Shown piece by piece: positions 1-64,000 of a stretch of 64,000 bases of DNA (position 1 is the stretch's first letter; every line of letters starts with the position of its first letter). The DNA comes from Chloroflexota bacterium (lineage in GTDB: Bacteria > Chloroflexota > UBA11872): assembly GCA_965247475.1 (NCBI GenBank), contig OZ252016.1, positions 462,143 through 526,142 on the forward strand, read 5' to 3'. Under the pieces are notes generated by a model that worked only from the letters and a program-made list of their open reading frames with translations, ran no database searches and was not told the DNA's origin. A program made the translations under genes and the position numbers.

Positions 1-121
1 CGCGCCGTTCCCCGAGCTGCCCGAGCGGGTCTTCCTGACAAACCTGTAGGCGCGCCGGGCGGCTACTGGCGCCCGGCCGTCGCGAACGATCCTCGAGGCC
101 GGACGAAGCTGCTCAAGCATT

Positions 122-718
122 GTGACAAGACCCCGCGCGCGTTCACGACCTGCTCCATCGTTGGCCAAGGGCCACGTCTGCCCGACCGGCTGCTGGCAAA
201 GACCTAGCGAGGCGACTGTTAGGCATCCGTTCGGGCGACGTGTCCCTGACCCGCTCCACGACCTGGCCGCAACCGCTCTCGACTACGCGGGTCTGGAGCG
301 CCTGCCCGGGATGGATAGCAGGTCCGTCAGACCGTTGCTGGAGGGCCGGCACGAGCCGCATCGGGACTTCGTGGTTTCCGGCCTCCTCGACTGGGACTTG
401 GTCTGGGACGGCCACTACGAGCTGGTGCGACGGCAGCGCGGCTACCGTCTTGTCGACGAGGACGACGACGGCGTCGTGCATGATGCCGGCGATCTCGACG
501 AACGGATCGCGAAGCAGCGACGGGCGATGGACAGGCCCCAGGATTGGGTCGGCGACACGCTTCTGTTCGACCTCGATGTGGACCCCAATGAGGACGCCAG
601 CATCGTGGAGCAAGCCGCTCCCGAGGTAGAGCGGCTCTCGGCGCTGCGGGATAGCGCCATCGGATCGGTGTCCCACAGCTACACCGACGAGCAGCTAGCG
701 CGGGCCAGGCGCCGGTGA
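122..718 (+). pseudogene. Sulfatase (arylsulfatase family) C-terminal fragment; the N-terminal catalytic part is absent or out of frame (in-frame stop at 47-49)
   Basis: The translation carries sulfatase C-terminal motifs (HDLAATALDYAGL..LPGMDSRSVRPLLEG, WDGHYELV, LLFDLDVDPNEDASIVEQAAPEVERL). It has no Cys-x-Pro-x-Arg active-site region. The upstream frames within the window show no sulfatase-like sequence. Confidence 0.45.
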
Positions 719-874
719 TCGGGGACTGGCCGCATCCCTCGGTCGGCCTGTAAGGGCGGTTCGCGAACTGCCCCTACTTCGGATCGCCGCGACCGGCCGC
801 TGCTGCTCCGCCGCCCGCTCGCATCCGGTCGCCGCCTGTAGTATCGCCATCGACGCCCGGCGCCGGAGCCTGCC

Positions 875-1972
875 ATGGCCTCGATCGAGATCCCCGCGGG
901 CCTGGAGGGCATCACACCGCACTGGCTTACCCGAGCCCTGCGCTCGTCGGGTGTTCTGCGGCACGGCGCCGTCGCGCGCCTTCGGGTCCAGCGGATCGCT
1001 GGAAATCAAGGATTCGCCGGCCAGCTTCAACGGATGCACATCGACTACAGCGACGCTCACGCCGACGCCCCCGATTCGCTCATCGCCAAGCTCCATAGCC
1101 TGGTTCGCGCGACCCGCGAGCTCCTCCGCGATCTCGGCGCGCCTACCCGCGAGCTGCGGTTCTACCGGGAGCTTGCCCCCACGCTGGAGTTGCGCACGCC
1201 GCGCCTTTACTACGGCAGCGCGGACCCGGTCGACGGCGCCTTCGTCTTGCTGCTGGAGGATCTAGCGCCGGCCCGCGCCGGGGATCCGGTGGTCGGCTGC
1301 TCGGCTGGCCAGATCGCCGATGCCCTCCAGCAGGCCGCCGTGCTGCACGCGCGCTGGTGGAACGGCCCCGCGCTGGCCTCGATCGGCTGGCTCCCTACCT
1401 TTGAGGACCTCGCGACCCGGCGCCATGCGGTGAGCCGGCGGCATTGGGATGTGTTTATCGAGAGGTACCGCAGCCATCTGCCGTCCGGCTTCCTGGCCCT
1501 GAGTGACAGGCTGCGGCGCGGACTCGATGTTGCGCGGCATCGGCTCTCGGCGCTGCCGCCCACCCTGCTTCACGGCGACTTCCGGCCAGACAACCTGCTG
1601 TTCGCTTCGACCGACGCCGGTGGAGCGATCGCCGCCGTCGACTGGCAGGTGACCATGCGCGGCCCCGGCGTCTGCGATGTCGCGTATTTCTTGGCGGCCT
1701 GCGGACCGCCGGAGCTCCGGCGCGAACTGGAGCGCGAGGCGCTAGGGGCCTATGCCGCCGCGCTCGCGTCCCGCGGCGTGCCCGGATACACGAACGAGCA
1801 ATGCGCCGAGGACTATCGAGTCGCGATGATCGACATCCTTGCCCGCGTCTCGGTCCTGACCGTGGGGCTTGTGCCGCGCAGTCCGCATGGCCGCGCCCTG
1901 TTCGCGGCGCTCGCCGAGCGTGTGGCCGCGGCCGTCATCGACCTGGACTGCGCCGATCTGGTGCCCGATTGA
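875..1972 (+). CDS. Phosphotransferase family protein (aminoglycoside-phosphotransferase/choline-kinase-like kinase fold)
   Basis: Contains the Brenner catalytic motif HGDFRPDNLLF and a downstream DWQ metal-binding-like motif. Full-length ORF with high GC3. Confidence 0.7.
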   Translation: MASIEIPAGLEGITPHWLTRALRSSGVLRHGAVARLRVQRIAGNQGFAGQLQRMHIDYSDAHADAPDSLIAKLHSLVRATRELLRDLGAPTRELRFYRELAPTLELRTPRLYYGSADPVDGAFVLLLEDLAPARAGDPVVGCSAGQIADALQQAAVLHARWWNGPALASIGWLPTFEDLATRRHAVSRRHWDVFIERYRSHLPSGFLALSDRLRRGLDVARHRLSALPPTLLHGDFRPDNLLFASTDAGGAIAAVDWQVTMRGPGVCDVAYFLAACGPPELRRELEREALGAYAAALASRGVPGYTNEQCAEDYRVAMIDILARVSVLTVGLVPRSPHGRALFAALAERVAAAVIDLDCADLVPD

Positions 1973-2094
1973 GCCGGGCCGCGGGACCGCACGCCCTGGC
2001 GGGGTCGGCGCTCGGACGGCTCTGCCACACGAGTGCGGCCCGGCCTCTCGAGATCTGTTCACCAGCTTGACGTGCGTCACACAAAGCTCCCACC

Positions 2095-2985
2095 ATGGGA
2101 TGGTCCGCTACGTCTCACAAGCACGAAACTCTGATGACTTTGGACATTGACCGACACGTAAATGATCTCGAGCGGGATGGCTACACGATCCTCAAGAGTG
2201 TGATTCCGCCTGCCGAGATTGAGGCTGCGAGACAGGCGATCGACGAGACACTGGCGGCAGAGGAGTCCATCGGTCGGGAGTATGGCCTGCAGAGTGAGAA
2301 CCTTCGCATGGCATTCAATGCGCAGGCCAAGCACGCGTACTTTAGCGGCCTCCCGCTGCGCGTCGCTGAGCCCATGCAAGTTGCTCGGCGCATTCTCGGG
2401 GAAGATATGTTTGCGCACGATGTAGCGATCCGTGTGCCCATGCCCACTGGGCAAAAGGACCATCGGAGCCTCGGCGGCAACCTGCACGCCGACTGGGGCG
2501 ACTTCACCGTGAAACCGTTCATTGGCGGCAAGCACTACGCGCTTGGAATTCAATCCGCCTGGGCGATAACCGAATTCAACGATGAGACGGGTGCGCCAGT
2601 GATCTGGCCGGGATCGCATCAGATTCCGGAGATTCCACCCGAGGAACCAGAGGCGCTGCCGCCCGGCTGGATCATCCCGGATGCGCCGGCCGGGTCCGTC
2701 GTGATGTGGGATGCGAGCCTGTGGCATACGGGAGGCACAAATCGAAGTCAGCAACCGCGCTACTCATTGATCTTCTTCTTCCAACGATGGTGGGTGAAGG
2801 GATTCAACGACGCCTTCCGCTATATCTCGCCAGAGGCCCGTGCCGCCATGACCGAGGAGGAGCGGCGCGTCTGGGGCCTTGAGGCCGGGGTCCCGCCGAA
2901 CACGCACCTCCGAGGCATGAGCGCCGAGCAGCTGGCGGCCCTCACGATCGAGCAGAAGGCTGTTCTCAACATCGCGCCCTATTGA
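2095..2985 (+). CDS. Phytanoyl-CoA dioxygenase (PhyH) family Fe(II)/2-oxoglutarate oxygenase
   Basis: PhyH-like N-terminus (DGYTILKSVIPPAEIEAARQAID) and the HxD...H facial triad context (HADW, WHTGGTNRS). The start may instead be the internal ATG near 2134. Confidence 0.65.
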   Translation: MGWSATSHKHETLMTLDIDRHVNDLERDGYTILKSVIPPAEIEAARQAIDETLAAEESIGREYGLQSENLRMAFNAQAKHAYFSGLPLRVAEPMQVARRILGEDMFAHDVAIRVPMPTGQKDHRSLGGNLHADWGDFTVKPFIGGKHYALGIQSAWAITEFNDETGAPVIWPGSHQIPEIPPEEPEALPPGWIIPDAPAGSVVMWDASLWHTGGTNRSQQPRYSLIFFFQRWWVKGFNDAFRYISPEARAAMTEEERRVWGLEAGVPPNTHLRGMSAEQLAALTIEQKAVLNIAPY

Positions 2986-3273
2986 TCCAGGTCTGCACTC
3001 GATGCGCGATGGCGGCGTTGATCTCGTGCGCGTGCTCGTCGAGGTCGATTCGTGCGGGTACGTGTGCAGCGGCGCGATCGACGATCCGGACTCGACCGGC
3101 TTCCGAGGTGTGGACGTCTTGACATCAGGACTGGTGGCGTCGTACCCGGGATGGATTGATGTGAGGCGCGGGTCTGGGAAACGGGGCGGGATTTACCGAA
3201 CAGGTTCCGGATCGACAGAGAACGTAGCGTCGGATGCCGTAGCATCCAGGGCGCACCTAGAAAGGATCAAGCC

Positions 3274-4155
3274 GTGGCGCACAAATACTCGGTTGTTCTC
3301 TCCACGTTAGTCAGCGGGGGCGGCGACGTCTGGGCGGCCCCCGACGAGGTTCTCGAAACGATCGCGGAGGCCGGCTACGACGGCGTTGATTTCGATGCCG
3401 ACCCCGACCGGATCGACCCGGAGCTGTTCCGACGGGTTACCGACCGGGCGCGCGGGCTCGGTTTGCGACTCCCCGGCCTCGTCGGAGCCTGGGGCGTCTG
3501 GCACGCGGGGGAGGAGCGCGATCTTGTATCGAGCGACGAGGACGTGCGCGCCTACGCGGTGAGCTATGCCAAGCGCAGCATCGACCTTGCCTCGGATTTC
3601 GACGAGCCTCCAGTCTTCAACATCGACGCCGTGCCGCCTCGTCCCGAGTATCCCGTTTCGAGCATCCCGCATCGTGTGCTGCGTGAGAGCTTCGAGCGGT
3701 CGGCGCGTGAGATCGCCGAGTACGCGGATCCGAGGAGGGTGCAAGTTGCGATCGAGCCGATCAACCGGTTCGAGGGCTACGTCTCGTTTATGAACAGCGT
3801 CGAGGATGCAATGAGCGTCGTGCGGTCGTTGGACATGGATAACTTCGGCGTCATGGCCGACTTATTTCACGTCAATATCGAAGACGGACCGGTCACCGAC
3901 GCACTGCGTATGGCGGGTGACAAGCTGCTGTACGTTCACCTCGCCGACAGCAACCGGCAGGTCCCCGGAACCGGTCACATCGACTTCCTCAACGTCGTGC
4001 GAACCCTCGACGAGATCGGCTATACCGGATATATCGCGACCGATACCGTTCCGTCGCTCCCCGACTGGAAGACCGTGGTTACGGAGTCCATCGCGTTCAT
4101 GAAGCAAATCGAGCGAACCGTCGCCTTGCAGCACCGGCTTGCCGCCAGCGGTTAG
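3274..4155 (+). CDS. Sugar phosphate isomerase/epimerase (xylose-isomerase-like TIM barrel)
   Basis: AP-endonuclease-2/xylose-isomerase-like TIM-barrel motifs (GYDGVDF, VAIEPINRFE, YVHLADSNRQVPGTGHIDF). Confidence 0.7.
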   Translation: MAHKYSVVLSTLVSGGGDVWAAPDEVLETIAEAGYDGVDFDADPDRIDPELFRRVTDRARGLGLRLPGLVGAWGVWHAGEERDLVSSDEDVRAYAVSYAKRSIDLASDFDEPPVFNIDAVPPRPEYPVSSIPHRVLRESFERSAREIAEYADPRRVQVAIEPINRFEGYVSFMNSVEDAMSVVRSLDMDNFGVMADLFHVNIEDGPVTDALRMAGDKLLYVHLADSNRQVPGTGHIDFLNVVRTLDEIGYTGYIATDTVPSLPDWKTVVTESIAFMKQIERTVALQHRLAASG

Positions 4156-4261
4156 CACGCGCCGAGCGCTCGGGTTGCCGGACTGAGTGACGTCGCGGGC
4201 GGGCAGCAGCCCACGGCAAGGTTGGTGGTCCTGTACGGGCGGTTCGCGGACATTCCCTACC

Positions 4262-4903
4262 GCTGATCGCCGCGGTGCCTATCGTTGCGACTGGGGCTAG
4301 GCTATCCCTCTCGGTCGAAGCTCGGTCGCCTGACGGCCGATCTGAGGCGGGTTGGCGATGCGCACGCGAGTCATACGCCACTTGGTTCCCGGGTTGTTCG
4401 TGGCTGTGGCGCTGCTCGTCGGCGCCTGCGGTGACGAGTCATCTGACGCGGTCGATGATCGGTCCGCCGCGACCGGGCGCGTGCAGCTCGACTATCAGGT
4501 CATCACCGAGGCGGATGCCGGCAGCGTCGTCAAGATCGCGGTCTTCTGCCATGTCATCGACCTCCCCGATAAGAAGGGCACCGAGCTTCATCTGACCGGT
4601 GACGACGCGTCGACGCTGCGCTGGCGATTCGCGCAGAAACCCGACCCGTTCAACCTCGAATGGTTCAAGGTCGACGGGGAGCTCGCGTTCGAAACCGACG
4701 GACTGATTGGCGATCCGACCACCGCGGCCAAGGTCCTTGAGCTCCGGGGCCTGGTCTTCGGCGAAACCGAATTCGTGCTCGAGCTGGTCGAGCGCGACCC
4801 CGCGCAGCGGGGCGGTCCACCGGCCAAGCGCCTGACGTTCCCGATCGAAGTGTTTCTCGATCAGCCCGGCGCCGGTGGCGGCTCGGCGCCCTGCCGCTAG
4901 CGG
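4262..4903. repeat. Segmental duplication copy 1 (~640 bp, ~98% identical to 6313-6951): lipoprotein gene plus leader
   Basis: Near-identity of both the nucleotide and ORF translations, including ~90 bp upstream. Confidence 0.85.
4358..4900 (+). CDS. Secreted lipoprotein, paralogous family copy A (unknown function)
   Basis: Signal peptide with lipobox LLVGAC. Core LTGDDASTLRWRFAQKPDPFNLEWFKVDGELAFETDGLIGDPTTAAKVLE..FVLELVERDPAQR is shared with five other ORFs in the window. The ORF track lists a TTG start at 4352; the ATG at 4358 matches copy B. Confidence 0.75.
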   Translation: MRTRVIRHLVPGLFVAVALLVGACGDESSDAVDDRSAATGRVQLDYQVITEADAGSVVKIAVFCHVIDLPDKKGTELHLTGDDASTLRWRFAQKPDPFNLEWFKVDGELAFETDGLIGDPTTAAKVLELRGLVFGETEFVLELVERDPAQRGGPPAKRLTFPIEVFLDQPGAGGGSAPCR

Positions 4904-5267
4904 CCTTCGACCTCAGCGCGCGCCCTCGCGCCTGATTCGGTACCCGTCCGTCCGCCCGACCGAGCCAAGCCGTTCGCCGCATTCAACGTCTGAATCCGTC
5001 AACGCGGCCGCGAATATCGTGGTCAACCGTCCCGGTCAATGACGCGACACCGATTGGAGCGGGGCGGCACGCGAGCTCCCGAGCGATGCTGCCGATCCAC
5101 CCCGGCCTTCGGTATCGTTCGCGATCAGAGACCTTTGCAAGACGCCCTTGCCCTCTGGGAGAGCGTTGGGGTGAGGGCGTCTTCCAGCTTCGGGGGAAGC
5201 TCTGGATACCGGCTTTCGCCGGTATGACGAAAGTTATGCAAAGGTCTCGATCAGGGGGACAGCACGT

Positions 5268-6107
5268 ATGACGGGACAGCAATTCAGCGGGAAGACGGCC
5301 ATCGTGACCGGCGGCGCGCGGGGTCTCGGAGCGGCCATCGCGGAGCGGCTCGCCGCCGACGGCGCCTCCGTTCTGATTGCCGATATCGACCTCGATGCGG
5401 CGCGGCAGCGCGCCGACGCGATCGAGGGCGCCGGCGGCACCGCGGCGGCGCGACTGACCGACGTGGGCGAGGCCGCGCAGATCGACTCGATGGTGCGTGA
5501 TGTCGTAGATCGCTGGGGCCGCCTGGACATCCTCGTGAACAATGCGTTCCCGGTGCTCGACGCCGCCAGCGGCGGTGCCGAGGACGTAGCGCCGGACGAG
5601 TACGACCGCGCGATGGCCGTGCTGGTGAAAGCCAGCTACCTGGCGGCTCGGGCGGGCGTGCCGCATATGCGCCGCCATGGCGGCAGCATCGTCAACATCT
5701 CGTCGGTCCACGGGCTGCTCGTCGCTCGCGGCACGCTTGTGTACGAGACCGGCAAAGCGGCCATGATCGCCGCCACGCGCCAGATGGCCGTGGAGTACGG
5801 CCGCGACGGCATCCGCGCCAACGTCGTCGCCCCCGGGCACATCGCCACCGAGACGATCAAGGCCGCCATGTGGGACGCGAACCCATCGGGCCTGGAGTTC
5901 ATCGCCGATCAATACCCGCTCGGGCGCGTGGGGCGGCCGGAGGAGATAGCCGCGGCCGTGGCGTTTCTCTGCTCGGACGAGGCCTCGTTCATCACCGGCC
6001 ACACGCTCGTCGTGGACGGCGGGTTGTCGATCCAGCTCCAGGAGAACTTCGGCGTTCAGCAGGCGCACTTCGTCCAGAACCACCCCGAGACCGAGCTCCC
6101 GTACTGA
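5268..6107 (+). CDS. SDR family NAD(P)-dependent oxidoreductase
   Basis: TGGARGLG Rossmann motif, NNA, and the S...YxxxK catalytic arrangement. The long ORF on the opposite strand (4983-6083) is an antisense artefact. Confidence 0.85.
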
Positions 6108-6312
6108 TCGACCGCGTCAAGCGGTTGGGAGTCATTCCGACGCGGACTTCTCCCCCCGTGCACCCTGAGCCAGTCGAAGGGGCACGGGAATGCCAGGTGG
6201 CCCACGTCCCACGGCGGGACCCTAACGGCGCACGCGGGGTTCGGCAACGGCTTACCTTCGAAGGGTGGACAACCTGAAGCCCCCGCCACCCGTTGACAAT
6301 CCATGCGAGGCC

Positions 6313-6951
6313 GATCGCCGCGTTGCCTATCGTTGCGACTGGGGCTAGGCTATCCCTCTCGGTCGAACCTCGGTCGCCTGACGGCCGATCTGAGGCGGGT
6401 CGGCGATGCGCGCGCGAGTCATACGCCACTTGGTCCCCGGGTTGTTCGTGGCTGTGGCGCTGCTCGTCGGCGCCTGCGGCGACGAGCCATCTGACGCGGT
6501 CGATGATCGGTCCGCCGCGACCGGGCGCGTGCAGCTCGACTATCAGGTCATCACCGAGGCGGATGCCGGCAGCGTCGTCAAGATCGCGGTCTTTTGCCAT
6601 GTCATCGACCTCCCCGATAAGAAGGGCACCGAGCTTCATCTGACCGGTGACGACGCGTCGACGCTGCGCTGGCGATTCGCGCAGAAACCCGACCCGTTCA
6701 ACCTCGAATGGTTCAAGGTCGACGGGGAGCTCGCGTTCGAAACCGACGGACTGATTGGCGATCCGACCACCGCGGCCAAGGTCCTTGAGCTCCGGGGCCT
6801 GGTCTTCGGCGAAACCGAATTCGTGCTCGAGCTGGTCGAGCGCGACCCCGCGCAGCGGGGCGGTCCACCGGCCAAGCGCCTGACGTTCCCGATCGAAGTG
6901 TTTCTCGATCAGCCCGGCGCCGGTGGCGGCTCGGCGCCCTGCCGCTAGTGG
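6313..6951. repeat. Segmental duplication copy 2
   Basis: See 4262-4903. Confidence 0.85.
6406..6948 (+). CDS. Secreted lipoprotein, paralogous family copy B (near-identical to copy A)
   Basis: About 98% identical to copy A, including the ~90 bp upstream leader; lipobox LLVGAC. Confidence 0.75.
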   Translation: MRARVIRHLVPGLFVAVALLVGACGDEPSDAVDDRSAATGRVQLDYQVITEADAGSVVKIAVFCHVIDLPDKKGTELHLTGDDASTLRWRFAQKPDPFNLEWFKVDGELAFETDGLIGDPTTAAKVLELRGLVFGETEFVLELVERDPAQRGGPPAKRLTFPIEVFLDQPGAGGGSAPCR

Positions 6952-6983
6952 TCGTTCCCGCCGCCCGCGCCCGTCACCCGGCC

Positions 6984-7029
6984 GGCGCCGAGGTCTGCTA
7001 GCCTCCCTCGCGTTGAACAGCGCGCGCGG
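6984..7029. repeat. 46-bp element GGCGCCGAGGTCTGCTAGCCTCCCTCGCGTTGAACAGCGCGCGCGG, identical second copy at 11993-12038
   Basis: Exact 46/46 identity at two loci with unrelated flanks. Confidence 0.8.
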
Positions 7030-7335
7030 CGGACCACCGCGGCGTGGCCCGCCGGTGTGTTGGGAACGCGCCAGGCGTCCCGGGTCGGGTGCGCCGCGAC
7101 ATCCAGGTGATCGCGGGCGACGTCCAGGCCGAGATACGGGGGCTGGGGCATTTCGGTACCCTCCCATGCGGCGCCGGCCACCCACCCAGCCTTGCAAGAT
7201 GCGGGCTCGCCACGGCGGCCCTGGCAACGGTACGGGCTCTGGGCCGGAGCCAACGGCCGGGACGACCACGCTACCGATCGGTCTCTTGGGACCTAGGGGC
7301 GGACGGTCTGCCCCGGCCCGGCGCTTCCCCCGGAC

Positions 7336-7386
7336 GATCCGAGGGCCTTGCAACATACAAGGGGCGGTTCGCGAACCGCCCCTACT
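7336..7386. repeat. REP-B palindromic element (GATCCGAGGGCCTTGCAACATACAAGGGGCGGTTCGCGAACCGCCCCT) containing a perfect 22-bp palindrome
   Basis: GGGGCGGTTCGCGAACCGCCCC at 7361-7382 is self-complementary. Related copies at 41203-41250, 47966-48004 (inverted), 750-776 and 4231-4258 (degenerate). Confidence 0.75.
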
Positions 7387-7393
7387 GCTCACC

Positions 7394-7600
7394 TGTCATT
7401 CGAGCTGAAGGCGAGGAATCGCATGGCCGCCGGACCGGCGAGAGCCCGTCCTGAGTCGATCGAAGGGCCTCTCCTGAGCCCATCGAAGGAATCTACCGGC
7501 GCGCCCGTGCGTGTCCCCCCGTGCACCCTGAGCCCTTCGGCAGGCTCAGGACAGGCCCTGTCGAAGGGGGCACGGGAATGGTCTGGCTCAGGACAGGCGC
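7394..7600. repeat. REP-A composite element
   Basis: gtcattcgagctgaaggcgaggaatcgcatggccgccggaccggcg ... two copies of the gtgcaccctgagcc...gtcgaaggggcacgggaatg module. Confidence 0.7.
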
Positions 7601-7651
7601 TGCCGGATGACGGCGGCGCCGCAAACCCGGAGACCCCCCGTCACTCAGTGG

Positions 7652-8611
7652 TTACGCTGACAGCCGCACTCGCGGATCGACGTAGGTGTACAGCACGTCC
7701 ACCAGGATATTGAGCAGCACGTACACCACTGCCGCGAGCATCACCACCGCCTGCACGATTGGGTAGTCGCGCTTGATGATGGCGTTGACCAGCGTGAATC
7801 CGAGACCCTGACGCACGAAGACGATCTCGACGACCACCGCGCCGGCCAGCAGGCTGCCGAACTCGAGGCCAACGATCGTGATGACGGGAATCAGCGCGTT
7901 CTGCAGCGCGTGCCGCCATATCACCCGGCGCTCGGCCAGGCCCTTGGCGCGGGCAGTGCGCACGTAGTCTCGGCTGAGCACGTCCAGCATCGAAGAGCGG
8001 GTAAGTCGCGCGAGAATCGCCGACGAGAACACCCCCAACGTGATGGCCGGCATGATCAGCGCCGTTGGACCTTCGTCGGCGATCGAGGGCAGCCAGTCGA
8101 GCATGATGCTGAACAGGTAGATCATCATCAGGCCAAGGAAGAAGCTCGGTATCGAAACCCCGATCACGGAGGCGAACTGGCTCAGGTAGTCAACCAGGGT
8201 GTGATGGTGCACGGCCGACATCACACCGGCAATCAATCCGATGAAGAGGGCCACGCCCATGCCCGCGAGGGTCAGCTGAAGCGTGGCTGGGAACTGCTCG
8301 GCGATGATGTCGGTCACGCGCTGCTGGGTCCGGAACGAGCGGCCGAAATCGCCGCGCACCACATCGGCCACGTAGAGGACGAACTGGGCTGGAATCGGTT
8401 TATCGAGGTTGTAGGCGGCGCGCAGGTCCTCGACCACCTCCTGCGAGATGACCCCCGTGCCCGTGACCCCGCCGACGTTGCCGGCCTGCGAATAGAAAAG
8501 CAGCTGGACCGGATCGCCCGGGATCAGGCGCAGGATGACAAATACGACGAGCAGGACGCCAACCAGCACCGGCACGGCGGCCAGTAGCCGCCCTGCAACG
8601 TATCTCGCCAT
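7652..8611 (-). CDS. ABC transporter permease, DppB/OppB family (peptide/nickel type)
   Basis: N-terminal RLIPGDPV and binding-protein-dependent transport motif context (AKGL...R...). Multiple transmembrane segments. Confidence 0.85.
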   Translation of the reverse strand: MARYVAGRLLAAVPVLVGVLLVVFVILRLIPGDPVQLLFYSQAGNVGGVTGTGVISQEVVEDLRAAYNLDKPIPAQFVLYVADVVRGDFGRSFRTQQRVTDIIAEQFPATLQLTLAGMGVALFIGLIAGVMSAVHHHTLVDYLSQFASVIGVSIPSFFLGLMMIYLFSIMLDWLPSIADEGPTALIMPAITLGVFSSAILARLTRSSMLDVLSRDYVRTARAKGLAERRVIWRHALQNALIPVITIVGLEFGSLLAGAVVVEIVFVRQGLGFTLVNAIIKRDYPIVQAVVMLAAVVYVLLNILVDVLYTYVDPRVRLSA

Positions 8612-8651
8612 CGCTGCGCGCTAATCCTTGGGCAAATCTGCTACCCGGCGG

Positions 8652-10640
8652 CTATGACTCCTTCGCGTACAAATCGTGGATGTAGTGGTGGCCCGGCAGC
8701 CCCGTGAAGCTGTTGCCGCCGATCCTGGCGATGTTGAACGCCTTGGTCTGACCCGGAATGACCATCGGCAGGCCGACCACGTACTCCATCAGGATCTCTT
8801 CCGCGCGTCCGAGCATCTCCGCGCGTCTCTGCTGGTTGAACTCGGCACGCTGCGCATCCAGCAGCCGATCGACCTCATCGTTGTAGTAGAACGCGAAGGC
8901 GCGCCCCGGCTTGCCGTAGCGCGACGAGTGGTACTTGGCATACAGCACGTCGGCGTCCGGCCCGCCGCCGCCCGACCACACGGTGTTGAACGAGTCCCCG
9001 CGGGTCAGCCCGTCGAGGAACTGCGCCCATTCCATCGTGGGATTGTCGACGTAGATGCCGAGGTCGCGGTCCATCAGCAGCTTGAACGACTCGGGCATCG
9101 GATCGTCGGGCGTGAGCGGGAACGGGATCTCGAGCCGCTTCCCGTCACGATAGCGCCAGTCGCCCTCGCCGCGGAGCCAGCCGGCCTCGTCGAGGATCTC
9201 GTTGGCCTTGGCCACGGAGAACGGGTACTTGCTGTCCAGCGCCGGGTTGTGCCCGAAGGTGCCAGGCACGATCAGGCTATTGGCCGTTGGCGTGAAGCCG
9301 CCACTGGCTCGGAACGCCTGCTCAGCCTTGTTGAGGCCGTAGATGAGCGCCAGCCGTACGGCGTGCTCGTCCGTCGGCGGCAACTGGGTGTTCAGCTGCA
9401 GCAACCAGGGTATGCCCGGCGATGTCGCGATGTAGACCGCGCGCCGCTCGTCCCCGAAGTGCGGCCTGAGCGCCGTCGCCACCCCGGTCGTCATGCCATC
9501 GATGTCGAACGCATCGAAAGCAGCGATCAGCGTGGGGGCATCGCCCGATTGGATGTAGACGACCTCATCCGGGTACGCCGCGCCGCGGTTGCGGAAGAAC
9601 GACGGTCCCCAGTTGTAGTCCTCAAACCGCTCGGTCGTGAGGGTAACGTTCTCCTTCCAGTCCTTGAACTGCATCGGTCCGGTGCCAACCGGATTGCGGG
9701 CAAGGTCCTCCCCGAGCCGATCGACCGCGGTTGGCGACGTGAAGACCACGTAGCCCGAGCCGATATCGCGCTCGAACAGCACGTTGAGCTGCTTGGTATG
9801 GAGTCGGACCGTGAACTCGTCGACGACTTCCGCGCGCTCCACGTTGCTGATGAACTGGTGGATGAAGCCAGGATCGTTGGCCGGATCCAGCCAGCGGTCG
9901 AAGTTGAACTTCACCGCCTCCGCGTTGAACGGCGTGCCGTCGTGGAACTTCACGTCCTGCCGGAGGTGGAAGGTCCAGCTCATCCAATCGTCAGAAGGTG
10001 ACCAGCTCGACGCCAGCGACCCGTAGACGTTGTAGTCGGGGCCGGTGATGATCAGGCCCTCGTAGAGCACATTGCCGCCGGTCGCGAGGTCGTGCCCGTC
10101 GGTGAACGTGAGCGGATCGAGATTCGTCACCGGGGTGGTCCCGGAGAACGTCAGGCGACCGCCGCGCTGCGGATTCCACTCGGTGAGGCGATCAATGCTC
10201 GCTTTCTTCGTGATGCCGGGAGCACCGCTCCCCGCCGGGGACACGCCCTCGCCAACGATCACCTTCTCGACCTCGACGACCTTCTCGACCTCGACAACCT
10301 TCTCGACCTCGACAACCTTCTCGACCTCGACCGGGACCTCCCTGATGGTCTCGACCTCGACCGGGACCTCCCTCTCAACGATCCGGTCGACCGGAACCAC
10401 CCTGATGGTCTCGACCTCGACCGCGACCTCCCTGATGGTCTCGACCTCGACCGGGACCTCCCTCGCAACGATCCGGTCGACCGGAACTTCCCTGATGGTC
10501 TCGATCTCGACCGGCACTTCCTTCGTCACGACCTGCGTCTCACCGCACGCCGCGAGCGCGGCGGCCCCAACCCCGCCGGCCAGCGCCACCAACCCTAGGC
10601 GCATGACCTCGCGCCTGCTGGGCGGTCTTGTTGCGTTCAT
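8652..10640 (-). CDS. ABC transporter substrate-binding protein, family 5 (peptide/nickel/oligosaccharide), lipoprotein with a repetitive Glu/Val-rich linker
   Basis: Tat-like lipoprotein signal (RREVMRLGLVALAGGVGAAALAACG). A ~90-residue tandem-repeat linker, (VPVEVETIRE)n then (VEVEKV)n, precedes a family-5 SBP body. The start at MNATRPP (10640) is chosen over the upstream TTG/GTG at 10730. Confidence 0.8.
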   Translation of the reverse strand: MNATRPPSRREVMRLGLVALAGGVGAAALAACGETQVVTKEVPVEIETIREVPVDRIVAREVPVEVETIREVAVEVETIRVVPVDRIVEREVPVEVETIREVPVEVEKVVEVEKVVEVEKVVEVEKVIVGEGVSPAGSGAPGITKKASIDRLTEWNPQRGGRLTFSGTTPVTNLDPLTFTDGHDLATGGNVLYEGLIITGPDYNVYGSLASSWSPSDDWMSWTFHLRQDVKFHDGTPFNAEAVKFNFDRWLDPANDPGFIHQFISNVERAEVVDEFTVRLHTKQLNVLFERDIGSGYVVFTSPTAVDRLGEDLARNPVGTGPMQFKDWKENVTLTTERFEDYNWGPSFFRNRGAAYPDEVVYIQSGDAPTLIAAFDAFDIDGMTTGVATALRPHFGDERRAVYIATSPGIPWLLQLNTQLPPTDEHAVRLALIYGLNKAEQAFRASGGFTPTANSLIVPGTFGHNPALDSKYPFSVAKANEILDEAGWLRGEGDWRYRDGKRLEIPFPLTPDDPMPESFKLLMDRDLGIYVDNPTMEWAQFLDGLTRGDSFNTVWSGGGGPDADVLYAKYHSSRYGKPGRAFAFYYNDEVDRLLDAQRAEFNQQRRAEMLGRAEEILMEYVVGLPMVIPGQTKAFNIARIGGNSFTGLPGHHYIHDLYAKES
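10259..10520. repeat. In-frame coding tandem repeats (18-bp and 30-bp units) encoding the (VEVEKV)n/(VPVEVETIRE)n linker of the SBP at 8652-10640
   Basis: Visible direct repeats ccttctcgacctcgacaa x4 and cgggacctccctgatggtctcgacctcgac x~5, interleaved with a variant unit. Confidence 0.85.
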
Positions 10641-10737
10641 CGATACCCTCCCGTGGCTATTCGGAACGGCACGCGCCGCCCCATTCACCAAGCAAACCTT
10701 CGAGATCAACCGATTCGAGCGATAGGGCACCCCTTCC

Positions 10738-11640
10738 CTAGGTGGCCCACGCGTCGGCTTGCGGATCGAGCGCCTCGCGCAGACCGTCCCCGAGCATGTT
10801 GATTGAGAGCACCGTGATCATGAGTGCGCCGCCATTGGCAAAGGCGATCCAGGGCGCGGCGCGGAGATGAAGGCGCGAGTCGGCGAGATCGAGCCCCCAC
10901 TCCGCCGTGGGGGGCGTGGCCCCCAGGCCCAGAAAGCTCAGTCCGGCGGCCGCGATGATGGACGTACCGAGGCCCAGCGTCGCCATGACGATCACCGGGC
11001 TCACGATGTTCGGCAGAATGTGCCGCAGCATGATGCGCGTGTCGCGCATCCCCAGGGCGCGGGCGGACCGCACGTAGCCAAGCTCCTTGGCCGCAAGCGT
11101 GGCGCCGCGCACGACGCGCGCGTAGTAGGGGATGCCGGCGATCCCCAGCGCCACCATCGCGTTCTGGAGACCGGGCCCCAGCGCCGCCACGATCGTGAGC
11201 GCGAGCAGCAGCCCGGGAAACGCGAGCATGATGTCGAGCACCCGGCCGATCACGCTGCTCACCCAGCCGCCAAAATAGCCGGCGACCAGGCCCACAAGCG
11301 TGCCGCCGACGCTCGCGAGCGCCACCGCCACCACGCCCACCCGCAGTGAAACCGGCGCCGCGCGGACAACGCGGGTAAACACGTCGCGCCCCAGGTCGTC
11401 CGTTCCGAACCAGTGCTCGGTGGTCGGCGCGCTCAGGCCGTGGATCGGGTCGAAGGAATTGACCGGCTCCCGGGCGATCAGCTCGGAGAAGCTCGCGACC
11501 CCGATCATGAAGAGCAGGATCGCTCCGCCTACCAGCGCCGCCTTGTTGCGCCGCAACCGCCCCCAGGCCTGGCTCCACTCGCTGCGGGTGCGAGCCGGGG
11601 GAACCGCAGTGGCCGCGTCGATCCGCTGGGCGACGGCCAT
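10738..11640 (-). CDS. ABC transporter permease, DppC/OppC family
   Basis: DppC-like N-terminal region and permease EAA-like motif. Gene order on the minus strand is DppC-like permease, SBP, then DppB-like permease (11640 down to 7652). Confidence 0.85.
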   Translation of the reverse strand: MAVAQRIDAATAVPPARTRSEWSQAWGRLRRNKAALVGGAILLFMIGVASFSELIAREPVNSFDPIHGLSAPTTEHWFGTDDLGRDVFTRVVRAAPVSLRVGVVAVALASVGGTLVGLVAGYFGGWVSSVIGRVLDIMLAFPGLLLALTIVAALGPGLQNAMVALGIAGIPYYARVVRGATLAAKELGYVRSARALGMRDTRIMLRHILPNIVSPVIVMATLGLGTSIIAAAGLSFLGLGATPPTAEWGLDLADSRLHLRAAPWIAFANGGALMITVLSINMLGDGLREALDPQADAWAT

Positions 11641-11992
11641 GGCGGCCTACCGGGCCAAGGGCGCGCATCGGGTGTCGCGCCCGAGTCGGGCGCCGTCGCG
11701 AGCTTGGCTCCATACTTCCATCGCGCCCGTCCGTGGCGCGACGCCACACCTACCGACGGAGTCCCAGCACGCTAGGACGCGACGGAAACCGTGTCAAACG
11801 CGGCTCGAGCGTGATCGGGTCCCGCCGGTCGTCGGCACGGCCCCCTGTGCACTCTGAGCCGCTTCCCCATGTCATTCCTGGGTGTCAGGTTGCGAGCACT
11901 CGGGAGGGCTACGCTCCCGAGTGGACCGGCGGGGGTCTGTCCCGAGTCCGTCGAACCGCCTGTCCGGAGTTCATCCAAGCAATCCCATGGCT

Positions 11993-12038
11993 GGCGCCGA
12001 GGTCTGCTAGCCTCCCTCGCGTTGAACAGCGCGCGCGG
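11993..12038. repeat. Second copy of the 46-bp element, 42 bp upstream of the GH-like gene start
   Basis: See 6984-7029. Confidence 0.8.
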
Positions 12039-12079
12039 GCAGCGATCGCGCGTGGGCGCCGGGATTGGGGAACCGTTCG

Positions 12080-13564
12080 ATGGCCCGTACCGACTGTCTG
12101 TCGATGATTCTCGACGAGGACATTGCCGACCGCGACACGGTGGCGTGGCGCGTCGAGCCCGCAGTCGTGGATTCCGCCAACCCGCTCATCGAGCCGCGCT
12201 ATCCATGGGACAGCGGCGCTACCTTTGCGCACGGCACCTTTCTGCTCGATCCGATCGACGGGCTCTGGAAGGGCTGGTACCTCTCCACCCCGCCCGGCGA
12301 GCACGCCCGTCGCTTGACCTATGCGACTTCGGAAGACGGGATCAACTGGACGCGCCCCGAGCTCGACCTCTGCCCGCAGCCCGGCTACCCCCGCAGCAAC
12401 GTCATCTTCGACTTTGATTCAGGCGGCGTGTCGTCCTTCGCCTCCGTGATCGTGCACCCGGACGCGGAGGCCGAGCGGCGCTACGAGATGTTCTGCATGC
12501 GTGTGCCCGGGCGGCCCGCGGGCATCGGGGCCAAGTTCGTCCGCGGGATCGAGCCCAAGCCGGGCGAGACCGGCCATCCGTTCGCCACCTACCGTTACTT
12601 CTCGCCTGATGGGATCAACTGGACCGCCCATGAAGGCCCGCTGCTCGTGCCCCAGATGTCCGCCCGCATGATCCTGCCGTACGCCACGCCGATTGGCGGC
12701 GCCGATCACTCGGCCTACTACCTCGACGAGGATGGCGGTTACGTCCTCTATCAGAAGGTGGGCGAGACCATGCACGGCGGCGGCTTCGTCCCCTACGACT
12801 GCTTCCCGCAGGGGCGCCGCGTGATGGCGCGCCGCACCAGTCCGAACGGATCCGATTGGTCGCCGCTCGAAGTCATCCTCCAGCCCGACTGGCGCGATCC
12901 CCAGGACCTGCAGCTCATGGAGCTCATCCCGATGAAGGTCCGCGGCGGCTACGTCGGCCTGCTCTGTTGCTACAACGTCCTGGAGCAGTCGATCGACTGG
13001 CAGTTCGCGGCCAGCGAGGACGGCCGCATCTGGTCGCGGCCCAGCCGGCGGCCGTCGATGCCGCTCGCGCCGCTCGGTGACTACGGCGGTGGCATGCTCT
13101 GGCCGAACCACAACTTCATCGAGCACGGCGGCCGACAGTACATGATCTACAGCGGGCTCGAGGGTCTGCACGGCGATACCTACGCGAGCGAACCCAATCT
13201 CAACGCGTTTCATGGCGCTGTCTGTCGGGCCAGTTGGGAGACCGATCGGTACTGGGCGGCCGTCAGCGCCGTCGGCGGCGCGACCGTGGGGAGCTTCACC
13301 ACCCATCCGGCGCCGGTTGGCGGCAAGCGCCTCGTCCTCAACGCCGCCACATCCACCGTGAGCGAGGGCGATCTTGAGGTCGAGCTCGTCGATCCGGACG
13401 GCGCGCCGATCCAGGGGTTTACGCGCGCCGACTACCAGGCCTGGCGGGGCGATTCAAAGTCGCAGCCGGTGCGTTGGACCGGCGGAGAAGTTGCGCCTCG
13501 CGACCATGTGGCCGCGCGCTTCTTCATCCGGCAGTCGCGGCTGTACGGATACGCCTGGGAGTGA
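12080..13564 (+). CDS. Glycoside-hydrolase-like five-bladed beta-propeller protein (GH130/GH43/GH32 clan-like) with C-terminal beta-sandwich domain; cytoplasmic
   Basis: N-terminal NPLIEPRYPWDSGATFAHGTFLLDPIDGLWKGWY resembles GH130/GH43 first-blade motifs; also TYATSEDGINWTRPEL. A paralogue is at 31707-33323. ATG at 12080; the ORF track starts at the TTG at 12065. Confidence 0.55.
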   Translation: MARTDCLSMILDEDIADRDTVAWRVEPAVVDSANPLIEPRYPWDSGATFAHGTFLLDPIDGLWKGWYLSTPPGEHARRLTYATSEDGINWTRPELDLCPQPGYPRSNVIFDFDSGGVSSFASVIVHPDAEAERRYEMFCMRVPGRPAGIGAKFVRGIEPKPGETGHPFATYRYFSPDGINWTAHEGPLLVPQMSARMILPYATPIGGADHSAYYLDEDGGYVLYQKVGETMHGGGFVPYDCFPQGRRVMARRTSPNGSDWSPLEVILQPDWRDPQDLQLMELIPMKVRGGYVGLLCCYNVLEQSIDWQFAASEDGRIWSRPSRRPSMPLAPLGDYGGGMLWPNHNFIEHGGRQYMIYSGLEGLHGDTYASEPNLNAFHGAVCRASWETDRYWAAVSAVGGATVGSFTTHPAPVGGKRLVLNAATSTVSEGDLEVELVDPDGAPIQGFTRADYQAWRGDSKSQPVRWTGGEVAPRDHVAARFFIRQSRLYGYAWE

Positions 13565-13593
13565 TCGTGTCGCGCCGCATCCGCGCTGCGGAC

Positions 13594-13750
13594 GGCTGAC
13601 CGTCGCGCCGACGCGGAGCCGACGACTGACCGTCGTTCCGACGCCGAGCGGACCACTCACTGTCATTCCGACGCGCAGCGGAGAAATCTCACGGCGCGCC
13701 CGCGCATGTCCCCCCGTGAACCCTGAGCCAGTCGAAGGGGCACGGCAACG
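13594..13750. repeat. REP-A modules: three tandem degenerate copies of the GTCATTCCGA... unit plus a CCCGTG...CACGG hairpin module
   Basis: ctgaccgtcgcgccgacgcggagcc / ctgaccgtcgttccgacgccgagcgg / ctcactgtcattccgacgcgcagcgg, then ccccgtgaaccctgagccagtcgaaggggcacgg. Confidence 0.7.
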
Positions 13751-13859
13751 GCCCGGTCCAGGACACGTGTACCCCGGCCGCCGAGCATGCACCCGCCGCC
13801 GGCCACATAGACACAACCGACCCGCCTCGTCGTCGGCGCGACCGGGTGGTTGTTCGCCG

Positions 13860-14984
13860 CTAGAACGTCGAAGTGGTCTCGAGGAATCGCCCGCTCGCGC
13901 TGGACTTGGGAACGAGCTCGAGCACCTCGATGATGTGCAGGGCGTGACGGGCGGACATCTGCAGTTCGGCGTCGTCGAGGATGCAGTCGACCAGGTGCGT
14001 GATCGCGCCCGCGCGCGGCACGATCCCCCACCCGTCGTTGGGCTGTCCGACCGGCTTCCAGGTTGGCGCGCGGTCGCCGTCGAGACGGTAGAGCTCGATG
14101 CTGTCGGCGCCCATGCCGCCGTTGATCGCCAGCACGCCCTCGTCGCCGTAGTACTCGGTGTGCGGACCTCGGAAGCTCGGCGGCAGGTAGCCGGAGTAGG
14201 CCATCCCGAGCCGGTCGTCGCCCCAATCGAAGAGCATCGCGTTGTTGTCCGGCGCGGTGGCCGTGAACGCCTGTCCCTTGGTCGGTCCGCTGAGCGCCAC
14301 CCGCTCCCGCACCGCGATCCCCGTCAGGGCGCCGACGCGCTGGATCGGGCCGAGCAGGCTCGTCGGCTCGATCAGCTGGTAGGTCGTGAGGTCGAAGAGC
14401 GGGCCGCCTTCCGCCGCGTCGAACATCCAGGTCTGATCGGTCGGCGGCGTCTCCAGTCGCGCGATCACGGGATCCAGCCGCCGCCATTCAGTCTCGCGGT
14501 CGGCCGGGTTCGCGGTCATCTGCGTGCGCACGAATGAGATCTGGCCGATCGCGCCGTCGAGCAGCAGCTCCTTCGCGCGCTGCGAGACCGGTTCGAATAC
14601 CATCGCCGGCGCCGCGGCGAGCTTGAGCCCTCGCCGCTCGGCCAGCTCGACGATCTCGGTCGCCTTCTCGAAAGTGTGCGCGATGGGCTTCTCGATGCCG
14701 AGGTGCCGGCCCGCCTCCAGCACCTTCTTGGCGTGCTCGTAGTGCTGGGTGTGCCTGGTCAGCACCAGCACCGCTTCCACGTCCGTCCGCGCGAGCATCT
14801 CGTCGAGATCCTCGAACGCCGCGCGTGCGCCCCATTTCTCGGCGGCGGCCCGCGCGCGCCCCGGCGCCACGTCGGCCAGCGCGGTCAGCTCGGCCCGCGC
14901 GCCGTGCGCGACGATGGCATCGAGATAGAACAGCTCGGCTACGGTGCCGATCCCGACCACGCCGACCTTGACCTTCCGCGCCAC
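13860..14984 (-). CDS. Gfo/Idh/MocA family NAD(P)-dependent oxidoreductase
   Basis: N-terminal Rossmann KVGVVGIG, EKP motif, and a C-terminal alpha/beta domain. GTG start at 14984; the longer 555-aa ORF extension overlaps the convergent MFS gene and is artefactual. Confidence 0.75.
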   Translation of the reverse strand: MARKVKVGVVGIGTVAELFYLDAIVAHGARAELTALADVAPGRARAAAEKWGARAAFEDLDEMLARTDVEAVLVLTRHTQHYEHAKKVLEAGRHLGIEKPIAHTFEKATEIVELAERRGLKLAAAPAMVFEPVSQRAKELLLDGAIGQISFVRTQMTANPADRETEWRRLDPVIARLETPPTDQTWMFDAAEGGPLFDLTTYQLIEPTSLLGPIQRVGALTGIAVRERVALSGPTKGQAFTATAPDNNAMLFDWGDDRLGMAYSGYLPPSFRGPHTEYYGDEGVLAINGGMGADSIELYRLDGDRAPTWKPVGQPNDGWGIVPRAGAITHLVDCILDDAELQMSARHALHIIEVLELVPKSSASGRFLETTSTF

Positions 14985-15123
14985 GGTGATGCCTTTGCAG
15001 TGAAGGCCCGCGGGCGCCTCGGGGCGATCGCGGGCCGACTGGAACGCCAAGTTTGCGTGGCTTGCTGAGCGCGCACAACTGGGGCGCGAGGCCGCGAGGC
15101 GACCCCTCGAATGGGGCGGCCGC

Positions 15124-16380
15124 GTGAACGAACCGAGACGTATTTCGTCCGCCCTCGCGGGCGAGGCACCGGTGGGCGCGTCGCTGCCACGACTGTTTCC
15201 GGCGCTGGCCGCGGCCATGTTCGCGGGCACCTTGCTGCTCCACAGCTTCCACGCGATTCCGCATCTGATCGCGGCGGATTTCAACCTGTCGGTCGCGGTC
15301 GTCGCGCAGGCGCTCACGATCGATGCCGCCGTATCGATTGCGGCCGCGCTCGTAGTCGTGCCCGTGTCGGATCGCGTCGGGCGTCGAGGCATGCTGCTTG
15401 CGTCGATGGTCATCAGCGCCGGCGGCGCCGTGCTGGTGGCAGCCGCTCCCGCGTTTTGGGTGGCTGCCGTCGGGTTTGCCCTGTTCGGAATCGGACGCGG
15501 CGTCACGTTCCCGCTGCTGTTTGGCACGCTGGCCGATGTCTACGCGCACCCGCGCCGCGACCCGCGCGTGGCTGCGCTGCTAGCCGTCAGCCGCATCGCA
15601 TTCATCCTGGCGCCCATCACCGCCGGATTCGTCGCGAGCGCACTCTCCTGGCGGGCGGCGTTCGGGGTTGCTTCGGCGGTCGTTGTCGCGGCGTCGCTCG
15701 TGGTCGCCGTGCGGACCCGCCGGCAGATGCGGGCGCCGCGTTCCGCGCGGTCCGGCGTCAATCCGGTCACCGGCGGCCTCCGCACCGTATGGCGATCGCG
15801 CGAGCTGCGCACGCTGCTGGCCGCCAACGTTGCGTTCGCGATTGGCGGGATGGCTTCGCTGGCCTTCGTGGGCGCGTATGTGGCTGTCGACTTCGGCCTG
15901 CGCCCGCACGAAGCGGGCCTGGTGCTGGCGGCCGGCTCCGTTGCCGCCGGCGCGGGCGCTCTGATCAGCATGCGGCTGGGCCTCCGGCACCGCCTGACCG
16001 TGAGCGTGGCCGCCGGCGTGGTCCTGGCGGGCGGCCTGCTTGGCGCCTTCGTGCTGGCCCGATCGGTGCCGCTGGTCGTGGTCGCGTTTGTCACCGGGGC
16101 GTTCGGGTATGGCCTGCGCGACACGCCGATGCGGAGCTTGATGATGGATGGCGCGCCGGGCCATCTCGGCACGATCAGCGGGCTGATTCAGGTCAGCCTC
16201 TCGACCGGTCTGCTGCTTGGCGCATCGTTCGGTGGTCTCGTGCTCGGCGTCGCCGGGTTTCCCGCGGTCGGATGGCTGCTCGCCGTCGCCGTGTTGCTCG
16301 GGACGCTGATGCTCGGGAGCGCCGCTCGTTCTGCCGCCGGCGGCCGCTCGACTCGAAGCCGCGCGGCGGCCCCGAGCTAG
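15124..16380 (+). CDS. MFS transporter
   Basis: About 12 predicted transmembrane segments and the MFS loop motif DRVGRRGML. Confidence 0.8.
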   Translation: MNEPRRISSALAGEAPVGASLPRLFPALAAAMFAGTLLLHSFHAIPHLIAADFNLSVAVVAQALTIDAAVSIAAALVVVPVSDRVGRRGMLLASMVISAGGAVLVAAAPAFWVAAVGFALFGIGRGVTFPLLFGTLADVYAHPRRDPRVAALLAVSRIAFILAPITAGFVASALSWRAAFGVASAVVVAASLVVAVRTRRQMRAPRSARSGVNPVTGGLRTVWRSRELRTLLAANVAFAIGGMASLAFVGAYVAVDFGLRPHEAGLVLAAGSVAAGAGALISMRLGLRHRLTVSVAAGVVLAGGLLGAFVLARSVPLVVVAFVTGAFGYGLRDTPMRSLMMDGAPGHLGTISGLIQVSLSTGLLLGASFGGLVLGVAGFPAVGWLLAVAVLLGTLMLGSAARSAAGGRSTRSRAAAPS

Positions 16381-16506
16381 CCTGGCGATCCCGACTTACT
16401 TTGACACGCCCGAAAATCGGTGGCTTATACTTCCCAGAACCCGCCACCGATAGGGTGGCCAGGGTGGCTGTAGCGAGCCGATCCACCCTCCGTTCCAGGT
16501 TCGCCT

Positions 16507-17409
16507 GTGTCCGGGGGAATTGGGATTCGGTCGGCTGGAGATACGGCGGTGGCGTCCATCAGCTCGGCACTTCGGCGGCCACGCGCGGCATACGCCGACA
16601 GCGTCGCCCGCTACCTGCTGCTCATCGTCCTCGGCGCGGCGGTCTTCTATCCGATCTTTTGGCTGGTCACGCACTCATTTCGGCCCAACAGCGAGATCTT
16701 CACGCACCCGGCCCAGGCGCTGCCGCCGACCCCGACTTTCGAGGCCTACGGCAAGATCTTCGGCAACGGCCTCTGGCTCCGGATCTTCATCAACAGCTAC
16801 CTCGTGGCGACGGCCACGACCATCGTGGCGATCGGGCTCGGCGCGCTCGCCGCGTACGGGATGTCGCGGTTCACGTTTCGCGGGAAGCGCCAGCTCGAAT
16901 TCTTCGTGCTGGGAACCCAGCAAATCCCGCCGGTGGCCATGATCATCCCGTTCCTTGTCGTGATCCGGCAGTTGAACGTGTACGACACCCACCTCGCGCT
17001 GGTCCTCTCGTACGCGTCGTTCGCGCTGCCGCTCGCGATCCTGATGCTCTCCACGTATTTCGCCACGATCCCTATTGAGCTCGAGGAGTCGGCCTTCATC
17101 GACGGCGCGGGACGCCTGCGCACGCTGTGGATGATCGTGCTGCCGCTGGCCGCGCCCGGCCTCGTTGCCACCGGCGTGTTCGCGTTCATCCTGTCGTTTC
17201 AAGACCTGCTCTACGCCGTCACCCTCACGGCTTCGGACGATATGCGAACGATTCCGATCGGCATCATCGTCTTCAAGGGTCAGCAGAACGTCGACTGGCA
17301 CCAGATGCTCGCGGCGTCGGTGCTCGCCAGCATCCCGCTGCTGGCGGTGTACGCGCTTGCCCAGCGCTACCTGGTGTCCGGTCTCACGCTTGGCGCGGTC
17401 AAGCAGTAG
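16507..17409 (+). CDS. Carbohydrate ABC transporter permease (MalG/UgpE-like)
   Basis: EAA loop ESAFIDGAGRLRTLWMIVLPLAAPG; six transmembrane segments. Confidence 0.85.
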   Translation: MSGGIGIRSAGDTAVASISSALRRPRAAYADSVARYLLLIVLGAAVFYPIFWLVTHSFRPNSEIFTHPAQALPPTPTFEAYGKIFGNGLWLRIFINSYLVATATTIVAIGLGALAAYGMSRFTFRGKRQLEFFVLGTQQIPPVAMIIPFLVVIRQLNVYDTHLALVLSYASFALPLAILMLSTYFATIPIELEESAFIDGAGRLRTLWMIVLPLAAPGLVATGVFAFILSFQDLLYAVTLTASDDMRTIPIGIIVFKGQQNVDWHQMLAASVLASIPLLAVYALAQRYLVSGLTLGAVKQ

Positions 17410-17546
17410 GAGCGCGGAATGGAACGAATGACCCGACAGGTGAGAGGAGGCGCTGACTAAGAGAAGATCCTGCGCGATTCTTGATCGAAGCATTCCAATG
17501 ATGAGTCGAAGGCAGATTCCTGCCACGAGCACTGAGAAGGAGCATC

Positions 17547-18893
17547 ATGATCGAACGCACGCTGACACGGCGAGGCCTGCTGCGCGTAGGCTTTGCCGGA
17601 ACCGCCGCGGTTACTACCGCGGCCATCTTCGCCGCCTGCGGTGAGGAGGAGACCCCGGCGGCCGCGGCGCCGGCGACGGCCCCGGCGGCCACGGCCGCGC
17701 CGGCCACCGAGCCGGTGAAGGAAACCGTGACCGTCGAGTACATCAATTGGGCGTTCTCCGAGCTCGGTGCGGACGCATCGGCCCAGATCCTCGACGCATT
17801 CCATTCGTCGATGCCGAGCATCAAGGTCGAGCCGCAGAACCTCGGGTTCACGCAGGCTCAGGACAAGATGGTGACGCTGCACGCGGCGGGCGCCCTGGCG
17901 GACGCGGTCCAGATCGGATTCTGGCAGGTCGGGGATTTCTTCGACCTCGGCATGATCCGTGAGGTCGAGTCGTTGGCGAGTGCCGCCAATTTCGACTGGA
18001 GCGAGTACGCGGAGCCGCTCAAGAGCAAGGCCGCGGGCAAGATCTCCGTCGTGCCCATGTCCACGATCACAGGGTTGAGTCACTTCAACCTGGACACGTT
18101 TGAAGCGGCGGGCGTCGCAGGTCCGCCGGACAACTGGGACGAGCACATCGAGACCGCCAAACAGGTGACCGACCCCGACAATTTCAAGTACGGGATCTCG
18201 CACGCCTGGGGTCTTGAGAACGCCCAGCTGTACAGCCACATGTACCCGCAGATCTGGCAGGCCGGCGGGCAGGTCGAGGACGACAACGACGGCACCTTCA
18301 GTGCCAACACCGATGAGGGCCTCGCCGCGATGGAGTACGTGCTCAGCCTCGAGCTGGAGCACAAGGTGGTCGCGCCCGGAAGTCTCGATGGCGTCGAGCA
18401 GACGCTGATCGAGAACTTTGGGTCGGGTGTGAGCGGGATGTTCTACGACAACTCGGCGCACTTGAACGGGTACCTGTCCACGGACGGTCTGAACTTCGAC
18501 GTCGGCCCGCCCCTGGTGGGACCCGCCCGGCGGTCCGGCTTCACGTTCGGTTGGCGAAACGCCATCGCCGAGCGGAGCGAGGTTGCGCAGGAGGCGTTCG
18601 ATTTCCTCGGCTGGCTCGCGAGCGTCGAGGGCAACAACTTGGTGGCGGGTCTGGGCAACCAGGTTCCGGCCAACAAGAACTCCACGCCCAACTACGCCGT
18701 CGGCGGGATGTCGAGCTTGGTGGAACAGGCGATCCATTGGGCGGGGTTCGAAGGCGCGCAAGGCCACGAGGGCTTTGGCGGCGAGCAACGCACCATCTTC
18801 GCCCGCGAGATCCACAACGCCATCAACGGTGAGGCCTCGGCCGCTGAGGTCTTGGCCGCCACGGAGGACAAGTGGAACGCGTCAGTGGCCTAG
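17547..18893 (+). CDS. Carbohydrate ABC transporter substrate-binding lipoprotein (family 1)
   Basis: Tat-lipoprotein signal (RRGLLRVGFAGTAAVTTAAIFAACG). A strong Shine-Dalgarno sequence (gaaggag) sits 7 nt upstream. Family-1 SBP length and composition. Confidence 0.8.
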   Translation: MIERTLTRRGLLRVGFAGTAAVTTAAIFAACGEEETPAAAAPATAPAATAAPATEPVKETVTVEYINWAFSELGADASAQILDAFHSSMPSIKVEPQNLGFTQAQDKMVTLHAAGALADAVQIGFWQVGDFFDLGMIREVESLASAANFDWSEYAEPLKSKAAGKISVVPMSTITGLSHFNLDTFEAAGVAGPPDNWDEHIETAKQVTDPDNFKYGISHAWGLENAQLYSHMYPQIWQAGGQVEDDNDGTFSANTDEGLAAMEYVLSLELEHKVVAPGSLDGVEQTLIENFGSGVSGMFYDNSAHLNGYLSTDGLNFDVGPPLVGPARRSGFTFGWRNAIAERSEVAQEAFDFLGWLASVEGNNLVAGLGNQVPANKNSTPNYAVGGMSSLVEQAIHWAGFEGAQGHEGFGGEQRTIFAREIHNAINGEASAAEVLAATEDKWNASVA

Positions 18894-18925
18894 CTCACGC
18901 GCGACTGCGATCGCGGTGAGCAGCT

Positions 18926-18957
18926 CCGGGGACCGCGGGACTCCCTGCGGTCCCCGG
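18926..18957 (+). terminator. GC-rich intercistronic stem-loop (CCGGGGACCGC-gggactccct-GCGGTCCCCGG) 33 nt after the sugar SBP stop
   Basis: 11-14 bp perfect stem with no U-tract. Sits between the SBP and permease genes, where partial terminators or stabilisers are common in sugar ABC operons. Confidence 0.3.
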
Positions 18958-19038
18958 CTGACGTGCCAGAACGGATGATCGGCGGACGGGTGCGCACCGG
19001 GTCCGACCGGGCGCCCCGTCGGGAAGGATCGACAGACG

Positions 19039-20004
19039 GTGGCCGAGCGAATTGAGGGGTCCGAGGCGGTCGGTGCAGGCATTCCCAACGAATCCGCGCC
19101 CCGGCAGCCGCAGGCGCGCCGGCGCAACCTGCGCCGGACATTGCTCCCGTACGCCCTCGTCGCGCCCGCCATCACCCTTCTGCTGGTGCTCATGGTGTTT
19201 CCCATGGCCCGGATGTTCCATCTCAGCCTGTTCCAGGGCGTTTTCACGCGTGCCGGGGATGAATTCGTCGGCCTCGAGAACTTCGGCGACCTGCTCCAGA
19301 GCGAGCTGTTCTGGATCTCGCTGAGGAACTCGCTGGTATTCGTTGGCCTGAGTCTCGTGGTTCACCAGATCTTCGGCGGCGGCGTGGCGCTCCTGCTCAA
19401 CCAACGCATGCGGGGACACCTGCGATCGTTCTTCCGCGGCGTCTTCATCACCCCGTGGCTGATCATTCCGGCGGTCGTGGCCATCATGTGGGTGCTGTTG
19501 CTGGACCCGCGCGGCGGCTTCAACAGCAATATGCGCTCGCTCGGGATCGTGGAGTGCTGTCCGCCGCCGGAGTGGTTCGGGAGCTTCGATCTGGCGATGC
19601 CCGCCATGATCGCCACCAACGGATGGGCCGGCTATCCGCTCACGATGATCTTCTGGCTGGCCGGCCTCCAGAGCATCCCGCTGGAGCTCTACGAGGCCGC
19701 CTCAGTGGATGGCGCCGGCCGCTGGCGGCGCTTCCGGCACATCACCTTGCCGGCCATGGGGCCGACGATTCTCACCATCCTGCTGCTCGACACGATCTAC
19801 ACGTTCCGGAACTGGGACCTGCCGTTCCTGACCACCGGCGGCGGCCCCGGCGACAGCACGATCGTCCTCCCGCTGCTCACGTATCGGGAAGCGTTTGTGA
19901 ACTTCAACTTCGGGCCGTCGGCCGCCTCGGCCGTGATGATCTTGCTGATCACCGGGTTCTTTGTGTACTGGTACCTGCGCTTTCGGGCGCGCTTGCTTCG
20001 ATAG
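19039..20004 (+). CDS. Carbohydrate ABC transporter permease (MalF/UgpA-like)
   Basis: EAA loop EAASVDGAGRWRRFRHITLPAMGPT; six transmembrane segments. Confidence 0.85.
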   Translation: MAERIEGSEAVGAGIPNESAPRQPQARRRNLRRTLLPYALVAPAITLLLVLMVFPMARMFHLSLFQGVFTRAGDEFVGLENFGDLLQSELFWISLRNSLVFVGLSLVVHQIFGGGVALLLNQRMRGHLRSFFRGVFITPWLIIPAVVAIMWVLLLDPRGGFNSNMRSLGIVECCPPPEWFGSFDLAMPAMIATNGWAGYPLTMIFWLAGLQSIPLELYEAASVDGAGRWRRFRHITLPAMGPTILTILLLDTIYTFRNWDLPFLTTGGGPGDSTIVLPLLTYREAFVNFNFGPSAASAVMILLITGFFVYWYLRFRARLLR

Positions 20005-20021
20005 GCCGCCGCCGCCCCGCG

Positions 20022-20696
20022 CTACCCCAGATTGCGCAGATCCGCCGCCCTGAAGCCGGGGGTGGTGATGGTCTCGCGGCGCTGTCGCTCGATCTCGAGC
20101 ACACCTGGAGCACGCGCGACCACTTCCTCCGCGACCTCGGCCGGAAACACGGCCACGCCGTTGATGTCCGCGTGCACGATCTCGCCGGTCTTCACCAGCG
20201 TGCCGCTGATCATCACGTCCAGCCCCGCCTGCACGATCTCGGGCGTGCCGTGCGCGGGTGCCGCGCCCGCCGCGAAGTACTGGAATCCCAGCTCGCTCAC
20301 GGTCTCGATGTCGCGCACGCCGCCGTCGGTCACGAGCCCGATTGCGCCCAGCGTGAGCGAGATCGTCGCCATCACGTCGCCACAGTGTGCCGACCGGTAC
20401 CGGTCCGGCCCCACGTCCTTGAGCACCAATACCGACGGTCGCGGCGACTGCTCAACCAGCTCATACCACTGCGCGAACCCGTCGCCCTTCTCCGGCGCGC
20501 CCGGTACGGTGCTGCGGCCGGTGGCAGTGACCGCATAGCCGACCATCGGTCCCATCTCCGGGAACATGCATCGGACGTCGTAGCCCATGTAGCCGTCGGT
20601 CGGGTCCCGGATCCCCAGCTCCTCGACCGCGTTGCAGATCGTTGGCGTGTCGAAGGCGCGCAGTTTCTCGATGATCTGGGGGGACGGTTCGGTCAT
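20022..20696 (-). CDS. RraA family protein (RNase E regulator / 4-hydroxy-4-methyl-2-oxoglutarate aldolase fold)
   Basis: RraA/MenG-like motifs (TPTICNAVEELG, GDVMA, VTDGGVRD). Start at MTEPSPQ (20696). Confidence 0.7.
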   Translation of the reverse strand: MTEPSPQIIEKLRAFDTPTICNAVEELGIRDPTDGYMGYDVRCMFPEMGPMVGYAVTATGRSTVPGAPEKGDGFAQWYELVEQSPRPSVLVLKDVGPDRYRSAHCGDVMATISLTLGAIGLVTDGGVRDIETVSELGFQYFAAGAAPAHGTPEIVQAGLDVMISGTLVKTGEIVHADINGVAVFPAEVAEEVVARAPGVLEIERQRRETITTPGFRAADLRNLG

Positions 20697-20976
20697 GCGG
20701 GTACCTCTCTTCCGGTGCGCTCGGCGCGCTTCCACCGAGCGCGGCTCCGTTATGCCAGACAGTAGGCAAGAGGTCGTGAGCGGGCAAGTCCGCGCGGCGC
20801 CGGCGTACGTGCGCACCCGTCCGCCAGGCCGTGATTCCGCTCTCCGGCTAGCGACCGTTTGCGGCGCGTGGCCATGCCGGGCCCGCGGCCGCCGATGGCG
20901 ACGCCCGCGCCGCTGGTGCTAGTCTCCGCGCCGCACCCGGCGAGCACACGGAGCAGCCAGCTTGAAGTACGAACGC

Positions 20977-21642
20977 ATGCGGCCTGACCAGATTGAGGCG
21001 GTGCGCGCCCAGGTTCCCGTCGCGATCCTGCCCTGGGGCGCGCTCGAGTGGCACGGCTACCACCAGGCGATCGGCCTGGACGCGCTCAAGGCCACCGCGT
21101 TCGCCGACGCCGTGGCGGACCGGATCGACGCGATCTCGCTCCCGCCGCTCTATTGCGGGCACGGCACCATGAAGCCCCAGGCCGGGTTCGGCCATACGAT
21201 TGAAGTCTCCGCGTCCACCCTCGAGTTGCTCGCGCGCGACTACGTTGCGCAGCTTGCCGAGGAGGGCTTCGAGGTGGTCGTGATCATTTCGGGCCACGGA
21301 AACCCGGACCATCTGGCAGCGCTCGAGAAAGGCGGCCGGCCGGAGGCCGAGCGGGCCGGGATCGATTTGTGGATCCTGCCCGATAGCGCGGCGATCGACG
21401 ACGACGAATACCCGCTCGACCACGCGGCGAAGTGGGAGACCAGCGTTCTGTGGGCGGTCGAGCCCGACCTCGTCGACCTGAGTCACTACCGATCCGATCT
21501 ATCGGGCGATCAGCAGGGAGTCCTTGGCGTGCAGCCGGTTGGGGCCGCCTCTCGCGAGCGCGGCCAGCAGGCGTTCGACGAGGTCGTCGCCACCATCGCC
21601 GATGGGGCGCTCCAGCTGCTCAACCAGCGGCGGGCCGGCTAG
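20977..21642 (+). CDS. Creatininase family amidohydrolase
   Basis: LPWGALEWHGYH, ISGHGNPDH and E...W metal-ligand pattern typical of creatinine amidohydrolase family. ATG at 20977; the ORF track gives the TTG at 20962. Confidence 0.7.
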   Translation: MRPDQIEAVRAQVPVAILPWGALEWHGYHQAIGLDALKATAFADAVADRIDAISLPPLYCGHGTMKPQAGFGHTIEVSASTLELLARDYVAQLAEEGFEVVVIISGHGNPDHLAALEKGGRPEAERAGIDLWILPDSAAIDDDEYPLDHAAKWETSVLWAVEPDLVDLSHYRSDLSGDQQGVLGVQPVGAASRERGQQAFDEVVATIADGALQLLNQRRAG

Positions 21643-21689
21643 CCGCGGTTCCCACCACCCGTGTTCGCCGATCGCCGCAACCGGTCGAG

Positions 21690-22030
21690 GGTCATCCCGA
21701 CGCGGAGCGGAGAACCGCGTGTCGTCATGTCATTCCGAGGCGAAGCCGAGGAATCTCATGGTCACCGGACCGGCGAAAGCCTTGTATGTCCCGACGCCCT
21801 CGGATTGTCCGAGGGAACGCGTAGGGCCGGGACAGACCGCAAAAGCCTCGTTTGGTCCGCGTCCATCGAACGGCCCATCCCGAGTCTGTCCAAGGAGCCG
21901 CGCGCCGGCGCATGTCCCCCCGGTGCGCCCTGAGCCCTTGGGCTGGCTCAGGGCAGCCCCCTCCCCCGTGCACCCTGAGTCTGTCGAAGGGGCACGGGAA
22001 TCGCGTGGCTCATCGCTCCCATGTCAAGGC
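21690..22030. repeat. Cluster of REP-A/MITE-like modules (GTCATTCCGAGGCGAAGCCGAGGAATCTCATGG..., CCCGTGCACCCTGAGCCTGTCGAAGGGGCACGGGAAT) filling the creatininase/DUF917 intergenic region
   Basis: The same modules recur at 6131-6192, 7394-7600, 13594-13750, 25920-26000, 27724-27936, 41305-41500, 42585-42670, 53253-53310, 56634-56682 and 60400-60440. Confidence 0.75.
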
Positions 22031-22045
22031 GAGGGATAGGCGCCG

Positions 22046-23140
22046 ATGTCCGGACTGACCCCGCTTACGCCCGACGATCTCGACGCGCTCCAGACCGGCG
22101 CCTGGATCCTCGGCGCCGGCGGCGGGGGCGACCCCTACTTCGGCTACCTCGCGATCAAGAAGCTCTATCGCGAGGGCAAGCGCATCTCACTCCTGGACCC
22201 GTCCGACCTGCGCGACGACGCGTGGGTGGCGGCCGTGAATCAGATGGGGTCGCCGCTGCCGGCGGAGGAACGGCTCACCGATCCCGCCACGATCGCCAAA
22301 GCCGTCCGGCGCATGGAGCAATACCAGGACATCCGGTTCGACGCCGTGATGCCCTGGGAGATCGGCGGCGGCAACGCCTTCCAACCCTTGCTGGCCGCGG
22401 CGATGCTCGACCTCCCGGTCGTGGACGCCGACGCCATGGGCCGCGCTTTTCCCGAGGCCCAGATGACCAGCTTCGCGGTGATGGACTACACGCCCTATCC
22501 GCTCGTCATGGCCGACATCCGCGAGAACACCCTGATCATTGCCGAGGCCGTCGACTGGAAGTGGCTCGAGCGGCTGCGGCGGCGCGCCTGCGCCGAGCTC
22601 GGCGCGATCGCCGCGACCTGTAACCCGCCGCGGACCGGCCATGAGGTCAAGACCGGCAGCCATCTCCACACCGTCACCAAGGCGCTGCGGATCGGGCGCG
22701 CCGTGCACGGCGCGCGGGCGCGCAAGGCCGATCCGGTGCGCGCCGTCATCGATCTCGAGGACGGGCTGATTCTGTTCGAGGGCAAGGCCACGGACGTGGA
22801 TCGACGGACCACGAGCGGCTATCTGCGCGGATCGCTGACCATCGAAGGCCTGGACGGCCGCCGCGGCGAGACCTTCACCCTGGACTTCCAGAACGAGTTC
22901 TCCGTAGCCCGACGAGACGGCCGGGTGGTCGCGACCGCACCGGAGCTGCTCTGCGTGCTGGATCGCGAGACCGGCGAGGCGATCGGCACCGAGGTCATCC
23001 GCTACGGCCAGCGCGTCACGGTGATCGCGCTGCCCGCGCCGCCGCTCTTGCTCACCGAGCGCGGCCTCGAGCTCACCGGGCCCCGGGCGTTCGGATACGA
23101 CCTGGACTTCAAGTCGGTGTTCGACGGGACAGCCGCGTGA
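22046..23140 (+). CDS. DUF917 family protein
   Basis: Characteristic DUF917 N-terminus (GAWILGAGGGGDPY) and length. Translationally coupled (GTGA overlap) to the downstream hydantoinase-like gene, which is the canonical DUF917 genomic context. Confidence 0.7.
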   Translation: MSGLTPLTPDDLDALQTGAWILGAGGGGDPYFGYLAIKKLYREGKRISLLDPSDLRDDAWVAAVNQMGSPLPAEERLTDPATIAKAVRRMEQYQDIRFDAVMPWEIGGGNAFQPLLAAAMLDLPVVDADAMGRAFPEAQMTSFAVMDYTPYPLVMADIRENTLIIAEAVDWKWLERLRRRACAELGAIAATCNPPRTGHEVKTGSHLHTVTKALRIGRAVHGARARKADPVRAVIDLEDGLILFEGKATDVDRRTTSGYLRGSLTIEGLDGRRGETFTLDFQNEFSVARRDGRVVATAPELLCVLDRETGEAIGTEVIRYGQRVTVIALPAPPLLLTERGLELTGPRAFGYDLDFKSVFDGTAA

Positions 23141-24669
23141 GGGTGATCGGTATCGACGTCGGCGGCACCAACACCGATGCCGTGCTGCTCGACGACCGCC
23201 GGGTGCTCGACGCCGTCAAGCGACCGACGACGCCGGATGTCTCGACCGGCATATCCCAGGCGCTGGGCGAAATCGTCGCGCGACGCCCGCTCGAGTCGGA
23301 CCGGGTCGATGCGGTCATGCTCGGTACCACCCACTTCACCAATGCCGTTGCGCAGCGACGCGGGCTGTCCAAGGTCGCCGCCATTCGGATCGGTCTGCCG
23401 GCCACGGCCTATCTGGAGCCGCTGGTCGATTGGCCGTCCGATCTCGCCGCTCTCGTCCGCGGCCGCACCTTCATGGTGCGCGGCGGCCATGAATACGACG
23501 GCCGGCCGATCGTCCCCTTCGATGAGGCCGGTATGCGTCGCGCGGCCGAGGAGATCGGCGCCGCCGGACTGACCTCCGTGGCCATCACGTCCGTGTTCGC
23601 CCCGCTGACCGCGGAGCTCGAGCACCGGGCGGCCGAGATCGTGCGCGCGGCCTGTCCCGATGCGCGCGTCACGCTCTCGCACCGGCTGGGCCGGATCGGA
23701 CTGCTCCCCCGCGAGAACGTGACGATCCTGAACGCCAGCCTGCTCGACCTTGCCGAGACCACCGTTGGGGCCTTTCGGTCGGCGCTGCGCGCCAGCGGCC
23801 TCACGGCGCCGCTGTTCCTCACTCAGAACGACGGCACCGTCATGCATGCCGACTACGCCCAGGCGTTCCCGGTCTACAGCTTTGCGTCCGGGCCGACCAA
23901 CAGCATGCGCGGCGCGGCCTTCTTGTCCGGGCTGTCGGACGCCGTGGTCGTGGATGTGGGCGGCACTACCACCGATGTCGGATGTCTGCGCCGCGGGTTC
24001 CCGCGTGAGGCCAACAGCGCCGTCGAGATCGGCGGAGTGCGGAGCCTGTTCCGCATGCCCGATCTGTTCTCGATCGCGCTCGGCGGCGGCACGCGCGTCC
24101 ACGAGGATCCGCTCGCGATCGGACCCGAGAGCGTCGGCTATGAGCTGCTCGCCCGCGGCCGCGCGTTCGGTGGCGGCGAGCTCACCTGCACCGACGTCGC
24201 GGTGGCGGCCGGGCTGGTCGACCTCGGCGACCGCGAGCTGGTTCGCTCACTGCGCCCGGGGCTGATCGAAGCCGTCCGCGGCGAGCTGCGATTGATGATC
24301 CAGACCTGCGTCGAACGAGTGAAGACGGATGCGGCCGAAACGCCGTTGATCGCGGTCGGCGGCGGCGCGTTCCTGATCCCCGACCAGCTCGACGGTGTGT
24401 CCGAGATCGTCCGCGTGGAGCATCATGCGGTCGCGAACGCCGTCGGCGCGGCGATCGCCCAGGTGAGCGGCGAGGCCGACCGGGTGTTTCAAGACGTCAC
24501 CCGCGATCGAGCGATCGGCCGGGCCACCGAGCTCGCCGAGGCCAATGCGGTCGAGGCCGGCGCCAACCCCCGAACGCTCGAGTTGGTCGAACTGGAGGAC
24601 CTCCCGCTGGCGTATCTGCCCGGCAACTCGCTGAGGGTCCGTGCGAAGGTGGTAGGTGAGATCGCGTGA
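23137..24669 (+). CDS. Hydantoinase/oxoprolinase family protein (shorter HyuA-like partner of DUF917)
   Basis: N-terminal IGIDVGGTNTD ASKHA-fold motif and a second VVVDVGGTTTD motif. About 510 aa, shorter than canonical HyuA. Confidence 0.75.
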   Translation: MRVIGIDVGGTNTDAVLLDDRRVLDAVKRPTTPDVSTGISQALGEIVARRPLESDRVDAVMLGTTHFTNAVAQRRGLSKVAAIRIGLPATAYLEPLVDWPSDLAALVRGRTFMVRGGHEYDGRPIVPFDEAGMRRAAEEIGAAGLTSVAITSVFAPLTAELEHRAAEIVRAACPDARVTLSHRLGRIGLLPRENVTILNASLLDLAETTVGAFRSALRASGLTAPLFLTQNDGTVMHADYAQAFPVYSFASGPTNSMRGAAFLSGLSDAVVVDVGGTTTDVGCLRRGFPREANSAVEIGGVRSLFRMPDLFSIALGGGTRVHEDPLAIGPESVGYELLARGRAFGGGELTCTDVAVAAGLVDLGDRELVRSLRPGLIEAVRGELRLMIQTCVERVKTDAAETPLIAVGGGAFLIPDQLDGVSEIVRVEHHAVANAVGAAIAQVSGEADRVFQDVTRDRAIGRATELAEANAVEAGANPRTLELVELEDLPLAYLPGNSLRVRAKVVGEIA

Positions 24670-24759
24670 GCGGCACGCCTGGTGGCCCGACCTTCAGGTC
24701 GGGATGTCAGGCGCCTAGCGGCGGATGCGCCGCGTCTACTCGGGAATAGGACGGTCTGC

Positions 24760-25860
24760 ATGGCGAGCATCGAGGTCGACCAGGATCGCTTGCTGCGGAC
24801 GTTTCTCGAGCTGGTCGGCGTGGACAGCTTCCACGGCCGCGAGGATTCCGTCGCTGAATTGCTCACCGGCTACCTCGAACCGCTGGGCGTGGAGTTTCGC
24901 CGCGACCCGATCGGCAACCTCATCGGCGTGTGGGACGAGGGTTCCGACGATCGTGTGCCCATCATGCTCAACGCGCACATGGACACCATCCGCCCGACGG
25001 AAGGGATGAGGCCGGAGGTCCGGGACGGCGCCGTCTATTCAGATGGGTCGAGCGTGCTCGGCGCCGACGACAAGGCCGGGCTCGCCGCGATCGTCGAGGC
25101 CATGCGCGCGGTCGGCGAGGCTGGCCACGCGCACGGTCCGGTCGAGCTGGTGTTCACGGTCGGCGAGGAGGTCGGGCACGTTGGCTCGCGCGCGTTCGAT
25201 CTGACCGGCGTGCAGTCGCGCCGTGCGTTTGTGCTGGACTCCACCGCCCCGGTCGGCGGCATCGTCACCCGCGCGTCGGGTCGTCGCGAGTTGCGGGCCG
25301 CGTTCACCGGCGCGGCCGCGCACGCCGGCGCCGCGCCCGAGCTGGGAGTCAGCGCGATCGCGATGGCCGCGCACGCGATCGCACGCATGCCGCTCGGTCG
25401 GATCGACGCCGACACGGTCGCGAACATCGGGACCATTGCGGGTGGGCAAGCGGACAACATCGTCGCGCCCGAGGCCCGCATCACCGGCGAGGCCCGCAGC
25501 CTCAGCGAGCACGGGCTCGACCTTCAGATCGACGCCATGACCGCCGCCATGGACGCCACCGCGGCGGAGTTCGGCGGTTCCGTCGACTACCAGGTCGAGA
25601 GCTTCGTGCGGGCCTACGCGCTCGAGGGCGCCGATCCCGTGGTCCACCTCGCGGAGGCCGCGATTCGAGCCGCCGGCCTCGAGCCCGCCCACGTCGCCAC
25701 GGGTGGCGCCAGCGACGCGCATCAGTTCATCGCGAACGGGCTTCCCTCCGCCTGCCTCGGCGCGGGCTACGTCAACGTCCACTCGGACGATGAGTACATG
25801 CCGCTGGATGCGCTCGGAAGCCTGGCGGCAGTGACGATCCAACTCATCCTCAACGCCTGA
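24760..25860 (+). CDS. M20/M42 family metallopeptidase (peptidase T / tripeptidase-like)
   Basis: Metal-ligand motifs (NAHMDT, GADDKAG, GEEVG) and a C-terminal dimerisation region. Start at MASIEV (24760). Confidence 0.75.
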   Translation: MASIEVDQDRLLRTFLELVGVDSFHGREDSVAELLTGYLEPLGVEFRRDPIGNLIGVWDEGSDDRVPIMLNAHMDTIRPTEGMRPEVRDGAVYSDGSSVLGADDKAGLAAIVEAMRAVGEAGHAHGPVELVFTVGEEVGHVGSRAFDLTGVQSRRAFVLDSTAPVGGIVTRASGRRELRAAFTGAAAHAGAAPELGVSAIAMAAHAIARMPLGRIDADTVANIGTIAGGQADNIVAPEARITGEARSLSEHGLDLQIDAMTAAMDATAAEFGGSVDYQVESFVRAYALEGADPVVHLAEAAIRAAGLEPAHVATGGASDAHQFIANGLPSACLGAGYVNVHSDDEYMPLDALGSLAAVTIQLILNA

Positions 25861-25862
25861 GC

Positions 25863-25932
25863 GACCGGCATCCCATGCAGGGGCAACCCTTGTGGGTGCC
25901 CTCGGTGGCGGCTCCGTGCATCCCTCCTGTCA
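25863..25932. repeat. REP-C element (GACCGGCATCCCATGYAGGGGCAACCCTYGTGGKTGCCCTCGGTGGYGGCTCCG...), second copy at 61214-61284
   Basis: About 90% identity between the two copies. Each lies just downstream of a + strand gene stop (M20 peptidase; O-methyltransferase). Contains a GGGCAACCC/GGGTGCCC hairpin. Confidence 0.7.
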
Positions 25933-26044
25933 TTCCGAGGCGAAGCCGAGGAATCCCATGGCCACCGGACCGGCCAAGCCCTGCCCTGAGTCTCTCGAAG
26001 GAACCCCGCCCCCGTCCGCACGCGAGCCAACAGACGCGTAGCCG

Positions 26045-27634
26045 CTAGCGCTTCCCCCAGCCCCCGCCGCCCGGCGTCTCGACGCTGACCGCGTCGCCGG
26101 CCTCCAGTTCGATCGCGGCCTTCCCGCCGATCGTGCGCCAGCGGCCGCCTTGCCGGACCCGGTTGCGACCGCGGCGCCCCGGCTCGCCGCCGCGCAAGCC
26201 CCACGGCGCGCGTCGTCGCCGCTCCGTCGCCAGCGTCAGCGTGCCCGCAGCGAGCGCTTCCAGATCGCGTCGCACGCCATCGCCGCCGCGATGCCGCCCG
26301 CGCCCGCCGGTGCCCTGCCTGACCTGGTATCGCAGCACCCGCAATGGATAGGCGAGCTCGAGCGCTTCGATCGGCGTGTTCAGCGTGTTCGACATCGCCA
26401 CGTGGATCGCCGACTGTCCATCGCCGCCGGGTCCCGCGCCGGCCCCGCCGGCGATGGTCTCGTAGTAGGTAAACGGCGCGTTGAGGCGGGGGTCGTGCCC
26501 TCCCATCAGCACGTTGTTCATCGTCCCCTGCGAGGCGGCCGGCACGATGTCGGGGATCGCCTGCGCCAGCGCCCCCCACACCACGTCCGCCACGCGCTGC
26601 GAGGTCTCCACGTTGCCCGCCGACACCGCGGCCGGCCAGATCGGGTTGAGCAAGCTTCCTTCCGGAACCCGGATGTCGACCACCTCGAACGCCCCGTCGT
26701 TCTGGGGCACGTCGGCGCCAACGAGACAGCGGATGACATAGATAACCGCGGACCGGCTGATGGCTTCCGGCGCGTTGATCGCGCCGCGCGCCTGCGCGCC
26801 GGTACCGGCGAAATCAACCCGCAGCTGGCCGCGCCGGGCGGTGATCGTCACTCTGATCGGAACCGGGTCGCCTCCGAGCCCGTCGTCGTCCATCGCATCT
26901 TCGAATCGGTACACGCCGTCGGGAATGACGCCCAGGCGCCGCAGCGCCAGGCGCTCGGTGTACGCCAGCAGGTCGTCCGCCATGCGGTGCAGCGTCGCCC
27001 CGCCGTACTTGCGCGTAAACGCGCGCAACCGCGTCTCGCCGACGCCGTGCGAGGCCAGTTGGGCCTCGAGGTCGCCGCGCCGCTCCTCCGGCGTGCGCAC
27101 GTTGTGGCAAAGCAGCTGGACGAACTCCTCATTCAGCGTCCCCGCGTCGACGAGCTTGAGCGGCGGGATCACGAAGCCCTCTTGAAAGATCTCCTTCGCC
27201 GGTGGCATCGAGCCGGGCGCCATCCCCCCGATGTCCGCATGATGCGCGCGCGTCGCGAGCCAGCCCCAGAGCGTCTCGCGGTCTCCGTCGGGAACGTACA
27301 CGGGTGACACCGTGGTGATGTCGGGGAGATGCGTCCCGCCTCGAAACGGGTCGTTCAAGATCACCACATCGCCGGGAGTTGGCGCCGCGCCCCCGTAGAA
27401 CTTGATCGCCGACCGCACCGACATGGGCATCGCGCCCAGGTGCGCCGGCACGTGCGCCGCCTGCGCGATCATCCGCGCGTGCTGGTCGAACACCGCGCAC
27501 GAGTGGTCGCGCCGCTCCTTGATGTTCGGCGAGTAGGCGCTGCGCTGTATGGTCACGCCCATCTCCTCGGCCACCGAGGCAAAGAGATGCCGGAACACCT
27601 CCAGCTCGAACTCGAGGGATCGCCGTCGCGCCAT
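26045..27634 (-). CDS. hyuB: Hydantoinase B/oxoprolinase family protein
   Basis: HyuB hallmark regions (DHSCAVFD, GGTHLPDITTVSPV, C-terminal GGGGWG); 529 aa. Confidence 0.85.
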   Translation of the reverse strand: MARRRSLEFELEVFRHLFASVAEEMGVTIQRSAYSPNIKERRDHSCAVFDQHARMIAQAAHVPAHLGAMPMSVRSAIKFYGGAAPTPGDVVILNDPFRGGTHLPDITTVSPVYVPDGDRETLWGWLATRAHHADIGGMAPGSMPPAKEIFQEGFVIPPLKLVDAGTLNEEFVQLLCHNVRTPEERRGDLEAQLASHGVGETRLRAFTRKYGGATLHRMADDLLAYTERLALRRLGVIPDGVYRFEDAMDDDGLGGDPVPIRVTITARRGQLRVDFAGTGAQARGAINAPEAISRSAVIYVIRCLVGADVPQNDGAFEVVDIRVPEGSLLNPIWPAAVSAGNVETSQRVADVVWGALAQAIPDIVPAASQGTMNNVLMGGHDPRLNAPFTYYETIAGGAGAGPGGDGQSAIHVAMSNTLNTPIEALELAYPLRVLRYQVRQGTGGRGRHRGGDGVRRDLEALAAGTLTLATERRRRAPWGLRGGEPGRRGRNRVRQGGRWRTIGGKAAIELEAGDAVSVETPGGGGWGKR

Positions 27635-27723
27635 GGCGTGAAGCGTATCCGACCCGAGGTGACCGACCTAGCCGAGGTCCCCGCCGCTCGTCAGCGCAGG
27701 TCCCCGCAGCGGCCTCCGTGTGA

Positions 27724-27936
27724 TGTCATTCCGAGGCGCAGCCGAGGAATCTCATGGCCACCGGAGCGGCGAAAGCCCGTCCTTCTGTGTTTGCCTGGGG
27801 CTGGGGCTGCTAGGGTCCCCGGCGGACGGCGGGGGTGACTCGGCCAGTCAGTCGCTGAGTCCATCGAAAGAATTTCACCGCGCCCCGGGCGTGTCTCCCC
27901 GTGCATCCTGAGCCTGTCGAAGGGTGCGCGGGTCGA
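27724..27936. repeat. REP-A composite element between hyuB and the GH-like gene
   Basis: gtcattccgaggcgcagccgaggaatctcatggccaccggagcggcgaaagcc ... ccccgtgcatcctgagcctgtcgaagggtgcgcggg. Confidence 0.7.
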
Positions 27937-27947
27937 CCCGGCGCGCG

Positions 27948-29660
27948 TCACCCGTCGGGCTCGACCGCCGAGTAGTCGGTCATGATCGAAAGGCGCTCGC
28001 GCGTGACCATGTTGTAGTCGCCCAGCCGCGTGATCACCATCTCGGACGGCGCCAGCGATGGCTCGCCGGCGCGCTGCCACGCCGCCAGCTCATCCTCGTG
28101 CCCCAGCCGCCGAATCGCCGTCCACGAGCGGCCGAGATCGTTCCGCGAGTCCGTGTCCCAAAAGGCGAGCTTGGGAACCCCGGCGCGGTACAGCTCCAGC
28201 GCGTAGCGGCGGAACTCCGCGGGCGGTTGCTGGCGCGGCATCACGCTCACCGCCAGCTCGCAGCTGGTCTCCCTCGTCAGGTCGACGAACCAGGCGATGT
28301 CCTCGAGATTCCAGCGGCCGCCGGACTTGGTCACCGAGTTGTCCGGGATCAGCATGTCGACCAGCCCCTCGGCGACCCACGTCTCCAGGTCCAGACCGTA
28401 GAACATGTTCTCGGCCTCGCTGCCCATCACCCACGCAGAGATCGGCACACGCTTGCCCTTGCGCGCGCCGATCTCGTCCATCGCCGCCCGCACCTCGCGC
28501 ATGAACGTCGTCAGCGCCGCGCACCGGTACCGCAGCCAGCGCCCGTCACGCTCATCGAGCGTGCGCGGGTCCAGGCCGGTCTCCGCCTCGAACCCCTCGA
28601 CCAGCGGCGCCTCGTACATCACGTGCGGCGGCTGGCGGTTGTGGAGCAGACACAGACCGTCGATGTCGTACTCGGCGATCTCCCGCAGGATCGATAGCAC
28701 GAGCCGTCGAACGCCCGGGAACGCGTAGCTCAAGCGCCCCACGTCGCGGCCGTCCCGATCGATGCAGCGCCATTCCGGATGCGTGTAGAACGGGCCGTCG
28801 AGGCTCCGCTCCTCCATGGGCGTCATGTCCATGAAGCCCATGTTCAGGCGATAGGCGGCGTGGAACTCCAGGCCCATCTCGCGAACGTATTCCACCGCCA
28901 GCTTGGGCGGGTCGATCCCCTGCGCCGCCAGCGACGCCCAGTTCTCCGAGGCGCGGCGGTCGATGACGCGCCCGCCTTCCCCGTCCGCGAGAAAGGACGC
29001 CCACGTGCGGCCGGTCTCCGTGGCGTACGCGCACACATCACCCATCGCGAACTCATAGGTGAGCCGCCCGAAATCGGTGTGCCGGTACGGCTCGACGTAC
29101 TCCCGAATGTCAGCGGCGGTGATGTCCTCCACCGCGAAGTACAGGCCCGAGGCGTCGTGGTGCGCGATTAGGCGCTTCGCATCCGCGCCGGCGCGGTCCG
29201 CCTCCACCGCCGCAACCTCATCCGCCGCCAGCGGAACCAGCTTCACGTACGCGATGTAGGCCGGCAGTCCGGCATCGCCCCGCCGGAAGACGATGTCCTG
29301 CCCGGTCAGGTCGGCGTTCCGCCAGAAGACGTCCTCGACGCGCGACACGAAGTTGCGCTCATGCGCGTAGCCGACGTGCAAGAAGCCTGGATCGCCGCTC
29401 AACCTCACCCGCGCGCCGGTCGGCCCGCTCCGCGTGTACATCCCGAGCCAGATCGAGTACCAGCCGTCCAGGTCGAGCGGGTACCTGACATCCGGCGGCG
29501 CCGTCTCCTCGCCCAGGACCAGCATGCGGCCGGCGAACTCGGTGGTCTCGTAGCGCCAGGCTTTCCACGTGTGTTTGGTGCGCAGCTCAGAGACCGCCGT
29601 GCCGGGGACGCATCGATCCAGGTCGTTGAGGTAGATCGTGCCGTCCGCGGCTCGGTGCAT
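27948..29660 (-). CDS. Hypothetical protein, putative TIM-barrel glycoside-hydrolase-like protein
   Basis: 570 aa with no signal peptide and Trp/Asp/Glu-rich strand-end motifs (WVMGSE, LAFWDTD, LLHNRQPPHVMYEAPLVEGFEAETG). Co-directional with the sugar permeases and last in the operon. The family assignment is tentative. Confidence 0.4.
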   Translation of the reverse strand: MHRAADGTIYLNDLDRCVPGTAVSELRTKHTWKAWRYETTEFAGRMLVLGEETAPPDVRYPLDLDGWYSIWLGMYTRSGPTGARVRLSGDPGFLHVGYAHERNFVSRVEDVFWRNADLTGQDIVFRRGDAGLPAYIAYVKLVPLAADEVAAVEADRAGADAKRLIAHHDASGLYFAVEDITAADIREYVEPYRHTDFGRLTYEFAMGDVCAYATETGRTWASFLADGEGGRVIDRRASENWASLAAQGIDPPKLAVEYVREMGLEFHAAYRLNMGFMDMTPMEERSLDGPFYTHPEWRCIDRDGRDVGRLSYAFPGVRRLVLSILREIAEYDIDGLCLLHNRQPPHVMYEAPLVEGFEAETGLDPRTLDERDGRWLRYRCAALTTFMREVRAAMDEIGARKGKRVPISAWVMGSEAENMFYGLDLETWVAEGLVDMLIPDNSVTKSGGRWNLEDIAWFVDLTRETSCELAVSVMPRQQPPAEFRRYALELYRAGVPKLAFWDTDSRNDLGRSWTAIRRLGHEDELAAWQRAGEPSLAPSEMVITRLGDYNMVTRERLSIMTDYSAVEPDG

Positions 29661-29673
29661 GTCCGGCGACCGC

Positions 29674-30588
29674 TCAGGCTTTGATGCCGGTCAGCGCGAT
29701 GCCTCGCACGAAGTGCTTCTGCGCGAAGAAGAACACAATGACGATCGGCACCACCGACACCATCGAGGCCGCCATCAACATCTGGAACAACGTGCCGTAC
29801 TGCGAGCGGAACCAGCGCAGCCCGACCGCCAGCGGCAGGCGGTCGGGGGTGGAGATGAACACGAACGGCTCGAAGAAGTCATTCCAGATGTTGATGAAGT
29901 TGAACACGACCACCGTCGCGATTGCCGGCTTGGACAGCGGCACGATCACGCGGAACAGCACTTGCAGTCGATTGGCCCCGTCTACCCTGGCCGACTCGTC
30001 CAGCTCCACCGGCAGCGTGAGGAAGAACTGCCGCAGGATGAAGATGAAGAACGGCGAGCCGAACATGTTCGGGATGGCAACCGGCCAGATCGTATCCAGC
30101 AGATTGATCTCCTTGAACATCACGAACTTGGGAATGATCGTCACATGCCCCGGCAGCATCATCGTCACCAGCACCAGGATGAACAGCTGGTCGCGGCCCG
30201 GGAAGTGGAGGCGTGAGAAGCCGAACGCCACGACGATGCTCACCAGCGTTAGGCCGACCATGCCCAACATGACCAGATAGAAGGAGTTCAGGAGCCAGTT
30301 GCCGAACGGCCCCGTCTCCCACATATCGACGTAGTTCTCCCAGAAAATGGGATCGGGCCACCATTGCGGCGGACTGATGAACAGCTTGTCGGTCCGCATG
30401 AACGATGTCCGCAGCATCCACAGAAACGGGACGATGTACGCGAAGCTCCCGGCCACGAGCGTTGCGTAGATCAACACGCGAACGCCAACCCGACCGGCGC
30501 GAACGCGCAGCGAGCTGCGGCGCCGAACCGGACCCGTGGTCGCGTCCAGCGGGTTCGATGGCGCTGCGGTGACGGTCGGCTCACGCAT
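29674..30588 (-). CDS. Carbohydrate ABC transporter permease (MalG-like)
   Basis: EAA loop ESARVDGANRLQVLFRVIVPLSKPA; six transmembrane segments. Confidence 0.85.
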   Translation of the reverse strand: MREPTVTAAPSNPLDATTGPVRRRSSLRVRAGRVGVRVLIYATLVAGSFAYIVPFLWMLRTSFMRTDKLFISPPQWWPDPIFWENYVDMWETGPFGNWLLNSFYLVMLGMVGLTLVSIVVAFGFSRLHFPGRDQLFILVLVTMMLPGHVTIIPKFVMFKEINLLDTIWPVAIPNMFGSPFFIFILRQFFLTLPVELDESARVDGANRLQVLFRVIVPLSKPAIATVVVFNFINIWNDFFEPFVFISTPDRLPLAVGLRWFRSQYGTLFQMLMAASMVSVVPIVIVFFFAQKHFVRGIALTGIKA

Positions 30589-30600
30589 GTTGTCTCGCGG

Positions 30601-31560
30601 TCAGCGGCCGACCGCTTGCTCTCCTTCGTAGTAGACCCAGCGGCGGGCGAGACCGAACTGCACGATCGTGAAGAACAGGATGGTCAGCATCAGGACCCAG
30701 GCGATTGCCGACGCATACCCCATCTTGAAGAACTGGAACGCGGTCCAGTAGAGATACAGCAGCGTGAACAGCGTGGTGTCCGCCGGTCCCCCCTGGGTGA
30801 CCACCAACGCCGCGGTGAACACCTGGAACGACCCGATGACCGCCAGCACCAGGGTCAGGAAGATGTACGGGGACATCATCGGGACCGTCACGTGCCGGAC
30901 CTTGCCCCGCCAGCCGGCGCCGTCGATCTCGGCCGCCTCGTACAGGTGCTGCGGGATGCCCTGGAATCCCGCCAGGTAGATGATCATGGAGGCCCCGACG
31001 GTCCAATAGCTCATGAGGATCAGGCCGGGCAGGGCCCATGTGGTGCTCGCCAGCCATTTCGGCGCCTCGATGTCAAATGGCGTCAGGAAGACCTCGAGAA
31101 ACCCGTTGAGCAACCCCTCTTCCTGAAGGATCCAGTACCACAGCACCGCCGTCGCCACCCCGGCCGTAACCGACGGCAGGTAGAAGGCCGTCCGAAAGGC
31201 CGCCATTCCCTTCACCTTGCGATTCAGCAGGCCGGCGATGGAAAAGGCCAGCAGCAGCACGCCCGGCACGTGAAAGAACACATAGAACGCGGTGTTGTAG
31301 ATGCTGTGCACGAATCGACCGTCGGCCCCGGAGATCAGATCGACATAGTTGGAGGCGCCGACCCACTTGATGTCGCCGATCAGCCGCCATTCGGTGAAGC
31401 TCAGGTACAGCGAGAAGAAGAACGGACCGGCGAGAAACACCACAAACCCGATCAGCCAGGGACAGATGAACAGAAAGTTCAGGAACTCTTCCCAGGTCCA
31501 CCCGAGAGCCGTGCGGCTCTCGCCCCTCGACCTGGTGCGCCTGGCGTCAGTAACGGCCAT
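30601..31560 (-). CDS. Carbohydrate ABC transporter permease (MalF-like)
   Basis: EAA loop EAAEIDGAGWRGKVRHVTVPMMSP. Start at MAVTDARRT (31560). Confidence 0.8.
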   Translation of the reverse strand: MAVTDARRTRSRGESRTALGWTWEEFLNFLFICPWLIGFVVFLAGPFFFSLYLSFTEWRLIGDIKWVGASNYVDLISGADGRFVHSIYNTAFYVFFHVPGVLLLAFSIAGLLNRKVKGMAAFRTAFYLPSVTAGVATAVLWYWILQEEGLLNGFLEVFLTPFDIEAPKWLASTTWALPGLILMSYWTVGASMIIYLAGFQGIPQHLYEAAEIDGAGWRGKVRHVTVPMMSPYIFLTLVLAVIGSFQVFTAALVVTQGGPADTTLFTLLYLYWTAFQFFKMGYASAIAWVLMLTILFFTIVQFGLARRWVYYEGEQAVGR

Positions 31561-31706
31561 CAATAGCTGCCTGTGCGGGCTGGCTCGGATCGTGGACTCG
31601 CTGCGATAGGCGGCGATTGTAGGGACTTGCATCCAGTCCCGCACCAGCGACTGCACGTTGGCCCAACGGACCGCCCGCTGGGCTCGGCCCGGTCTGGCGC
31701 GTACGG

Positions 31707-33323
31707 CTAGTCAAGCACCTCAAACCCGAAGATCGTCGCCTTGCGCATTCGGAACTGCAGGACCACCGGCCCGAAGTTGGGGCCGTCGAGCGCGTTACCG
31801 CCGGCCCAGCGGACCGGCGCGTCCAGATGGTCGCCCGAGATAGGCCTCGCATCGTCGATCCCGCGACCGTCCTGCGCCTGCCCGCCCACCAGGTGACGCC
31901 CGGGATTCTGCTCCGCGTGCAACGCTGCCACCCGAACCTCGCCGTCGCTGGCGGTCTTGACGTTCACCTGCAGGCGGCGGCCATGCAGCCGCAGCACCGG
32001 CGTATGAAACTCGCCGTCCCCGGCGGCTTCGAGCCCCGCGATTCGACCCCGCGGCCACATCGCCCAGGCCGTCCCCGTCTTGGCGTTCGGCCCTGGGTGC
32101 TTGTGCGGTTTCGACGAGCCGCCGAACGGGATGCCGATCTTGTCGCCTGGCAGCTCCACCAGCCCCTTTGATGAGAACAGCGACGCGGAATCGAAGCTGC
32201 CCTCCGGTCCCGGCTCGACCACCGGATTGCCGGGAACCCAGTTCCAGGCCATGTCGTCCGGGCTCGCGGCCACGCCGATGGTGGTCAAGTCGGTCGCGCG
32301 GTCGTACAGCGTTGGGAACATGAGATGGGTGCTCGGGTCCCCCGGATAGGTCGCCTTGCCGCTCGTGTATAGATCGGTGGTCGCCGCGCCCGCCGGGGGC
32401 GCGGTGACCACCGGCGACGGCAGCGGCCAATCGAAGAAGTCGGGTGACTGCGCCCGCGCGATCGTGCGCCGGTCGAAGCTCCAGCCGCGCGTGTACCACA
32501 CGTACGCCTCTAGGTCCGGATTCCAGTCGACCGAGTTCTTCGTGTCGCTGAACGTGATCACAACCGGGTCAGGATGCGGCACCCACTCGATGCCGTCGTA
32601 TGAGGTCGCCACGAATATCGCGGCCGGGTCGCTCGGGTTGCTGCGATAGGCGGTCCACGGGTCCACCTGGTCGGGCCGCGCGCGCGACCATTCGCGCACG
32701 ACCTCAGGTGTCGTCGCACCCATATACAGCGACTTGTAGCGCTGGTGCGCGGGCGCGCGAGGATCGACGAACATCACCTCCCCGTGGATGCCGGGCGGCC
32801 CGGTGAGCTCGCGGCCAAACACGATGTTGGTGTCGGCGTCCTGCCAGCGGTAGAGCCCGAAGGTCGGCTTGCGCCACTCGAATCCGTCGTCCGACTCCGC
32901 GTACCCGACCAGCGCGCGGTAATCGGGCGGCCATGGCAGCGCCGCGGCCGCCGCCGGATCTCGCGCGTCCGGCAGATTCACGTGGTACCACATCCGGTAG
33001 AGCCCGCCGTCGCGGACCACGGCGCCGCCGCCGCAGGATTGCTCCCACGGCGCCGACGGCGTCAGGATCGGCTCGCTCCGTTCGGCCGGCTGGGCGCGCA
33101 GTTCGATTCCGTGCGGGACGGCCCAGTGACCCGGGCGGATCGCATCCGGATCGTCCACGCCCTCTTCCAGGCGGCCGCCGCCGTGCGGGTTGGTCGAGAG
33201 CGACCGGCCGCCCGCGCCCAGCCAGCGCACCCGGCCCGCGTAGACGTAGCGATAGTCCACGAACGGGTGATACCCCGCGGCGACATCGAACGGCGGCGCG
33301 CGGCCGAGCAGTGGGTCAGGCAC
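31707..33323 (-). CDS. Glycoside-hydrolase-like beta-propeller protein (paralogue of 12080-13564) with C-terminal beta-sandwich
   Basis: EPILTPSAPWEQSCGGGAVVRDGGLYRMWYH first-blade motif and GYAESDDGFEWRKP. Its C-terminal domain resembles that of the 12080-13564 protein. Confidence 0.5.
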   Translation of the reverse strand: MPDPLLGRAPPFDVAAGYHPFVDYRYVYAGRVRWLGAGGRSLSTNPHGGGRLEEGVDDPDAIRPGHWAVPHGIELRAQPAERSEPILTPSAPWEQSCGGGAVVRDGGLYRMWYHVNLPDARDPAAAAALPWPPDYRALVGYAESDDGFEWRKPTFGLYRWQDADTNIVFGRELTGPPGIHGEVMFVDPRAPAHQRYKSLYMGATTPEVVREWSRARPDQVDPWTAYRSNPSDPAAIFVATSYDGIEWVPHPDPVVITFSDTKNSVDWNPDLEAYVWYTRGWSFDRRTIARAQSPDFFDWPLPSPVVTAPPAGAATTDLYTSGKATYPGDPSTHLMFPTLYDRATDLTTIGVAASPDDMAWNWVPGNPVVEPGPEGSFDSASLFSSKGLVELPGDKIGIPFGGSSKPHKHPGPNAKTGTAWAMWPRGRIAGLEAAGDGEFHTPVLRLHGRRLQVNVKTASDGEVRVAALHAEQNPGRHLVGGQAQDGRGIDDARPISGDHLDAPVRWAGGNALDGPNFGPVVLQFRMRKATIFGFEVLD

Positions 33324-33382
33324 CGACCCTGACTTTCACGCGCCTGCCGCCGGTCGCGCGCGCGATGCCGGCGGGCGGCCGG

Positions 33383-33943
33383 TCAGCAATTGCCTTGGAA
33401 GCACGTAACCTCCCGGATGATCTGGAACGTGTATTCGAGGCGTTTCGCGGGCTCTCCCGTTCGCCGGGCGGGGTCGCGCTCCACCAGCTCCAGCACCACT
33501 TTGGTGGTGCCGCCTTCCGCCTGTCCGTGAAACTCCAGCACCTTCGCCGCTGTTGTCGGATCACCCAGCAGCCCGTCGGTCTCGAATGCCGGTTCGCCGT
33601 CCACCTTGATCCATTCGAGGTGGAAGGGGTCAGGCTTCTCCGCGAACCGCCAGCGCAGCGAGGAGGCGTCGTCGCCCTCCAGGATGATCTCCGTCCCCTT
33701 CTTCTCGAATAACCCGATGTCCCAAATGAATCGCTCGGTCACGATGACCTTGCCCGCATCCGCCTCGGTCAAGACCTGATTCGCCTCCAGCGGAAGGAAG
33801 GTTGCGGCCGAGCGCCGGGTGAGGTCGGTCTCGCTGGTGACGCTCTGGTCCGATCCGCCCTCGCCACAGGCCGCCAGCAGCGTAAGCGCGACGACCGCGA
33901 GCAAAGCGATCGGCGCCCATCCGCGAGAGGTACGACCAGGCAC
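33383..33943 (-). CDS. Secreted lipoprotein, paralogous family copy C
   Basis: Lipobox LLAACG. Core LEGDDASSLRWRFAEKPDPFHLEWIKVDGEPAFETDGLLGDPTTAAKVLEF..VVLELVERDPARR. Confidence 0.75.
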   Translation of the reverse strand: MPGRTSRGWAPIALLAVVALTLLAACGEGGSDQSVTSETDLTRRSAATFLPLEANQVLTEADAGKVIVTERFIWDIGLFEKKGTEIILEGDDASSLRWRFAEKPDPFHLEWIKVDGEPAFETDGLLGDPTTAAKVLEFHGQAEGGTTKVVLELVERDPARRTGEPAKRLEYTFQIIREVTCFQGNC

Positions 33944-34152
33944 GATGCCCGCTCCCCCTGAACCGAGCTGCGACGGTGGTCCGACCGCGATCGTATCAGG
34001 GCCGTTCGCCGACTTGCCGCGGGCCGGATCCTCTTGAGCGTGACCTCGGCGCCGAGGGTGGTCCTGGTTTGACTAGCGAGGCGCTAGCCACGGAGGCGTA
34101 GGCGGTCCGCTTCCCAAATGCGGCGCGCCCGCGGTTTGGGACCCCGTCCCGG

Positions 34153-36120
34153 TCACCACGCGATCTGTTCGTTCGAAACGAAGCGCGTGAGCTTTCGCCA
34201 GCGGGTTTGCCCGCTGCGATAGTGCTCGCGCCGGTAGAAGGGGTAGTACCGGCCCCGCGGGAAGATGTCGACCACGTCGTTCCCGCGGCGCACCAGCGTG
34301 TACGTGCGCTTCTGGATGCCGATCAGGTCGGTCCGCTCCGGCAGCGGAAAGGTGATCGTGGCCGTCTCGCCCGGCCGAACCGCGCCGAGCCGCGCGTAGC
34401 GGCCGTCCCACGACACGGCGCGAGCCTCGCCGTTCACCTCCGCGCGCGCCTCGGCCGGCCGCACCCATTCCGCGATCCGCACCGCGAGCTCCACCGGCTG
34501 CTTGACCTTGATGTCCACCCGTCCCTCATACGGGATGTAGCTGTCCACGTCGGCCCACCGCGACGCGCGGTTGAGCAGCAGATTGACCCGCAGCGCGCCG
34601 TCGGAGTGCGTGACGATCCGGTCCCAGATCCAGTAGATGGCACGCGCCGCGTTGGCCGTGTCGCCGTGGACGAACCCCCGGATGCCGGTCGGATCGTCAT
34701 ACCAGTCGTTCGGAGCGGCCTCGGTTGGCCAGGACCCGAGGTTGCGTTCCAGAACTCGGTCGGTGGTCTGTCCCGGGCCCACCTGGACTGTCGGAAACGC
34801 CCTCCGCCTGATCGCGGCGACGCTCTCACCGGCCAGTGTGGAGCCCGGAAGGTGGCGAGCCCAATCCACGCTGAGCAGCTGCGACTCGGCAAGCATGTTG
34901 CGGGTCCACCGATCGATGTCATCCCAGCAATCCGCGATCCCCGCTTCGCTCAGGCGCACCGCCGTCGCCAGCATGGTGGCCAGACCGGCCACCTCGCACG
35001 GGTTGAACTGCTCCGCGTCGTACTCGCGCGACTCGCCCTCGTCCAGCTCGCCGCTGATGGTCCGCTCACGCCACTCCGGCCCGGGGACGTGGTTTGGAGC
35101 GAAGCCGATAAGCGTATTCAACCGTGCCCGGGCCCACGTGTAGCTCTTCACCACGAACTCCAGCAGCTCGTCGTCGTTCGCCTGCAGCGCGTAGTCGGCC
35201 ATGGCCCGCAGACCGCGGGCGTGCGCGTGGACGTGCCCTTTCACCGCGCCGCGCTGGGCCGTCACGAACGCTCCGTCCTCGGCAAAGAACGTGTCTCGAT
35301 GAAACACGATCAGCTTGCCAGCCAGTGTCAGCGCGGGCTCATAGCCGATCTGCTCGTACGCCCGTACCAGCCCCCAGTACACCAGGCTGAGCTCGGCCAT
35401 GTGGTAGTGGAAGCGCGGGGTCGCGTCGGTCGGTGGTTGCTCGGTCACCCATAGGGGGCCGGGCCAGAAGAAGGCGTAGTCGCCGCGGTCGACCGCGATC
35501 TCGATCAGCCCATCCACCGCTCGACGGATCGACTCCTCCCATACGGGCCCGCCGTCGCGCGCCGCGTACAGCGAGACGGTGCGCAGCAGTTGCCCGATGA
35601 CGAACGGCGACAACACTTGCTCGCTGTCCGGATCGAACTCGCCGCCCAGAACCCCTGCCACGAAGCTGGGATCCTCGTTCAGCAGATCCATCGCCCAGGG
35701 ACGGCCTCGAATCGGGATAACGAACAGTCCGTTGTCGCCCTGTTCCAGCAGCGTGACTTCCATCCAGCGGCGATCCACGTGCAGGTTCTGATCGCTGCCC
35801 GACATCAGCCGGTTCAGGACCACGGCCTCCTGGAACTTGGGTGTCAGCGTGGGGCTGGAGAAATCCGCCAGCATCGTCGGCACCGGGGTGAACTTGACGC
35901 GCCAGTACACCTCGTAGTCTGCCTCCGGGTTCGGGTTCTCCGTCATCGCGTGAATCGCCAGCCGTGCCCGCTCGGCCAGATCGAGCGTGTCGGGCACCAG
36001 CGCCTCGTAGCGCTCGCCGTCGTACGACGGCATCTGGAAATCCGGGAAGGTCGAGCGGACGTACCCGATCGGATCGCCGGGCTTCCAGTTCGGCTCTAGT
36101 TCACTCGCGTCCGGCAGCAT
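34153..36120 (-). CDS. Hypothetical protein, putative (alpha/alpha)6-barrel glycoside-hydrolase-like protein (GH127/GH88-like; assignment tentative)
   Basis: 655 aa and cytoplasmic, with helix-rich composition and periodic aromatic/acidic residues. The start lies 10 bp downstream of lipoprotein D's stop on the same strand. Confidence 0.35.
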   Translation of the reverse strand: MLPDASELEPNWKPGDPIGYVRSTFPDFQMPSYDGERYEALVPDTLDLAERARLAIHAMTENPNPEADYEVYWRVKFTPVPTMLADFSSPTLTPKFQEAVVLNRLMSGSDQNLHVDRRWMEVTLLEQGDNGLFVIPIRGRPWAMDLLNEDPSFVAGVLGGEFDPDSEQVLSPFVIGQLLRTVSLYAARDGGPVWEESIRRAVDGLIEIAVDRGDYAFFWPGPLWVTEQPPTDATPRFHYHMAELSLVYWGLVRAYEQIGYEPALTLAGKLIVFHRDTFFAEDGAFVTAQRGAVKGHVHAHARGLRAMADYALQANDDELLEFVVKSYTWARARLNTLIGFAPNHVPGPEWRERTISGELDEGESREYDAEQFNPCEVAGLATMLATAVRLSEAGIADCWDDIDRWTRNMLAESQLLSVDWARHLPGSTLAGESVAAIRRRAFPTVQVGPGQTTDRVLERNLGSWPTEAAPNDWYDDPTGIRGFVHGDTANAARAIYWIWDRIVTHSDGALRVNLLLNRASRWADVDSYIPYEGRVDIKVKQPVELAVRIAEWVRPAEARAEVNGEARAVSWDGRYARLGAVRPGETATITFPLPERTDLIGIQKRTYTLVRRGNDVVDIFPRGRYYPFYRREHYRSGQTRWRKLTRFVSNEQIAW

Positions 36121-36129
36121 TGCCCGGTC

Positions 36130-36741
36130 CTACCCACACGTGGCGCTGCCGAAGCCGATGTTGGGGCACGGCGTCTGTCCCTGGCAGCCCGCCCCAGTTC
36201 CTCCGGTCCCCGGCTCGAAGCACACCGAGAACGTGTACTCCAGACGCTTGACCGGCGCGTCGCCGCGGTTCGCCGGGTCCCGCTCGACGAGTTCGAGCAC
36301 GAAAACCGCTTCACCGACCGCGCTCGGCCGGAATTCCAGCACCCTCTTCGCCGTGGTGGGATCCCCGATCAGGTCGCCGGTCTCGAAGGCCAACCGGTCA
36401 TCGACCCCATACCACTCGACCACGAACGGATCGGGCTTCTCCGCGAAGCGCCAGCGCAGGCTGGACGCATCGTCACCCTCGAGGGTCAAAACCACGCCCT
36501 TCTTGTCCGGCAGGCCGATGTCGGCCGAGAACGTGGGCGCCTCGATGACCCGGCCAGCGTCGGCCTCGGTGAGCACGAGATCGGCCTCGGTCATCACCAC
36601 ACCCGTCGCGACCGAGATTTGCCCCACGTCCTCGCCGACCACGCTTTCGCCGCACGCGCCCAGCGCGGTCAGCGCGACCAGTGCCGCCAGCCCGAGAAAC
36701 CGTCGACGGCCGGTGGTCCTCATGATCGCGTTCTGCTTCAT
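36130..36741 (-). CDS. Secreted lipoprotein, paralogous family copy D (Tat signal plus lipobox)
   Basis: MKQNAIMRTTGRRRFLGLAALVALTALGACG, the family core motif, and a C-terminal Cys-rich tail GCQGQTPCPNIGFGSATCG. Confidence 0.75.
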   Translation of the reverse strand: MKQNAIMRTTGRRRFLGLAALVALTALGACGESVVGEDVGQISVATGVVMTEADLVLTEADAGRVIEAPTFSADIGLPDKKGVVLTLEGDDASSLRWRFAEKPDPFVVEWYGVDDRLAFETGDLIGDPTTAKRVLEFRPSAVGEAVFVLELVERDPANRGDAPVKRLEYTFSVCFEPGTGGTGAGCQGQTPCPNIGFGSATCG

Positions 36742-36830
36742 GGCCGGAGCCGGTGAACAGCGAAGGTCTTGAATCGAATGGAGGATACGCCGCCGCACCG
36801 GCGCCTGCCACGGGCCTACCCGCGCCGGTC

Positions 36831-37450
36831 CTACCCGCACGTCGCGCCGCCGAACCCGATGCTGGGGCACGGCGTCTGTCCCTGGCAGCCGGCTTGGGTT
36901 CCTCCGCCCGCCGACTCCATGCAGGTCGAGAACGCGTACTCCAGACGCTTGACCGGCGCGCCCACGCGGTCCGCGGGATCGTGCTCGACGAGCTCGACTA
37001 CGAACGTACGAACGCCGTCTCGCCGATTGTGGCGGGTCGGAATTCCAGCACCTTCTTCGCTGTGGCGGGATCGCCGATCAGGTCGCCGGTCTCGAAGGCC
37101 AACCGGCCATCGACCGCATACCACTCGACCACGAACGGATCGGGCTTCTCCGCGAAGCGCCAGCGCAGGCTGGACGCATCGTCGCCTTCGAGGGTCAGCA
37201 GCACGCCCTTCTTGTCCGGCAGGCCGATGTCATGCAAGAACGTGGGCGCCTCGATGACCCGGCCCGCATCGGCCTCGGTGAGCACGACATCGGCCTCGGT
37301 CATCACCTTGCCCGTCGCGACCGAGATCTGACCCACCCCCTGGCCGACCACGCTCTCGCCGCACGCGCCCAGCGCAGCCAGCGCGAAGACTCCCGCCAGC
37401 CCGAGGACTCGTCGACGGCCAATCGCCCTCATGAACGCGGTCTGCTTCAT
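36831..37450 (-). pseudogene. Lipoprotein family copy E, disrupted by a frameshift (ORFs 36998-37450 and 36831-37124)
   Basis: The N-terminal 150 aa (MKQTAFMRAIGRRRVLG...ETAFVRS*) and the C-terminal part (...ELVEHDPADRVGAPVKRLEYAFS...CQGQTPCPSIGFGGATCG) lie in different frames with a 1-nt indel near 37000-37030. This may be a pseudogene or a sequencing error. Confidence 0.6.
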
Positions 37451-37539
37451 GGGCGGAGCCGGTGAACAGCGAAGGTCCCGAATCAGATGGAGGATACGCC
37501 GCCGAACCGGTGCTTGCTAGGCGCTCGCTCGAACCAGTC

Positions 37540-38154
37540 CTACCCGCAGGTAGCGCTGCCGAACCCGATGCTGGGGCATGGCGTCTGTCCCGCGCAACCC
37601 CCCCCGGCAAATGCCGGATCCCCCGGCTCGTAGCAGACCGAGAACATGTACTCCAGACGTTTGACCGGCTCGCCGGACCGCATGGCCGGGTCCCGTTCGA
37701 CCAGTTCCAGCACGAAGCTGGTCTCCCCGATCGTGCCGGGGCGGAATTCCAGGACCTTCTTCGCCGTGGCGGGATCGCCGATCAGGTCGCCGGTCTCGAA
37801 GGCAAGCCGGTCGTCCACCCCGTACCACTCCACGAAGAACGGATCGGGCTTCGCCGCGAAGCGCCAGCGCAGGCTGGATGCATCGTCACCTTCAAGGGTC
37901 AACAGTATGCCCTTCTTGTCCGGCAGGCCGATGTCGACCGAGAACGAGGGCGCCTCGATCACCCGACCAGCGTCGGCCTCGGTCAGCAGGAGATCGGCCT
38001 CGGTCATCACGTGACCCGTTGCGACCGAGATATCCCCGACCTCCTCGCCGACCACGCTTTCGCCGCACGCGCCCAGCGTGGCCAGCGCGGAGACCGCCGC
38101 CAGCCCGAGGAATCGTCGCCGCCCGATTGCCTTCATGACTGTGTCCTGCTGCAT
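37540..38154 (-). CDS. Secreted lipoprotein, paralogous family copy F (Tat signal plus lipobox)
   Basis: MQQDTVMKAIGRRRFLGLAAVSALATLGACG, the family core motif, and a Cys-rich C-terminal tail. Confidence 0.75.
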   Translation of the reverse strand: MQQDTVMKAIGRRRFLGLAAVSALATLGACGESVVGEEVGDISVATGHVMTEADLLLTEADAGRVIEAPSFSVDIGLPDKKGILLTLEGDDASSLRWRFAAKPDPFFVEWYGVDDRLAFETGDLIGDPATAKKVLEFRPGTIGETSFVLELVERDPAMRSGEPVKRLEYMFSVCYEPGDPAFAGGGCAGQTPCPSIGFGSATCG

Positions 38155-38386
38155 GGCCGGTACCGGTGAACCGCGAAGGTCGTGTAGGGGATGGAGGATA
38201 CGTCGCCGAACGAGTGGTTGCTAGGCGCCCACTCGACCGGCGATGCGCGACGCCCCTCCAACGTGGCTTCGCGGCCATCCCTGCACATGCGTTACCGCAT
38301 ACGCGATCGATCGCAACGATTCCCGCGCACGACACGCCCCTGCCCTGCGCACTACTCTCCGCACGTCGTGGCCCAGGGGAATACGC

Positions 38387-39529
38387 ATGAAGATCACGGA
38401 TGTCCGCTGCATTCCAGTCTTCGCCCAAGCGCGGGAGTTCAACTACCTGGTCGTACGCGTCGAGACCGACGACGGGCTCTACGGGCTCGGCGAGTCCGGC
38501 ATCGCCGGTAAAGAGCTCGCCATCCAGGGCATTGTCGAGCACTTCCGACCGCTCCTGATCGGCGAGGACCCGCGGCGCACCGACTTCATCTGGCAACGCT
38601 TGTTTCGCGGGAACTTCTTCAAGGGGGGCCACCTGCTCTCCGCGGCCATCTCGGCCATCGACGTCGCGCTCTGGGACATCAAAGGGAAGGCGCTCGGCGT
38701 TCCGATCTGGCAACTGCTCGGCGGCAAGTCGCGCGACAAAGTCATCTGCTACCCGCACGTTCTCGGCACGGCCACCGACGAGATCCTCCAGGACTGCGAC
38801 CGCGTGCTGGCCGAGGGGTTCAAGTTCGTGCGCTTCGGCGCGCTCGGCGACGATAGCGAGGGGGTGTTCGAGCCCCGCCGCGCGGTGCCGAAGATTCGGG
38901 AGCTCACCTCCGCCGTCCGAGATCACATCGGGCCGGACGTTGAGATCTGCGTCGACTTCCATACGCGGCTCGATCCCATTGACGCCGTCCGTCTGTGCGA
39001 CGCGCTCGAGCCGCTCGACATCTTCTTTGCCGAGGACCCGGTCCGCTCCGAGCGGCCCGAGGCGTACCAGTTCGTGCGCGAGCACACCAACGTCCCCATC
39101 GCGGGCGGCGAAGAGCTGGCCTCCAAGTGGGAGTTCCAGCCGCTGATCGAGCGCGATCTCATCGACTACGTGCGCGTCGATCTCGGGATCGTCGGTGGGT
39201 TCACCGAGGCCAGCAAGGTCGCCGGCATGGCCGAATCTCACTACCAGTACCTGGCGCCGCACGCGCCCCTCGGGCCTGTCTCGCTCGCGGCCTGCGTGCA
39301 CCTGGACATCGCCAGCGCGCTGGTCGGCGTCCAGGAGCTTCCGCTGCTGCCCGGCGCCATGCCGGATGTCTTCCCCAAGCAGATGGAGTTCGAGGACGGC
39401 TATCTGCTCGCCCCGCAGTCACCCGGCCTGGGCGTCGAGATCGATGAGGAGGCCGCCAAGGACCATCCGTTCAGAATGATGCCGCTGACCGAGTACCGCC
39501 GCGACGACGGATCGGTGACCAACTGGTAG
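38387..39529 (+). CDS. Enolase-superfamily dehydratase, mandelate racemase/muconate lactonising enzyme family (D-mannonate/D-galactonate dehydratase-like)
   Basis: [11 protein letters not shown] N-terminus typical of the ManD subgroup, the [22 protein letters not shown] motif, and metal-ligand Asp/Glu positions. ATG at 38387. Confidence 0.8.
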   Translation: [380 protein letters not shown]

Positions 39530-39576
39530 CGAGCGCCCGGACGCCAGGCTTGGCACGACCGATGCGTGAGGCGTAG

Positions 39577-40377
39577 ATGCGAATAGGCGCGGTCACGCTC
39601 TGCTCGCGCCGCGGCGAGAAACAGGCCAATCTCGACCGCATCGTTTGCTACGGCGAACGCGCGGCGGAGCGCGGTTGCCGGCTGGTGATCTTCCCGGAGT
39701 TCTCGGTGAACGGGCCGTGGGTGACCTACGACCCGGACGCCGACCTTTCGGTTCTGGAGCGCGACGCGGAGCCGATCCCCGGACCGACCACCGACCGGCT
39801 CACCGCCGAGGCGAGGCGTCTTGACATAACATTCGGTGTCGGTATTGCGGAGCGCGGCCTCGCGCCCAAGCCGTTCAACACCTACGCGATCATCGGCCCC
39901 GAGGGTGTGCTGCACCTCCAGCGCAAGCTGCAACCGACCGAGAGCGAGGTTGCGTTCTACCGTGGCGGCGGCGACGCCATGGCGCCCTTCACGCTCGGTG
40001 GAACGACCTTCGGCGTGACCATCTGCGCCGACAACGAGAACCCGGCGATACACGATCGACTCCACGGGCACGGCGCGCGTGTGTTTCTCGAACCCCACTA
40101 CGACTGTGCGAAGAGATTCCAGAACCCGGGCGACTCCTGGGATGAGTTGCTCGAGTTCAACTGCGACGGCACGCGCGCCCATCGCGCCCGTGCCCTGGCC
40201 GAGCGACTGGGTGTGATCGCCGTCTACGTCGACGCCAAGGACCCGCGTCGGCGGTTCGAGGACTATCCCGAGTGGCCGCACTACGTCAACGGCATCAGCT
40301 CGGTCTTCGGTCCCGGCGGCGAGCTTCTGGCCCAAAACGCCGGCAACGAGGAATCGCTGCTTACGTTCGACGTTTGA
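39577..40377 (+). CDS. Carbon-nitrogen hydrolase family protein (nitrilase superfamily)
   Basis: Catalytic-triad context (FPEFSVNG Glu, K, TICADNENP Cys). Confidence 0.8.
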   Translation: MRIGAVTLCSRRGEKQANLDRIVCYGERAAERGCRLVIFPEFSVNGPWVTYDPDADLSVLERDAEPIPGPTTDRLTAEARRLDITFGVGIAERGLAPKPFNTYAIIGPEGVLHLQRKLQPTESEVAFYRGGGDAMAPFTLGGTTFGVTICADNENPAIHDRLHGHGARVFLEPHYDCAKRFQNPGDSWDELLEFNCDGTRAHRARALAERLGVIAVYVDAKDPRRRFEDYPEWPHYVNGISSVFGPGGELLAQNAGNEESLLTFDV

Positions 40378-40518
40378 TCGACCGAGTCACCCGCGCCCCG
40401 CCCCGGCCTGGGCCGTCGGGGCACTACATGCAAACGTTGCCGCATCCTCAGACCCGTAACTGCCGCTCGCATCCGGCAGTAAGATCCCAGGGACCGCCGT
40501 GGCCTGGATCATCGGTCG

Positions 40519-40926
40519 TTGAGTGAGGGGTGCGTGATGTACCGCTTGTTTCGCCATCGTGATCTGGGCGCCGCCCAAGCGCTCCTCAGCGCGGCCGTTC
40601 TGGGTGTAGCGTTGTTTGCCTGGGGCGATCAGACCGACATGTTTGACCGGCCGGGTCTCGCCTCCACATCCAACTGGACCTGGAGGGTATGGCAGGTCGG
40701 CGCTTTGCTCATGGGCATACCCGGTGTCTGGTGGCTGTGGCGTGGGACCCGACGCGTGGCCTGGACGCGGAGCCTGGTGTTAGGCGTCCTCGCGCTGGTT
40801 GTTTTTCTCAACGTCTATAACCGATGCACTGTTCGGAGCGCACGTGGGGAACGTCTGGAAAGCAATCAACCCGATTTTCCTGGGATGCAGCGGCATCGCC
40901 GTCGCAACTCTCTGGACTCGCGGTAG
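40519..40926 (+). CDS. Hypothetical membrane protein (possibly the 5-prime part of a frameshifted gene)
   Basis: Hydrophobic helices. Lower local GC than neighbours. Overlaps the next ORF by 128 nt in a different frame. Confidence 0.3.
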   Translation: MSEGCVMYRLFRHRDLGAAQALLSAAVLGVALFAWGDQTDMFDRPGLASTSNWTWRVWQVGALLMGIPGVWWLWRGTRRVAWTRSLVLGVLALVVFLNVYNRCTVRSARGERLESNQPDFPGMQRHRRRNSLDSR

Positions 40927-41110
40927 CTCGGCCGAACGTATTGGCGCCGTGTTCTTTGCTGCGCTGGGGACCGTCCTGTTCGTTAACGCGTATTTCCTCA
41001 ACAACGACACCATTTGGGAGGCGTTGAATCCTTTGAGGGTTCTGGTATTGCTGCTGTGGTCTGCCGCGGCATTGACAGTGGGCGTTCGATGCCAGGAGTC
41101 CGGCGGATAG
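40799..41110 (+). CDS. Hypothetical membrane protein (possibly the 3-prime part of the same frameshifted gene)
   Basis: Three predicted transmembrane helices. In the low-GC patch. Confidence 0.3.
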   Translation: MFFSTSITDALFGAHVGNVWKAINPIFLGCSGIAVATLWTRGSSAERIGAVFFAALGTVLFVNAYFLNNDTIWEALNPLRVLVLLLWSAAALTVGVRCQESGG

Positions 41111-41202
41111 TTTGCTGCACACGTTGTTTCGACGTCGATATCTCGGCGTAGCCGAGGCCCTTGCCGCGGCCGGAGACCAATAGAAGCCCCGCCGGTCTGA
41201 GC

Positions 41203-41250
41203 GATCCGAGGGCCTTGAAACATACAAGGGGCGGTTCGCGAACCGCCCGG
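41203..41250. repeat. REP-B element copy
   Basis: Same consensus as 7336-7386. Confidence 0.75.
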
Positions 41251-41304
41251 TCGCCCAGGGCGGCGCCGGCACGAGAGATCCGCCGGGCCACGCCCCACCG
41301 TCAG

Positions 41305-41500
41305 CGCCGTTGCGAGCGCCGCGAGGAATCTCATGGCCACTGGACCGGCGCAAGTTCCCTCGCCCGCGGGGAGAGGGTTAGGGTGAGGGGTCCAGCGCTG
41401 CCGCCGTCTCGTACCCAACCACGCCGCCGTAGCGATCGACCTCCAATGTCATTCGAGCCGGAGGCGAGGAATCTCAGGGCCACTGGACCGGCGCAAGCGT
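41305..41500. repeat. REP-A composite with the palindromic module (TTCCCTCGCCCGCGGGGAGAGGGTTAGGGTGAGGGGTCCAGCGCTGC) that is intact here and split by the IS5 at 48013/49228
   Basis: Direct sequence comparison of 41355-41420 with 48011-48022 and 49219-49290. Confidence 0.75.
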
Positions 41501-41524
41501 CGGCGGCCAGCCTCGGCCGCCCGC

Positions 41525-42475
41525 CTACGGCAGGTCCACCCGCCATTCCAGCGGCTCACCGCGCTCGAGCCGCCGTACGTTCGCCGCCACGCCCGCCGCG
41601 GTGTCACGGATGTAGAGGTCCACGAAGGCCGCGCAGTGCGGCGTCGCGAAGATCTCCAGCTCGAACAACGGATCGCTCAGGTCGGCCGGCTCCTCCCAAA
41701 ACACGTCCAGACCGGCGGCGCTCAGGTGCCCGGACTTGAGCGCCGCCATCAGCGCCGCTTTGTCGATCAGCTTCCCGCGCGCGATGTTGATGACCGCCGC
41801 GTCTTGGGGCAGCGCCTCCAGCACCTCGGTATTGATCAGCCCGATGGTCGATTCGTCCAGCGGCGCCGCCACGACCAGGAACCGGCAGCCGCGCACCGCC
41901 TCCACCAGCCGATCCGACGTGAACAGCTCCGTCAGCCCCAGCTCCTGCTGAAGCGCGGGATCGGGCGTCCGCTTGACCCCCACGACCTCGCAGTCGAAGA
42001 CCCGCAGCATCCGGGCCAGCTGCCCGCCGATCCCTCCAACCCCCACGATGCACACGCGCGCGTCGAAGACCGAGTACCCGATCGGCAGATTCCAATCCTG
42101 GCTGGCCAGCGCTCGGTTCAGCGCCGCCATGTTGCGCCCCGCGCCGATCATCAGGAACAGCGCCGTCTCCGCCACCGCCTTGCCGAGTCCGCCGATCGGC
42201 GCCGGCACGTTCGCCACCGGGATTCCGCGCTCGCGGGCCTCCGCCTTGTCGACCATGTCCGTGCCGATGCCCGCCTGCTGGATCAGCCGGAGCCGTGGCG
42301 CGGCGTCCATCACCTCTGCCGAGATGATCGCCCGCGACGGCAGGATGACATGAATGTCGGAGACGGCGTCGATCACGGCGTCTTCGGGAGCCCCTCGCAC
42401 GTCGTGGTCCGGCAGCTCCGCTTGCAGGCTCGCCACCATTGCGGGCATGTAGTCATTTCCGAACAGGATATTCAT
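41525..42475 (-). CDS. D-isomer-specific 2-hydroxyacid dehydrogenase family protein
   Basis: NAD-binding GVGGIGGQLA, catalytic R...E...H context, and VGVKRTPDP. Start at MNILF (42475). Paralogue of 62301-63242. Confidence 0.85.
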   Translation of the reverse strand: MNILFGNDYMPAMVASLQAELPDHDVRGAPEDAVIDAVSDIHVILPSRAIISAEVMDAAPRLRLIQQAGIGTDMVDKAEARERGIPVANVPAPIGGLGKAVAETALFLMIGAGRNMAALNRALASQDWNLPIGYSVFDARVCIVGVGGIGGQLARMLRVFDCEVVGVKRTPDPALQQELGLTELFTSDRLVEAVRGCRFLVVAAPLDESTIGLINTEVLEALPQDAAVINIARGKLIDKAALMAALKSGHLSAAGLDVFWEEPADLSDPLFELEIFATPHCAAFVDLYIRDTAAGVAANVRRLERGEPLEWRVDLP

Positions 42476-42761
42476 CGCCGCCTCGCGCAGGTCTCGATCG
42501 TGCCGTGAACCGTACGACGCCCGCCGCAACATCGAAAGTCGAGCGCTGGTTCCTACCGCCCGCGTCTGCCAATCGCCGCGGCCGGTCGAGGGTTATTCCG
42601 AGGCGGAGCGGAGGGCCGGCCCTGTCCTCCGTGCACCCTGAGCTTGTCGAAGGGGCGCGGGAATCGTGCGGTCCGGGGTGGGCGTTCGCCGGAGCGCGGA
42701 CTGACGCGGCACCCCGGCCGCGGCCTTCGAGGTCGCCGCGTATCGACCAGGCTCGAGGGAG

Positions 42762-44010
42762 TTGCTGCTAGCGGTACACGGTTTCCTTGGCGCCGCGCTG
42801 GATATCGAAGATCGACCCCGCGCCAGGCCCCTGCGGCGCGTTGACCCGAACGGTTTGATCGATGCAGCGATACGCTGGCGTGTTCTCGCCGCGCATCAGG
42901 TACTCGTGGAACGTATCCAGGTCCCGTACGCCCTGGAGCGGCCATGCGTCGGCCGCCGCGTACCCGACCAGCCATAGCCGCCGCGACTGCGACGATAGAT
43001 TGGGCGCGGACCCGTGCATCGTGCGCGCGTGATGCACCGACACGCCGCCGGCGGGCACAGTCACGGGAATCGCGGCATCGAGATCGACGCCGGCTTCGCT
43101 CGGGGCGATGGCGCCCGCGAAGACGCCGTCGCTGTGGTGGTCCAGAATCTCCCAGCGGTGCGACCCGGGAATCACCATCAGGCAGCCGTTATCGATGGTG
43201 CAGGGATCCAGCGCAATCCCGATTGCCAGCACGTCGTCGTTAGTGTGCGGATAGAACGCGAAGTCCTGGTGCCACTCGACCGGGCTCCCGACGTCGGAGG
43301 TCTTCATGTTCAGCTTGTCGCTGTGGTACCGGACGCCGTGGTTGCCCATCAAGGGCTCCACCAGGTCGGCGAACAGGTCGGATCGCGCGTACTGCTTGAA
43401 CAGCGGATAGTTGGAGGCTGGCGTCCTGAGCCGTCGAAGCGCCGGAGCGTCGGCCGAATGCGTGGATTCTAGTTCGAAGCGGTCGTCGTTCTCAGTCAGG
43501 CTTCGCGATTCCTCGACGAGCTCGTCGACGACGCCGAGAATCTCATCCACCTCGCTCGGCGTCAGGAATTCCTCGACGACCAGATACCCGTTCTCTTGAT
43601 AGAACTCGACCTGCTCCGGTGACACCATAAGCCGCTGCTCCACTTCCGATGCCCGGTGCCGATTCTATGACGATTCTCGCTGCGGCGCCTGTCGGCGATC
43701 AGCCTCACAAAGACTGTTACCGAGTGAGAGTGGTGCCTCACGAGGCCGGTTGCCAAGACCTGATGGAAGGGGCGTGTCGACGGTGGCGGTGGGGACTCCC
43801 TGGCGCCCTCGAGCCATCGAGCGCGTCGGCCATCCGGATCCGCGATCCCCGCCGTGGCGAGGCTGCTCGATCCGATGGTGGGTCCCGACGATGTCGAGGC
43901 CGGCGGCGCGAGGGCGGATAGGGTGACTCCGCCGCCCGATCCTGCTCTTTGATGGCGCCTGCGGGTTCTGCCGCGCCTGTGTGCGAGTGTTCGGCTTGCT
44001 CGACCGCCGG
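42762..44010. repeat. Tandem duplication copy 1 (~1.25 kb; PhyH gene plus 5-prime part of DCC gene); copy 2 at 44280-45528
   Basis: Paired ORFs 42768-43643/44286-45161, and 42944-43243/44462-44917, with a constant 1518-bp offset. Confidence 0.8.
42768..43643 (-). CDS. Phytanoyl-CoA dioxygenase (PhyH) family protein, tandem copy 1
   Basis: PhyH motifs (FYQENGYLVV, WHQDFAFYPH, HHARTMHGSAPN). Confidence 0.8.
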   Translation of the reverse strand: MEQRLMVSPEQVEFYQENGYLVVEEFLTPSEVDEILGVVDELVEESRSLTENDDRFELESTHSADAPALRRLRTPASNYPLFKQYARSDLFADLVEPLMGNHGVRYHSDKLNMKTSDVGSPVEWHQDFAFYPHTNDDVLAIGIALDPCTIDNGCLMVIPGSHRWEILDHHSDGVFAGAIAPSEAGVDLDAAIPVTVPAGGVSVHHARTMHGSAPNLSSQSRRLWLVGYAAADAWPLQGVRDLDTFHEYLMRGENTPAYRCIDQTVRVNAPQGPGAGSIFDIQRGAKETVYR

Positions 44011-44049
44011 AGCCGTCGTGGCTCGTCAGCGCGACCAGTGCCCTTTTGA
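43854..44049 (+). pseudogene. Truncated/frameshifted fragment of the DCC-family thiol-disulfide oxidoreductase gene (duplicate of the 5-prime end of 45374-45835)
   Basis: The nucleotide sequence is a copy of 45374-45560 with a 1-nt indel. It retains LLFDGACGFCRACVRVFGLLDRR, then runs out of frame to a stop. Confidence 0.6.
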
Positions 44050-44285
44050 TTTCTCACTGGAACGCCACGAAGCTCATATCGCGACGGCGCGCGAGCCGTC
44101 AAACCCTGCCTCCCGGCTGCCGGCCTAGCAGCGCATGTAGGAACCCAGGCGGCGTGTAGCGGCACCGCGCACCGGAGTCCTGACCGGTCCCTCGGCACTA
44201 CGGGCGGTGCGGCCGCCACCCCAACACGTCCCGGTGCCGTCGTGCCACGGCCGCGCGACGCCCGCCGGTTCCGACGCTTGGCGCG

Positions 44286-45161
44286 CTAGCGGTAGACGAT
44301 TTCCTTGGCGGCGCGCTGGATCTCGAAAATCGACCCCGCACCGGGCCCCTGCGGCGCGTTGACCCGGAAGATTTGATCGGTGCAGCGATACGCCGGCGTG
44401 TTTTCGCCGCGGATCAGATAGTCGTGAAACGTATTCAGGTCCGCCACGCCCTCGATCGGCCATGCGTCGGCCGCCGCGTACCCGACCAGCCATAGCCGCC
44501 GCGACTGCGACGAGCGGTTGGGCGCGGACCCGTGCAGCGTGCGCACGTGATGCACCGACACGCCGCCGGCCGGCACGATCACGGGAACCGCGGCATCGAG
44601 GTCGACGCCGGCTTCGGTCGGGGCGATGGCGCCCGCGAAGACACCGTCGTTGTGGTGGTCCAGAATCTCCCAGCGGTGCGACCCGGGAATCACCATCAGG
44701 CAGCCGTTATCGACGGTGCAGGCATCCAGCGCGACCCCGATTGCCAGCAAGTCGTCGTTGGTGTGCGGATGGAACGCGAAGTCCTGGTGCCACTCAACCG
44801 GACTCCCGATGTCAGAGGTCTTCATGTTCAGCTTGTCGTGCTGGTAGCGGACGCCGTGATTGCCCATCAGCGGTTCCACCAGGTCGGCGAACGAATCGGA
44901 GCGCGCGTACTGTTTGAACAGCGGATAGTTGCGGGCCGGCCCCTTGAGCCGTCGAAGCGCCGGAGCGTCGGCCGAATGCGTGGATTCTAGTTCGAAGCGG
45001 TCGTCATGCTCGCTCACGCCTCGCGATTCCTCGACGAGCTCGTCGACGACGCCGAGGATTTCATCCAGCTCGCTCGGCGTCAGGAATTTCTCGACGACCA
45101 GATACCCGTTGTCCTGATAGAACTTGACCTGCCCCGGTGACACCATAAGCCGCTGCTCCAC
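44286..45161 (-). CDS. Phytanoyl-CoA dioxygenase (PhyH) family protein, tandem copy 2 (~88% aa identity to copy 1)
   Basis: Same motifs as 42768-43643. Part of the ~1.25 kb duplicated unit offset by 1518 bp. Confidence 0.8.
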   Translation of the reverse strand: MEQRLMVSPGQVKFYQDNGYLVVEKFLTPSELDEILGVVDELVEESRGVSEHDDRFELESTHSADAPALRRLKGPARNYPLFKQYARSDSFADLVEPLMGNHGVRYQHDKLNMKTSDIGSPVEWHQDFAFHPHTNDDLLAIGVALDACTVDNGCLMVIPGSHRWEILDHHNDGVFAGAIAPTEAGVDLDAAVPVIVPAGGVSVHHVRTLHGSAPNRSSQSRRLWLVGYAAADAWPIEGVADLNTFHDYLIRGENTPAYRCTDQIFRVNAPQGPGAGSIFEIQRAAKEIVYR

Positions 45162-45373
45162 TTCCGATGCCCGGCGCCGATTCTATGCCGATTCTCGCTG
45201 CGGCGCCTGTCGGCGATCAGCCTCACGAAGGCTGTTACCGAGTGAGACGGTGGTGCCACACAAGGCCGGTTGCCAAGACCTGATGGAAGGGGCGTGTCGA
45301 CAGCGGTGGTGGGGACTCCCTGGCGCCCTCGAGCCATCGAGCGCGTCGGCCATCCGGGTTCGCGATCCCGGCC

Positions 45374-45835
45374 GTGGCCAGGCTGCTCGATCCCATGATG
45401 GGTCCCGACGATGTCGAGGCCGGCGGCGCGAGGGCGGATAGCGTGGCTCCGCGCCCGATCCTGCTCTTTGACGGCGCCTGCGGGTTCTGCCGTGCCTGTG
45501 TGCGAGTGTTCGGCTTGCTCGACCGTCGGCGCCGTGTGGCGCGCCTCGACTTCAACCGGCCGGAGGCCGACGAGTTGCTCGCGGCGGTGCCGCCCCCTGC
45601 CCGCCGCCGCGCCGTCCTACTGGCCGTGCCGGGCGGGTCCATGCGGTCAGGCGGCCCGGCCGTCCGCGCGGCGCTCGAATTCGCGCTGGGTCGACGGGCG
45701 TTGGCGTCGATGCTTCAGGCGCGGCCCGTCGCGGCGCTGATCGACGCCGGCTACGCGCTCATCGCCGACCGCCGTGGGTGGTTCGCCTGGCTCGGTCGGT
45801 TCGGGCGCCGCTGCGACCTCAACGACTACCCGTAG
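45374..45835 (+). CDS. Thiol-disulfide oxidoreductase DCC family protein (DUF393)
   Basis: LLFDGACGFCRACV Cys-x-x-Cys motif near the N-terminus; about 150 aa. Confidence 0.7.
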   Translation: MARLLDPMMGPDDVEAGGARADSVAPRPILLFDGACGFCRACVRVFGLLDRRRRVARLDFNRPEADELLAAVPPPARRRAVLLAVPGGSMRSGGPAVRAALEFALGRRALASMLQARPVAALIDAGYALIADRRGWFAWLGRFGRRCDLNDYP

Positions 45836-45960
45836 TCACCGCCCGAACGTGAACCCGGCCCGCGCCCGGTCGTCGCCGGCGCCCGCAACCTGGCCGCCGA
45901 CCGCCTCGGCGAGGCCCCTTGCAAGCTCGAGATCGGCGGTCGGCGCGTCCGCCTGGCCGG

Positions 45961-46905
45961 TCACGCCGGCGGGCTGGGTGGGTACTTCTCGAAGAACGGC
46001 ATCAGCGGCTCCAGCCGCGCCGTCAGCTCGTCCTCCTCGTCCGGCGTCAGGTCCTTGAGCCCCGGTGAGAACTCCGTCGCGACCCGGTGCGAGTCGATCA
46101 GCCCGCGCCGCTGCATGATCATCTTGTTGTCGATCTGGCCGCGGAAATAGCCCTTGAAGAACTGCAACGAATCGACGTCGCGCGAGATCGCGCGAGCTCG
46201 GTCCAGATCGCCCGCTTCCATTGCGTCGAAGATCGCCACCAGCGGCTCGGTGACATCGAGCGCGGCGGTGAGGATGCGCGCGCCCGCCAGGTAGTTCGGG
46301 ACGTACGGCGGGCCGACGATGACCCCCATATAGAGATCGCCGCCGGGCAGGCCCATCAGCTCCGCCACCTCCCGCGTCGGGTACAGGCCCTCCTGCTTCA
46401 TGTACCGCACGTTCGGCACCTCGCGCGCCAGCTGTGCCGACTGCTCCATGTTCAGGTGGTGGCCCCAATCGAACGTCCGCAGCATGATCGGCACCGACAC
46501 GGCCTCCGCCACGGCTCGAAGGCACATGAGGATGTGGCCCCCGCCGTGGGTCGAAGCCGGCGCCAGCGCCGAGATCATGTCCGCGCCCATGTCATCCATG
46601 CGCTTGGCGGTCTCGACGGTATCCGCCACGGTCGCGGCCGCGGCCGTCGCCAGCACCGGCGTCCTGCCCCGGCACGTCTCGATCGATATCTCCAGGCTTC
46701 GATAGCGCTCGGCCTCAGAGAGATCCAGCGTCTCGCAGCCGCGCTGCCCGGTGATCGCCAGACAGCTCCCCACGTCCACCGCGTGCCTGGCCGCGCGCTC
46801 GAACGACGCCTCGTCCAGCCGCCCGTTCTCCAAGAATGGCGTCTTGAAATGGGTGGAGACGCCCCGCGGCGTCTGCTCCGGATCGAACAGGTCAAAGCTC
46901 GCCAT
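45961..46905 (-). CDS. Dihydrodipicolinate synthase/N-acetylneuraminate lyase family (class I aldolase) protein
   Basis: N-terminal TPF..NG.LD motif, GxxGE region and TIM-barrel length. The antisense ORF 46087-47040 is rejected. Confidence 0.55.
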   Translation of the reverse strand: MASFDLFDPEQTPRGVSTHFKTPFLENGRLDEASFERAARHAVDVGSCLAITGQRGCETLDLSEAERYRSLEISIETCRGRTPVLATAAAATVADTVETAKRMDDMGADMISALAPASTHGGGHILMCLRAVAEAVSVPIMLRTFDWGHHLNMEQSAQLAREVPNVRYMKQEGLYPTREVAELMGLPGGDLYMGVIVGPPYVPNYLAGARILTAALDVTEPLVAIFDAMEAGDLDRARAISRDVDSLQFFKGYFRGQIDNKMIMQRRGLIDSHRVATEFSPGLKDLTPDEEDELTARLEPLMPFFEKYPPSPPA

Positions 46906-47063
46906 CGGACATCTCCCGTCGGCGTTCTGCCGTCGCCCGCCGTCAGGCTAGCAGGCGGCGAAACGCATTCCCATCCTCAAGGGTCGCGGGCCGTCCTGGC
47001 TTCACCGTGGGGCTATGCTGCGCCGTCGGTTCCGCCGTGATGCGCGCGCCATGAGGGCCACCC

Positions 47064-47966
47064 ATGTCTAGGATCAATCGATGTGTCGAGCTGCTCGATC
47101 AAGGCCAGCCGGTCTACTACGACCGCGTCAACGTGCCCGACCTGAGCTACGAGCATGGGATCGCGATGTCCGGCACCTGGGCCGACTTTCTGCGCATTGA
47201 GTTCGAGCACATCTCGCTCGACACCCGCGCGCTGTACGACTTCATGCGCGGCCTTAGGGATGCCGGGCCGACCCCGAGCGGACACTCCATGCCGACCGTC
47301 ATGTGCACGCTCCCGGCCACCGGCCTGTCCGCCGAGGAGGTTCGCTACAACGCTTGGCAGATCCGCCATCTCCTCAGCGCCGGGGTGCACGGGCTCTACC
47401 TCTCCCACGCCTCCGAGCCGGAAGCCGTCCGCGCCTTCGTCGAGGCCGCCCGCTTCCCGCACCACACCGTCGGCCTGAGCGATGAGCTCGGCGTGGGGAC
47501 CCGCGGCCACGGCGGCGAGGCGCAGGCCGCGGACATCTGGGGTCTCGATCGGATCGACTACATGCGCCGCGCCGATCCCTGGCCGCTCAACCCCGAGGGT
47601 GAGCTCATGCTCGGCGTCAAGGTCGAGCACCGCTCTGCGCTCGAGCGCGCCGACCAGACGCTCGCCGTGCCGGGGGTGACGTTCGGCGAGTGGGGACCCG
47701 GCGACATGGGTCTGTCGTACGGGCATCCGGAATGGCGCGACCCGCCGTACGGACCCGAGATGGACGGCGCGTGGAAGCGCGTCAAGCGCGCCTGCGACCG
47801 GGCCGGCATCCGGTTTCTCTGCGCCTGGGACGATTCGTCGATGACGCCGGACGAACGCGCCGACCACCTCATCAACCAGGTCGGCGCCACCATCATCGCT
47901 TCCGACGATGGCGAGCCGCTGGCCATCGCCGGTCGCAGGCTCACCGGCCGCACGATGCCCGTGTAA
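47064..47966 (+). CDS. HpcH/HpaI aldolase/citrate lyase family protein
   Basis: DFLRIEFEH metal/substrate motif and paralogy with 61432-62226. Confidence 0.6.
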   Translation: MSRINRCVELLDQGQPVYYDRVNVPDLSYEHGIAMSGTWADFLRIEFEHISLDTRALYDFMRGLRDAGPTPSGHSMPTVMCTLPATGLSAEEVRYNAWQIRHLLSAGVHGLYLSHASEPEAVRAFVEAARFPHHTVGLSDELGVGTRGHGGEAQAADIWGLDRIDYMRRADPWPLNPEGELMLGVKVEHRSALERADQTLAVPGVTFGEWGPGDMGLSYGHPEWRDPPYGPEMDGAWKRVKRACDRAGIRFLCAWDDSSMTPDERADHLINQVGATIIASDDGEPLAIAGRRLTGRTMPV

Positions 47967-48004
47967 CCCGAACCGCCCCTTGTATGTTGCAAGACCCTCG
48001 GATC
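47966..48004. repeat. REP-B element, partial, inverted orientation, abutting the IS5 left end
   Basis: Reverse complement of the consensus CCGAGGGTCTTGCAACATACAAGGGGCGGTT. Confidence 0.65.
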
Positions 48005-48018
48005 AGCGAGTTCCCTCG

Positions 48019-49222
48019 CCCGCTGGAGACCTTTGCATAACCCCGGTGGCTCGCCACAATCGGCCCGGAGGGCAGCGCTGAGGGAAGGGTAGCCATGCAC
48101 CGCACCGTGAGTGGGGGGTCGTTCGTGGAGGCGCTACTGCCGGAGCGGCTGGGGCGGAACGCGAAGCTGGAGCGGCTGGACGCGGTGGTTGACTGGACGC
48201 CGTTGGCGGAGGTGGTCGCGGGCATCCACGCCGCGCCCGCCGGCCGTCCCAGCTACCCGCCGCTGGTGATGGTGAACGTGCTAGTGCTGCAGCAGTGGTA
48301 CGGGGCCTCCGACGAGGCGATGGAGGAAGCCCGGTGGGACCGGGTCTCGTTCAAGCGGTTCGTGGGGCTGGGGCTGGAGGACGACGCGCCGGACCACTCG
48401 ACGATCAGCCGCTTTCGGACGGCCGTGACGGAGCGCGGGCTGGCCGGGCGGCTGTTGCAGGCGGTGAACCGCCAGTGGGAGGCGCGCCGGTTGCTGGTGA
48501 AGCAGGGCACGCTGATCGACGCGACGCTCGTAGCGGCGCAGGCGCGGCGGCCGTCGATGCGGGAGCGGCCGGGGGCCCGGAGCGCGACCGACCCGGAGGC
48601 TGGATGGACGCGCACAGGAGGCCGAGCGCACTTTGGCTACAAGGCGCACCTCGGGGTGGATGCGGGGTCCGGGCTGATCCGAGCGGCGGTGCTGACGCCC
48701 GCCAACGTGAACGAGACGGAGGTGGCGGACGGGTTGGTGAGCGGCGATGAGGCGGCGGTCTATGCCGACAAGGCCTACGAGTCGAAGGCCCGCCGGCAGC
48801 GGCTGCGGGCGCAGGGCATCAACGACCGGATCATGCACCGCTCGCACAAGCACCAGGCGCAACTGCCGTACTGGCAGCGGCGCCGGAACGCGCTGATCGC
48901 CCGCGCGCGGGCACCGGTGGAGCGGGTGTTTGGGACGCTGAAGCGATCCTACGGCTATCGGCGCGTGCGCTACCTGGGGCTGGAGCGCAACGCCACGGAG
49001 TTCTTCTTCAAATGCCTGGCCTACAACCTGCGCCGGGCGGACCGGTTGCTGGCCGCCGCGCCCGCGTGTCCCTAGGAGGCCTGCGCCCTCGGCCGGGCAA
49101 TGACCGGCGCGCGGCGGGGCCGGGGGCGGCTGAGCAGCCAGAACCACCCGTCCGGTCGCTTCCCCGGTGGACGGCCCCCCTCAAGGCCGGCTAGGGCGCA
49201 TTACGCAAAGGTCTCCAGCGGG
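48019..49222. mobile_element. IS5-family insertion sequence (~1.2 kb) with ~17-22 bp terminal inverted repeats
   Basis: The left end CCCGCTGGAGACCTTTGCATAA (48019-48040) is the reverse complement of the right end TTACGCAAAGGTCTCCAGCGGG (49201-49222). The element encodes a single DDE transposase. The flanks reconstruct an uninterrupted palindromic repeat seen intact at 41355-41385. Confidence 0.8.
48095..49075 (+). CDS. IS5/IS1182-group DDE transposase
   Basis: IS5-family transposase motifs (N-terminal LERLDAVVDW, DxxTISRFR, DATLV, YADKAY, GYRR). Confidence 0.85.
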   Translation: MHRTVSGGSFVEALLPERLGRNAKLERLDAVVDWTPLAEVVAGIHAAPAGRPSYPPLVMVNVLVLQQWYGASDEAMEEARWDRVSFKRFVGLGLEDDAPDHSTISRFRTAVTERGLAGRLLQAVNRQWEARRLLVKQGTLIDATLVAAQARRPSMRERPGARSATDPEAGWTRTGGRAHFGYKAHLGVDAGSGLIRAAVLTPANVNETEVADGLVSGDEAAVYADKAYESKARRQRLRAQGINDRIMHRSHKHQAQLPYWQRRRNALIARARAPVERVFGTLKRSYGYRRVRYLGLERNATEFFFKCLAYNLRRADRLLAAAPACP

Positions 49223-49381
49223 AGAGGGCTAGGGTGAGGGGTCCAGCGCTGCTCCCATCTCGTCCCCAACCACGCCGTCTTACGGGCCGCCCGACCGCGC
49301 TCACCGTTCCTGGGAGGCACACGGATCACCGAGCGCGATCACTCAGAAGCCGCCGCCGATGCAGCGGCGCGACGACAAGCT

Positions 49382-50572
49382 TTGCTGGACCGCGCGCGTG
49401 ACGCGCTGGCTGCCGACCCCAGGGTGGCGGGCGCGTGGGTCGGGGGCAGCATCGCCGCTGGCGCTACCGATCGCTGGTCCGACGTCGATCTCCGCGTCGC
49501 CGTCCGCGCGGGCGATCTCGAGCGGTTTCTGGATAGCGCCAATGGCGTTCTCGGCCAGTTCGGCGATCTGCTCGGCTTCCGACCTCGGCCCACTGGCACG
49601 ACCACCATCCTCGTCTGCACCTTCGCCGGACCAGTACGCGCCGACGTAGTCGTCATGACGCCGAGAGTGATCCTCGGCGCGCCCGGCGAGCCCACCGTTC
49701 CGCTGGTCATCAACGACCCGAGCCTCGAAGCGGTGGCGGACCGGCCGCCCCAGGCGCCGGATTCGCCGCAGGCGGTGCTCCAACGCCTCGGCCCGGCCAT
49801 CGGGCCCGCGCTCGGTGCGCTGGATGCGGCGCTGACCTCCAGGCATCCGACGGCGGCCGCGATCGCGCAGTCCGCCCTCCTGAACGTCGCCCAGCAAACG
49901 CAGCTGCTGCTGACCGACCCCGTAGCCGGCACGTCGCGTTCGCCCAAGGCAGCCACCGCGCTTCGTGCCAAGGAGATGCAAGCCCTCCTCGCACCCGTCC
50001 GTGCGTGGAGCGCGCACTGGCCCAACGCGGACGCCGATTCGATTGCGCCAACGCTCGATCTGCTTTCCGCCCTGGCCGACGCTTGCCGGCACAGGTTTGG
50101 AGTGACGCTGTACGCGACACCCGGCGACCCGCCCGCCCGGCCAGAGCCGCGCGATGCCCGACAGGCCGTCACGGCCGCCCTCGATGTCCTCATCCACGCG
50201 CCGGTCGCGGCCGCGTATCACCACCGCGGCCTCTTCGTCGGCGCCCTCTACGGGTGGGCGCTGTTCGCGCGATCGATCGCCGACTTCGTGTTCGTTGTCG
50301 ACCATGGTCCCGATGTGCCGGTACCTGCCGATCCAGAGGCGTTGATCGACACGAAAGATCGCGACGCCATCGCGCAGGCACTGCGTGTCCTGCGCGGCGC
50401 CGATGCCCCGGCCTTTCGCCGCGCGGGCTCCTTGCTCACGTCCCGGTATCTGCGCACCGCTCGCGCCGCCGCCGCTGCGTGCGACCTGGCGTACCCCCGA
50501 CGCCTCGAGCGCGAGGTCATCCGCTACCTCGTAGCCGAAGACGTCCTGGAGGTCGGCGTGCTGGACGTGTGA
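49382..50572 (+). CDS. Nucleotidyltransferase-domain protein (aminoglycoside/lincosamide adenylyltransferase-like N-terminus)
   Basis: N-terminal minimal nucleotidyltransferase motif AGAWVGGSIAAGATDRWSDVDLRVAV, i.e. G[GS]x9-13Dx[DE]. TTG start. The rest of the protein is low-complexity Ala/Arg-rich, so the call is tentative. The antisense ORFs are rejected. Confidence 0.4.
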   Translation: MLDRARDALAADPRVAGAWVGGSIAAGATDRWSDVDLRVAVRAGDLERFLDSANGVLGQFGDLLGFRPRPTGTTTILVCTFAGPVRADVVVMTPRVILGAPGEPTVPLVINDPSLEAVADRPPQAPDSPQAVLQRLGPAIGPALGALDAALTSRHPTAAAIAQSALLNVAQQTQLLLTDPVAGTSRSPKAATALRAKEMQALLAPVRAWSAHWPNADADSIAPTLDLLSALADACRHRFGVTLYATPGDPPARPEPRDARQAVTAALDVLIHAPVAAAYHHRGLFVGALYGWALFARSIADFVFVVDHGPDVPVPADPEALIDTKDRDAIAQALRVLRGADAPAFRRAGSLLTSRYLRTARAAAAACDLAYPRRLEREVIRYLVAEDVLEVGVLDV

Positions 50573-50684
50573 CGTCTCGAGCCAGCGTTCCCGGCGTCGC
50601 GCCTGTTCCACCGTGACGCCGCACGTGTCGTCGCGTGCGCCGCGGGCGATCGGCGTGTCCGCGCGCTCCGGGCGGGTGCCCGCC

Positions 50685-51905
50685 CTACGCCCCGCGCGAC
50701 TCGCTGTGCGCGACCACGGCCGAGTCTGCCGCCTGCGGCGCCCGCGGCACTCGAGGCGTGCCGGTGATGACCCGCAGGCCGAACACGATGGCCACGGCGT
50801 GCAAACCCGCGATGACCGCTCCGATCAGCCAGAATCCGGCCACGTCCAGCACGAACCCGATGGCTGGCGCCACGCCCACCATCACCAGGTCCGCAGTCAA
50901 CATCATGGCGGCCAGCGATCGTCCCACCTGCTCCTTGGGAACGCGATCGGCGACGAGCACGGGCGGCAGTGCGGTCGCCACCGCGCCGAGTGAGGGCAGC
51001 ACCGCGAATAGCGTGTACAGCAGCACGCCGGGCGGCAGGATCAGGAGCAGCGCGCCGACCAGCGGCAAGCTCAGGGCGGGCACGAATACCGCGCGAGGGC
51101 CAAGCCGGTCGGTCAGTCCACCCGCGAACAGCAGCACGACCAGTCGCACCCCGGCCCCGAGCGATACGAACACACCAACGCCGGCCGGGTCGAATCCCAG
51201 CGCCTCGCTGCCATAGAGCGGCAGCGCCACGTTCTTCAGGGCATACGTCCCGCCCCATATCAACGTCGTGAGCGCGAATACCGCCAGCAGACCGCGTCCC
51301 CCGCGGAATCCCAGCAGCGCCGAGCGCTTGGCCAACGGCTTTTCGTGCTGGGCCGCGGGCGTGCGGATGGCCGCCCACACCACCACCATCGCCGCCAGCC
51401 CGACCACCGCGGCGAGCACAAATGCGGCCCGCCACCCGAATGCGCTGGCCACCAGTCCGCCAGCTGCCGGGCCGATCATCGTCCCCACCTGCACTCCACC
51501 CATCAGCCGCGTCATGTCCGTGCCCCGCCGGCCCGCGCCTGCCTGACGCGCCACGTGCGCGAAGCCGCCCGTGAACACAATCGCGCCTCCCGCTCCGGCG
51601 ATGAACATGCCGGCCAGCAGCACCCCGAACGACGGCGCCAGCGCGGCCAGTCCCGAGCCGGTCGCGAGCGCCCCAAGGGCGCCCGCGAAGATGATTCGCG
51701 GGCTTGATCGATCGACCAGGTAGCCGGCGGGCAGGATCATGAGCAGGCGCGCGCCGGACGCCATCGTCAGCAGCAAGCCAAGCGTCGAGAAGCTGATTGC
51801 GAACTCATCGCGGATCGACGACAGCACCGGCGCGATCACCCCGGTGCCGAACGACATCACCGAGAGCGCCAGGAAGATCGCCGCGATTTCAGGCCGAAAC
51901 CTCAT
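50685..51905 (-). CDS. MFS transporter
   Basis: 12 transmembrane segments, loop motif DRSSPR. Confidence 0.8.
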   Translation of the reverse strand: MRFRPEIAAIFLALSVMSFGTGVIAPVLSSIRDEFAISFSTLGLLLTMASGARLLMILPAGYLVDRSSPRIIFAGALGALATGSGLAALAPSFGVLLAGMFIAGAGGAIVFTGGFAHVARQAGAGRRGTDMTRLMGGVQVGTMIGPAAGGLVASAFGWRAAFVLAAVVGLAAMVVVWAAIRTPAAQHEKPLAKRSALLGFRGGRGLLAVFALTTLIWGGTYALKNVALPLYGSEALGFDPAGVGVFVSLGAGVRLVVLLFAGGLTDRLGPRAVFVPALSLPLVGALLLILPPGVLLYTLFAVLPSLGAVATALPPVLVADRVPKEQVGRSLAAMMLTADLVMVGVAPAIGFVLDVAGFWLIGAVIAGLHAVAIVFGLRVITGTPRVPRAPQAADSAVVAHSESRGA

Positions 51906-52197
51906 AGGCTGGTCGAGTCTCCGGGGCCGGCTTCCGGTCGGCGCCCCTGGGATTGGTCCCGCGTCATCGGCCCGTCCGCGCGCCGGTCGTCAGCGCCACT
52001 AACACCCTGCGACCGATGCCCTGACCCGCGCCGCTCATAATCGCAGTCCGACCATCAAGCACGCTCCGAATCGACCGAGTCCCCTCCAGCGCGATGTCAA
52101 TTGGCGCGCCGCGCGAGAGCCCGGAGTGTACGGCGACCAGGTGTGCGCCGTCCCTCCAGGCCGCCTAGACTGCGACCTCGACAAAGGAGGCGCATAG

Positions 52198-53097
52198 ATG
52201 GCTCGCCGGTCGCCCACCAACACGCTCGGACGCACCGGGCTCCAAGTCACCCGCCTGGCCTTTGGCGCGATGGAGGTGCGGGGTCCGCCCCGCGGCCGCC
52301 CGGCCACCGACGACCAGGTCCGGAACATCCTCACGGCCGTGCTCGACGCCGGCATCAATTACTTGGATACATCCAACGACTACGGCCGCAGTGAGGAGTT
52401 CATCGGCACATTTCTCGCCGCGCGCCGGTCCGACTACTTCCTCGCGAGCAAGTGCGGCTGCGTTCCCGGCGGTGGCGAGCACGTGTGGACGCGCCACAAT
52501 CTGTTCCGCGGATTGCATGAGAGCCTCGATCGTCTGCGGACCGACTATCTGGACGTCATGCAGCTCCACGGCCCGTCGGTCGAGGACACGGAGCGGGGCG
52601 GACTCGTCGAGGCGCTGGAGGACATGCGCGCGCAGGGCAAGGTCCGCTGGATCGGTGTCTCAACAACGCTGCCGAACCTCCCGACCTACCTGGAATCCGG
52701 CGCGTTCGACGTGTTCCAGATTCCCTATTCGGCACTGCAGCGAGACCACGAGTCACTGATCGCGGACGCCGCCCGCGCCGGAATCGGGACCGTGATCCGG
52801 GGCGGTGTTGCGAAGGGCGAACCTGGCGAAGGCCTCGGCACGAGCGAGGTCTGGGACGACTTCGAGCGCGCTGAACTCGACGAGCTTCGCGCCGACGGCG
52901 AGAGTCGCACGGCCTTCATGTTGCGGTTCACCTACACGCATCCCGGCATCCACGCGATCATCGTCGGCACGCTGCGGCCCGAGCATTTGGCCCAGAATCT
53001 GGAGGCAATCGGTCGGGGACCGCTGTCGGCGGAGACGTACGAGGAGGCCAAGCGCCGCCTCGACGCGGTCGGCGTTACTCCGGTGATCGCGGGCTGA
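52198..53097 (+). CDS. Aldo/keto reductase family oxidoreductase
   Basis: AKR motifs (LAFGAMEV, LDTSNDYG, catalytic Tyr/Lys context). A good Shine-Dalgarno sequence (aaaggagg) sits upstream. Confidence 0.85.
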   Translation: MARRSPTNTLGRTGLQVTRLAFGAMEVRGPPRGRPATDDQVRNILTAVLDAGINYLDTSNDYGRSEEFIGTFLAARRSDYFLASKCGCVPGGGEHVWTRHNLFRGLHESLDRLRTDYLDVMQLHGPSVEDTERGGLVEALEDMRAQGKVRWIGVSTTLPNLPTYLESGAFDVFQIPYSALQRDHESLIADAARAGIGTVIRGGVAKGEPGEGLGTSEVWDDFERAELDELRADGESRTAFMLRFTYTHPGIHAIIVGTLRPEHLAQNLEAIGRGPLSAETYEEAKRRLDAVGVTPVIAG

Positions 53098-53378
53098 TCG
53101 GGACGTAGTCGCGGCGGCGGGCGTCGGTTGTTCGCGCCCGCTGCATCGCCTCTGAGCGCTCGCGGGTAAGCGGACATGGGCGCGACCTCACGGTGCGTCG
53201 TCGCGGGCGGTATCTAACCCTCGCGGCGGGCCACCATCGCCGCCGACCTCCAGTGTCATTCCGAGCGCAGCGAGGAATCTCATGGCGGTCGGACCGGCGA
53301 AAGCCCGTCGAAGGAGCTGTCCCTCACTGTGCGTCGTCCCCGGGCAGTATCTAACCCACGACGCAGCACCGCCGCCGG

Positions 53379-54197
53379 CTACGACGGCGACAGCGTCGCG
53401 CCGCCGCAGACCGAGACCGTCTGTCCCGTCACGTAGCCCGACAGATCGGTTACGAGGAACTCCATGACCTTCGCGACGTCCTCCGGCGTTCCCAGACGTC
53501 GAAGCGGCAGCATCGCCGACTGCTTCTCGGCCTCCGCCGGGTCGTCCAGGTTGAACCGCTGGCCCGTGCGGGCGGTTCGGATCACGTGCGGCGCGATGCA
53601 GTTCACGCGTATCCCGAACGGCCCCAGCTCCGCCGCCAGGCTGCGCGTGTACTGCACGACCCCTGCCTTCGCGACGGAGTAGCCGGAGAGCATCCCGGCC
53701 CACTCAGGGTTCACGCGGACGCCCGTGTTCGACGAGAAGTTCACGATCCGGCCCGACCGCCGGGCCTTCATGCGCTCCGCCGCTGCCTGGCAGCAGTAGA
53801 TCGTGCCCAGCAGGTTCAACTCCAGCATCCACCGCAGGTCGTCGGCCGGCATTGAGGATGCGTAGCTCCGCTCCATCGGGCTGAGCGATCCGCCCGCCGC
53901 GTTCACCACGATGTCCACCGGCCCGAACGTCTCGTCGAGCCGCGCGAACAGATCGTCTACCTCGCTCTGCCGGCGCAGGTCGGTTGTCACCCCGAGGGTC
54001 CGCCGACCGAGCGCGCGGATTTCCTCCTCCACGCTGCCGGCCGACAGCCGCTCGTCGAACTCCTTGGCCGAATCGAGGTTCAGATCGGCGATCGCCACGT
54101 CCGCGCCCAGCCCCGCCAGCCGCAGCGCGCACGCCCGACCGATTCCGCGCGCGGCGCCGGTCACCACCGCGACCTGGCCGTCCAGCGCGCCGGACAT
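53379..54197 (-). CDS. SDR family oxidoreductase
   Basis: VTGAARGIG, NAAG and YSVAK catalytic motif. Start at MSGALDG (54197). Confidence 0.85.
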   Translation of the reverse strand: MSGALDGQVAVVTGAARGIGRACALRLAGLGADVAIADLNLDSAKEFDERLSAGSVEEEIRALGRRTLGVTTDLRRQSEVDDLFARLDETFGPVDIVVNAAGGSLSPMERSYASSMPADDLRWMLELNLLGTIYCCQAAAERMKARRSGRIVNFSSNTGVRVNPEWAGMLSGYSVAKAGVVQYTRSLAAELGPFGIRVNCIAPHVIRTARTGQRFNLDDPAEAEKQSAMLPLRRLGTPEDVAKVMEFLVTDLSGYVTGQTVSVCGGATLSPS

Positions 54198-54228
54198 CAG
54201 CCCTGGGGTCTGGGTGCTCGCGTCCGAG

Positions 54229-54666
54229 CTATTCCTGCCGCTCGAACGCCGATCCGTGCTCAACGACGTTCCAGGTGCCGAGCTCTTCGACGATGTCGGG
54301 CAGATTGCTCCACTTCTCCGGCAATGCCCAGAACAGTCCCATCGGCTCGTCGTGCTGGTTGGTCAGGTAGTGGGTCGCGCCCGCCGGAATCAGCACCACG
54401 TCGCCTGCTTGGACCTCATGGACCACGTCCTCGACGATGACCTGCGCCTTGCCTTCGAAGACGTAGTACAGCTCTTCCATGCCGGGGTGCGCGTCCGCGT
54501 GACCGGTCACACCCGGCCGCAGCCAGAAGAACCCCGCACTGTACTGGTCTGAGCCAGCGGTCTCGTGCGTCACCATCGGGATGTCGCGCATCGTCCCGTC
54601 GGGCGACTCGAGCAGCTCGAAGTCCGTTCCCCTGAACACCACTTTGTGTGCGGACTCGGATCCCAT
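54229..54666 (-). CDS. Cupin domain protein
   Basis: Cupin motifs G(x)5HxH..E (HADAHPGMEELYYVFEG) and GxxxxIPxGxxH (VVLIPAGATHYL). Confidence 0.75.
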   Translation of the reverse strand: MGSESAHKVVFRGTDFELLESPDGTMRDIPMVTHETAGSDQYSAGFFWLRPGVTGHADAHPGMEELYYVFEGKAQVIVEDVVHEVQAGDVVLIPAGATHYLTNQHDEPMGLFWALPEKWSNLPDIVEELGTWNVVEHGSAFERQE

Positions 54667-54730
54667 CAGACATCCTCCCCAAATAGCGGCGTCCGGTCAG
54701 TCCGGCCGCGACGTCGCGTCAACTCCGCGC

Positions 54731-55162
54731 TCATGTATCGAATGCGGTCGTGCGATCCACCTCTTGCCATGCCGCGAGCGTCTCCTGGATGTCCGGCAGA
54801 TCGCTCCACTTACGCGGCAACGCCCAGAAGATGCCCAGGTGGCTCCCGTCGTCGACTTCCAGATGGTGTCGCGTGTCGCGCGGGATCAGCACGACCGCGC
54901 CCGGCTCGACCGGGTGCGGAACATCCGCTACCACCACACGGCCCGTGCCCTGGAAGATGTAGTACAGCTCCTCGTACCCTGGATGCGAGTGCTCGTGCCC
55001 GATGATCCCGGGCTTGGCCCACACGAACCCCGCGCAGAAGTTGTGTGAGCCGCACGTCTCCTCCGTCACCATCGGGCTGTTCAGGATCGTCGCCGGCGGG
55101 GACTCGATCAGCGGCACGTCCGTCGGCCTGAAGACCACCTTTGGACTCTCGTCCGTGTGCAT
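54731..55162 (-). CDS. Cupin domain protein (tandem paralogue)
   Basis: HEHSHPGYEELYYIFQG and VVLIPRDTRHHL. Start at MHTDESPK (55162); the longer ORF extension is rejected. Confidence 0.7.
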   Translation of the reverse strand: MHTDESPKVVFRPTDVPLIESPPATILNSPMVTEETCGSHNFCAGFVWAKPGIIGHEHSHPGYEELYYIFQGTGRVVVADVPHPVEPGAVVLIPRDTRHHLEVDDGSHLGIFWALPRKWSDLPDIQETLAAWQEVDRTTAFDT

Positions 55163-55274
55163 GCGCCTGCCCGCTGGATCGAGTGTGGAACCGGCCCGCC
55201 CGAGTGACGGCGATGCTATGTGGGAGGGGGGAACTGGGTCAAACGTGCGGGTCTCACTGCCCGGCGCGCCCAAA

Positions 55275-56531
55275 TCAGTTCCGCGCCGCCGCGCCGTTGG
55301 CCGACCAGACCAGCGGCAGTGACCGGATGTTGTGGAACGAGCTGCTCGGGCTCCACACGATCTCGCCGTCGCCCAGCCGGATGTCCGGGAACCGTCGCAG
55401 GATCGTGGCGAAGGCAATCTCGGCCTCGCGTCGGCCCAGCGGCGCACCGATGCAAAACCGTATCCCGTAGCCGAACGCGACGTGATCGTTTGGCTCGCGC
55501 CGGACGTCGAACCGATCGGGCTCCGGGAACTGATCCGGGTCGCGGCAGGCCGCGCCCAGGATCACCGACACGGTCTGACCCTTCGCAATCGGCTGCCCGC
55601 GAATCTCAACGTCGCTGTCCACCAGCCGCCACGTGCGCTGAAACGGCGAGTCGTAGCGCAGGCACTCCTCCACCGCGGTCGGAATCAGGCTCGGATCGTC
55701 CTTCAGCAGCTGCATCTGATCCGGGTGCCGTAGCAGCGCCAGCATCCCGTTCCCGATCAGACCCGTAGTGGTTTCGTGCCCCGCCACCAGCACCGAGATG
55801 CAGGTCGCCAGCATCTCGGCCTCGCTCATGAGCTGGCCCTCGTCCTCGGCCTTCACCAGCACCGTCAGCAGATCGTCTTCAGGATGTCGCCGCCGCTCCG
55901 CGGCCAGCTCGCGAATCCACGCCCGCGCTTCGACGATCGACTTCGCCGCCTGCTCCACAATGTCTGGATCCGGCCGGCCGCTGCTGTGGATGTTGACGAT
56001 GTCGTCGGAGAACCGCTTGAACAGGTCGCGATCCTCCGCCGGCACGCCGAGCGCCTCGGCCAGGATGATCGCGGGCAGCGGGTAGGCCAGCGTCGCGATC
56101 AGGTCCATCTGGCCGTCGTCCTGCACGGGGTCGAGCAGTTCGTCCACAACCTGCTGCACGCGCGGGCGGAGGCCGTCCACGATCTGGGGCGTGAACGCCT
56201 TGCTTATCAGTCCGCGGATGCGTCTGTGATCGGGCGGGTCGGTGTTGGCGATCCCGACCTCGAAGTTCTCGTACACGGGCCGCGCCATCTCGCGCTGCGA
56301 CTCCGGCAGTTGATCCAGATACTTGGCGATGCGCCCTCGGTTCACATATGTCTGCGGATCGCGCAGCACCATCCGCGCATCGTCGTAGCGGGTCAGCATC
56401 CAGTAGCCGAGCGACTCGCTCCAGAAGACCGGCGCTCGCTCGCGAAGCTCCGCGTACGCGGCATACGGGTCCGCCATGACGGCCGGCGAAACCAACTCGC
56501 GGTCGATTGCCTCGAGCGTTCGTACCGCCAT
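55275..56531 (-). CDS. Cytochrome P450
   Basis: Heme-binding loop FGYGIRFCIGAPLG, ExxR (ECLRYDS), and I-helix AGHETT. Start at MAVRTL (56531). Confidence 0.9.
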   Translation of the reverse strand: MAVRTLEAIDRELVSPAVMADPYAAYAELRERAPVFWSESLGYWMLTRYDDARMVLRDPQTYVNRGRIAKYLDQLPESQREMARPVYENFEVGIANTDPPDHRRIRGLISKAFTPQIVDGLRPRVQQVVDELLDPVQDDGQMDLIATLAYPLPAIILAEALGVPAEDRDLFKRFSDDIVNIHSSGRPDPDIVEQAAKSIVEARAWIRELAAERRRHPEDDLLTVLVKAEDEGQLMSEAEMLATCISVLVAGHETTTGLIGNGMLALLRHPDQMQLLKDDPSLIPTAVEECLRYDSPFQRTWRLVDSDVEIRGQPIAKGQTVSVILGAACRDPDQFPEPDRFDVRREPNDHVAFGYGIRFCIGAPLGRREAEIAFATILRRFPDIRLGDGEIVWSPSSSFHNIRSLPLVWSANGAAARN

Positions 56532-56633
56532 CGTGCGTCGCGCGCCGCCGGGGCGCGCCTCGCCGAAACCCCGGATGCCGGCAAGTATCGGCTGCGCTCG
56601 GGAGCGCTTCAACCGGTGGAGGCCGCGCCCCCC

Positions 56634-56682
56634 GATGTCATTCCGAGGCGAAGCCGAGGAATCTCATGGTCGCCGGACTGGC
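56634..56682. repeat. Single REP-A module flanked by 16-22 bp direct repeats (56618-56633 and 56683-56698, GGAGGCCGCGCCCCCC)
   Basis: The module gatgtcattccgaggcgaagccgaggaatctcatggtcgccgg is bracketed by near-identical ac[cg]gg[tc]ggaggccgcgcccccc direct repeats. Confidence 0.7.
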
Positions 56683-56697
56683 GGAGGCCGCGCCCCC

Positions 56698-57486
56698 CTA
56701 CTGGTTGATCGCCGCCTCGTTGTCCGCCGTGAGATCGCGCCGACGGGTCGGCCGCATATAGATTTCCTCGACCAGTGTCCGCGCCGGCATGGTCGCGCAG
56801 AACACGATCGCCGCCGCCACGTCCTCGGCGCCCATCATCGTCGCGCGCGCGGCTTCGTCCGGCGCCAGCACGCGCAGGTCCAGCAAGTCGGTCGCCGCCT
56901 CGCCCGGGTAGATCGTGCAGGCGCGGATGCCGCGCGCCCGCAACTCGTTGTTGATGTGCCGCATCAGGTTCGCGACGGCCGCCTTCGATGCGCTGTACGC
57001 CGACCCCGCCATCGGACTCGGATTGACCGCCGCCATCGACGACACCGTCACAATCGTGCCGCCGCCGCGCTCGATCATCCCCGGCAGTGCGGCCTGCGCC
57101 GCGACCATTGGCGCCGTCACGTTCACGGCGAACACCGCGTCCCAGGTCTCAGTCGTGTACCGCCGCATCGCGCGCGCTTCGGTATTCGTCCCGGCGTTGT
57201 TGACCAGAACATCCACGCGGCCCAGCTCGTCCTCGGTCCATGTGATCAGCCCACGCGCGTCGTCCGGATCGGCCAAGTCTGTCGATCGGGCCATGCCCGC
57301 GCCGCCCGCCGCCTCGATCATGGCGACTGTCTCGTGCAACGCATCCACGCGCCGTCCGGCGACCGCTACCCGCGCGCCTTCGCGACTAAGCCCGATCGCC
57401 GCCTCGCGCCCGATGCCGCTGCCGCCGCCGGTGACGATTGCGACTTGGCCGTCAAGCGCGCGCGCGCGCACGCGTGCTCCCGCCAA
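56698..57486 (-). CDS. SDR family oxidoreductase
   Basis: VTGGGSGIG, NNAG and YSASK motifs. Confidence 0.85.
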   Translation of the reverse strand: MAGARVRARALDGQVAIVTGGGSGIGREAAIGLSREGARVAVAGRRVDALHETVAMIEAAGGAGMARSTDLADPDDARGLITWTEDELGRVDVLVNNAGTNTEARAMRRYTTETWDAVFAVNVTAPMVAAQAALPGMIERGGGTIVTVSSMAAVNPSPMAGSAYSASKAAVANLMRHINNELRARGIRACTIYPGEAATDLLDLRVLAPDEAARATMMGAEDVAAAIVFCATMPARTLVEEIYMRPTRRRDLTADNEAAINQ

Positions 57487-57572
57487 CGAGCTGCCGTCGA
57501 GATTCGATCGCGTGCAAGCCGCGTGCCCCTACGATTCGCGCCCAGGCCTGCGCCTGATCGGGCCGGATCCGC

Positions 57573-58655
57573 TTAGTTCAGGTCCGCGACCTGCGGCATC
57601 ACCTCGTGCGCCAGCAGCTCCATCGAGTGGCGCCAGTGGTCCTCGGGCACCCATTCGTGGCCCATCGCGACCACCACCCCGAATCCGCCGACATCCTGAT
57701 GGAGCGCGCGGATCTTCGCGGCCACGTCGTCCGGGCTGCCCACCAGCGCGATGTTGTCGACCATGTACTCCCAATCGATCGCGCTGTCGGGAATCTCTAG
57801 GTCGGTCTTCGTGAGGCCGACCATGTGCGCGAACGGCAGCAACGCCGCCCAGTAGCCCGTCCAATCGCGGCTCATCACGCCCGTCAGCGCCCGCTCGCGC
57901 GCCTCTTCGGTGGTGTCGGCCACGAAAATCTCCCGCGCGATCCGCCACTCGGATCGATCCGGCGTCTTGCCGGTCTTTGCGGCGCCCTCTTCGACCGCCT
58001 CCCAGTGCGTCATCAGGACCCGTTTCGGCACGATGTTGATGCTCAACGGGATCCAGCCGCGCTCGCCGGCCAGCGCCAGCGTGTCTGATTTCTCGGACAC
58101 GCCCGCCACCGCGATCGGGGGATGCGGCTTTTGGTACGGCTTGATGTGCACTCGCACGCCGATCAACGGATTCGGTTCCGGCACCGTGTACTCCCACCAC
58201 GGGCTCTTGCGCACGCCCGGTTCGGGGTCGTCCCACAAGTCCAGCACCGCGTCGATCGCGTGTGGCGTCATCACACGGTGGTCGCTGCCTCTCACGTCGT
58301 AGCCGCGCACCTCGAAATCGCCCGGGAATCCACCCGAGCCGACCCCCCACTGGAACCGCCCCTTCGCCAGGTTGTCCAGCACCGCGATCCGGTGAGCCAC
58401 CGAGAACGGGTCGTGGTTGGGCATGCAGGTCACGCCGGTGCCAAGCTTGATGTTCTTGGTCTCCGACAGAGCGCGGGCGATCAGCAGCTCCGGCGTCGGA
58501 ATGTTCTCCCATTCCGCCGTGAAATGTTCCCCGATCCAAACCTCGTCGAACCCAAGCCGATCGAGCGTGATGATCTGCTCGAGGTCCTGATCCAGTGTGA
58601 CGGCCAGGTCCGAGCCGGGCGGGTGCAGTGGCATGGTGAACAAACCGAGTCGCAT
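57573..58655 (-). CDS. LLM-class flavin-dependent oxidoreductase (luciferase-like monooxygenase)
   Basis: Luciferase-like TIM-barrel N-terminus (MRLGLF..GFDEVWIGEH) and length. Start at 58655; the upstream extension of the 495-aa ORF is artefactual. Confidence 0.75.
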   Translation of the reverse strand: MRLGLFTMPLHPPGSDLAVTLDQDLEQIITLDRLGFDEVWIGEHFTAEWENIPTPELLIARALSETKNIKLGTGVTCMPNHDPFSVAHRIAVLDNLAKGRFQWGVGSGGFPGDFEVRGYDVRGSDHRVMTPHAIDAVLDLWDDPEPGVRKSPWWEYTVPEPNPLIGVRVHIKPYQKPHPPIAVAGVSEKSDTLALAGERGWIPLSINIVPKRVLMTHWEAVEEGAAKTGKTPDRSEWRIAREIFVADTTEEARERALTGVMSRDWTGYWAALLPFAHMVGLTKTDLEIPDSAIDWEYMVDNIALVGSPDDVAAKIRALHQDVGGFGVVVAMGHEWVPEDHWRHSMELLAHEVMPQVADLN

Positions 58656-58867
58656 GGAGTGCTCCGGGCGTTCGCGCCCTCGCCGCCGGCCGGTCGAGTC
58701 GGTCGCGACCACCGTTGCCCGCGCGGGACTGGATGCTATGTGGCACGGTCGCGCGGGGTCAAGCCGCGCCGCTTCTGTCGAGCCGGTCGGCGGAGCCCAC
58801 GCTTGGGCGGACGGCGGCGAAGTCAGTACGCTGAGCGCCCACGGGCTAGACGGTTCGGAGGCGAGCG

Positions 58868-60358
58868 ATGGGGGGCGACGTCGAACGGCTTCAAAACCTG
58901 ATCGGCGGCGCATGGGTCGAGTCGGCGGCGGCCGACCGCCTTGATGTCGCCAACCCAGCCAGCGGGCGGTCGATTGCCACGGTGCCGCTCTCGAGCGGCG
59001 ACGAGGTGGAGGCTGCGGTGGCCGCGGCCTCCGACGCCTTCCCGGACTGGCGCGGCACACCGGCCATCGAGCGCGCCCGCCTGCTGTTCCGCCTCCATCA
59101 GCTCATCCAGATCCATTTCGAGGACCTCTCGCGCACGATCACCGAGGAGAACGGCAAGACGCTCGACGAGGCTCGCGGCGAGTTGCTGCGCACGCTGGAA
59201 AACGTAGAGGTCGCCGCCGGTATTCCTTCGTTGCAGTCCGGCGATTTCTCGACCGACATCTCCCGCGGGATCGACGAGGCCTCGATTCGCGAGCCCCTCG
59301 GCGTCTTTGCGCAGATCGGGCCGTTCAACTTTCCTTCGATGGTCCCGTGGTGGTTCGCGCCCTACGCCGTCGCGTGCGGCAACACCTACGTCATCAAGCC
59401 CTCCCCGCAGACGCCGCTGAGCCAGACCCGGCTCATGGAGCTCGTGATCGAGGCCGGTTTCCCACCCGGCGTGTTCAACCTCATCCACGGTGGTCGCGAG
59501 CAGTCCGAGGCGCTCGCGACGAACCCGCAGGTCGCCGGGATCTCGTTCGTTGGCTCGTCACCGGTCGCGCGACATGTCTACGAGACGGCCACGCGCGCCG
59601 GCAAGCGCGCGCAGTGTCAGGGCGGCGCCAAGAACCACCTGGTCGTCATGCCCGACGCCGAGCTCGACCCGGCGTTGCCGAACATCTCAGGCTCGACCTT
59701 CGGCTGCGCGGGGCAGCGCTGCCTCGCCGGCTCCGCGGTCGTGGCCGTCGGCGATGTCCACGACGAGCTGCGCGATCGGCTGGTCGCAACGGCGGCGGCT
59801 ATCACGGTCGGCAACGGCCTCGACCCCGCGTCTGGCATGGGGCCGGTGATCTCCGCCGAGGCCCGCCAGCGCATCTTGGACCACATCGACCAGGCGCTTG
59901 CCGAGGGTGCCGAGCTGCTGATCGACGGCCGTGAAGTCGAGGTCGAGGATCATCCTGACGGCTTCTGGGTCGGCCCCACCATCCTTGGCGGCGTGACACC
60001 CGACATGGCCATCGCACGCGACGAGATTTTTGGACCGGTCATCAATCTGATGCGCGCCGACACGCTGGACGATGCCATCGACGTGATCGAGGCCAACCCA
60101 TTCGGCAACGCCGCCTCGATCTACACCAACAGCGGTGGCGCCGCCCGGCGGTTCACCCAGCGCGCCAACATCGGCAACATCGGCGTAAACGTCGGCGTCG
60201 CCGCTCCCATGGCCTTCTTCCCCTTCGCCGGCCGCAAGGAGTCCTTCTTCGGCGACGTACACGCGCAGGGGCATGAGGTGGTCCGCTTCTTCACCGACCC
60301 CAAGATCGTGATCACCCGCTGGCCCGGCCACACCGACGGCCGCGACCCGTGGGACTGA
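58868..60358 (+). CDS. mmsA: CoA-acylating methylmalonate-semialdehyde dehydrogenase-like aldehyde dehydrogenase
   Basis: Aldehyde dehydrogenase catalytic Cys (FGCAGQRC) and Glu regions, plus MmsA-type C-terminus (VNVGVAAPMAFFPFAG, no Glu-Leu-Gly-Gly). Confidence 0.8.
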   Translation: MGGDVERLQNLIGGAWVESAAADRLDVANPASGRSIATVPLSSGDEVEAAVAAASDAFPDWRGTPAIERARLLFRLHQLIQIHFEDLSRTITEENGKTLDEARGELLRTLENVEVAAGIPSLQSGDFSTDISRGIDEASIREPLGVFAQIGPFNFPSMVPWWFAPYAVACGNTYVIKPSPQTPLSQTRLMELVIEAGFPPGVFNLIHGGREQSEALATNPQVAGISFVGSSPVARHVYETATRAGKRAQCQGGAKNHLVVMPDAELDPALPNISGSTFGCAGQRCLAGSAVVAVGDVHDELRDRLVATAAAITVGNGLDPASGMGPVISAEARQRILDHIDQALAEGAELLIDGREVEVEDHPDGFWVGPTILGGVTPDMAIARDEIFGPVINLMRADTLDDAIDVIEANPFGNAASIYTNSGGAARRFTQRANIGNIGVNVGVAAPMAFFPFAGRKESFFGDVHAQGHEVVRFFTDPKIVITRWPGHTDGRDPWD

Positions 60359-60478
60359 TGGCGTTGCGGAGGAGGTTCGTCTGAACGGATCGCCAACCGC
60401 GGGTCATTGCGAGCGCAGCGAAGAATCCGGTGCCCTCGACGCGCGCTCGCCAGACGCGGGGTCCCGGCCGGCCCACAC

Positions 60479-61144
60479 ATGACCCACGAGTACCGCCACT
60501 CCGGCGAGCGCTATCTCCGCGACGCTGACTATCTGCGCGAGATCCATCCCGATGTCGGCGCCGTGCTTGCCGAGATCGAGGCGGTTGCCGGCCGCGAGGG
60601 CCAACCCATCACCGAGCGCGAGTCCGCCCGCTTGCTGGCCTTCGTCGTGCGGGCGATCGGCGCCCGGCGCGCCCTGGAGATCGGCGCCAACCTGGGGTTC
60701 TCCGCCATCTGGATTGCCGGCGCGCTTCCGGACGACGGCCGCCTGATCACAATCGACCAGGACGCCGAGATCCTCGCGCGTGCCCGCCGTAACTTCAGCG
60801 AGGCCGGCGTGGACGGCAAGATTCAGACCGTCCACGGCTCAGCGCTCGGCGCGCTCGGCTCGATCGAAGGCCCGTTCGACTTCGCGTACATCGACGCCAA
60901 CAAGTTCGACTACCCCGCGCTGCTCGACGAGGTCGTGACTCGGCTGCGGGTCGGCGGCGTGGTCGCCATCGACAACCTGCTCTGGCTGGGCCAGGCCGCG
61001 CACCAGCCTCAGGACACCGAGCACATGCGAGCCGCGACGCCGATCGTCCGCGAGTTCAACCGCAACTTGCTGGCCGACGCGCGGCTCGATGCGACCATCG
61101 TCCAGGTCGGCGACGGCATCGGCCTGGGCGTCAAGCGCGGCTAG
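60479..61144 (+). CDS. Class I SAM-dependent O-methyltransferase (caffeoyl-CoA OMT-like, family 3)
   Basis: SAM motif ALEIGANLGFS and acidic-residue motif FDFAYIDANK. Confidence 0.8.
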   Translation: MTHEYRHSGERYLRDADYLREIHPDVGAVLAEIEAVAGREGQPITERESARLLAFVVRAIGARRALEIGANLGFSAIWIAGALPDDGRLITIDQDAEILARARRNFSEAGVDGKIQTVHGSALGALGSIEGPFDFAYIDANKFDYPALLDEVVTRLRVGGVVAIDNLLWLGQAAHQPQDTEHMRAATPIVREFNRNLLADARLDATIVQVGDGIGLGVKRG

Positions 61145-61213
61145 GCCACGCGCCCCCTCTCCTGCCATTCCTGTGCATCCAAGCTTCTGGTGGGGCTCGA
61201 CAGGGTCCCGAGT

Positions 61214-61284
61214 GACCGGCATCCCATGTAGGGGCAACCCTCGTGGTTGCCCTCGGTGGTGGCTCCGGTCATCCCTCCGTCATT
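61214..61284. repeat. REP-C element copy 2
   Basis: See 25863-25932. Confidence 0.7.
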
Positions 61285-61431
61285 CATGTGTCGGCTCGGC
61301 CTCGCAAACGAGTCAGGTTGTCAGGCTGGCGTGAGGGGCGCCGCCCGTCAGCAGCCCCGCGAATCCGACCCATCAGACGCCCCGACACAGCCCACGTTGA
61401 CGGGAGGACCCTCGCCCCGTAGCGTCAGGCC

Positions 61432-62226
61432 TTGCGCGCGTTCGCGCGCCATCTCGTGGAGGGTCGACTGCCAGTGCTCACCAACACCGCCAAGCAGAAG
61501 CTGCAGGCAGGCAAGATCGCCCTCGGCGCCTCCGCCTCGATCGGTTCCCACGCGACCGCCGAGCAGCTGGCGCTCGCCGGCTTCGACTGGATCAACATCG
61601 ACAACCAGCACGGCTCGTGGGACCGCCAGTCGTCCTCGCTGGCGTTCATGGCGGTCCGGGCGGGCGGCTCGATCCCGATGACGCGCGTGCCCCAGAACGA
61701 TTTCTATGCGATCGCTCGCTTGCTCGACGAAGGCGCGTTGGGGATCATCGTGCCCATGGTCGAAGACGCCGAAGACGCCGAGCGGGTCGCCTTCGCCGCG
61801 CGCTACCCGCCTGCCGGCGGCCGCTCGGTCGGCTTTTCCGGCGCCGCCGCGTACGGCGACGACTACGTCGACCGGTTCAACGACGAGGTCCTGGTCGCGA
61901 TCCAGTTGGAGTCCGGGAACGCCATCGCGAACGCCGACGAGATCATGGCCGTCGAAGGCATCGACGCCTGCTGGCTGGGACCGGGTGACCTCGCGCTCTC
62001 GATCGGCCATGAGCGCAATTCGCCGCAGCACGACGAGGCCGTCCGGAAGATGATCGCGGCCTGCCAGAGGCACGGCAAGGCGCCCGGGATAGCGGCCGGT
62101 TCCCCCGAGCAGATTGAGAAATGGGCGAACGAGGGCTGCACGTTCGTTTCGGTGCGGGGTGACCGCGCGTATGTCGCCGACGGCGCCGCGGCCGATCTCG
62201 CGGCGGTCAAAGCGCTGCTCGACTAG
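61432..62226 (+). CDS. HpcH/HpaI aldolase family protein
   Basis: GFDWINIDNQHG and the family length. The start could be a downstream GTG. Confidence 0.65.
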   Translation: MRAFARHLVEGRLPVLTNTAKQKLQAGKIALGASASIGSHATAEQLALAGFDWINIDNQHGSWDRQSSSLAFMAVRAGGSIPMTRVPQNDFYAIARLLDEGALGIIVPMVEDAEDAERVAFAARYPPAGGRSVGFSGAAAYGDDYVDRFNDEVLVAIQLESGNAIANADEIMAVEGIDACWLGPGDLALSIGHERNSPQHDEAVRKMIAACQRHGKAPGIAAGSPEQIEKWANEGCTFVSVRGDRAYVADGAAADLAAVKALLD

Positions 62227-62300
62227 CTCGGCGCGGCGGCGCGCCTCGGTCTTCGCAATCCCGCGCGGCTATGGGCCGTCTCCCGACAGGCCGGGCGCCG

Positions 62301-63242
62301 CTAGACGGTGTAGAGCAATTCCTCGCCGCGCTCGAGACGTCCGACGTTGTCCGCGATGATGCTGCCCGTCCCGTTGAGAAACCGATCGCACGCGGACGCG
62401 GCGTGCGGCGTCGCCAGGACGTCGAAGTCGAACAGCGGATCGGTTGGATCCATCGGCTCGGTCCAGAAGACGTCTAACCCCACCGCCCACAGCCGCCCCG
62501 CCCTCAAGGTGTCCATCAGCGCCTGCTGATCCACCACCGGCCCGCGCGACACGTTCACCAGCACGCCGTCGTCCGGCATGGCGGCCAGCACCTCCGCGCC
62601 GATCAGCCCTTCGGTCGCGTCGTTCAGCGGCACCGCCGCAGCAACAAACGGGCAGTCCCGCACCGCATCGGTCAGGCGGTCGGCCGTGAACAGCTCGGTC
62701 AGCCCCAGTTCCGCCGCCAGCGCCGGGTCGGGTGTCCGCTTCACACCCACCACCTCGCAGCCGAACGGCTTCAGCAACCGGACGAGCGCCTTGCCGATGC
62801 CGCCCAATCCGATCACGCACACCCGCGATCCGTGCAGCGACCGCCCCCAGCTTGTCTCCATCGTCCCGGCGGCGATTGAGCGCGCCATCACCGGGTAGTT
62901 GCGCCCACCCCCGATCAGGTGGAACAGCGCGAACTCCGCCACTGCCTCACCTGCGCCGGACGCATGCGTCGGCGTGGTTGCGATCGGGATGCCGCGCCGC
63001 GCGGCCTCGTCCTGATCCACGTTGTCCACGCCCGCGCCCGCCTGCTGGATGAGCTGCAGTTCGGTCGCGGCCGCCAGCGCGTCTGCCTGTAGCGGCGCAC
63101 GGCCGGGGATCACCACCTGCACGCCCGCGATCGACTCGGCGACCGCCGACTCCGCGCAGGTGACGACCTCGTGCGCGGGCAGCGCCCGCCTGAACGCCTC
63201 GAGCGCCTCCGGCATGTAGTCGTTGCAGAGCAGAATCCGCAT
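62301..63242 (-). CDS. D-isomer-specific 2-hydroxyacid dehydrogenase family protein (paralogue of 41525-42475)
   Basis: GLGGIGKALV NAD motif and the shared VGVKRTPDPAL..ELGLTELFT block. Start at MRILLCNDY (63242). Confidence 0.85.
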   Translation of the reverse strand: MRILLCNDYMPEALEAFRRALPAHEVVTCAESAVAESIAGVQVVIPGRAPLQADALAAATELQLIQQAGAGVDNVDQDEAARRGIPIATTPTHASGAGEAVAEFALFHLIGGGRNYPVMARSIAAGTMETSWGRSLHGSRVCVIGLGGIGKALVRLLKPFGCEVVGVKRTPDPALAAELGLTELFTADRLTDAVRDCPFVAAAVPLNDATEGLIGAEVLAAMPDDGVLVNVSRGPVVDQQALMDTLRAGRLWAVGLDVFWTEPMDPTDPLFDFDVLATPHAASACDRFLNGTGSIIADNVGRLERGEELLYTV

Positions 63243-63361
63243 GGGCCTCTTCCGGTGCATGCGGCGCAGGGCGCCCAGTCTCGCATAGGCGCGCGGGCCG
63301 GCTGCGCGGGCGCGCCGGCTGCGGCATTATCGACCGACTTGCGAGCCGGAGGACCGCGCGT

Positions 63362-64000
63362 ATGGCTCCGCCCATGACGCACGTCGATGTGGTGTTGGAA
63401 GACGAGAGCGGCGGACTCGAGGCCCTCGTCACTCCCGGGACCAGCATCGAGCGCATCGCCGGCGGGCTGCTGTTCACCGAGGGACCCGTGTGGCGCGGCG
63501 ACCACCTGCTCTTCAGCGATATCCCCAACGACCGCACCTGCCGCTGGCGCGAGCTGCCCGAGGGGCCGGAGCTCACCACCTTCGCCACCCGCGTCGGTCG
63601 CACCAATGGCCTCTCACTCGGCGCCGACGGCGCCCTTATCGGCTGCGCGCACGAAGCCCGCGCTGTTCTGCGGTTTGACGAGGACGGCAGCGCGACGCCG
63701 ATCGCCACGCACTTCGACGGCAAGCGCCTCAACAGCCCCAACGACCTCGCGGCCCGCGCGAACGGCGACATCTACTTCACCGATCCTCCCTACGGGATCG
63801 TCGATCTCGGCTCCGAAGCGGGGGAGCTCGACTTCAACGGACTGTTCCTGCTGCGGCCCGACGGCTCGATCACCCTCGCCAGCGATCGCTTCATGCGTCC
63901 CAACGGCCTCGCCTTCTCGCCCGACCAGTCCGTGCTCTACGTCGGCGACTCGGGCGGACCCCGCGATGTCTGGGCGTTCGACGTTGCGGACGACGGATCG
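63362..64000 (+). CDS. SMP-30/gluconolactonase/LRE-like region protein (partial, runs off window end)
   Basis: Six-bladed propeller lactonase motifs (EGPVW, NGL, NDL..DG..YFTD, PNGLAFSPD). Confidence 0.75.
   Translation, partial: MAPPMTHVDVVLEDESGGLEALVTPGTSIERIAGGLLFTEGPVWRGDHLLFSDIPNDRTCRWRELPEGPELTTFATRVGRTNGLSLGADGALIGCAHEARAVLRFDEDGSATPIATHFDGKRLNSPNDLAARANGDIYFTDPPYGIVDLGSEAGELDFNGLFLLRPDGSITLASDRFMRPNGLAFSPDQSVLYVGDSGGPRDVWAFDVADDGS

Follow-up and report, generated by a model that had tools for sequence, protein, structure and literature searches.

The region between positions 20,022 and 27,634 of the window, the whole 64,000-nucleotide stretch of Chloroflexota bacterium DNA that was analyzed, is best explained as a mosaic of four separate units, the second of which has a two-subunit enzyme at its core, and we judge the chances that this reading is correct as a whole to be about even. 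Unit 1 comprises RraA-like and creatininase-family genes arranged as a divergent pair, and unit 2 is an operon-like block (22042-25863) in which the DUF917 gene is followed by those for a HyuA-like ATPase of 510 aa and for an M20 peptidase of the PepT-like type. Unit 3 is a stand-alone HyuB gene from a partnerless Chloroflexota clade, and unit 4 a GHL10/ABC-transporter operon.

Gene content and unit boundaries

All six genes named in the original prediction are present, as judged from the open reading frame list and from Pfam and NCBIfam matches. The first is an RraA-like/HMG-aldolase-family gene on the minus strand (20022-20816; PF03737, 80 bits), whose longest open reading frame encodes 264 aa and to which gene callers assign 224 aa on sibling contigs; every NCBIfam equivalog scored far below its cut-off with this protein. 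It had been described simply as an RraA-family gene lying upstream, and to its presence must be added that it runs on the minus strand, divergent from the creatininase gene. The same divergent arrangement recurs at locus L177, where the RraA-like orthologue is 75% identical, and the RraA-like gene belongs to a unit separate from the DUF917 block. Its plus-strand neighbor (20962-21642; 221-226 aa) encodes a creatininase-family metal amidohydrolase. Note that this protein can be placed only at the family level (PF02633, 127 bits), because it scores 80 bits against the creatininase equivalog (TIGR04448), for which the cut-off is 235.

Comparison with sibling contigs by blastn revealed colinear blocks at 15159-21648, 22042-25863, 26018-27762, and 27934 onward, separated by variable spacers that all three bear the same dispersed, REP-like palindromic repeats. 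The creatininase, DUF917, hydantoinase-like, and M20 genes had been listed as a plus-strand row; these genes exist as described, but the creatininase and DUF917 genes are not contiguous, because a 403-bp repeat-filled spacer (21643-22045) intervenes at the boundary between their blocks. Its repeat copies (21727-21781 and 21963-22003) have counterparts at further intergenic sites of the 64-kb window, and the spacer yielded no Rfam match. In L003 it is replaced by 2.1 kb, with a minus-strand glycosyltransferase gene sitting between the creatininase-family gene and DUF917. These two lie about 6.8 kb apart in L177, where other genes occupy the interval.

The convergent spacer between the M20 and HyuB genes (25861-26044; repeat copy at 25928-25974) is an insertion hot-spot in sibling strains. 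L001 carries 3.9 kb inserted between window positions 25990 and 26022, consisting of an IS1595 transposase gene, an MmeI-type methyltransferase/restriction gene, and a small open reading frame, and L003 has a DndB gene in the same spacer. The last spacer (27635-27947) separates HyuB from the GHL10 gene upstream of it and holds repeat copies at 27723-27777 and 27897-27924; its stretch 27763-27933 has no alignment to L003. Promoter and terminator signals were sought to confirm transcript boundaries, and none were detected, which counts against the best explanation. The notion of one transcription unit is not supported, since REP-bearing spacers with mobile or unrelated genes in sibling strains part the units.

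The DUF917 and HyuA-like genes as one module

The DUF917 gene (22046-23140, plus strand) and the gene for the short HyuA-like ATPase (23137-24669, plus strand) are coupled by a GTGA stop/start overlap at 23137-23140, as originally described. Across 80 species loci with this DUF917 subfamily, the HyuA-like gene lies directly 3′ of DUF917 in 76, and the gap is 11 nt or less (an extrapolated estimate) in 65 of those 76, which bears out the earlier view of the pair as a tightly coupled, conserved module. The window locus is an ordinary instance of this known, widespread, and functionally uncharacterized module.

By both of its Pfam domains (PF06032 and PF20906), the 364-aa DUF917 protein is a member of its family, scoring 180.6 bits for S-Me-THD_N and 213.6 bits for S-Me-THD_C (cut-off 27), and that family comprises 3992 cluster representatives at 50% identity. 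The names used by NCBIfam and Pfam identify members as thiohydantoin and S-methyl-thiohydantoin desulfurases. The corresponding NCBIfam equivalogs were rejected for the window protein, which scored 105.6 bits (cut-off 450) and 85.7 bits (cut-off 440), respectively, in keeping with the description of the pair as having no assigned function. The AlphaFold2 model of the protein (pLDDT 92) matches 2o3i (TM 0.80), which is the sole solved structure with such a fold, and the fold comparison revealed no similarity to HyuB. Nothing in the fold points independently to hydrolase chemistry, and this counts against the best explanation.

A full-length HyuA protein (~690 aa) consists of an ASKHA core with C-terminal alpha+beta and barrel domains, and the 510-aa protein is not of this form. 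Its Hydant_A_N domain is complete, its match to Hydantoinase_A (PF01968) covers only positions 1-176 of 291, the Pfam scan found no Hydant_A_C (PF19278), and its alignment to CapA ends at CapA residue 422 of 696. Foldseek matches of the AlphaFold2 model (pLDDT 84) are HyuA-type subunits, with TM values of 0.72-0.75 when normalized to the query and 0.54-0.60 when normalized to the target. In the alignment, the equivalents of CapA D11, T15, D18, K32, D295, G298, T299, D302, and P272 are conserved, and they are invariant across 40 homologues; the nucleotide and phosphoryl-transfer residues, taken from the published work on CapA (PMC8453981), are identical to those of CapA. Judged by these residues, the protein is predicted to be an ASKHA ATPase with a competent HyuA-type ATP site.

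The association of the two proteins extends to eukaryotes. Among the top 150 DUF917 cluster representatives, 27 are long proteins (736-1451 aa) with DUF917 at the C-terminus, and nine of the ten that were scanned carry HyuA-type domains N-terminal to DUF917, with the same partial Hydantoinase_A match (approximately the first 150-215 of 291 model positions). These fusions (~1000 aa) come from the starfish Acanthaster planci, Anaeramoeba, Pelomyxa, Ancoracysta, and an MMETSP transcript. In these proteins the HyuA-type part precedes DUF917, whereas the bacterial genes run from DUF917 to the HyuA-like gene, so read-through cannot account for them, and the fusion indicates that DUF917, rather than HyuB, is the cognate partner of the short ATPase. 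Eukaryotic 5-oxoprolinase is a HyuA-HyuB fusion, to which the HyuA-like-DUF917 fusion forms a parallel.

Other ASKHA ATPases act as activases or maintenance factors, as is the case for GlmL/MutL and the BcrAD/BadFG activators. The HyuA-like protein might similarly be an ATP-dependent factor that maintains DUF917, for example by loading a metal or cofactor or by reactivating it, with DUF917 alone being a hydrolytic or desulfurase-type enzyme. We consider this unlikely, although the 510-aa protein weakly matches MutL/GlmL (32 bits) and BcrAD_BadFG in Pfam and NCBIfam, NCBIfam names the DUF917-family desulfurases as single-protein enzymes, and the 510-aa protein is missing the C-terminal domains with which canonical HyuA helps to build the tunnel and the interface. 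Conservation reaches beyond the nucleotide site to the proposed CapA substrate-site residues (D11, P272, and D302 equivalents), and the strict one-to-one gene pairing, together with the covalent fusion seen in eukaryotes, speaks more for a stoichiometric catalytic subunit than for a sub-stoichiometric activase.

HyuB and the M20 peptidase

The HyuB gene (26045-27634, minus strand; 529 aa; PF02538, 685 bits) is convergent to the M20 gene across the variable spacer rather than adjacent or fused to a hyuA gene. The alignment shows that equivalents of CapB D41, H99, D102, and H124, which form an Asp-His-Asp-His metal site (ligand residues taken from PMC8453981), are conserved. When the window proteins were compared by tblastn with the whole window, no second HyuA or HyuB was found, and HyuB is indeed without a canonical HyuA partner in the 64 kb. 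Four HyuB relatives (57-70% identity) were compared at five loci in all; at each locus the gene is solitary and valS-linked, and no HyuA-type gene lies within 6-8 kb. By these comparisons, HyuB belongs to a Chloroflexota clade of partnerless genes that are usually near valS.

The M20 gene (24760-25860, plus strand; 366 aa) encodes a protein that scores 305.2 bits against the PepT-like model TIGR01883 (cut-off 274.25). Its longest open reading frame begins with GTG at 24682, and ATG at 24760 is the more likely start, because gene callers choose it on sibling contigs and it agrees with the alignment to a homologue N-terminus. With this start, 90 nt separate the HyuA-like and M20 genes, which makes their co-transcription only putative, a point against the best explanation. 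The gene is nevertheless the last of the colinear block 22042-25863 and shares that block with the DUF917 and HyuA-like genes in L001 and L003. A 44%-identical M20 gene is found in the same gene string as the DUF917 pair in Methylomirabilota (L013), and, counting three lineages, the pair adjoins peptidases that are not homologous to one another, with M20 in the window and in L013 and M19 plus M24 in L177. Beyond these cases, the window-type M20 is near the pair in none of the 80 species loci, none of its 80 closest relatives is near a DUF917 or HyuA-like gene, and the 25 commonest neighbors at the 80 loci include no peptidase family. The link between peptidases, M20 included, and the DUF917 pair is not general, which is a further point against the best explanation.

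These distributions bear directly on the original prediction that the creatininase, DUF917/HyuA-like, M20, and HyuB genes form a single cyclic-amide/hydantoin pathway in which the 510-aa protein serves as HyuA in trans. Together these genes take up no more than 7.6 kb, the HyuA-type ATP site of the 510-aa protein is competent, as described above, and the order of RraA/creatininase and DUF917 pair is kept in a relative with a 73%-identical DUF917. HyuB also retains intact metal ligands with no HyuA in the 64 kb, and thus must either draw on an ATPase supplied from outside this stretch or work in some other way. However, creatininase genes, like the window-type M20, are near the pair in 0 of the 80 species loci, and HyuB is found in just two, in one of which a second, 28%-identical HyuA-type match beside HyuB is apparently its own partner. 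The M20 and HyuB genes converge, with mobile or unrelated DNA between them in sibling strains, and the closest relatives of HyuB are solitary, in unrelated valS-linked surroundings. As for action in trans, the eukaryotic fusion joins the HyuA-like protein to DUF917 rather than to HyuB, and the 510-aa protein is missing the C-terminal domains through which HyuA, in caprolactamase, makes some of its contact with HyuB, including the alpha+beta domain whose omega loop touches CapB (PMC8453981). We now regard a single pathway of this kind as highly improbable.

A proposed ring-opening enzyme

Known ATP-dependent lactamases of the HyuA/HyuB type include N-methylhydantoinase, 5-oxoprolinase, and caprolactamase CapAB (PDB 6YRA, 7HK5/9H03). 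The window ATPase resembles canonical HyuA in its ASKHA core with an alpha/beta insertion and in its nucleotide and phosphoryl-transfer residues, and its second subunit is likewise encoded adjacent to it. It differs in lacking the C-terminal alpha+beta and barrel domains and in having as its partner DUF917, whose fold is unrelated to that of HyuB. The window HyuB keeps the metal tetrad of CapB but, unlike canonical systems, has no adjacent HyuA.

Neighborhoods of the pair elsewhere offer hints to its substrate. When the three gene positions preceding the pair are counted at 78 species loci, 54 of the calls are for the racemase-like AroM, and peptide-type binding proteins (SBP_bac_5) and OPT transporters are frequent neighbors as well. 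Clusters of AroM, DUF917, and hydantoinase-like genes are widespread and occur, for example, in Stella humosa (L012), in Rhizobium species, and in C. difficile (CDR20291_1615-1617), where the pair is co-listed among regulated genes (PMC12915319), and cyclodipeptide oxidase genes have DUF917 and AroM among their enriched neighbors (bioRxiv 10.1101/2023.09.25.559410). The window shares with these clusters the same DUF917-to-HyuA-like pair, at 55-72% identity and with equally tight spacing, but has the PepT-like M20 gene downstream instead of AroM and SBP_bac_5/OPT genes. AroM is missing from the entire 64 kb, no peptide-type transporter (SBP_bac_5/OPT) lies beside the window pair, and the ABC system in its vicinity belongs to the SBP_bac_1 type; these absences count against the best explanation. 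The AroM and peptide-type transporter genes, the peptidase neighbors in three lineages, and the cyclodipeptide oxidase association nevertheless make the cyclic-amide or peptide-like substrate of the original prediction a reasonable guess.

HyuA-type ATPases serve the HyuA/HyuB-related carboxylases that act on acetone or acetophenone as well as lactamases. The pair might accordingly conduct a non-hydrolytic ATP-dependent reaction, such as carboxylation, amidine formation, or epimerization, with some small metabolite taken up by the cell as its substrate. Subunits of acetone and acetophenone carboxylases are among the Foldseek matches of the HyuA-like protein, level with lactamases, and the frequent AroM neighbor suggests that stereochemistry matters. 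We find such chemistry quite doubtful, however, because the characterized DUF917 relatives are hydrolytic by their NCBIfam names, the neighborhoods of the pair are mostly uptake systems without downstream carboxylate-processing genes, and peptidases are neighbors in three lineages.

The desulfurases of ergothioneine catabolism (NF058529/NF058532) have the two-domain DUF917 fold family in common with the window protein, and they act at C2 of a hydantoin-type ring, which we count as a further likeness. That pathway also has an M20 amidohydrolase, ErtE, to which the window M20 is a weak match. In contrast to the ergothioneine system, the 64-kb window offers neither an ergothionase nor a thiourocanate hydratase context, and the window DUF917 subfamily is paired with an ATPase. 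The ergothioneine-catabolism relatives appear to act without an ATPase, so the HyuA-like ATPase might be accessory, which again weighs against the best explanation.

In the two-subunit enzyme that we favor, DUF917 would be the obligate partner of the short HyuA-like ATPase, taking the place that HyuB holds in canonical enzymes. The ATPase would transfer phosphate to the carbonyl oxygen of a cyclic amide or ureide taken up by the cell, with a 5-substituted hydantoin or a 2,5-diketopiperazine being candidate substrates. As the proposed hydrolytic subunit, DUF917 would conduct the water-dependent step on the activated imidate carbon, the same position where its characterized relatives, the thiohydantoin desulfurases, displace sulfide or methanethiol, and in this lineage the M20 peptidase would then cut the linear product to amino acids.

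Gene content and block structure of the region

To establish the gene content of the region, a listing of ORFs was combined with Pfam and NCBIfam scans, and the same gene set was returned by a gene picker based on codon-position GC, which was validated on the window and took over from an unsupervised ORF clustering that was too noisy at high GC. The window has a G+C content of ∼68%, its proteins have their closest relatives in Chloroflexota, and ENA metagenome assemblies contain contigs that are nearly identical to it. The gene content of the original prediction was borne out. Genes for an ABC permease, a solute-binding protein, and a permease (16507-20004, plus strand) are followed by an RraA-like gene (20022-20816, minus), a creatininase family gene (20962-21642, plus), a DUF917 gene (22046-23140, plus; current Pfam name S-Me-THD_N/C), the gene for a 510-aa HyuA-like protein (23137-24669, plus), a PepT-like M20 peptidase gene (24760 or 24682 to 25860, plus), HyuB (26045-27634, minus), a GHL10 glycosyl-hydrolase-like gene (27948-29660, minus), and two ABC permease genes (29674 onward, minus). 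The GTGA overlap between the DUF917 and HyuA-like genes is genuine, and no second HyuA or HyuB homologue was found in the 64 kb, which leaves HyuB without a HyuA partner as predicted. The plus-strand genes are all present, but creatininase and DUF917 are not contiguous, since a 403-bp repeat-rich spacer lies between them. The M20 gene most likely begins with the ATG at 24760, 90 nt past the stop codon of the HyuA-like gene.

The ABC importer at 16507-20004 has the unusual order of permease, SBP_bac_1-type solute-binding protein, and permease, and there is no adjoining ATPase gene. An MFS transporter gene is found just upstream of this importer in sibling-strain contigs L001 and L002, corresponding to ∼15181-16389 of the window. 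A 538-aa ORF (31707-33323, minus) heads the permease-permease-GHL10 string and has the codon-position GC typical of a real gene. Neither Pfam nor NCBIfam yielded a match for it; judged by its position, it could be a divergent solute-binding protein.

Block boundaries were defined by blastn comparison of the window with sibling contigs L001 (98.6% identical) and L003 (∼90%). This comparison yielded colinear blocks at 15159-21648, 22042-25863, 26018-27762, and 27934 onward, separated by spacers that vary among the sibling contigs. L001 and L002 have 3.9 kb of additional DNA between M20 and HyuB, which encodes an IS1595 transposase and an MmeI-type methyltransferase/restriction protein and includes a small ORF (insertion at 13948-17878 of L001, equivalent to 25990/26022 of the window). 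In L003, the M20-HyuB site that holds IS1595 in L001 is occupied by a DndB-family gene, and a minus-strand glycosyltransferase gene (UDPGT/EryCIII-like) splits its creatininase from DUF917 (insertions at 12789-14829 and 6842-8998 of L003).

Copies of two dispersed REP-like (REP/MITE-like) repeats are present in all three spacers (21643-22045, 25861-26044, and 27635-27947). The first is a ∼55-bp element, TGTCATTCCGAGGCGAAGCCGAGGAATCTCATGGCCACCGG, which also occurs at other intergenic sites of the window (copies at 21727-21781, 25928-25974, 27723-27777, 56635-56683, 53254-53309, 41322-41350, and 7407-7446). The second is a palindrome-like motif, CCCTGAG..GTCGAAGGG, with five exact matches in the window (6164, 13722, 21879, 21974, and 42637) versus 0.1 expected, and a similar copy at 27897-27924. 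The gap between the HyuA-like gene and M20 is free of REP-like repeats. Because DUF917, HyuA-like, and M20 are colinear in the siblings and are not separated by such repeats, they constitute one discrete block, whereas the nonconserved, repeat-bearing spacers indicate that creatininase/RraA and HyuB are neighbors of this block rather than members of its operon. The 403-bp spacer preceding DUF917 yielded no riboswitch or leader match in Rfam at E ≤1; the sole Rfam match at this threshold is a chance miRNA match within the DUF917 gene. Scans for sigma-70 promoters and intrinsic terminators gave nothing beyond shuffled expectation.

Conservation of the DUF917/HyuA-like pair

We then examined one genome per species using an alignment of the DUF917 subfamily from the window as query, which produced 80 loci (55-72% identity) from Chloroflexota, Methylomirabilota/Rokubacteria, Rhizobiales and other Alphaproteobacteria, Gemmatimonadota, and Acidobacteriota. 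Neighbors within ∼10 kb around DUF917 were counted by tblastn with the window proteins. The HyuA-like gene is directly downstream of DUF917 at 76 of the 80 loci, confirming that the two form a conserved module, and the gap between them is ≤11 nt in 65 of these 76 (an extrapolated count). The two-gene pair is the only universal part of the neighborhood. Creatininase family and window-type M20 genes are each found at 0 of 80 loci, RraA-like at 1, and HyuB at 2, and at one of the latter HyuB adjoins a second, 28%-identical HyuA-type match that is apparently its own partner. The original prediction had suggested a single pathway, comprising creatininase, the pair, M20, and HyuB, that converts a cyclic amide, lactam, or hydantoin to an amino acid. 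The genes on which that reading was built are indeed present, but these counts and the variable spacers do not support a single pathway, and most of the comparative evidence goes against it.

Linkage of M20 to the pair was rejected as a rule from both sides; the surroundings of the best 80 M20 relatives from JGI metagenomes were devoid of DUF917 and HyuA-like genes. Peptidases from three unrelated families adjoin the pair in three lineages, although this is not a general feature. According to Pfam, the gene immediately upstream of the pair (78 loci) encodes an AroM racemase-like protein in 29 cases, a LuxR-type regulator in 19, an ABC permease in 9, and SBP_bac_5 in 8, and the second and third upstream genes (133 calls scanned) add a further 25 AroM, 21 SBP_bac_5, and 18 permease genes. 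Downstream of the pair, the Pfam analysis of the species loci revealed no recurrent neighbor.

Individual loci illustrate this variety. In a Chloroflexota relative whose DUF917 is 73% identical (L177), RraA (minus) and creatininase (plus) genes lie ∼6.8 kb upstream of DUF917, the interval between creatininase and the pair holds gluconolactonase-like (SGL) genes, a MocA oxidoreductase, an M19 dipeptidase, and a Creatinase_N/M24 peptidase, and both M20 and HyuB are absent from the neighborhood. Two sites of this locus (2458-3338 and 8113-8964) concern SGL (gluconolactonase/SMP-30), of which one gene is seemingly in three fragments and an intact copy is directly upstream of DUF917. Relatives with 70-71% identity have PhyH and nitrile-hydratase-like neighbors. 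A Methylomirabilota locus carries the string AsnC, SBP_bac_5, two permeases, M20 (44% identical to that of the window), NicX, DUF917, and HyuA-like, and Stella humosa has AroM-DUF917-HyuA-like.

Partner of the HyuA-like ATPase

HMMER, run exhaustively against 1.84 billion cluster representatives, recovered 3992 DUF917 relatives (50% identity clusters). Among the top 150, 27 are proteins of 736-1451 aa in which DUF917 is C-terminal. A Pfam scan of 10 of these long proteins placed HyuA-type domains ahead of S-Me-THD_N/C in nine, of which seven (P0370, P0383, P0385, P0394, P0400, P0442, and P0482; ∼980-1450 aa) have Hydant_A_N plus a truncated Hydantoinase_A match, as in the 510-aa protein, and two shorter ones have Hydantoinase_A alone. 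The hosts of the fusions are eukaryotes, namely the starfish Acanthaster planci (RefSeq models), Anaeramoeba ignava, Pelomyxa schiedti, Ancoracysta twista, and the source of an MMETSP transcript. Read-through cannot account for these proteins, since in them the HyuA-type domains precede DUF917, opposite to the order of the bacterial genes. The linkage equals that of HyuA to HyuB in eukaryotic 5-oxoprolinase. An 803-aa protein with the bacterial order (P0353) was not used; its DUF917 stops ∼65 residues short, and the joining of the two overlapping genes is probably an artefact of a deletion or frameshift and not a genuine fusion.

The HyuA-like protein aligns with residues 1-382 of N-methylhydantoinase (7HK5) and residues 8-422 of the caprolactamase subunit CapA (6YRA). 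The CapA residues assigned to nucleotide binding, Mg binding, and substrate phosphorylation (PMC8453981) are kept and are invariant in 40 homologues. CapA contacts its partner CapB through helix N and the omega loop of an alpha+beta domain (PMC8453981), and the HyuA-like protein, unlike CapA, is without this domain. Its AlphaFold2 model (pLDDT 84) matches HyuA-type subunits with TM scores of 0.72-0.75 (query-normalized) and 0.54-0.60 (target-normalized), the lower values agreeing with the missing Hydant_A_C. The DUF917 model is a confident fold (pLDDT 92) whose sole likeness is to the structural-genomics entry 2o3i, with none to HyuB. The DUF917 family takes in thiohydantoin and S-methyl-thiohydantoin desulfurases, although the window protein scores far under those NCBIfam equivalogs. 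Judged from these sequence comparisons, the partner of the short ATPase appears to be DUF917 and not HyuB. The proposal that the 510-aa protein serves HyuB in trans does not agree with the eukaryotic fusions or with the missing CapB-contact domain.

HyuB itself retains the Asp-His-Asp-His metal ligands of CapB and therefore looks functional. We inspected five loci for four HyuB relatives with 57-70% identity (L008 and L009, 8001-9584; L010, 8001-9611; L011, 8001-9548; L176, 6001-7593). All are solitary, with no HyuA-type gene within 6-8 kb, and share a housekeeping context of valS, an HD-domain gene, a LigT-like gene, and an Amidohydro_2 gene; at L176, the stop codon of valS and the start codon of HyuB share the sequence ATGA. 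The window HyuB is as similar to these proteins as these are among themselves, which makes the solitary state a trait of the clade rather than a local accident. In the lineage of the window, the solitary gene simply sits elsewhere than beside valS, and no link between HyuB and the DUF917 block was found in the evidence examined. The region is best interpreted as a mosaic of units, at the functional core of which the HyuA-like ATPase and DUF917 form a two-subunit enzyme.

Proposed reaction and implications

The ATPase would activate the carbonyl of a cyclic amide or ureide using ATP, and the hydrolytic step would then occur on DUF917. Alternatively, the ATPase might act as an activase, or the pair might carry out a nonhydrolytic ATP-dependent reaction. 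We propose the hydrolytic mechanism because HyuA chemistry is conserved and because DUF917-family desulfurases displace hydrolytically at ring C2. The AroM genes, peptide-type transporters, and occasional dipeptidases near the pair, the M20 peptidase of the window, and the enrichment of DUF917 and AroM beside cyclodipeptide oxidase genes (bioRxiv 10.1101/2023.09.25.559410) suggest that the substrates are peptide-like rings that are imported and racemisable, for example 5-substituted hydantoins or diketopiperazines. The literature searched contained no functional study of DUF917/PF06032, thiohydantoin desulfurase, or ATP-dependent diketopiperazine hydrolysis. A broader hypothesis, which we offer only tentatively, is that the pair may constitute a separate class of cyclic-amide hydrolase that is ATP dependent and very widespread, ranging from bacteria to animals with fused forms in eukaryotes, and in which DUF917 replaces HyuB as the hydrolytic subunit, imported peptide-derived rings (2,5-diketopiperazines, 5-substituted hydantoins) are opened, and the product passes to a dipeptidase; separately, the valS-linked, partnerless HyuB of Chloroflexota would work without any HyuA.

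For annotation, the apparent seven-gene cluster does not warrant assignment to a creatinine or hydantoin pathway, nor should the 510-aa protein be listed as the partner of HyuB. The window carries an unremarkable example of a gene pair that is already known and widespread but biochemically uncharacterised, and the amidohydrolase genes beside it are unrelated. Three points reach past the window: DUF917 in the place of HyuB, the eukaryotic fusion of the pair, and the partnerless HyuB clade beside valS, for which an intact metal site yet no ATPase partner poses a puzzle. With 3992 cluster representatives in the DUF917 family, and a range that takes in soil and marine bacteria, gut Clostridia, and, in fused form, protists and a starfish, DUF917/HyuA-like is among the larger conserved gene pairs without an assigned reaction. 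Recognition of DUF917 as the likely partner of the short ATPase would narrow the biochemical search to a two-protein assay and suggests racemisable, peptide-like cyclic amides as the substrate class.

Follow-up and report, generated by a model that had tools for sequence, protein, structure and literature searches.

To our knowledge, all characterised I42 proteins inhibit cysteine peptidases of family C1, and they do so by means of a wedge that carries the motifs NPTTG, GXGG and RPW. In chagasin, this peptidase-binding wedge is formed by loops L2, L4 and L6 (PMC2607524). Pseudomonas Cpi1 (formerly Cip1) is a chagasin-like inhibitor and a surface lipoprotein (bioRxiv 10.64898/2026.06.02.729523; PMC5014320), while the Plasmodium ICPs (falstatin and PbICP-C) and the Toxoplasma toxostatins have the I42 fold with domain insertions and without NPTTG in L2 (PMC2845656).

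The stretch of DNA analysed here, hereafter the window, comprises 64,000 nucleotides of a Chloroflexota contig (OZ252016.1) and encodes several copies of a small lipoprotein. The family to which these copies belong is a previously unannotated, natural and strongly conserved I42-related subfamily, in which the scaffold and the loop positions are kept and the canonical loop motifs are replaced. All motif counts given below refer to an alignment of 57 family members. An annotation is thus gained for a "hypothetical" family for which there is no Pfam or NCBIfam model, and which represents an unusual share of the small lipoproteins in a poorly known, uncultured soil lineage of Chloroflexota.

Compared with the chagasin/ICP proteins (T. 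cruzi chagasin, E. histolytica EhICP2, amoebiasin-1 and P. aeruginosa ICP), which are its best structural matches, the family has in common the eight-strand Ig-like sandwich, as modelled, and a co-linear profile alignment, with conserved residues likewise clustering at L2, L4 and L6. The likeness extends to a Trp two residues past L2, to the hydrophobic pair of L4 with its Gly and to an Arg that opens L6. In contrast, GDDAS stands in place of NPTTG, G[DN]P-x-T in place of GXGG and RDPA in place of RPW, and the family has an extra insertion of about 13 residues between strands 2 and 3 and an invariant TEADAG loop of its own. Cpi1 offers a second point of comparison, being a bacterial I42-fold lipoprotein on the cell surface that needs no endogenous C1 peptidase partner; however, it keeps the canonical NPTTG, which its function requires, and it is the product of a single-copy gene of a diderm bacterium with a Sec signal, whereas the family described here occurs in many copies in a Chloroflexota genome, with some twin-arginine-like signals. 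PbICP-C (3pnr) is also among the structural matches of the family model, but the Plasmodium ICPs and toxostatins are eukaryotic proteins with long N-terminal extensions and experimentally proven C1 inhibitors, and in loop sequence they show no relation to the DDAS / GDP / RDP set of the family.

Gene copies and export signals

Copies 1 to 3 are tandem paralogous lipoprotein genes on the minus strand, within positions 36130-38154, and copies 4 to 6 lie elsewhere in the window. The tandem copies were delimited with the ORF listing and tblastn. Copy 1 (37540..38154, minus strand) encodes 204 aa from its first ATG, but in related genomes the start corresponds to position 38136, which gives 198 aa and is the probable start. 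Its product consists of a signal peptide, a short linker, a chagasin-fold domain of about 120 aa and a Cys-rich C-terminal tail. Copy 2 (36831..37450, minus strand) is a disrupted paralogue, broken by an 8-bp direct duplication (36998-37013) that leads to a premature in-frame TAG; four related genomes have an intact version of 203 aa. Copy 3 (36130..36741, minus strand) encodes 203 aa, a 246-aa ORF that reaches position 36870 being an over-extension of it. Copy 4 (33383..33943, minus strand; 186 aa) has about 53% identity with copy 1. Copies 5 (4352..4900, plus strand; 182 aa) and 6 (6406..6948, plus strand; 180 aa) were located with tblastn, copy 6 lying inside a segment of 665 bp (6310-6972) that shares 97.4% identity with positions 4262-4925. 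Promoter and terminator scans around the tandem array gave results at chance level. A scan of GTDB species-representative genomes with the family patterns yielded no confirmed relative, and a metagenome scan yielded only 13 loci, all on contigs of at most 5 kb, too short for gene context.

The signal peptide of copy 1 (38065..38154, minus strand) contains a twin-arginine-like GRRRFLGL motif and an L-G-A-C lipobox. Every member of the family has a signal peptide, and the Cys30-Gly31 pair that follows the hydrophobic segment, at the end of the lipobox, is invariant (57/57). The strict lipobox pattern [LVI][ASTVI][GAS]C occurs in 32 of the 57 members, the others having L-x-A-C with G or N at position -2, and an RRx-hydrophobic motif is found in 22. 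Judged by these signals, the proteins of the family are predicted with good confidence to be exported and lipid-anchored.

Relationship to the I42 inhibitors

The relationship is a distant one at the sequence level. The proteins of the window itself had no match at all in Pfam, and direct searches of NCBIfam and of PDB sequences with them returned nothing useful; a profile search of PDB sequences matched nothing but a signal peptide and was set aside. Across the family, the only recurrently matched Pfam entry is PF09394, with sub-threshold matches in 19 of the 57 members (best E 0.0037); the best score among ten members scanned in detail is 17.1 bits, against a gathering score of 27.2 bits, and none of the 57 members reaches this gathering threshold. 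When a family HMM was run against 1.84 billion proteins, it retrieved, outside the family, only one bona fide I42 lipoprotein, P0084 (E 3.3e-4). A borderline match, P0083, was discarded as a low-complexity coiled-coil protein. P0084 belongs to a group of canonical metagenome I42 lipoproteins that resemble the family in their signal peptide, AGCG lipobox and size, and whose W-R-L-A-E-E-P-D segment after L2 is closely similar to W-R-F-A-E-K-P-D of the family, so that the group forms a sequence bridge to it; unlike the family, the group keeps NPTTGYEW and GAGG, passes the Pfam threshold at E 6.4e-23 and has no insertion between strands 2 and 3.

The comparison of profiles with hhalign, against an I42 alignment, gave a probability of 97.7% (E 1.4e-12) when signal peptides were included, of 95.8% (E 7e-9) when they were removed, and of 93.8% when only divergent I42 sequences and chagasin were used. 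The hhalign score was 54.9, whereas none of the controls (one reversed, 21 column-shuffled) scored above 26 or had a probability above 19.9%; since this score exceeds all those of the controls, the similarity is more than would be expected by chance.

The AlphaFold (AF2) model of copy 1 has a pLDDT above 95 for residues 80-170 and of at least 83 from residue 50, and comprises eight strands. In a Foldseek search of the PDB with this model, the top nine matches were all I42 structures (EhICP2, amoebiasin-1 and chagasin), with E values from 6.5e-7 to 9.4e-4 and TM scores by target of 0.57-0.72, and a true I42 control protein did only slightly better, with E 1.9e-8 and TM 0.53-0.76. Second-tier matches were Ca2+-binding PAD Ig domains and S-layer or adhesin domains. 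According to the model, the family domain is the eight-strand Ig-like sandwich of chagasin.

The domain is thus very probably a remote homologue of the chagasin/ICP (MEROPS I42) inhibitors. A divergent I42 fold had been proposed in an earlier note made from the letters of the window alone, and the PF09394 matches, the profile comparison, the retrieval of P0084 and the structural search with the AlphaFold model all bear this out. The opposite reading, that the similarity is convergent or reflects a generic Ig fold and not homology, draws on the identity of only about 12-22% between the family and I42 sequences, on Pfam matches that all remain below threshold and on the many Ig-like domains found lower in the Foldseek list, but it is very improbable: four independent methods point to I42 and only to I42, the sequences align co-linearly along some 90-130 columns, with the L2 Trp, the L4 pair and Gly and the L6 Arg kept, and the reversed and shuffled controls fail.

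Replaced motifs and conservation in the loops

The loop 2 equivalent of copy 1, EGDDASS-LRW (37864..37893, minus strand), aligns with SNPTTG-FAW of chagasin. The profile alignment shows NPTTG replaced and the Trp kept: the aligned position reads G-D-D-A-S-[ST] in the family, the pattern G[DN]D[AGTV][SW]..[RF]W occurs in 50 of the 57 members with R96 and W97 invariant, and NP[ST][ST]G followed by aromatic-x-W, which is present in 18/18 I42 control sequences, is found in 0/57. The Trp that follows L2 in I42 proteins is a core-packing residue. Its counterpart W97, two residues past loop 2 in the L-R-W stretch, is present in all 57 members. The L-R-W-R-F stretch was also considered as tendamistat-like (W-R-Y), but this reading was dropped, as this Trp aligns with the conserved I42 Trp and lies in a strand.

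The loop 4 equivalent, AFETGDLIGDPATAK (37759..37803, minus strand), aligns with ..KLLGAGGTE of chagasin; its hydrophobic pair and first Gly are retained and GXGG is gone, with [LIVM][LIVM]G[DN][PT] in 57/57 members and [LIVMF]2-GXGG in none of the 57. Strand 7 and the loop 6 equivalent, ELVERDPAMRSGEPV (37663..37707, minus strand), bring R154 into line with chagasin R91 of RPW. Here, the Arg is retained and the Trp is lost, with neither Trp nor Phe, and hence no RP[WF] motif, at the aligned position, which reads E-R-D-P-A; the pattern E[RQM][DGV]P occurs in 53 of the 57 members. The spacings are also similar, with 36 residues from D90 to G126 and 28 from G126 to R154 in copy 1, compared with 37 from N29 to G66 and 25 from G66 to R91 in chagasin, for which the reference sequence was identical to PDB 2NNR chain A. 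The motifs quoted in the earlier note (DDASS-L-R-W, GDPTT and RDPAxRG) are present and conserved across the 57 aligned members, as is the Trp after the first loop, but its statement that all three inhibitory loops are rewired goes slightly too far: L2 is fully replaced and the canonical motifs are absent, whereas L4 keeps its hydrophobic pair and Gly and L6 its Arg.

Two further segments are specific to the family. The TEADAG loop between strands 1 and 2 (37966..37983 in copy 1, minus strand) has the highest conservation of any segment in the domain, with a mean top-residue frequency of 0.95, and strand parity would place it at the same end of the sandwich as L2, L4 and L6. The insertion between strands 2 and 3, SFSVDIGLPDKKG (37909..37947 in copy 1, minus strand), does not occur in canonical I42 proteins.

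The four most conserved segments of the family, TEADAG, GDDAS-LRW (L2), FETxxLIGDP (L4) and ERDPAxR (L6), occupy the positions of the chagasin binding loops. In the family alignment, mean conservation is 0.81 for L4, 0.79 for L2 and 0.75 for L6, while it is 0.53-0.65 for strands 2, 3, 5 and 8, 0.30 for the loop at the opposite end and 0.18 for the tail. For distant paralogue pairs, dN/dS is 0.08-0.17 in the loops versus 0.23-0.40 elsewhere in the domain; purifying selection acts most strongly on the loops, and the linker and tail are variable. Diversifying selection of the arms-race type on the loops was rejected, these being the most constrained part. The loops are near-invariant over 10 or more paralogues per genome, a pattern that an arms race would not give and that counts against an inhibitory role.

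The replaced motifs bear on whether the proteins could be surface shields against foreign proteases, as Cpi1 is, with the altered loops as another solution for the same wedge. Agreement with chagasin in fold and loop positions would suit such a role, and so would the potency of the Plasmodium ICPs and Toxoplasma toxostatins as C1 inhibitors without NPTTG in L2 (PMC2845656), the existence of an I42 inhibitor that is a lipoprotein and has no C1 target of endogenous origin (bioRxiv 10.64898/2026.06.02.729523) and the fact that, in the control alignment, RPW is missing from some bona fide I42 sequences and GXGG from one. In the family, however, the three canonical motifs are missing simultaneously, including the NPTTG-[FY]-x-W element common to all the I42 controls, and L2 has two adjacent Asp where chagasin has Pro-Thr, which speaks against the shield role because substitutions of T31 and T32 shift the Ki of chagasin 10-100-fold and W93A weakens it 100-fold towards cathepsin L (PMC2607524). 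Such shielding is, on balance, unlikely.

Gene neighbourhoods

The earlier note had also suggested that the targets could be the co-operonic glycoside hydrolases. The stop codon of copy 3 is 9 bp away from the start of a gene for a 655-aa protein with a weak match to the GH127 middle domain, copy 4 sits between this gene and that of a 538-aa protein, 59 bp ahead of the latter, and a GHL10 gene lies downstream. Neither the 655-aa nor the 538-aa protein could be assigned to a class by PDB sequence search or NCBIfam. At their N-termini, the 655-aa, 538-aa and GHL10 proteins have maximum Kyte-Doolittle values of 0.34-0.39, compared with 1.9-2.9 for the lipoproteins, and the 655-aa ORF cannot be extended upstream; lacking a hydrophobic N-terminal segment, these proteins would therefore be cytoplasmic, whereas the lipoproteins would be exported. 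In addition, homologues with 86% and 69% identity in one related genome have no GH neighbours, and close homologues in related genomes lie in unrelated gene neighbourhoods. Because the GH-like proteins have no signal peptides and the neighbourhood is not conserved, the idea is not supported, and inhibition of glycoside hydrolases of the same operon appears extremely improbable.

No conserved neighbouring partner, such as a peptidase or another extracytoplasmic protein, was found across nine distinct neighbourhoods. The lack of a peptidase or obvious extracytoplasmic partner beside them counts against the explanation that is preferred below.

The neighbourhoods also raise the question of whether the domain is no longer an inhibitor and acts at the cell surface, binding Ca2+ or glycans (or as a scaffold), to aid nutrient capture for ABC importers and islands of carbohydrate and organic-acid catabolism. 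Genes for ABC importers, lipoprotein solute-binding proteins or GH-like proteins (GHL10, GHL6, GH172 and the weak GH127 match) were present in four of the first six neighbourhoods, but other copies adjoin glnA/holB/PSP1, an MFS gene with a Mg-chelatase-like gene, alcohol dehydrogenases or transposases, and since copies occur in such unrelated contexts, the carbohydrate context may simply mirror the abundance of such islands in the genome. As for the domain itself, conserved loops rich in Asp, Glu, Thr and Gly, as Ca2+ sites are, loops invariant across paralogues, which would suit one common small ligand, and the Ca2+-binding PAD Ig, S-layer or adhesin domains among the second-tier structural matches agree with a binding module of this kind; on the other hand, the conserved loops contain no aromatic residues, and the top 50 structural matches include no CBM or lectin. 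A role in nutrient capture is accordingly regarded as distinctly unlikely. A structural Ca2+ site would account equally well for the Asp/Glu-rich loop cluster, and this counts against an inhibitory function.

Proposed function

Taken as a whole, the family is best explained as a surface-tethered binding or inhibitor module on a chagasin scaffold with altered specificity, a reading that seems reasonably probable. From strand parity and the topology of chagasin, the four conserved loops would form one membrane-distal surface. The lipid anchor and the variable C-terminal tail would lie at the end of the sandwich opposite to the conserved loops, and the acidic loop cluster would therefore face away from the membrane, as the chagasin wedge does. 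It is rather likely that this cluster is the functional binding face. Strongly acidic, it may bind one extracytoplasmic partner common to all paralogues. The many copies per genome would provide dosage or differential regulation and not different specificities.

That the family acts as an enzyme inhibitor is put forward more tentatively, as a putative role about which some doubt is warranted. If so, the loop cluster would most likely plug the active-site cleft of a hydrolase that is either secreted or foreign, with a specificity unlike that for classical papain-type targets. Since the canonical loop motifs are exchanged for conserved motifs of the family's own, its target probably differs from that of canonical I42 proteins. 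In its most specific form, which is possible but speculative, the proposal is that of a re-targeted chagasin scaffold: a new class of inhibitor on the I42 fold, with an acidic four-loop wedge that would block a non-C1 enzyme (candidates being extracellular hydrolases that a monoderm soil bacterium would meet, among them peptidoglycan hydrolases and secreted metallopeptidases), and with amplification to 10 or more surface-anchored copies per 3-Mb genome. The family would illustrate the extent to which the specificity of the compact I42 inhibitor fold can be changed and could lead to a new class of targets, its practical value being modest until the target is found. A model for a non-protease target is provided by the small, beta-rich lysozyme inhibitors of the MliC/PliC type, lipoproteins whose conserved loops enter the active site of an exogenous hydrolase and so shield the envelope; they have a different fold, no sequence or structural match to them was obtained for the family, and the likeness is a functional analogy only.

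Homology to the chagasin inhibitors

The multi-copy lipoproteins encoded in this window are homologues of the chagasin (I42) protease inhibitors. None of the window proteins taken alone matched Pfam, NCBIfam or PDB sequences; when 57 aligned family members were scanned individually, PF09394 (Inhibitor_I42) was the sole recurrent family match, found in 19 of them with a best E-value of 0.0037. These matches span profile positions 8-87 of 91 at 12-17 bits, all below the gathering score of 27.2. When the family profile was run through an exhaustive hmmsearch, one credible non-family protein was retrieved (E 3.3e-4), the metagenomic P0084, a 135-aa lipoprotein and bona fide I42 member (PF09394 E 6.4e-23) that carries NPTTGYEW and GAGG, and whose 'NPTTGYEWRLAEEPD' aligns with 'GDDASSLRWRFAEKPD' of the family. 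The P0084 homologues (all annotated PF09394) and chagasin, in a sequence identical to PDB 2NNR chain A, made up the I42 comparison alignment. With hhalign, the full alignments scored 97.7% (E 1.4e-12, 130 columns), those stripped of signal peptides on both sides 95.8% (E 7e-9, 86 columns), and a comparison limited to the six I42 sequences that diverge most, chagasin among them, 93.8% (E 1.7e-7, 101 columns), against 19.9% for the reversed control (E 1.1e-3, 29 columns) and at most 1.9% for 21 column-shuffled controls (E 0.025 or worse, 5-50 columns). The alignment to chagasin given in the earlier note was essentially correct.

Modelled with AlphaFold2 from the 57-sequence alignment, copy 1 has eight strands, with pLDDT above 95 for residues 80-170 and at least 83 from residue 50. 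In a Foldseek search of 350,542 PDB chains, ranks 1-9 were held only by I42 proteins (TM-scores normalised by target length, 0.57-0.72), led by EhICP2 (3m88/3m86, E 6.5e-7 to 3.5e-6) and including amoebiasin-1 (6cjz) and chagasin (2nqd, 2nnr, 2h7w). Pseudomonas aeruginosa ICP and PbICP-C stood lower in the list, and a second tier consisted of generic Ig-like domains (PAD N-terminal domains, SbsB and MSP). For calibration, P0084 was modelled and searched likewise, and gave the same best PDB entries (E 1.9e-8 to 8e-4, TM 0.53-0.76); by this measure the family comes close to a genuine I42 protein in its resemblance to chagasin. The family rmsd is larger than that of P0084, consistent with an insertion. 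The family differs from I42 by an extra segment of ~13 residues (xFxxDIGLPDKKG) between strands 2 and 3. The sub-threshold PF09394 matches, the profile alignment and the Foldseek ranking all bear out the divergent I42 fold that had been proposed.

Replacement of the inhibitory loops

A set of three loops, all at the same end of the Ig-like fold, defines the chagasin family, with NPTTG in L2 and RPW/F in L6 (PMC2607524). In the hhalign alignment (family residues numbered as in copy 1), L2 pairs G89-D-D-A-S-S94 and the following L-R-W97 with chagasin S28-N-P-T-T-G33 and F-A-W36, L4 pairs L124-I-G126-D-P with L64-L-G66-A-G-G, and L6 pairs V152-E-R154-D-P with Y89-M-R91-P-W. [quoted passage not shown] The family has its own motifs instead, namely G[DN]D[AGTV][SW]..[RF]W (50/57), [LIVM]2-G[DN][PT] (57/57) and E[RQM][DGV]P (53/57). 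The earlier proposal that all three loops are rewired therefore stands for L2, which is wholly replaced save for the following Trp, and does not extend fully to L4, which retains the hydrophobic pair and first Gly, or to L6, which retains only the Arg. The Trp after the first loop, which was expected to be conserved, is invariant across family members.

The family thus shares the fold and remote homology of I42, without a gathering-level score or the three motifs, and is best regarded as a divergent subfamily, new in kind, rather than as canonical I42 inhibitors. No Pfam or NCBIfam model, or name in any source, was found for it, and within the literature that could be searched, this loop set is not described for any protein of the I42 fold.

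Family architecture and distribution

Every member starts with a hydrophobic signal sequence closing in L-x-[AG]-C-G, in which the Cys-Gly pair is invariant (57/57), and 22 of the 57 have an RR-x-hydrophobic motif ahead of the lipobox, which in the three tandem copies reads GRRRFLGL. A variable linker (20-25 residues) leads to a domain of ~120 residues, with the consensus LTEADAG-vIE...DIGLPDKKG..I.L.GDDAS.LRWRFAEKPDPF..EW..VDG.LAFETDGLIGDP.TAAKVLEFR....GET..VLELVERDPA.R.G.PAKRLEYTF.V. The C-terminal tail is hypervariable across the family. It is Cys-rich in the tandem copies, which share with their closest homologues a conserved C-x12-C-x-GQTPCPS-x-GFGSATCG (37540-37629 in copy 1), a pattern that suggests two disulfides; the tails of other paralogues are unrelated to it.

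The family is very narrow. It has 66 clusters at 90% identity among 5.8 billion proteins (all E < 1e-31, none with a Pfam domain); of 1.84 billion clusters at 50% identity, only 22 are convincing representatives; a set of 241 million metagenome records contains 13 loci, and none was found among GTDB species representatives. Distinct clusters share megabase contigs, for example nine on one 1.72-Mb contig, implying roughly at least 10 copies per ~3-Mb genome. The glutamine synthetase gene adjoining one member shares 76-79% identity with its counterparts in MAGs of uncultured Chloroflexota, which places the host in that group; the host genome is ~3.0-3.3 Mb, apparently circular by contig labels, with 68% G+C.

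Gene copies in the window

Three head-to-tail paralogues lie on the minus strand: copy 1 (37540-38154; 204 aa from the first ATG, or 198 aa from 38136, its start in related genomes), copy 2 (36831-37450) and copy 3 (36130-36741; 203 aa). The 246-aa ORF reaching 36870 overextends copy 3. Mean column identity is 88% at the DNA level, and the copy 2 and 3 proteins are ~79-83% identical to copy 1 in pairwise comparison. Copy 2 carries an 8-bp direct duplication (GTTCGTAC|GTTCGTAG, 36998-37013, minus) that causes a frameshift and in-frame TAG; since four closely related assemblies have the gene unbroken (203 aa), either copy 2 is a pseudogene specific to this strain or the assembly is in error here.

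The DNA similarity reaches ~90 nt upstream of every start (GGCGGCGTATCCTCCATC...GACCTTCGCTGTTCACCGGCTCCGGCCATG; about 36742-36836, 37451-37539 and 38155-38250, minus). These conserved regions contain no recognisable Shine-Dalgarno sequence and no match in a sigma-70-type promoter scan, so every tandem copy may have its own non-canonical promoter or leader.

Using tblastn and the family HMM, copy 4 (33383-33943, minus), copy 5 (4352-4900, plus) and copy 6 (6406-6948, plus) were also located. Copy 6 lies in a duplicated 665-bp segment (6310-6972) that is 97.4% identical to 4262-4925, with an SDR gene between the duplicates. Two related loci (L005 and L006) have only the upstream segment, indicating a recent duplication.

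Conservation and selection

Far from being the most variable part of the domain, the loops are under the tightest constraint, which is strongest on the set that builds chagasin's inhibitory wedge. Conservation, as the weighted mean top-residue frequency per segment, is 0.95 for TEADAG (the loop between strands 1 and 2), 0.81 for L4, 0.79 for L2 and 0.75 for L6, vs 0.53-0.65 for strands 2, 3, 5 and 8, 0.42 for the linker, 0.30 for the turn at 140-142 at the other end, and 0.18 for the C-terminal tail. By strand parity, TEADAG, L2, L4 and L6 would share one end of the sandwich, opposite the N-terminal linker and C-terminal tail, in agreement with the 'three exposed loops at one end' of chagasin (PMC2607524). 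Nei-Gojobori comparisons between window paralogues gave a whole-domain dN/dS of 0.21-0.28 and, in five distant pairs, 0.08-0.17 for the four loop segments vs 0.23-0.40 for the remaining domain, values that are rough because dS is near saturation. They indicate real genes under purifying selection.

Possible function and genomic neighbourhoods

Judged by their signal sequences, the family proteins are lipoproteins, and export and lipidation would leave the domain standing on its linker with a conserved acidic loop cluster (E59, D61, D90, D91, E120, D123, D127, E153 and D155) facing outward. This cluster may bind one partner common to all paralogues, and would most likely block the active-site cleft of a hydrolase that is either extracytoplasmic or foreign. 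Such occlusion would resemble that of papain-like proteases by chagasin, ICP and the Pseudomonas surface lipoprotein Cpi1 (bioRxiv 10.64898/2026.06.02.729523). That NPTTG, GXGG and RPW are lost together speaks for a specificity changed from that of chagasin, where single Thr or Trp mutations in these motifs already alter affinity 10-100-fold (PMC2607524). Retention of the canonical C1 peptidases as targets is unlikely but stays in play on two grounds: apicomplexan ICPs without NPTTG inhibit C1 enzymes (PMC2845656), and RPW is missing from some genuine bacterial I42 proteins.

On the minus strand, the three tandem copies are followed by genes for a 655-aa protein (34153-36120), copy 4, a 538-aa protein (31707-33323), two ABC permeases, GHL10 and hydantoinase B, and an enolase-superfamily gene lies divergently upstream. 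The permease pair (29674-31656, minus) has no adjoining solute-binding-protein gene; copy 4 and the 538-aa gene stand upstream instead. Apart from a weak match of the 655-aa protein to the GH127 middle domain (E 0.0016), neither it nor the 538-aa protein has a Pfam, NCBIfam or PDB sequence match; the latter is a distant relative (22% identity) of a 494-aa protein in L005, and both possibly represent new glycoside-hydrolase-like families. The earlier note had tentatively suggested the co-operonic glycoside hydrolases as targets. The GH-like neighbours lack a hydrophobic N-terminal segment (maximum 15-residue Kyte-Doolittle mean 0.34-0.39 vs 1.9-2.9 in the lipoproteins) and the 655-aa ORF cannot be extended upstream, so they are cytoplasmic and their inhibition by an exported lipoprotein is implausible.

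Other members lie beside an enolase-superfamily gene and GH172, or a sugar-isomerase-like gene and SDR; flank a lipoprotein solute-binding protein and GHL6; or adjoin an MFS transporter and Mg-chelatase-like gene, or holB, PSP1 and glnA. In a related species, members are beside acetyltransferase, alcohol-dehydrogenase and transposase genes, with no glycoside hydrolase nearby. No cysteine peptidase was found in the neighbourhoods examined. A non-inhibitory role in Ca2+ or glycan binding is the other serious, though unlikely, alternative. It would suit the carbohydrate-rich neighbourhoods and the loop invariance among paralogues, but neither a CBM or lectin among the 50 best Foldseek matches nor exposed aromatic residues speak for it.

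Other repeats in the window

Two short intergenic repeat families look REP/MITE-like: TGTCATTCCGAGGCGAAGCCGAGGAATCTCATGG... (~58 nt), in seven copies at 7389, 21724, 25924, 27720, 41442, 53248 and 56632, and CCCCGTGCACCCTGAGCCAGTCGAAGGGGCACGGGAAT, in four at 6141, 13699, 21951 and 42614. A ~1.25-kb unit is repeated at 42767-44016 and 44285-45535 (start-to-start ~1.52 kb, 90-95% identity), and appears to span two 291-aa ORFs (42768-43643 and 44286-45161) together with the stretch immediately 3' of each. In this neighbourhood of syntenic relatives, two PhyH genes stand side by side next to a DCC1-like gene. Additionally, a large lipoprotein solute-binding protein (8652-10730, minus) has, directly behind its lipobox, a linker of 30-nt tandem repeats (10289-10558) that encode (E)VPVEVETIRE units, a style also seen in solute-binding proteins beside family members at other loci (L007 9509-11089 and L005 12203-14221).
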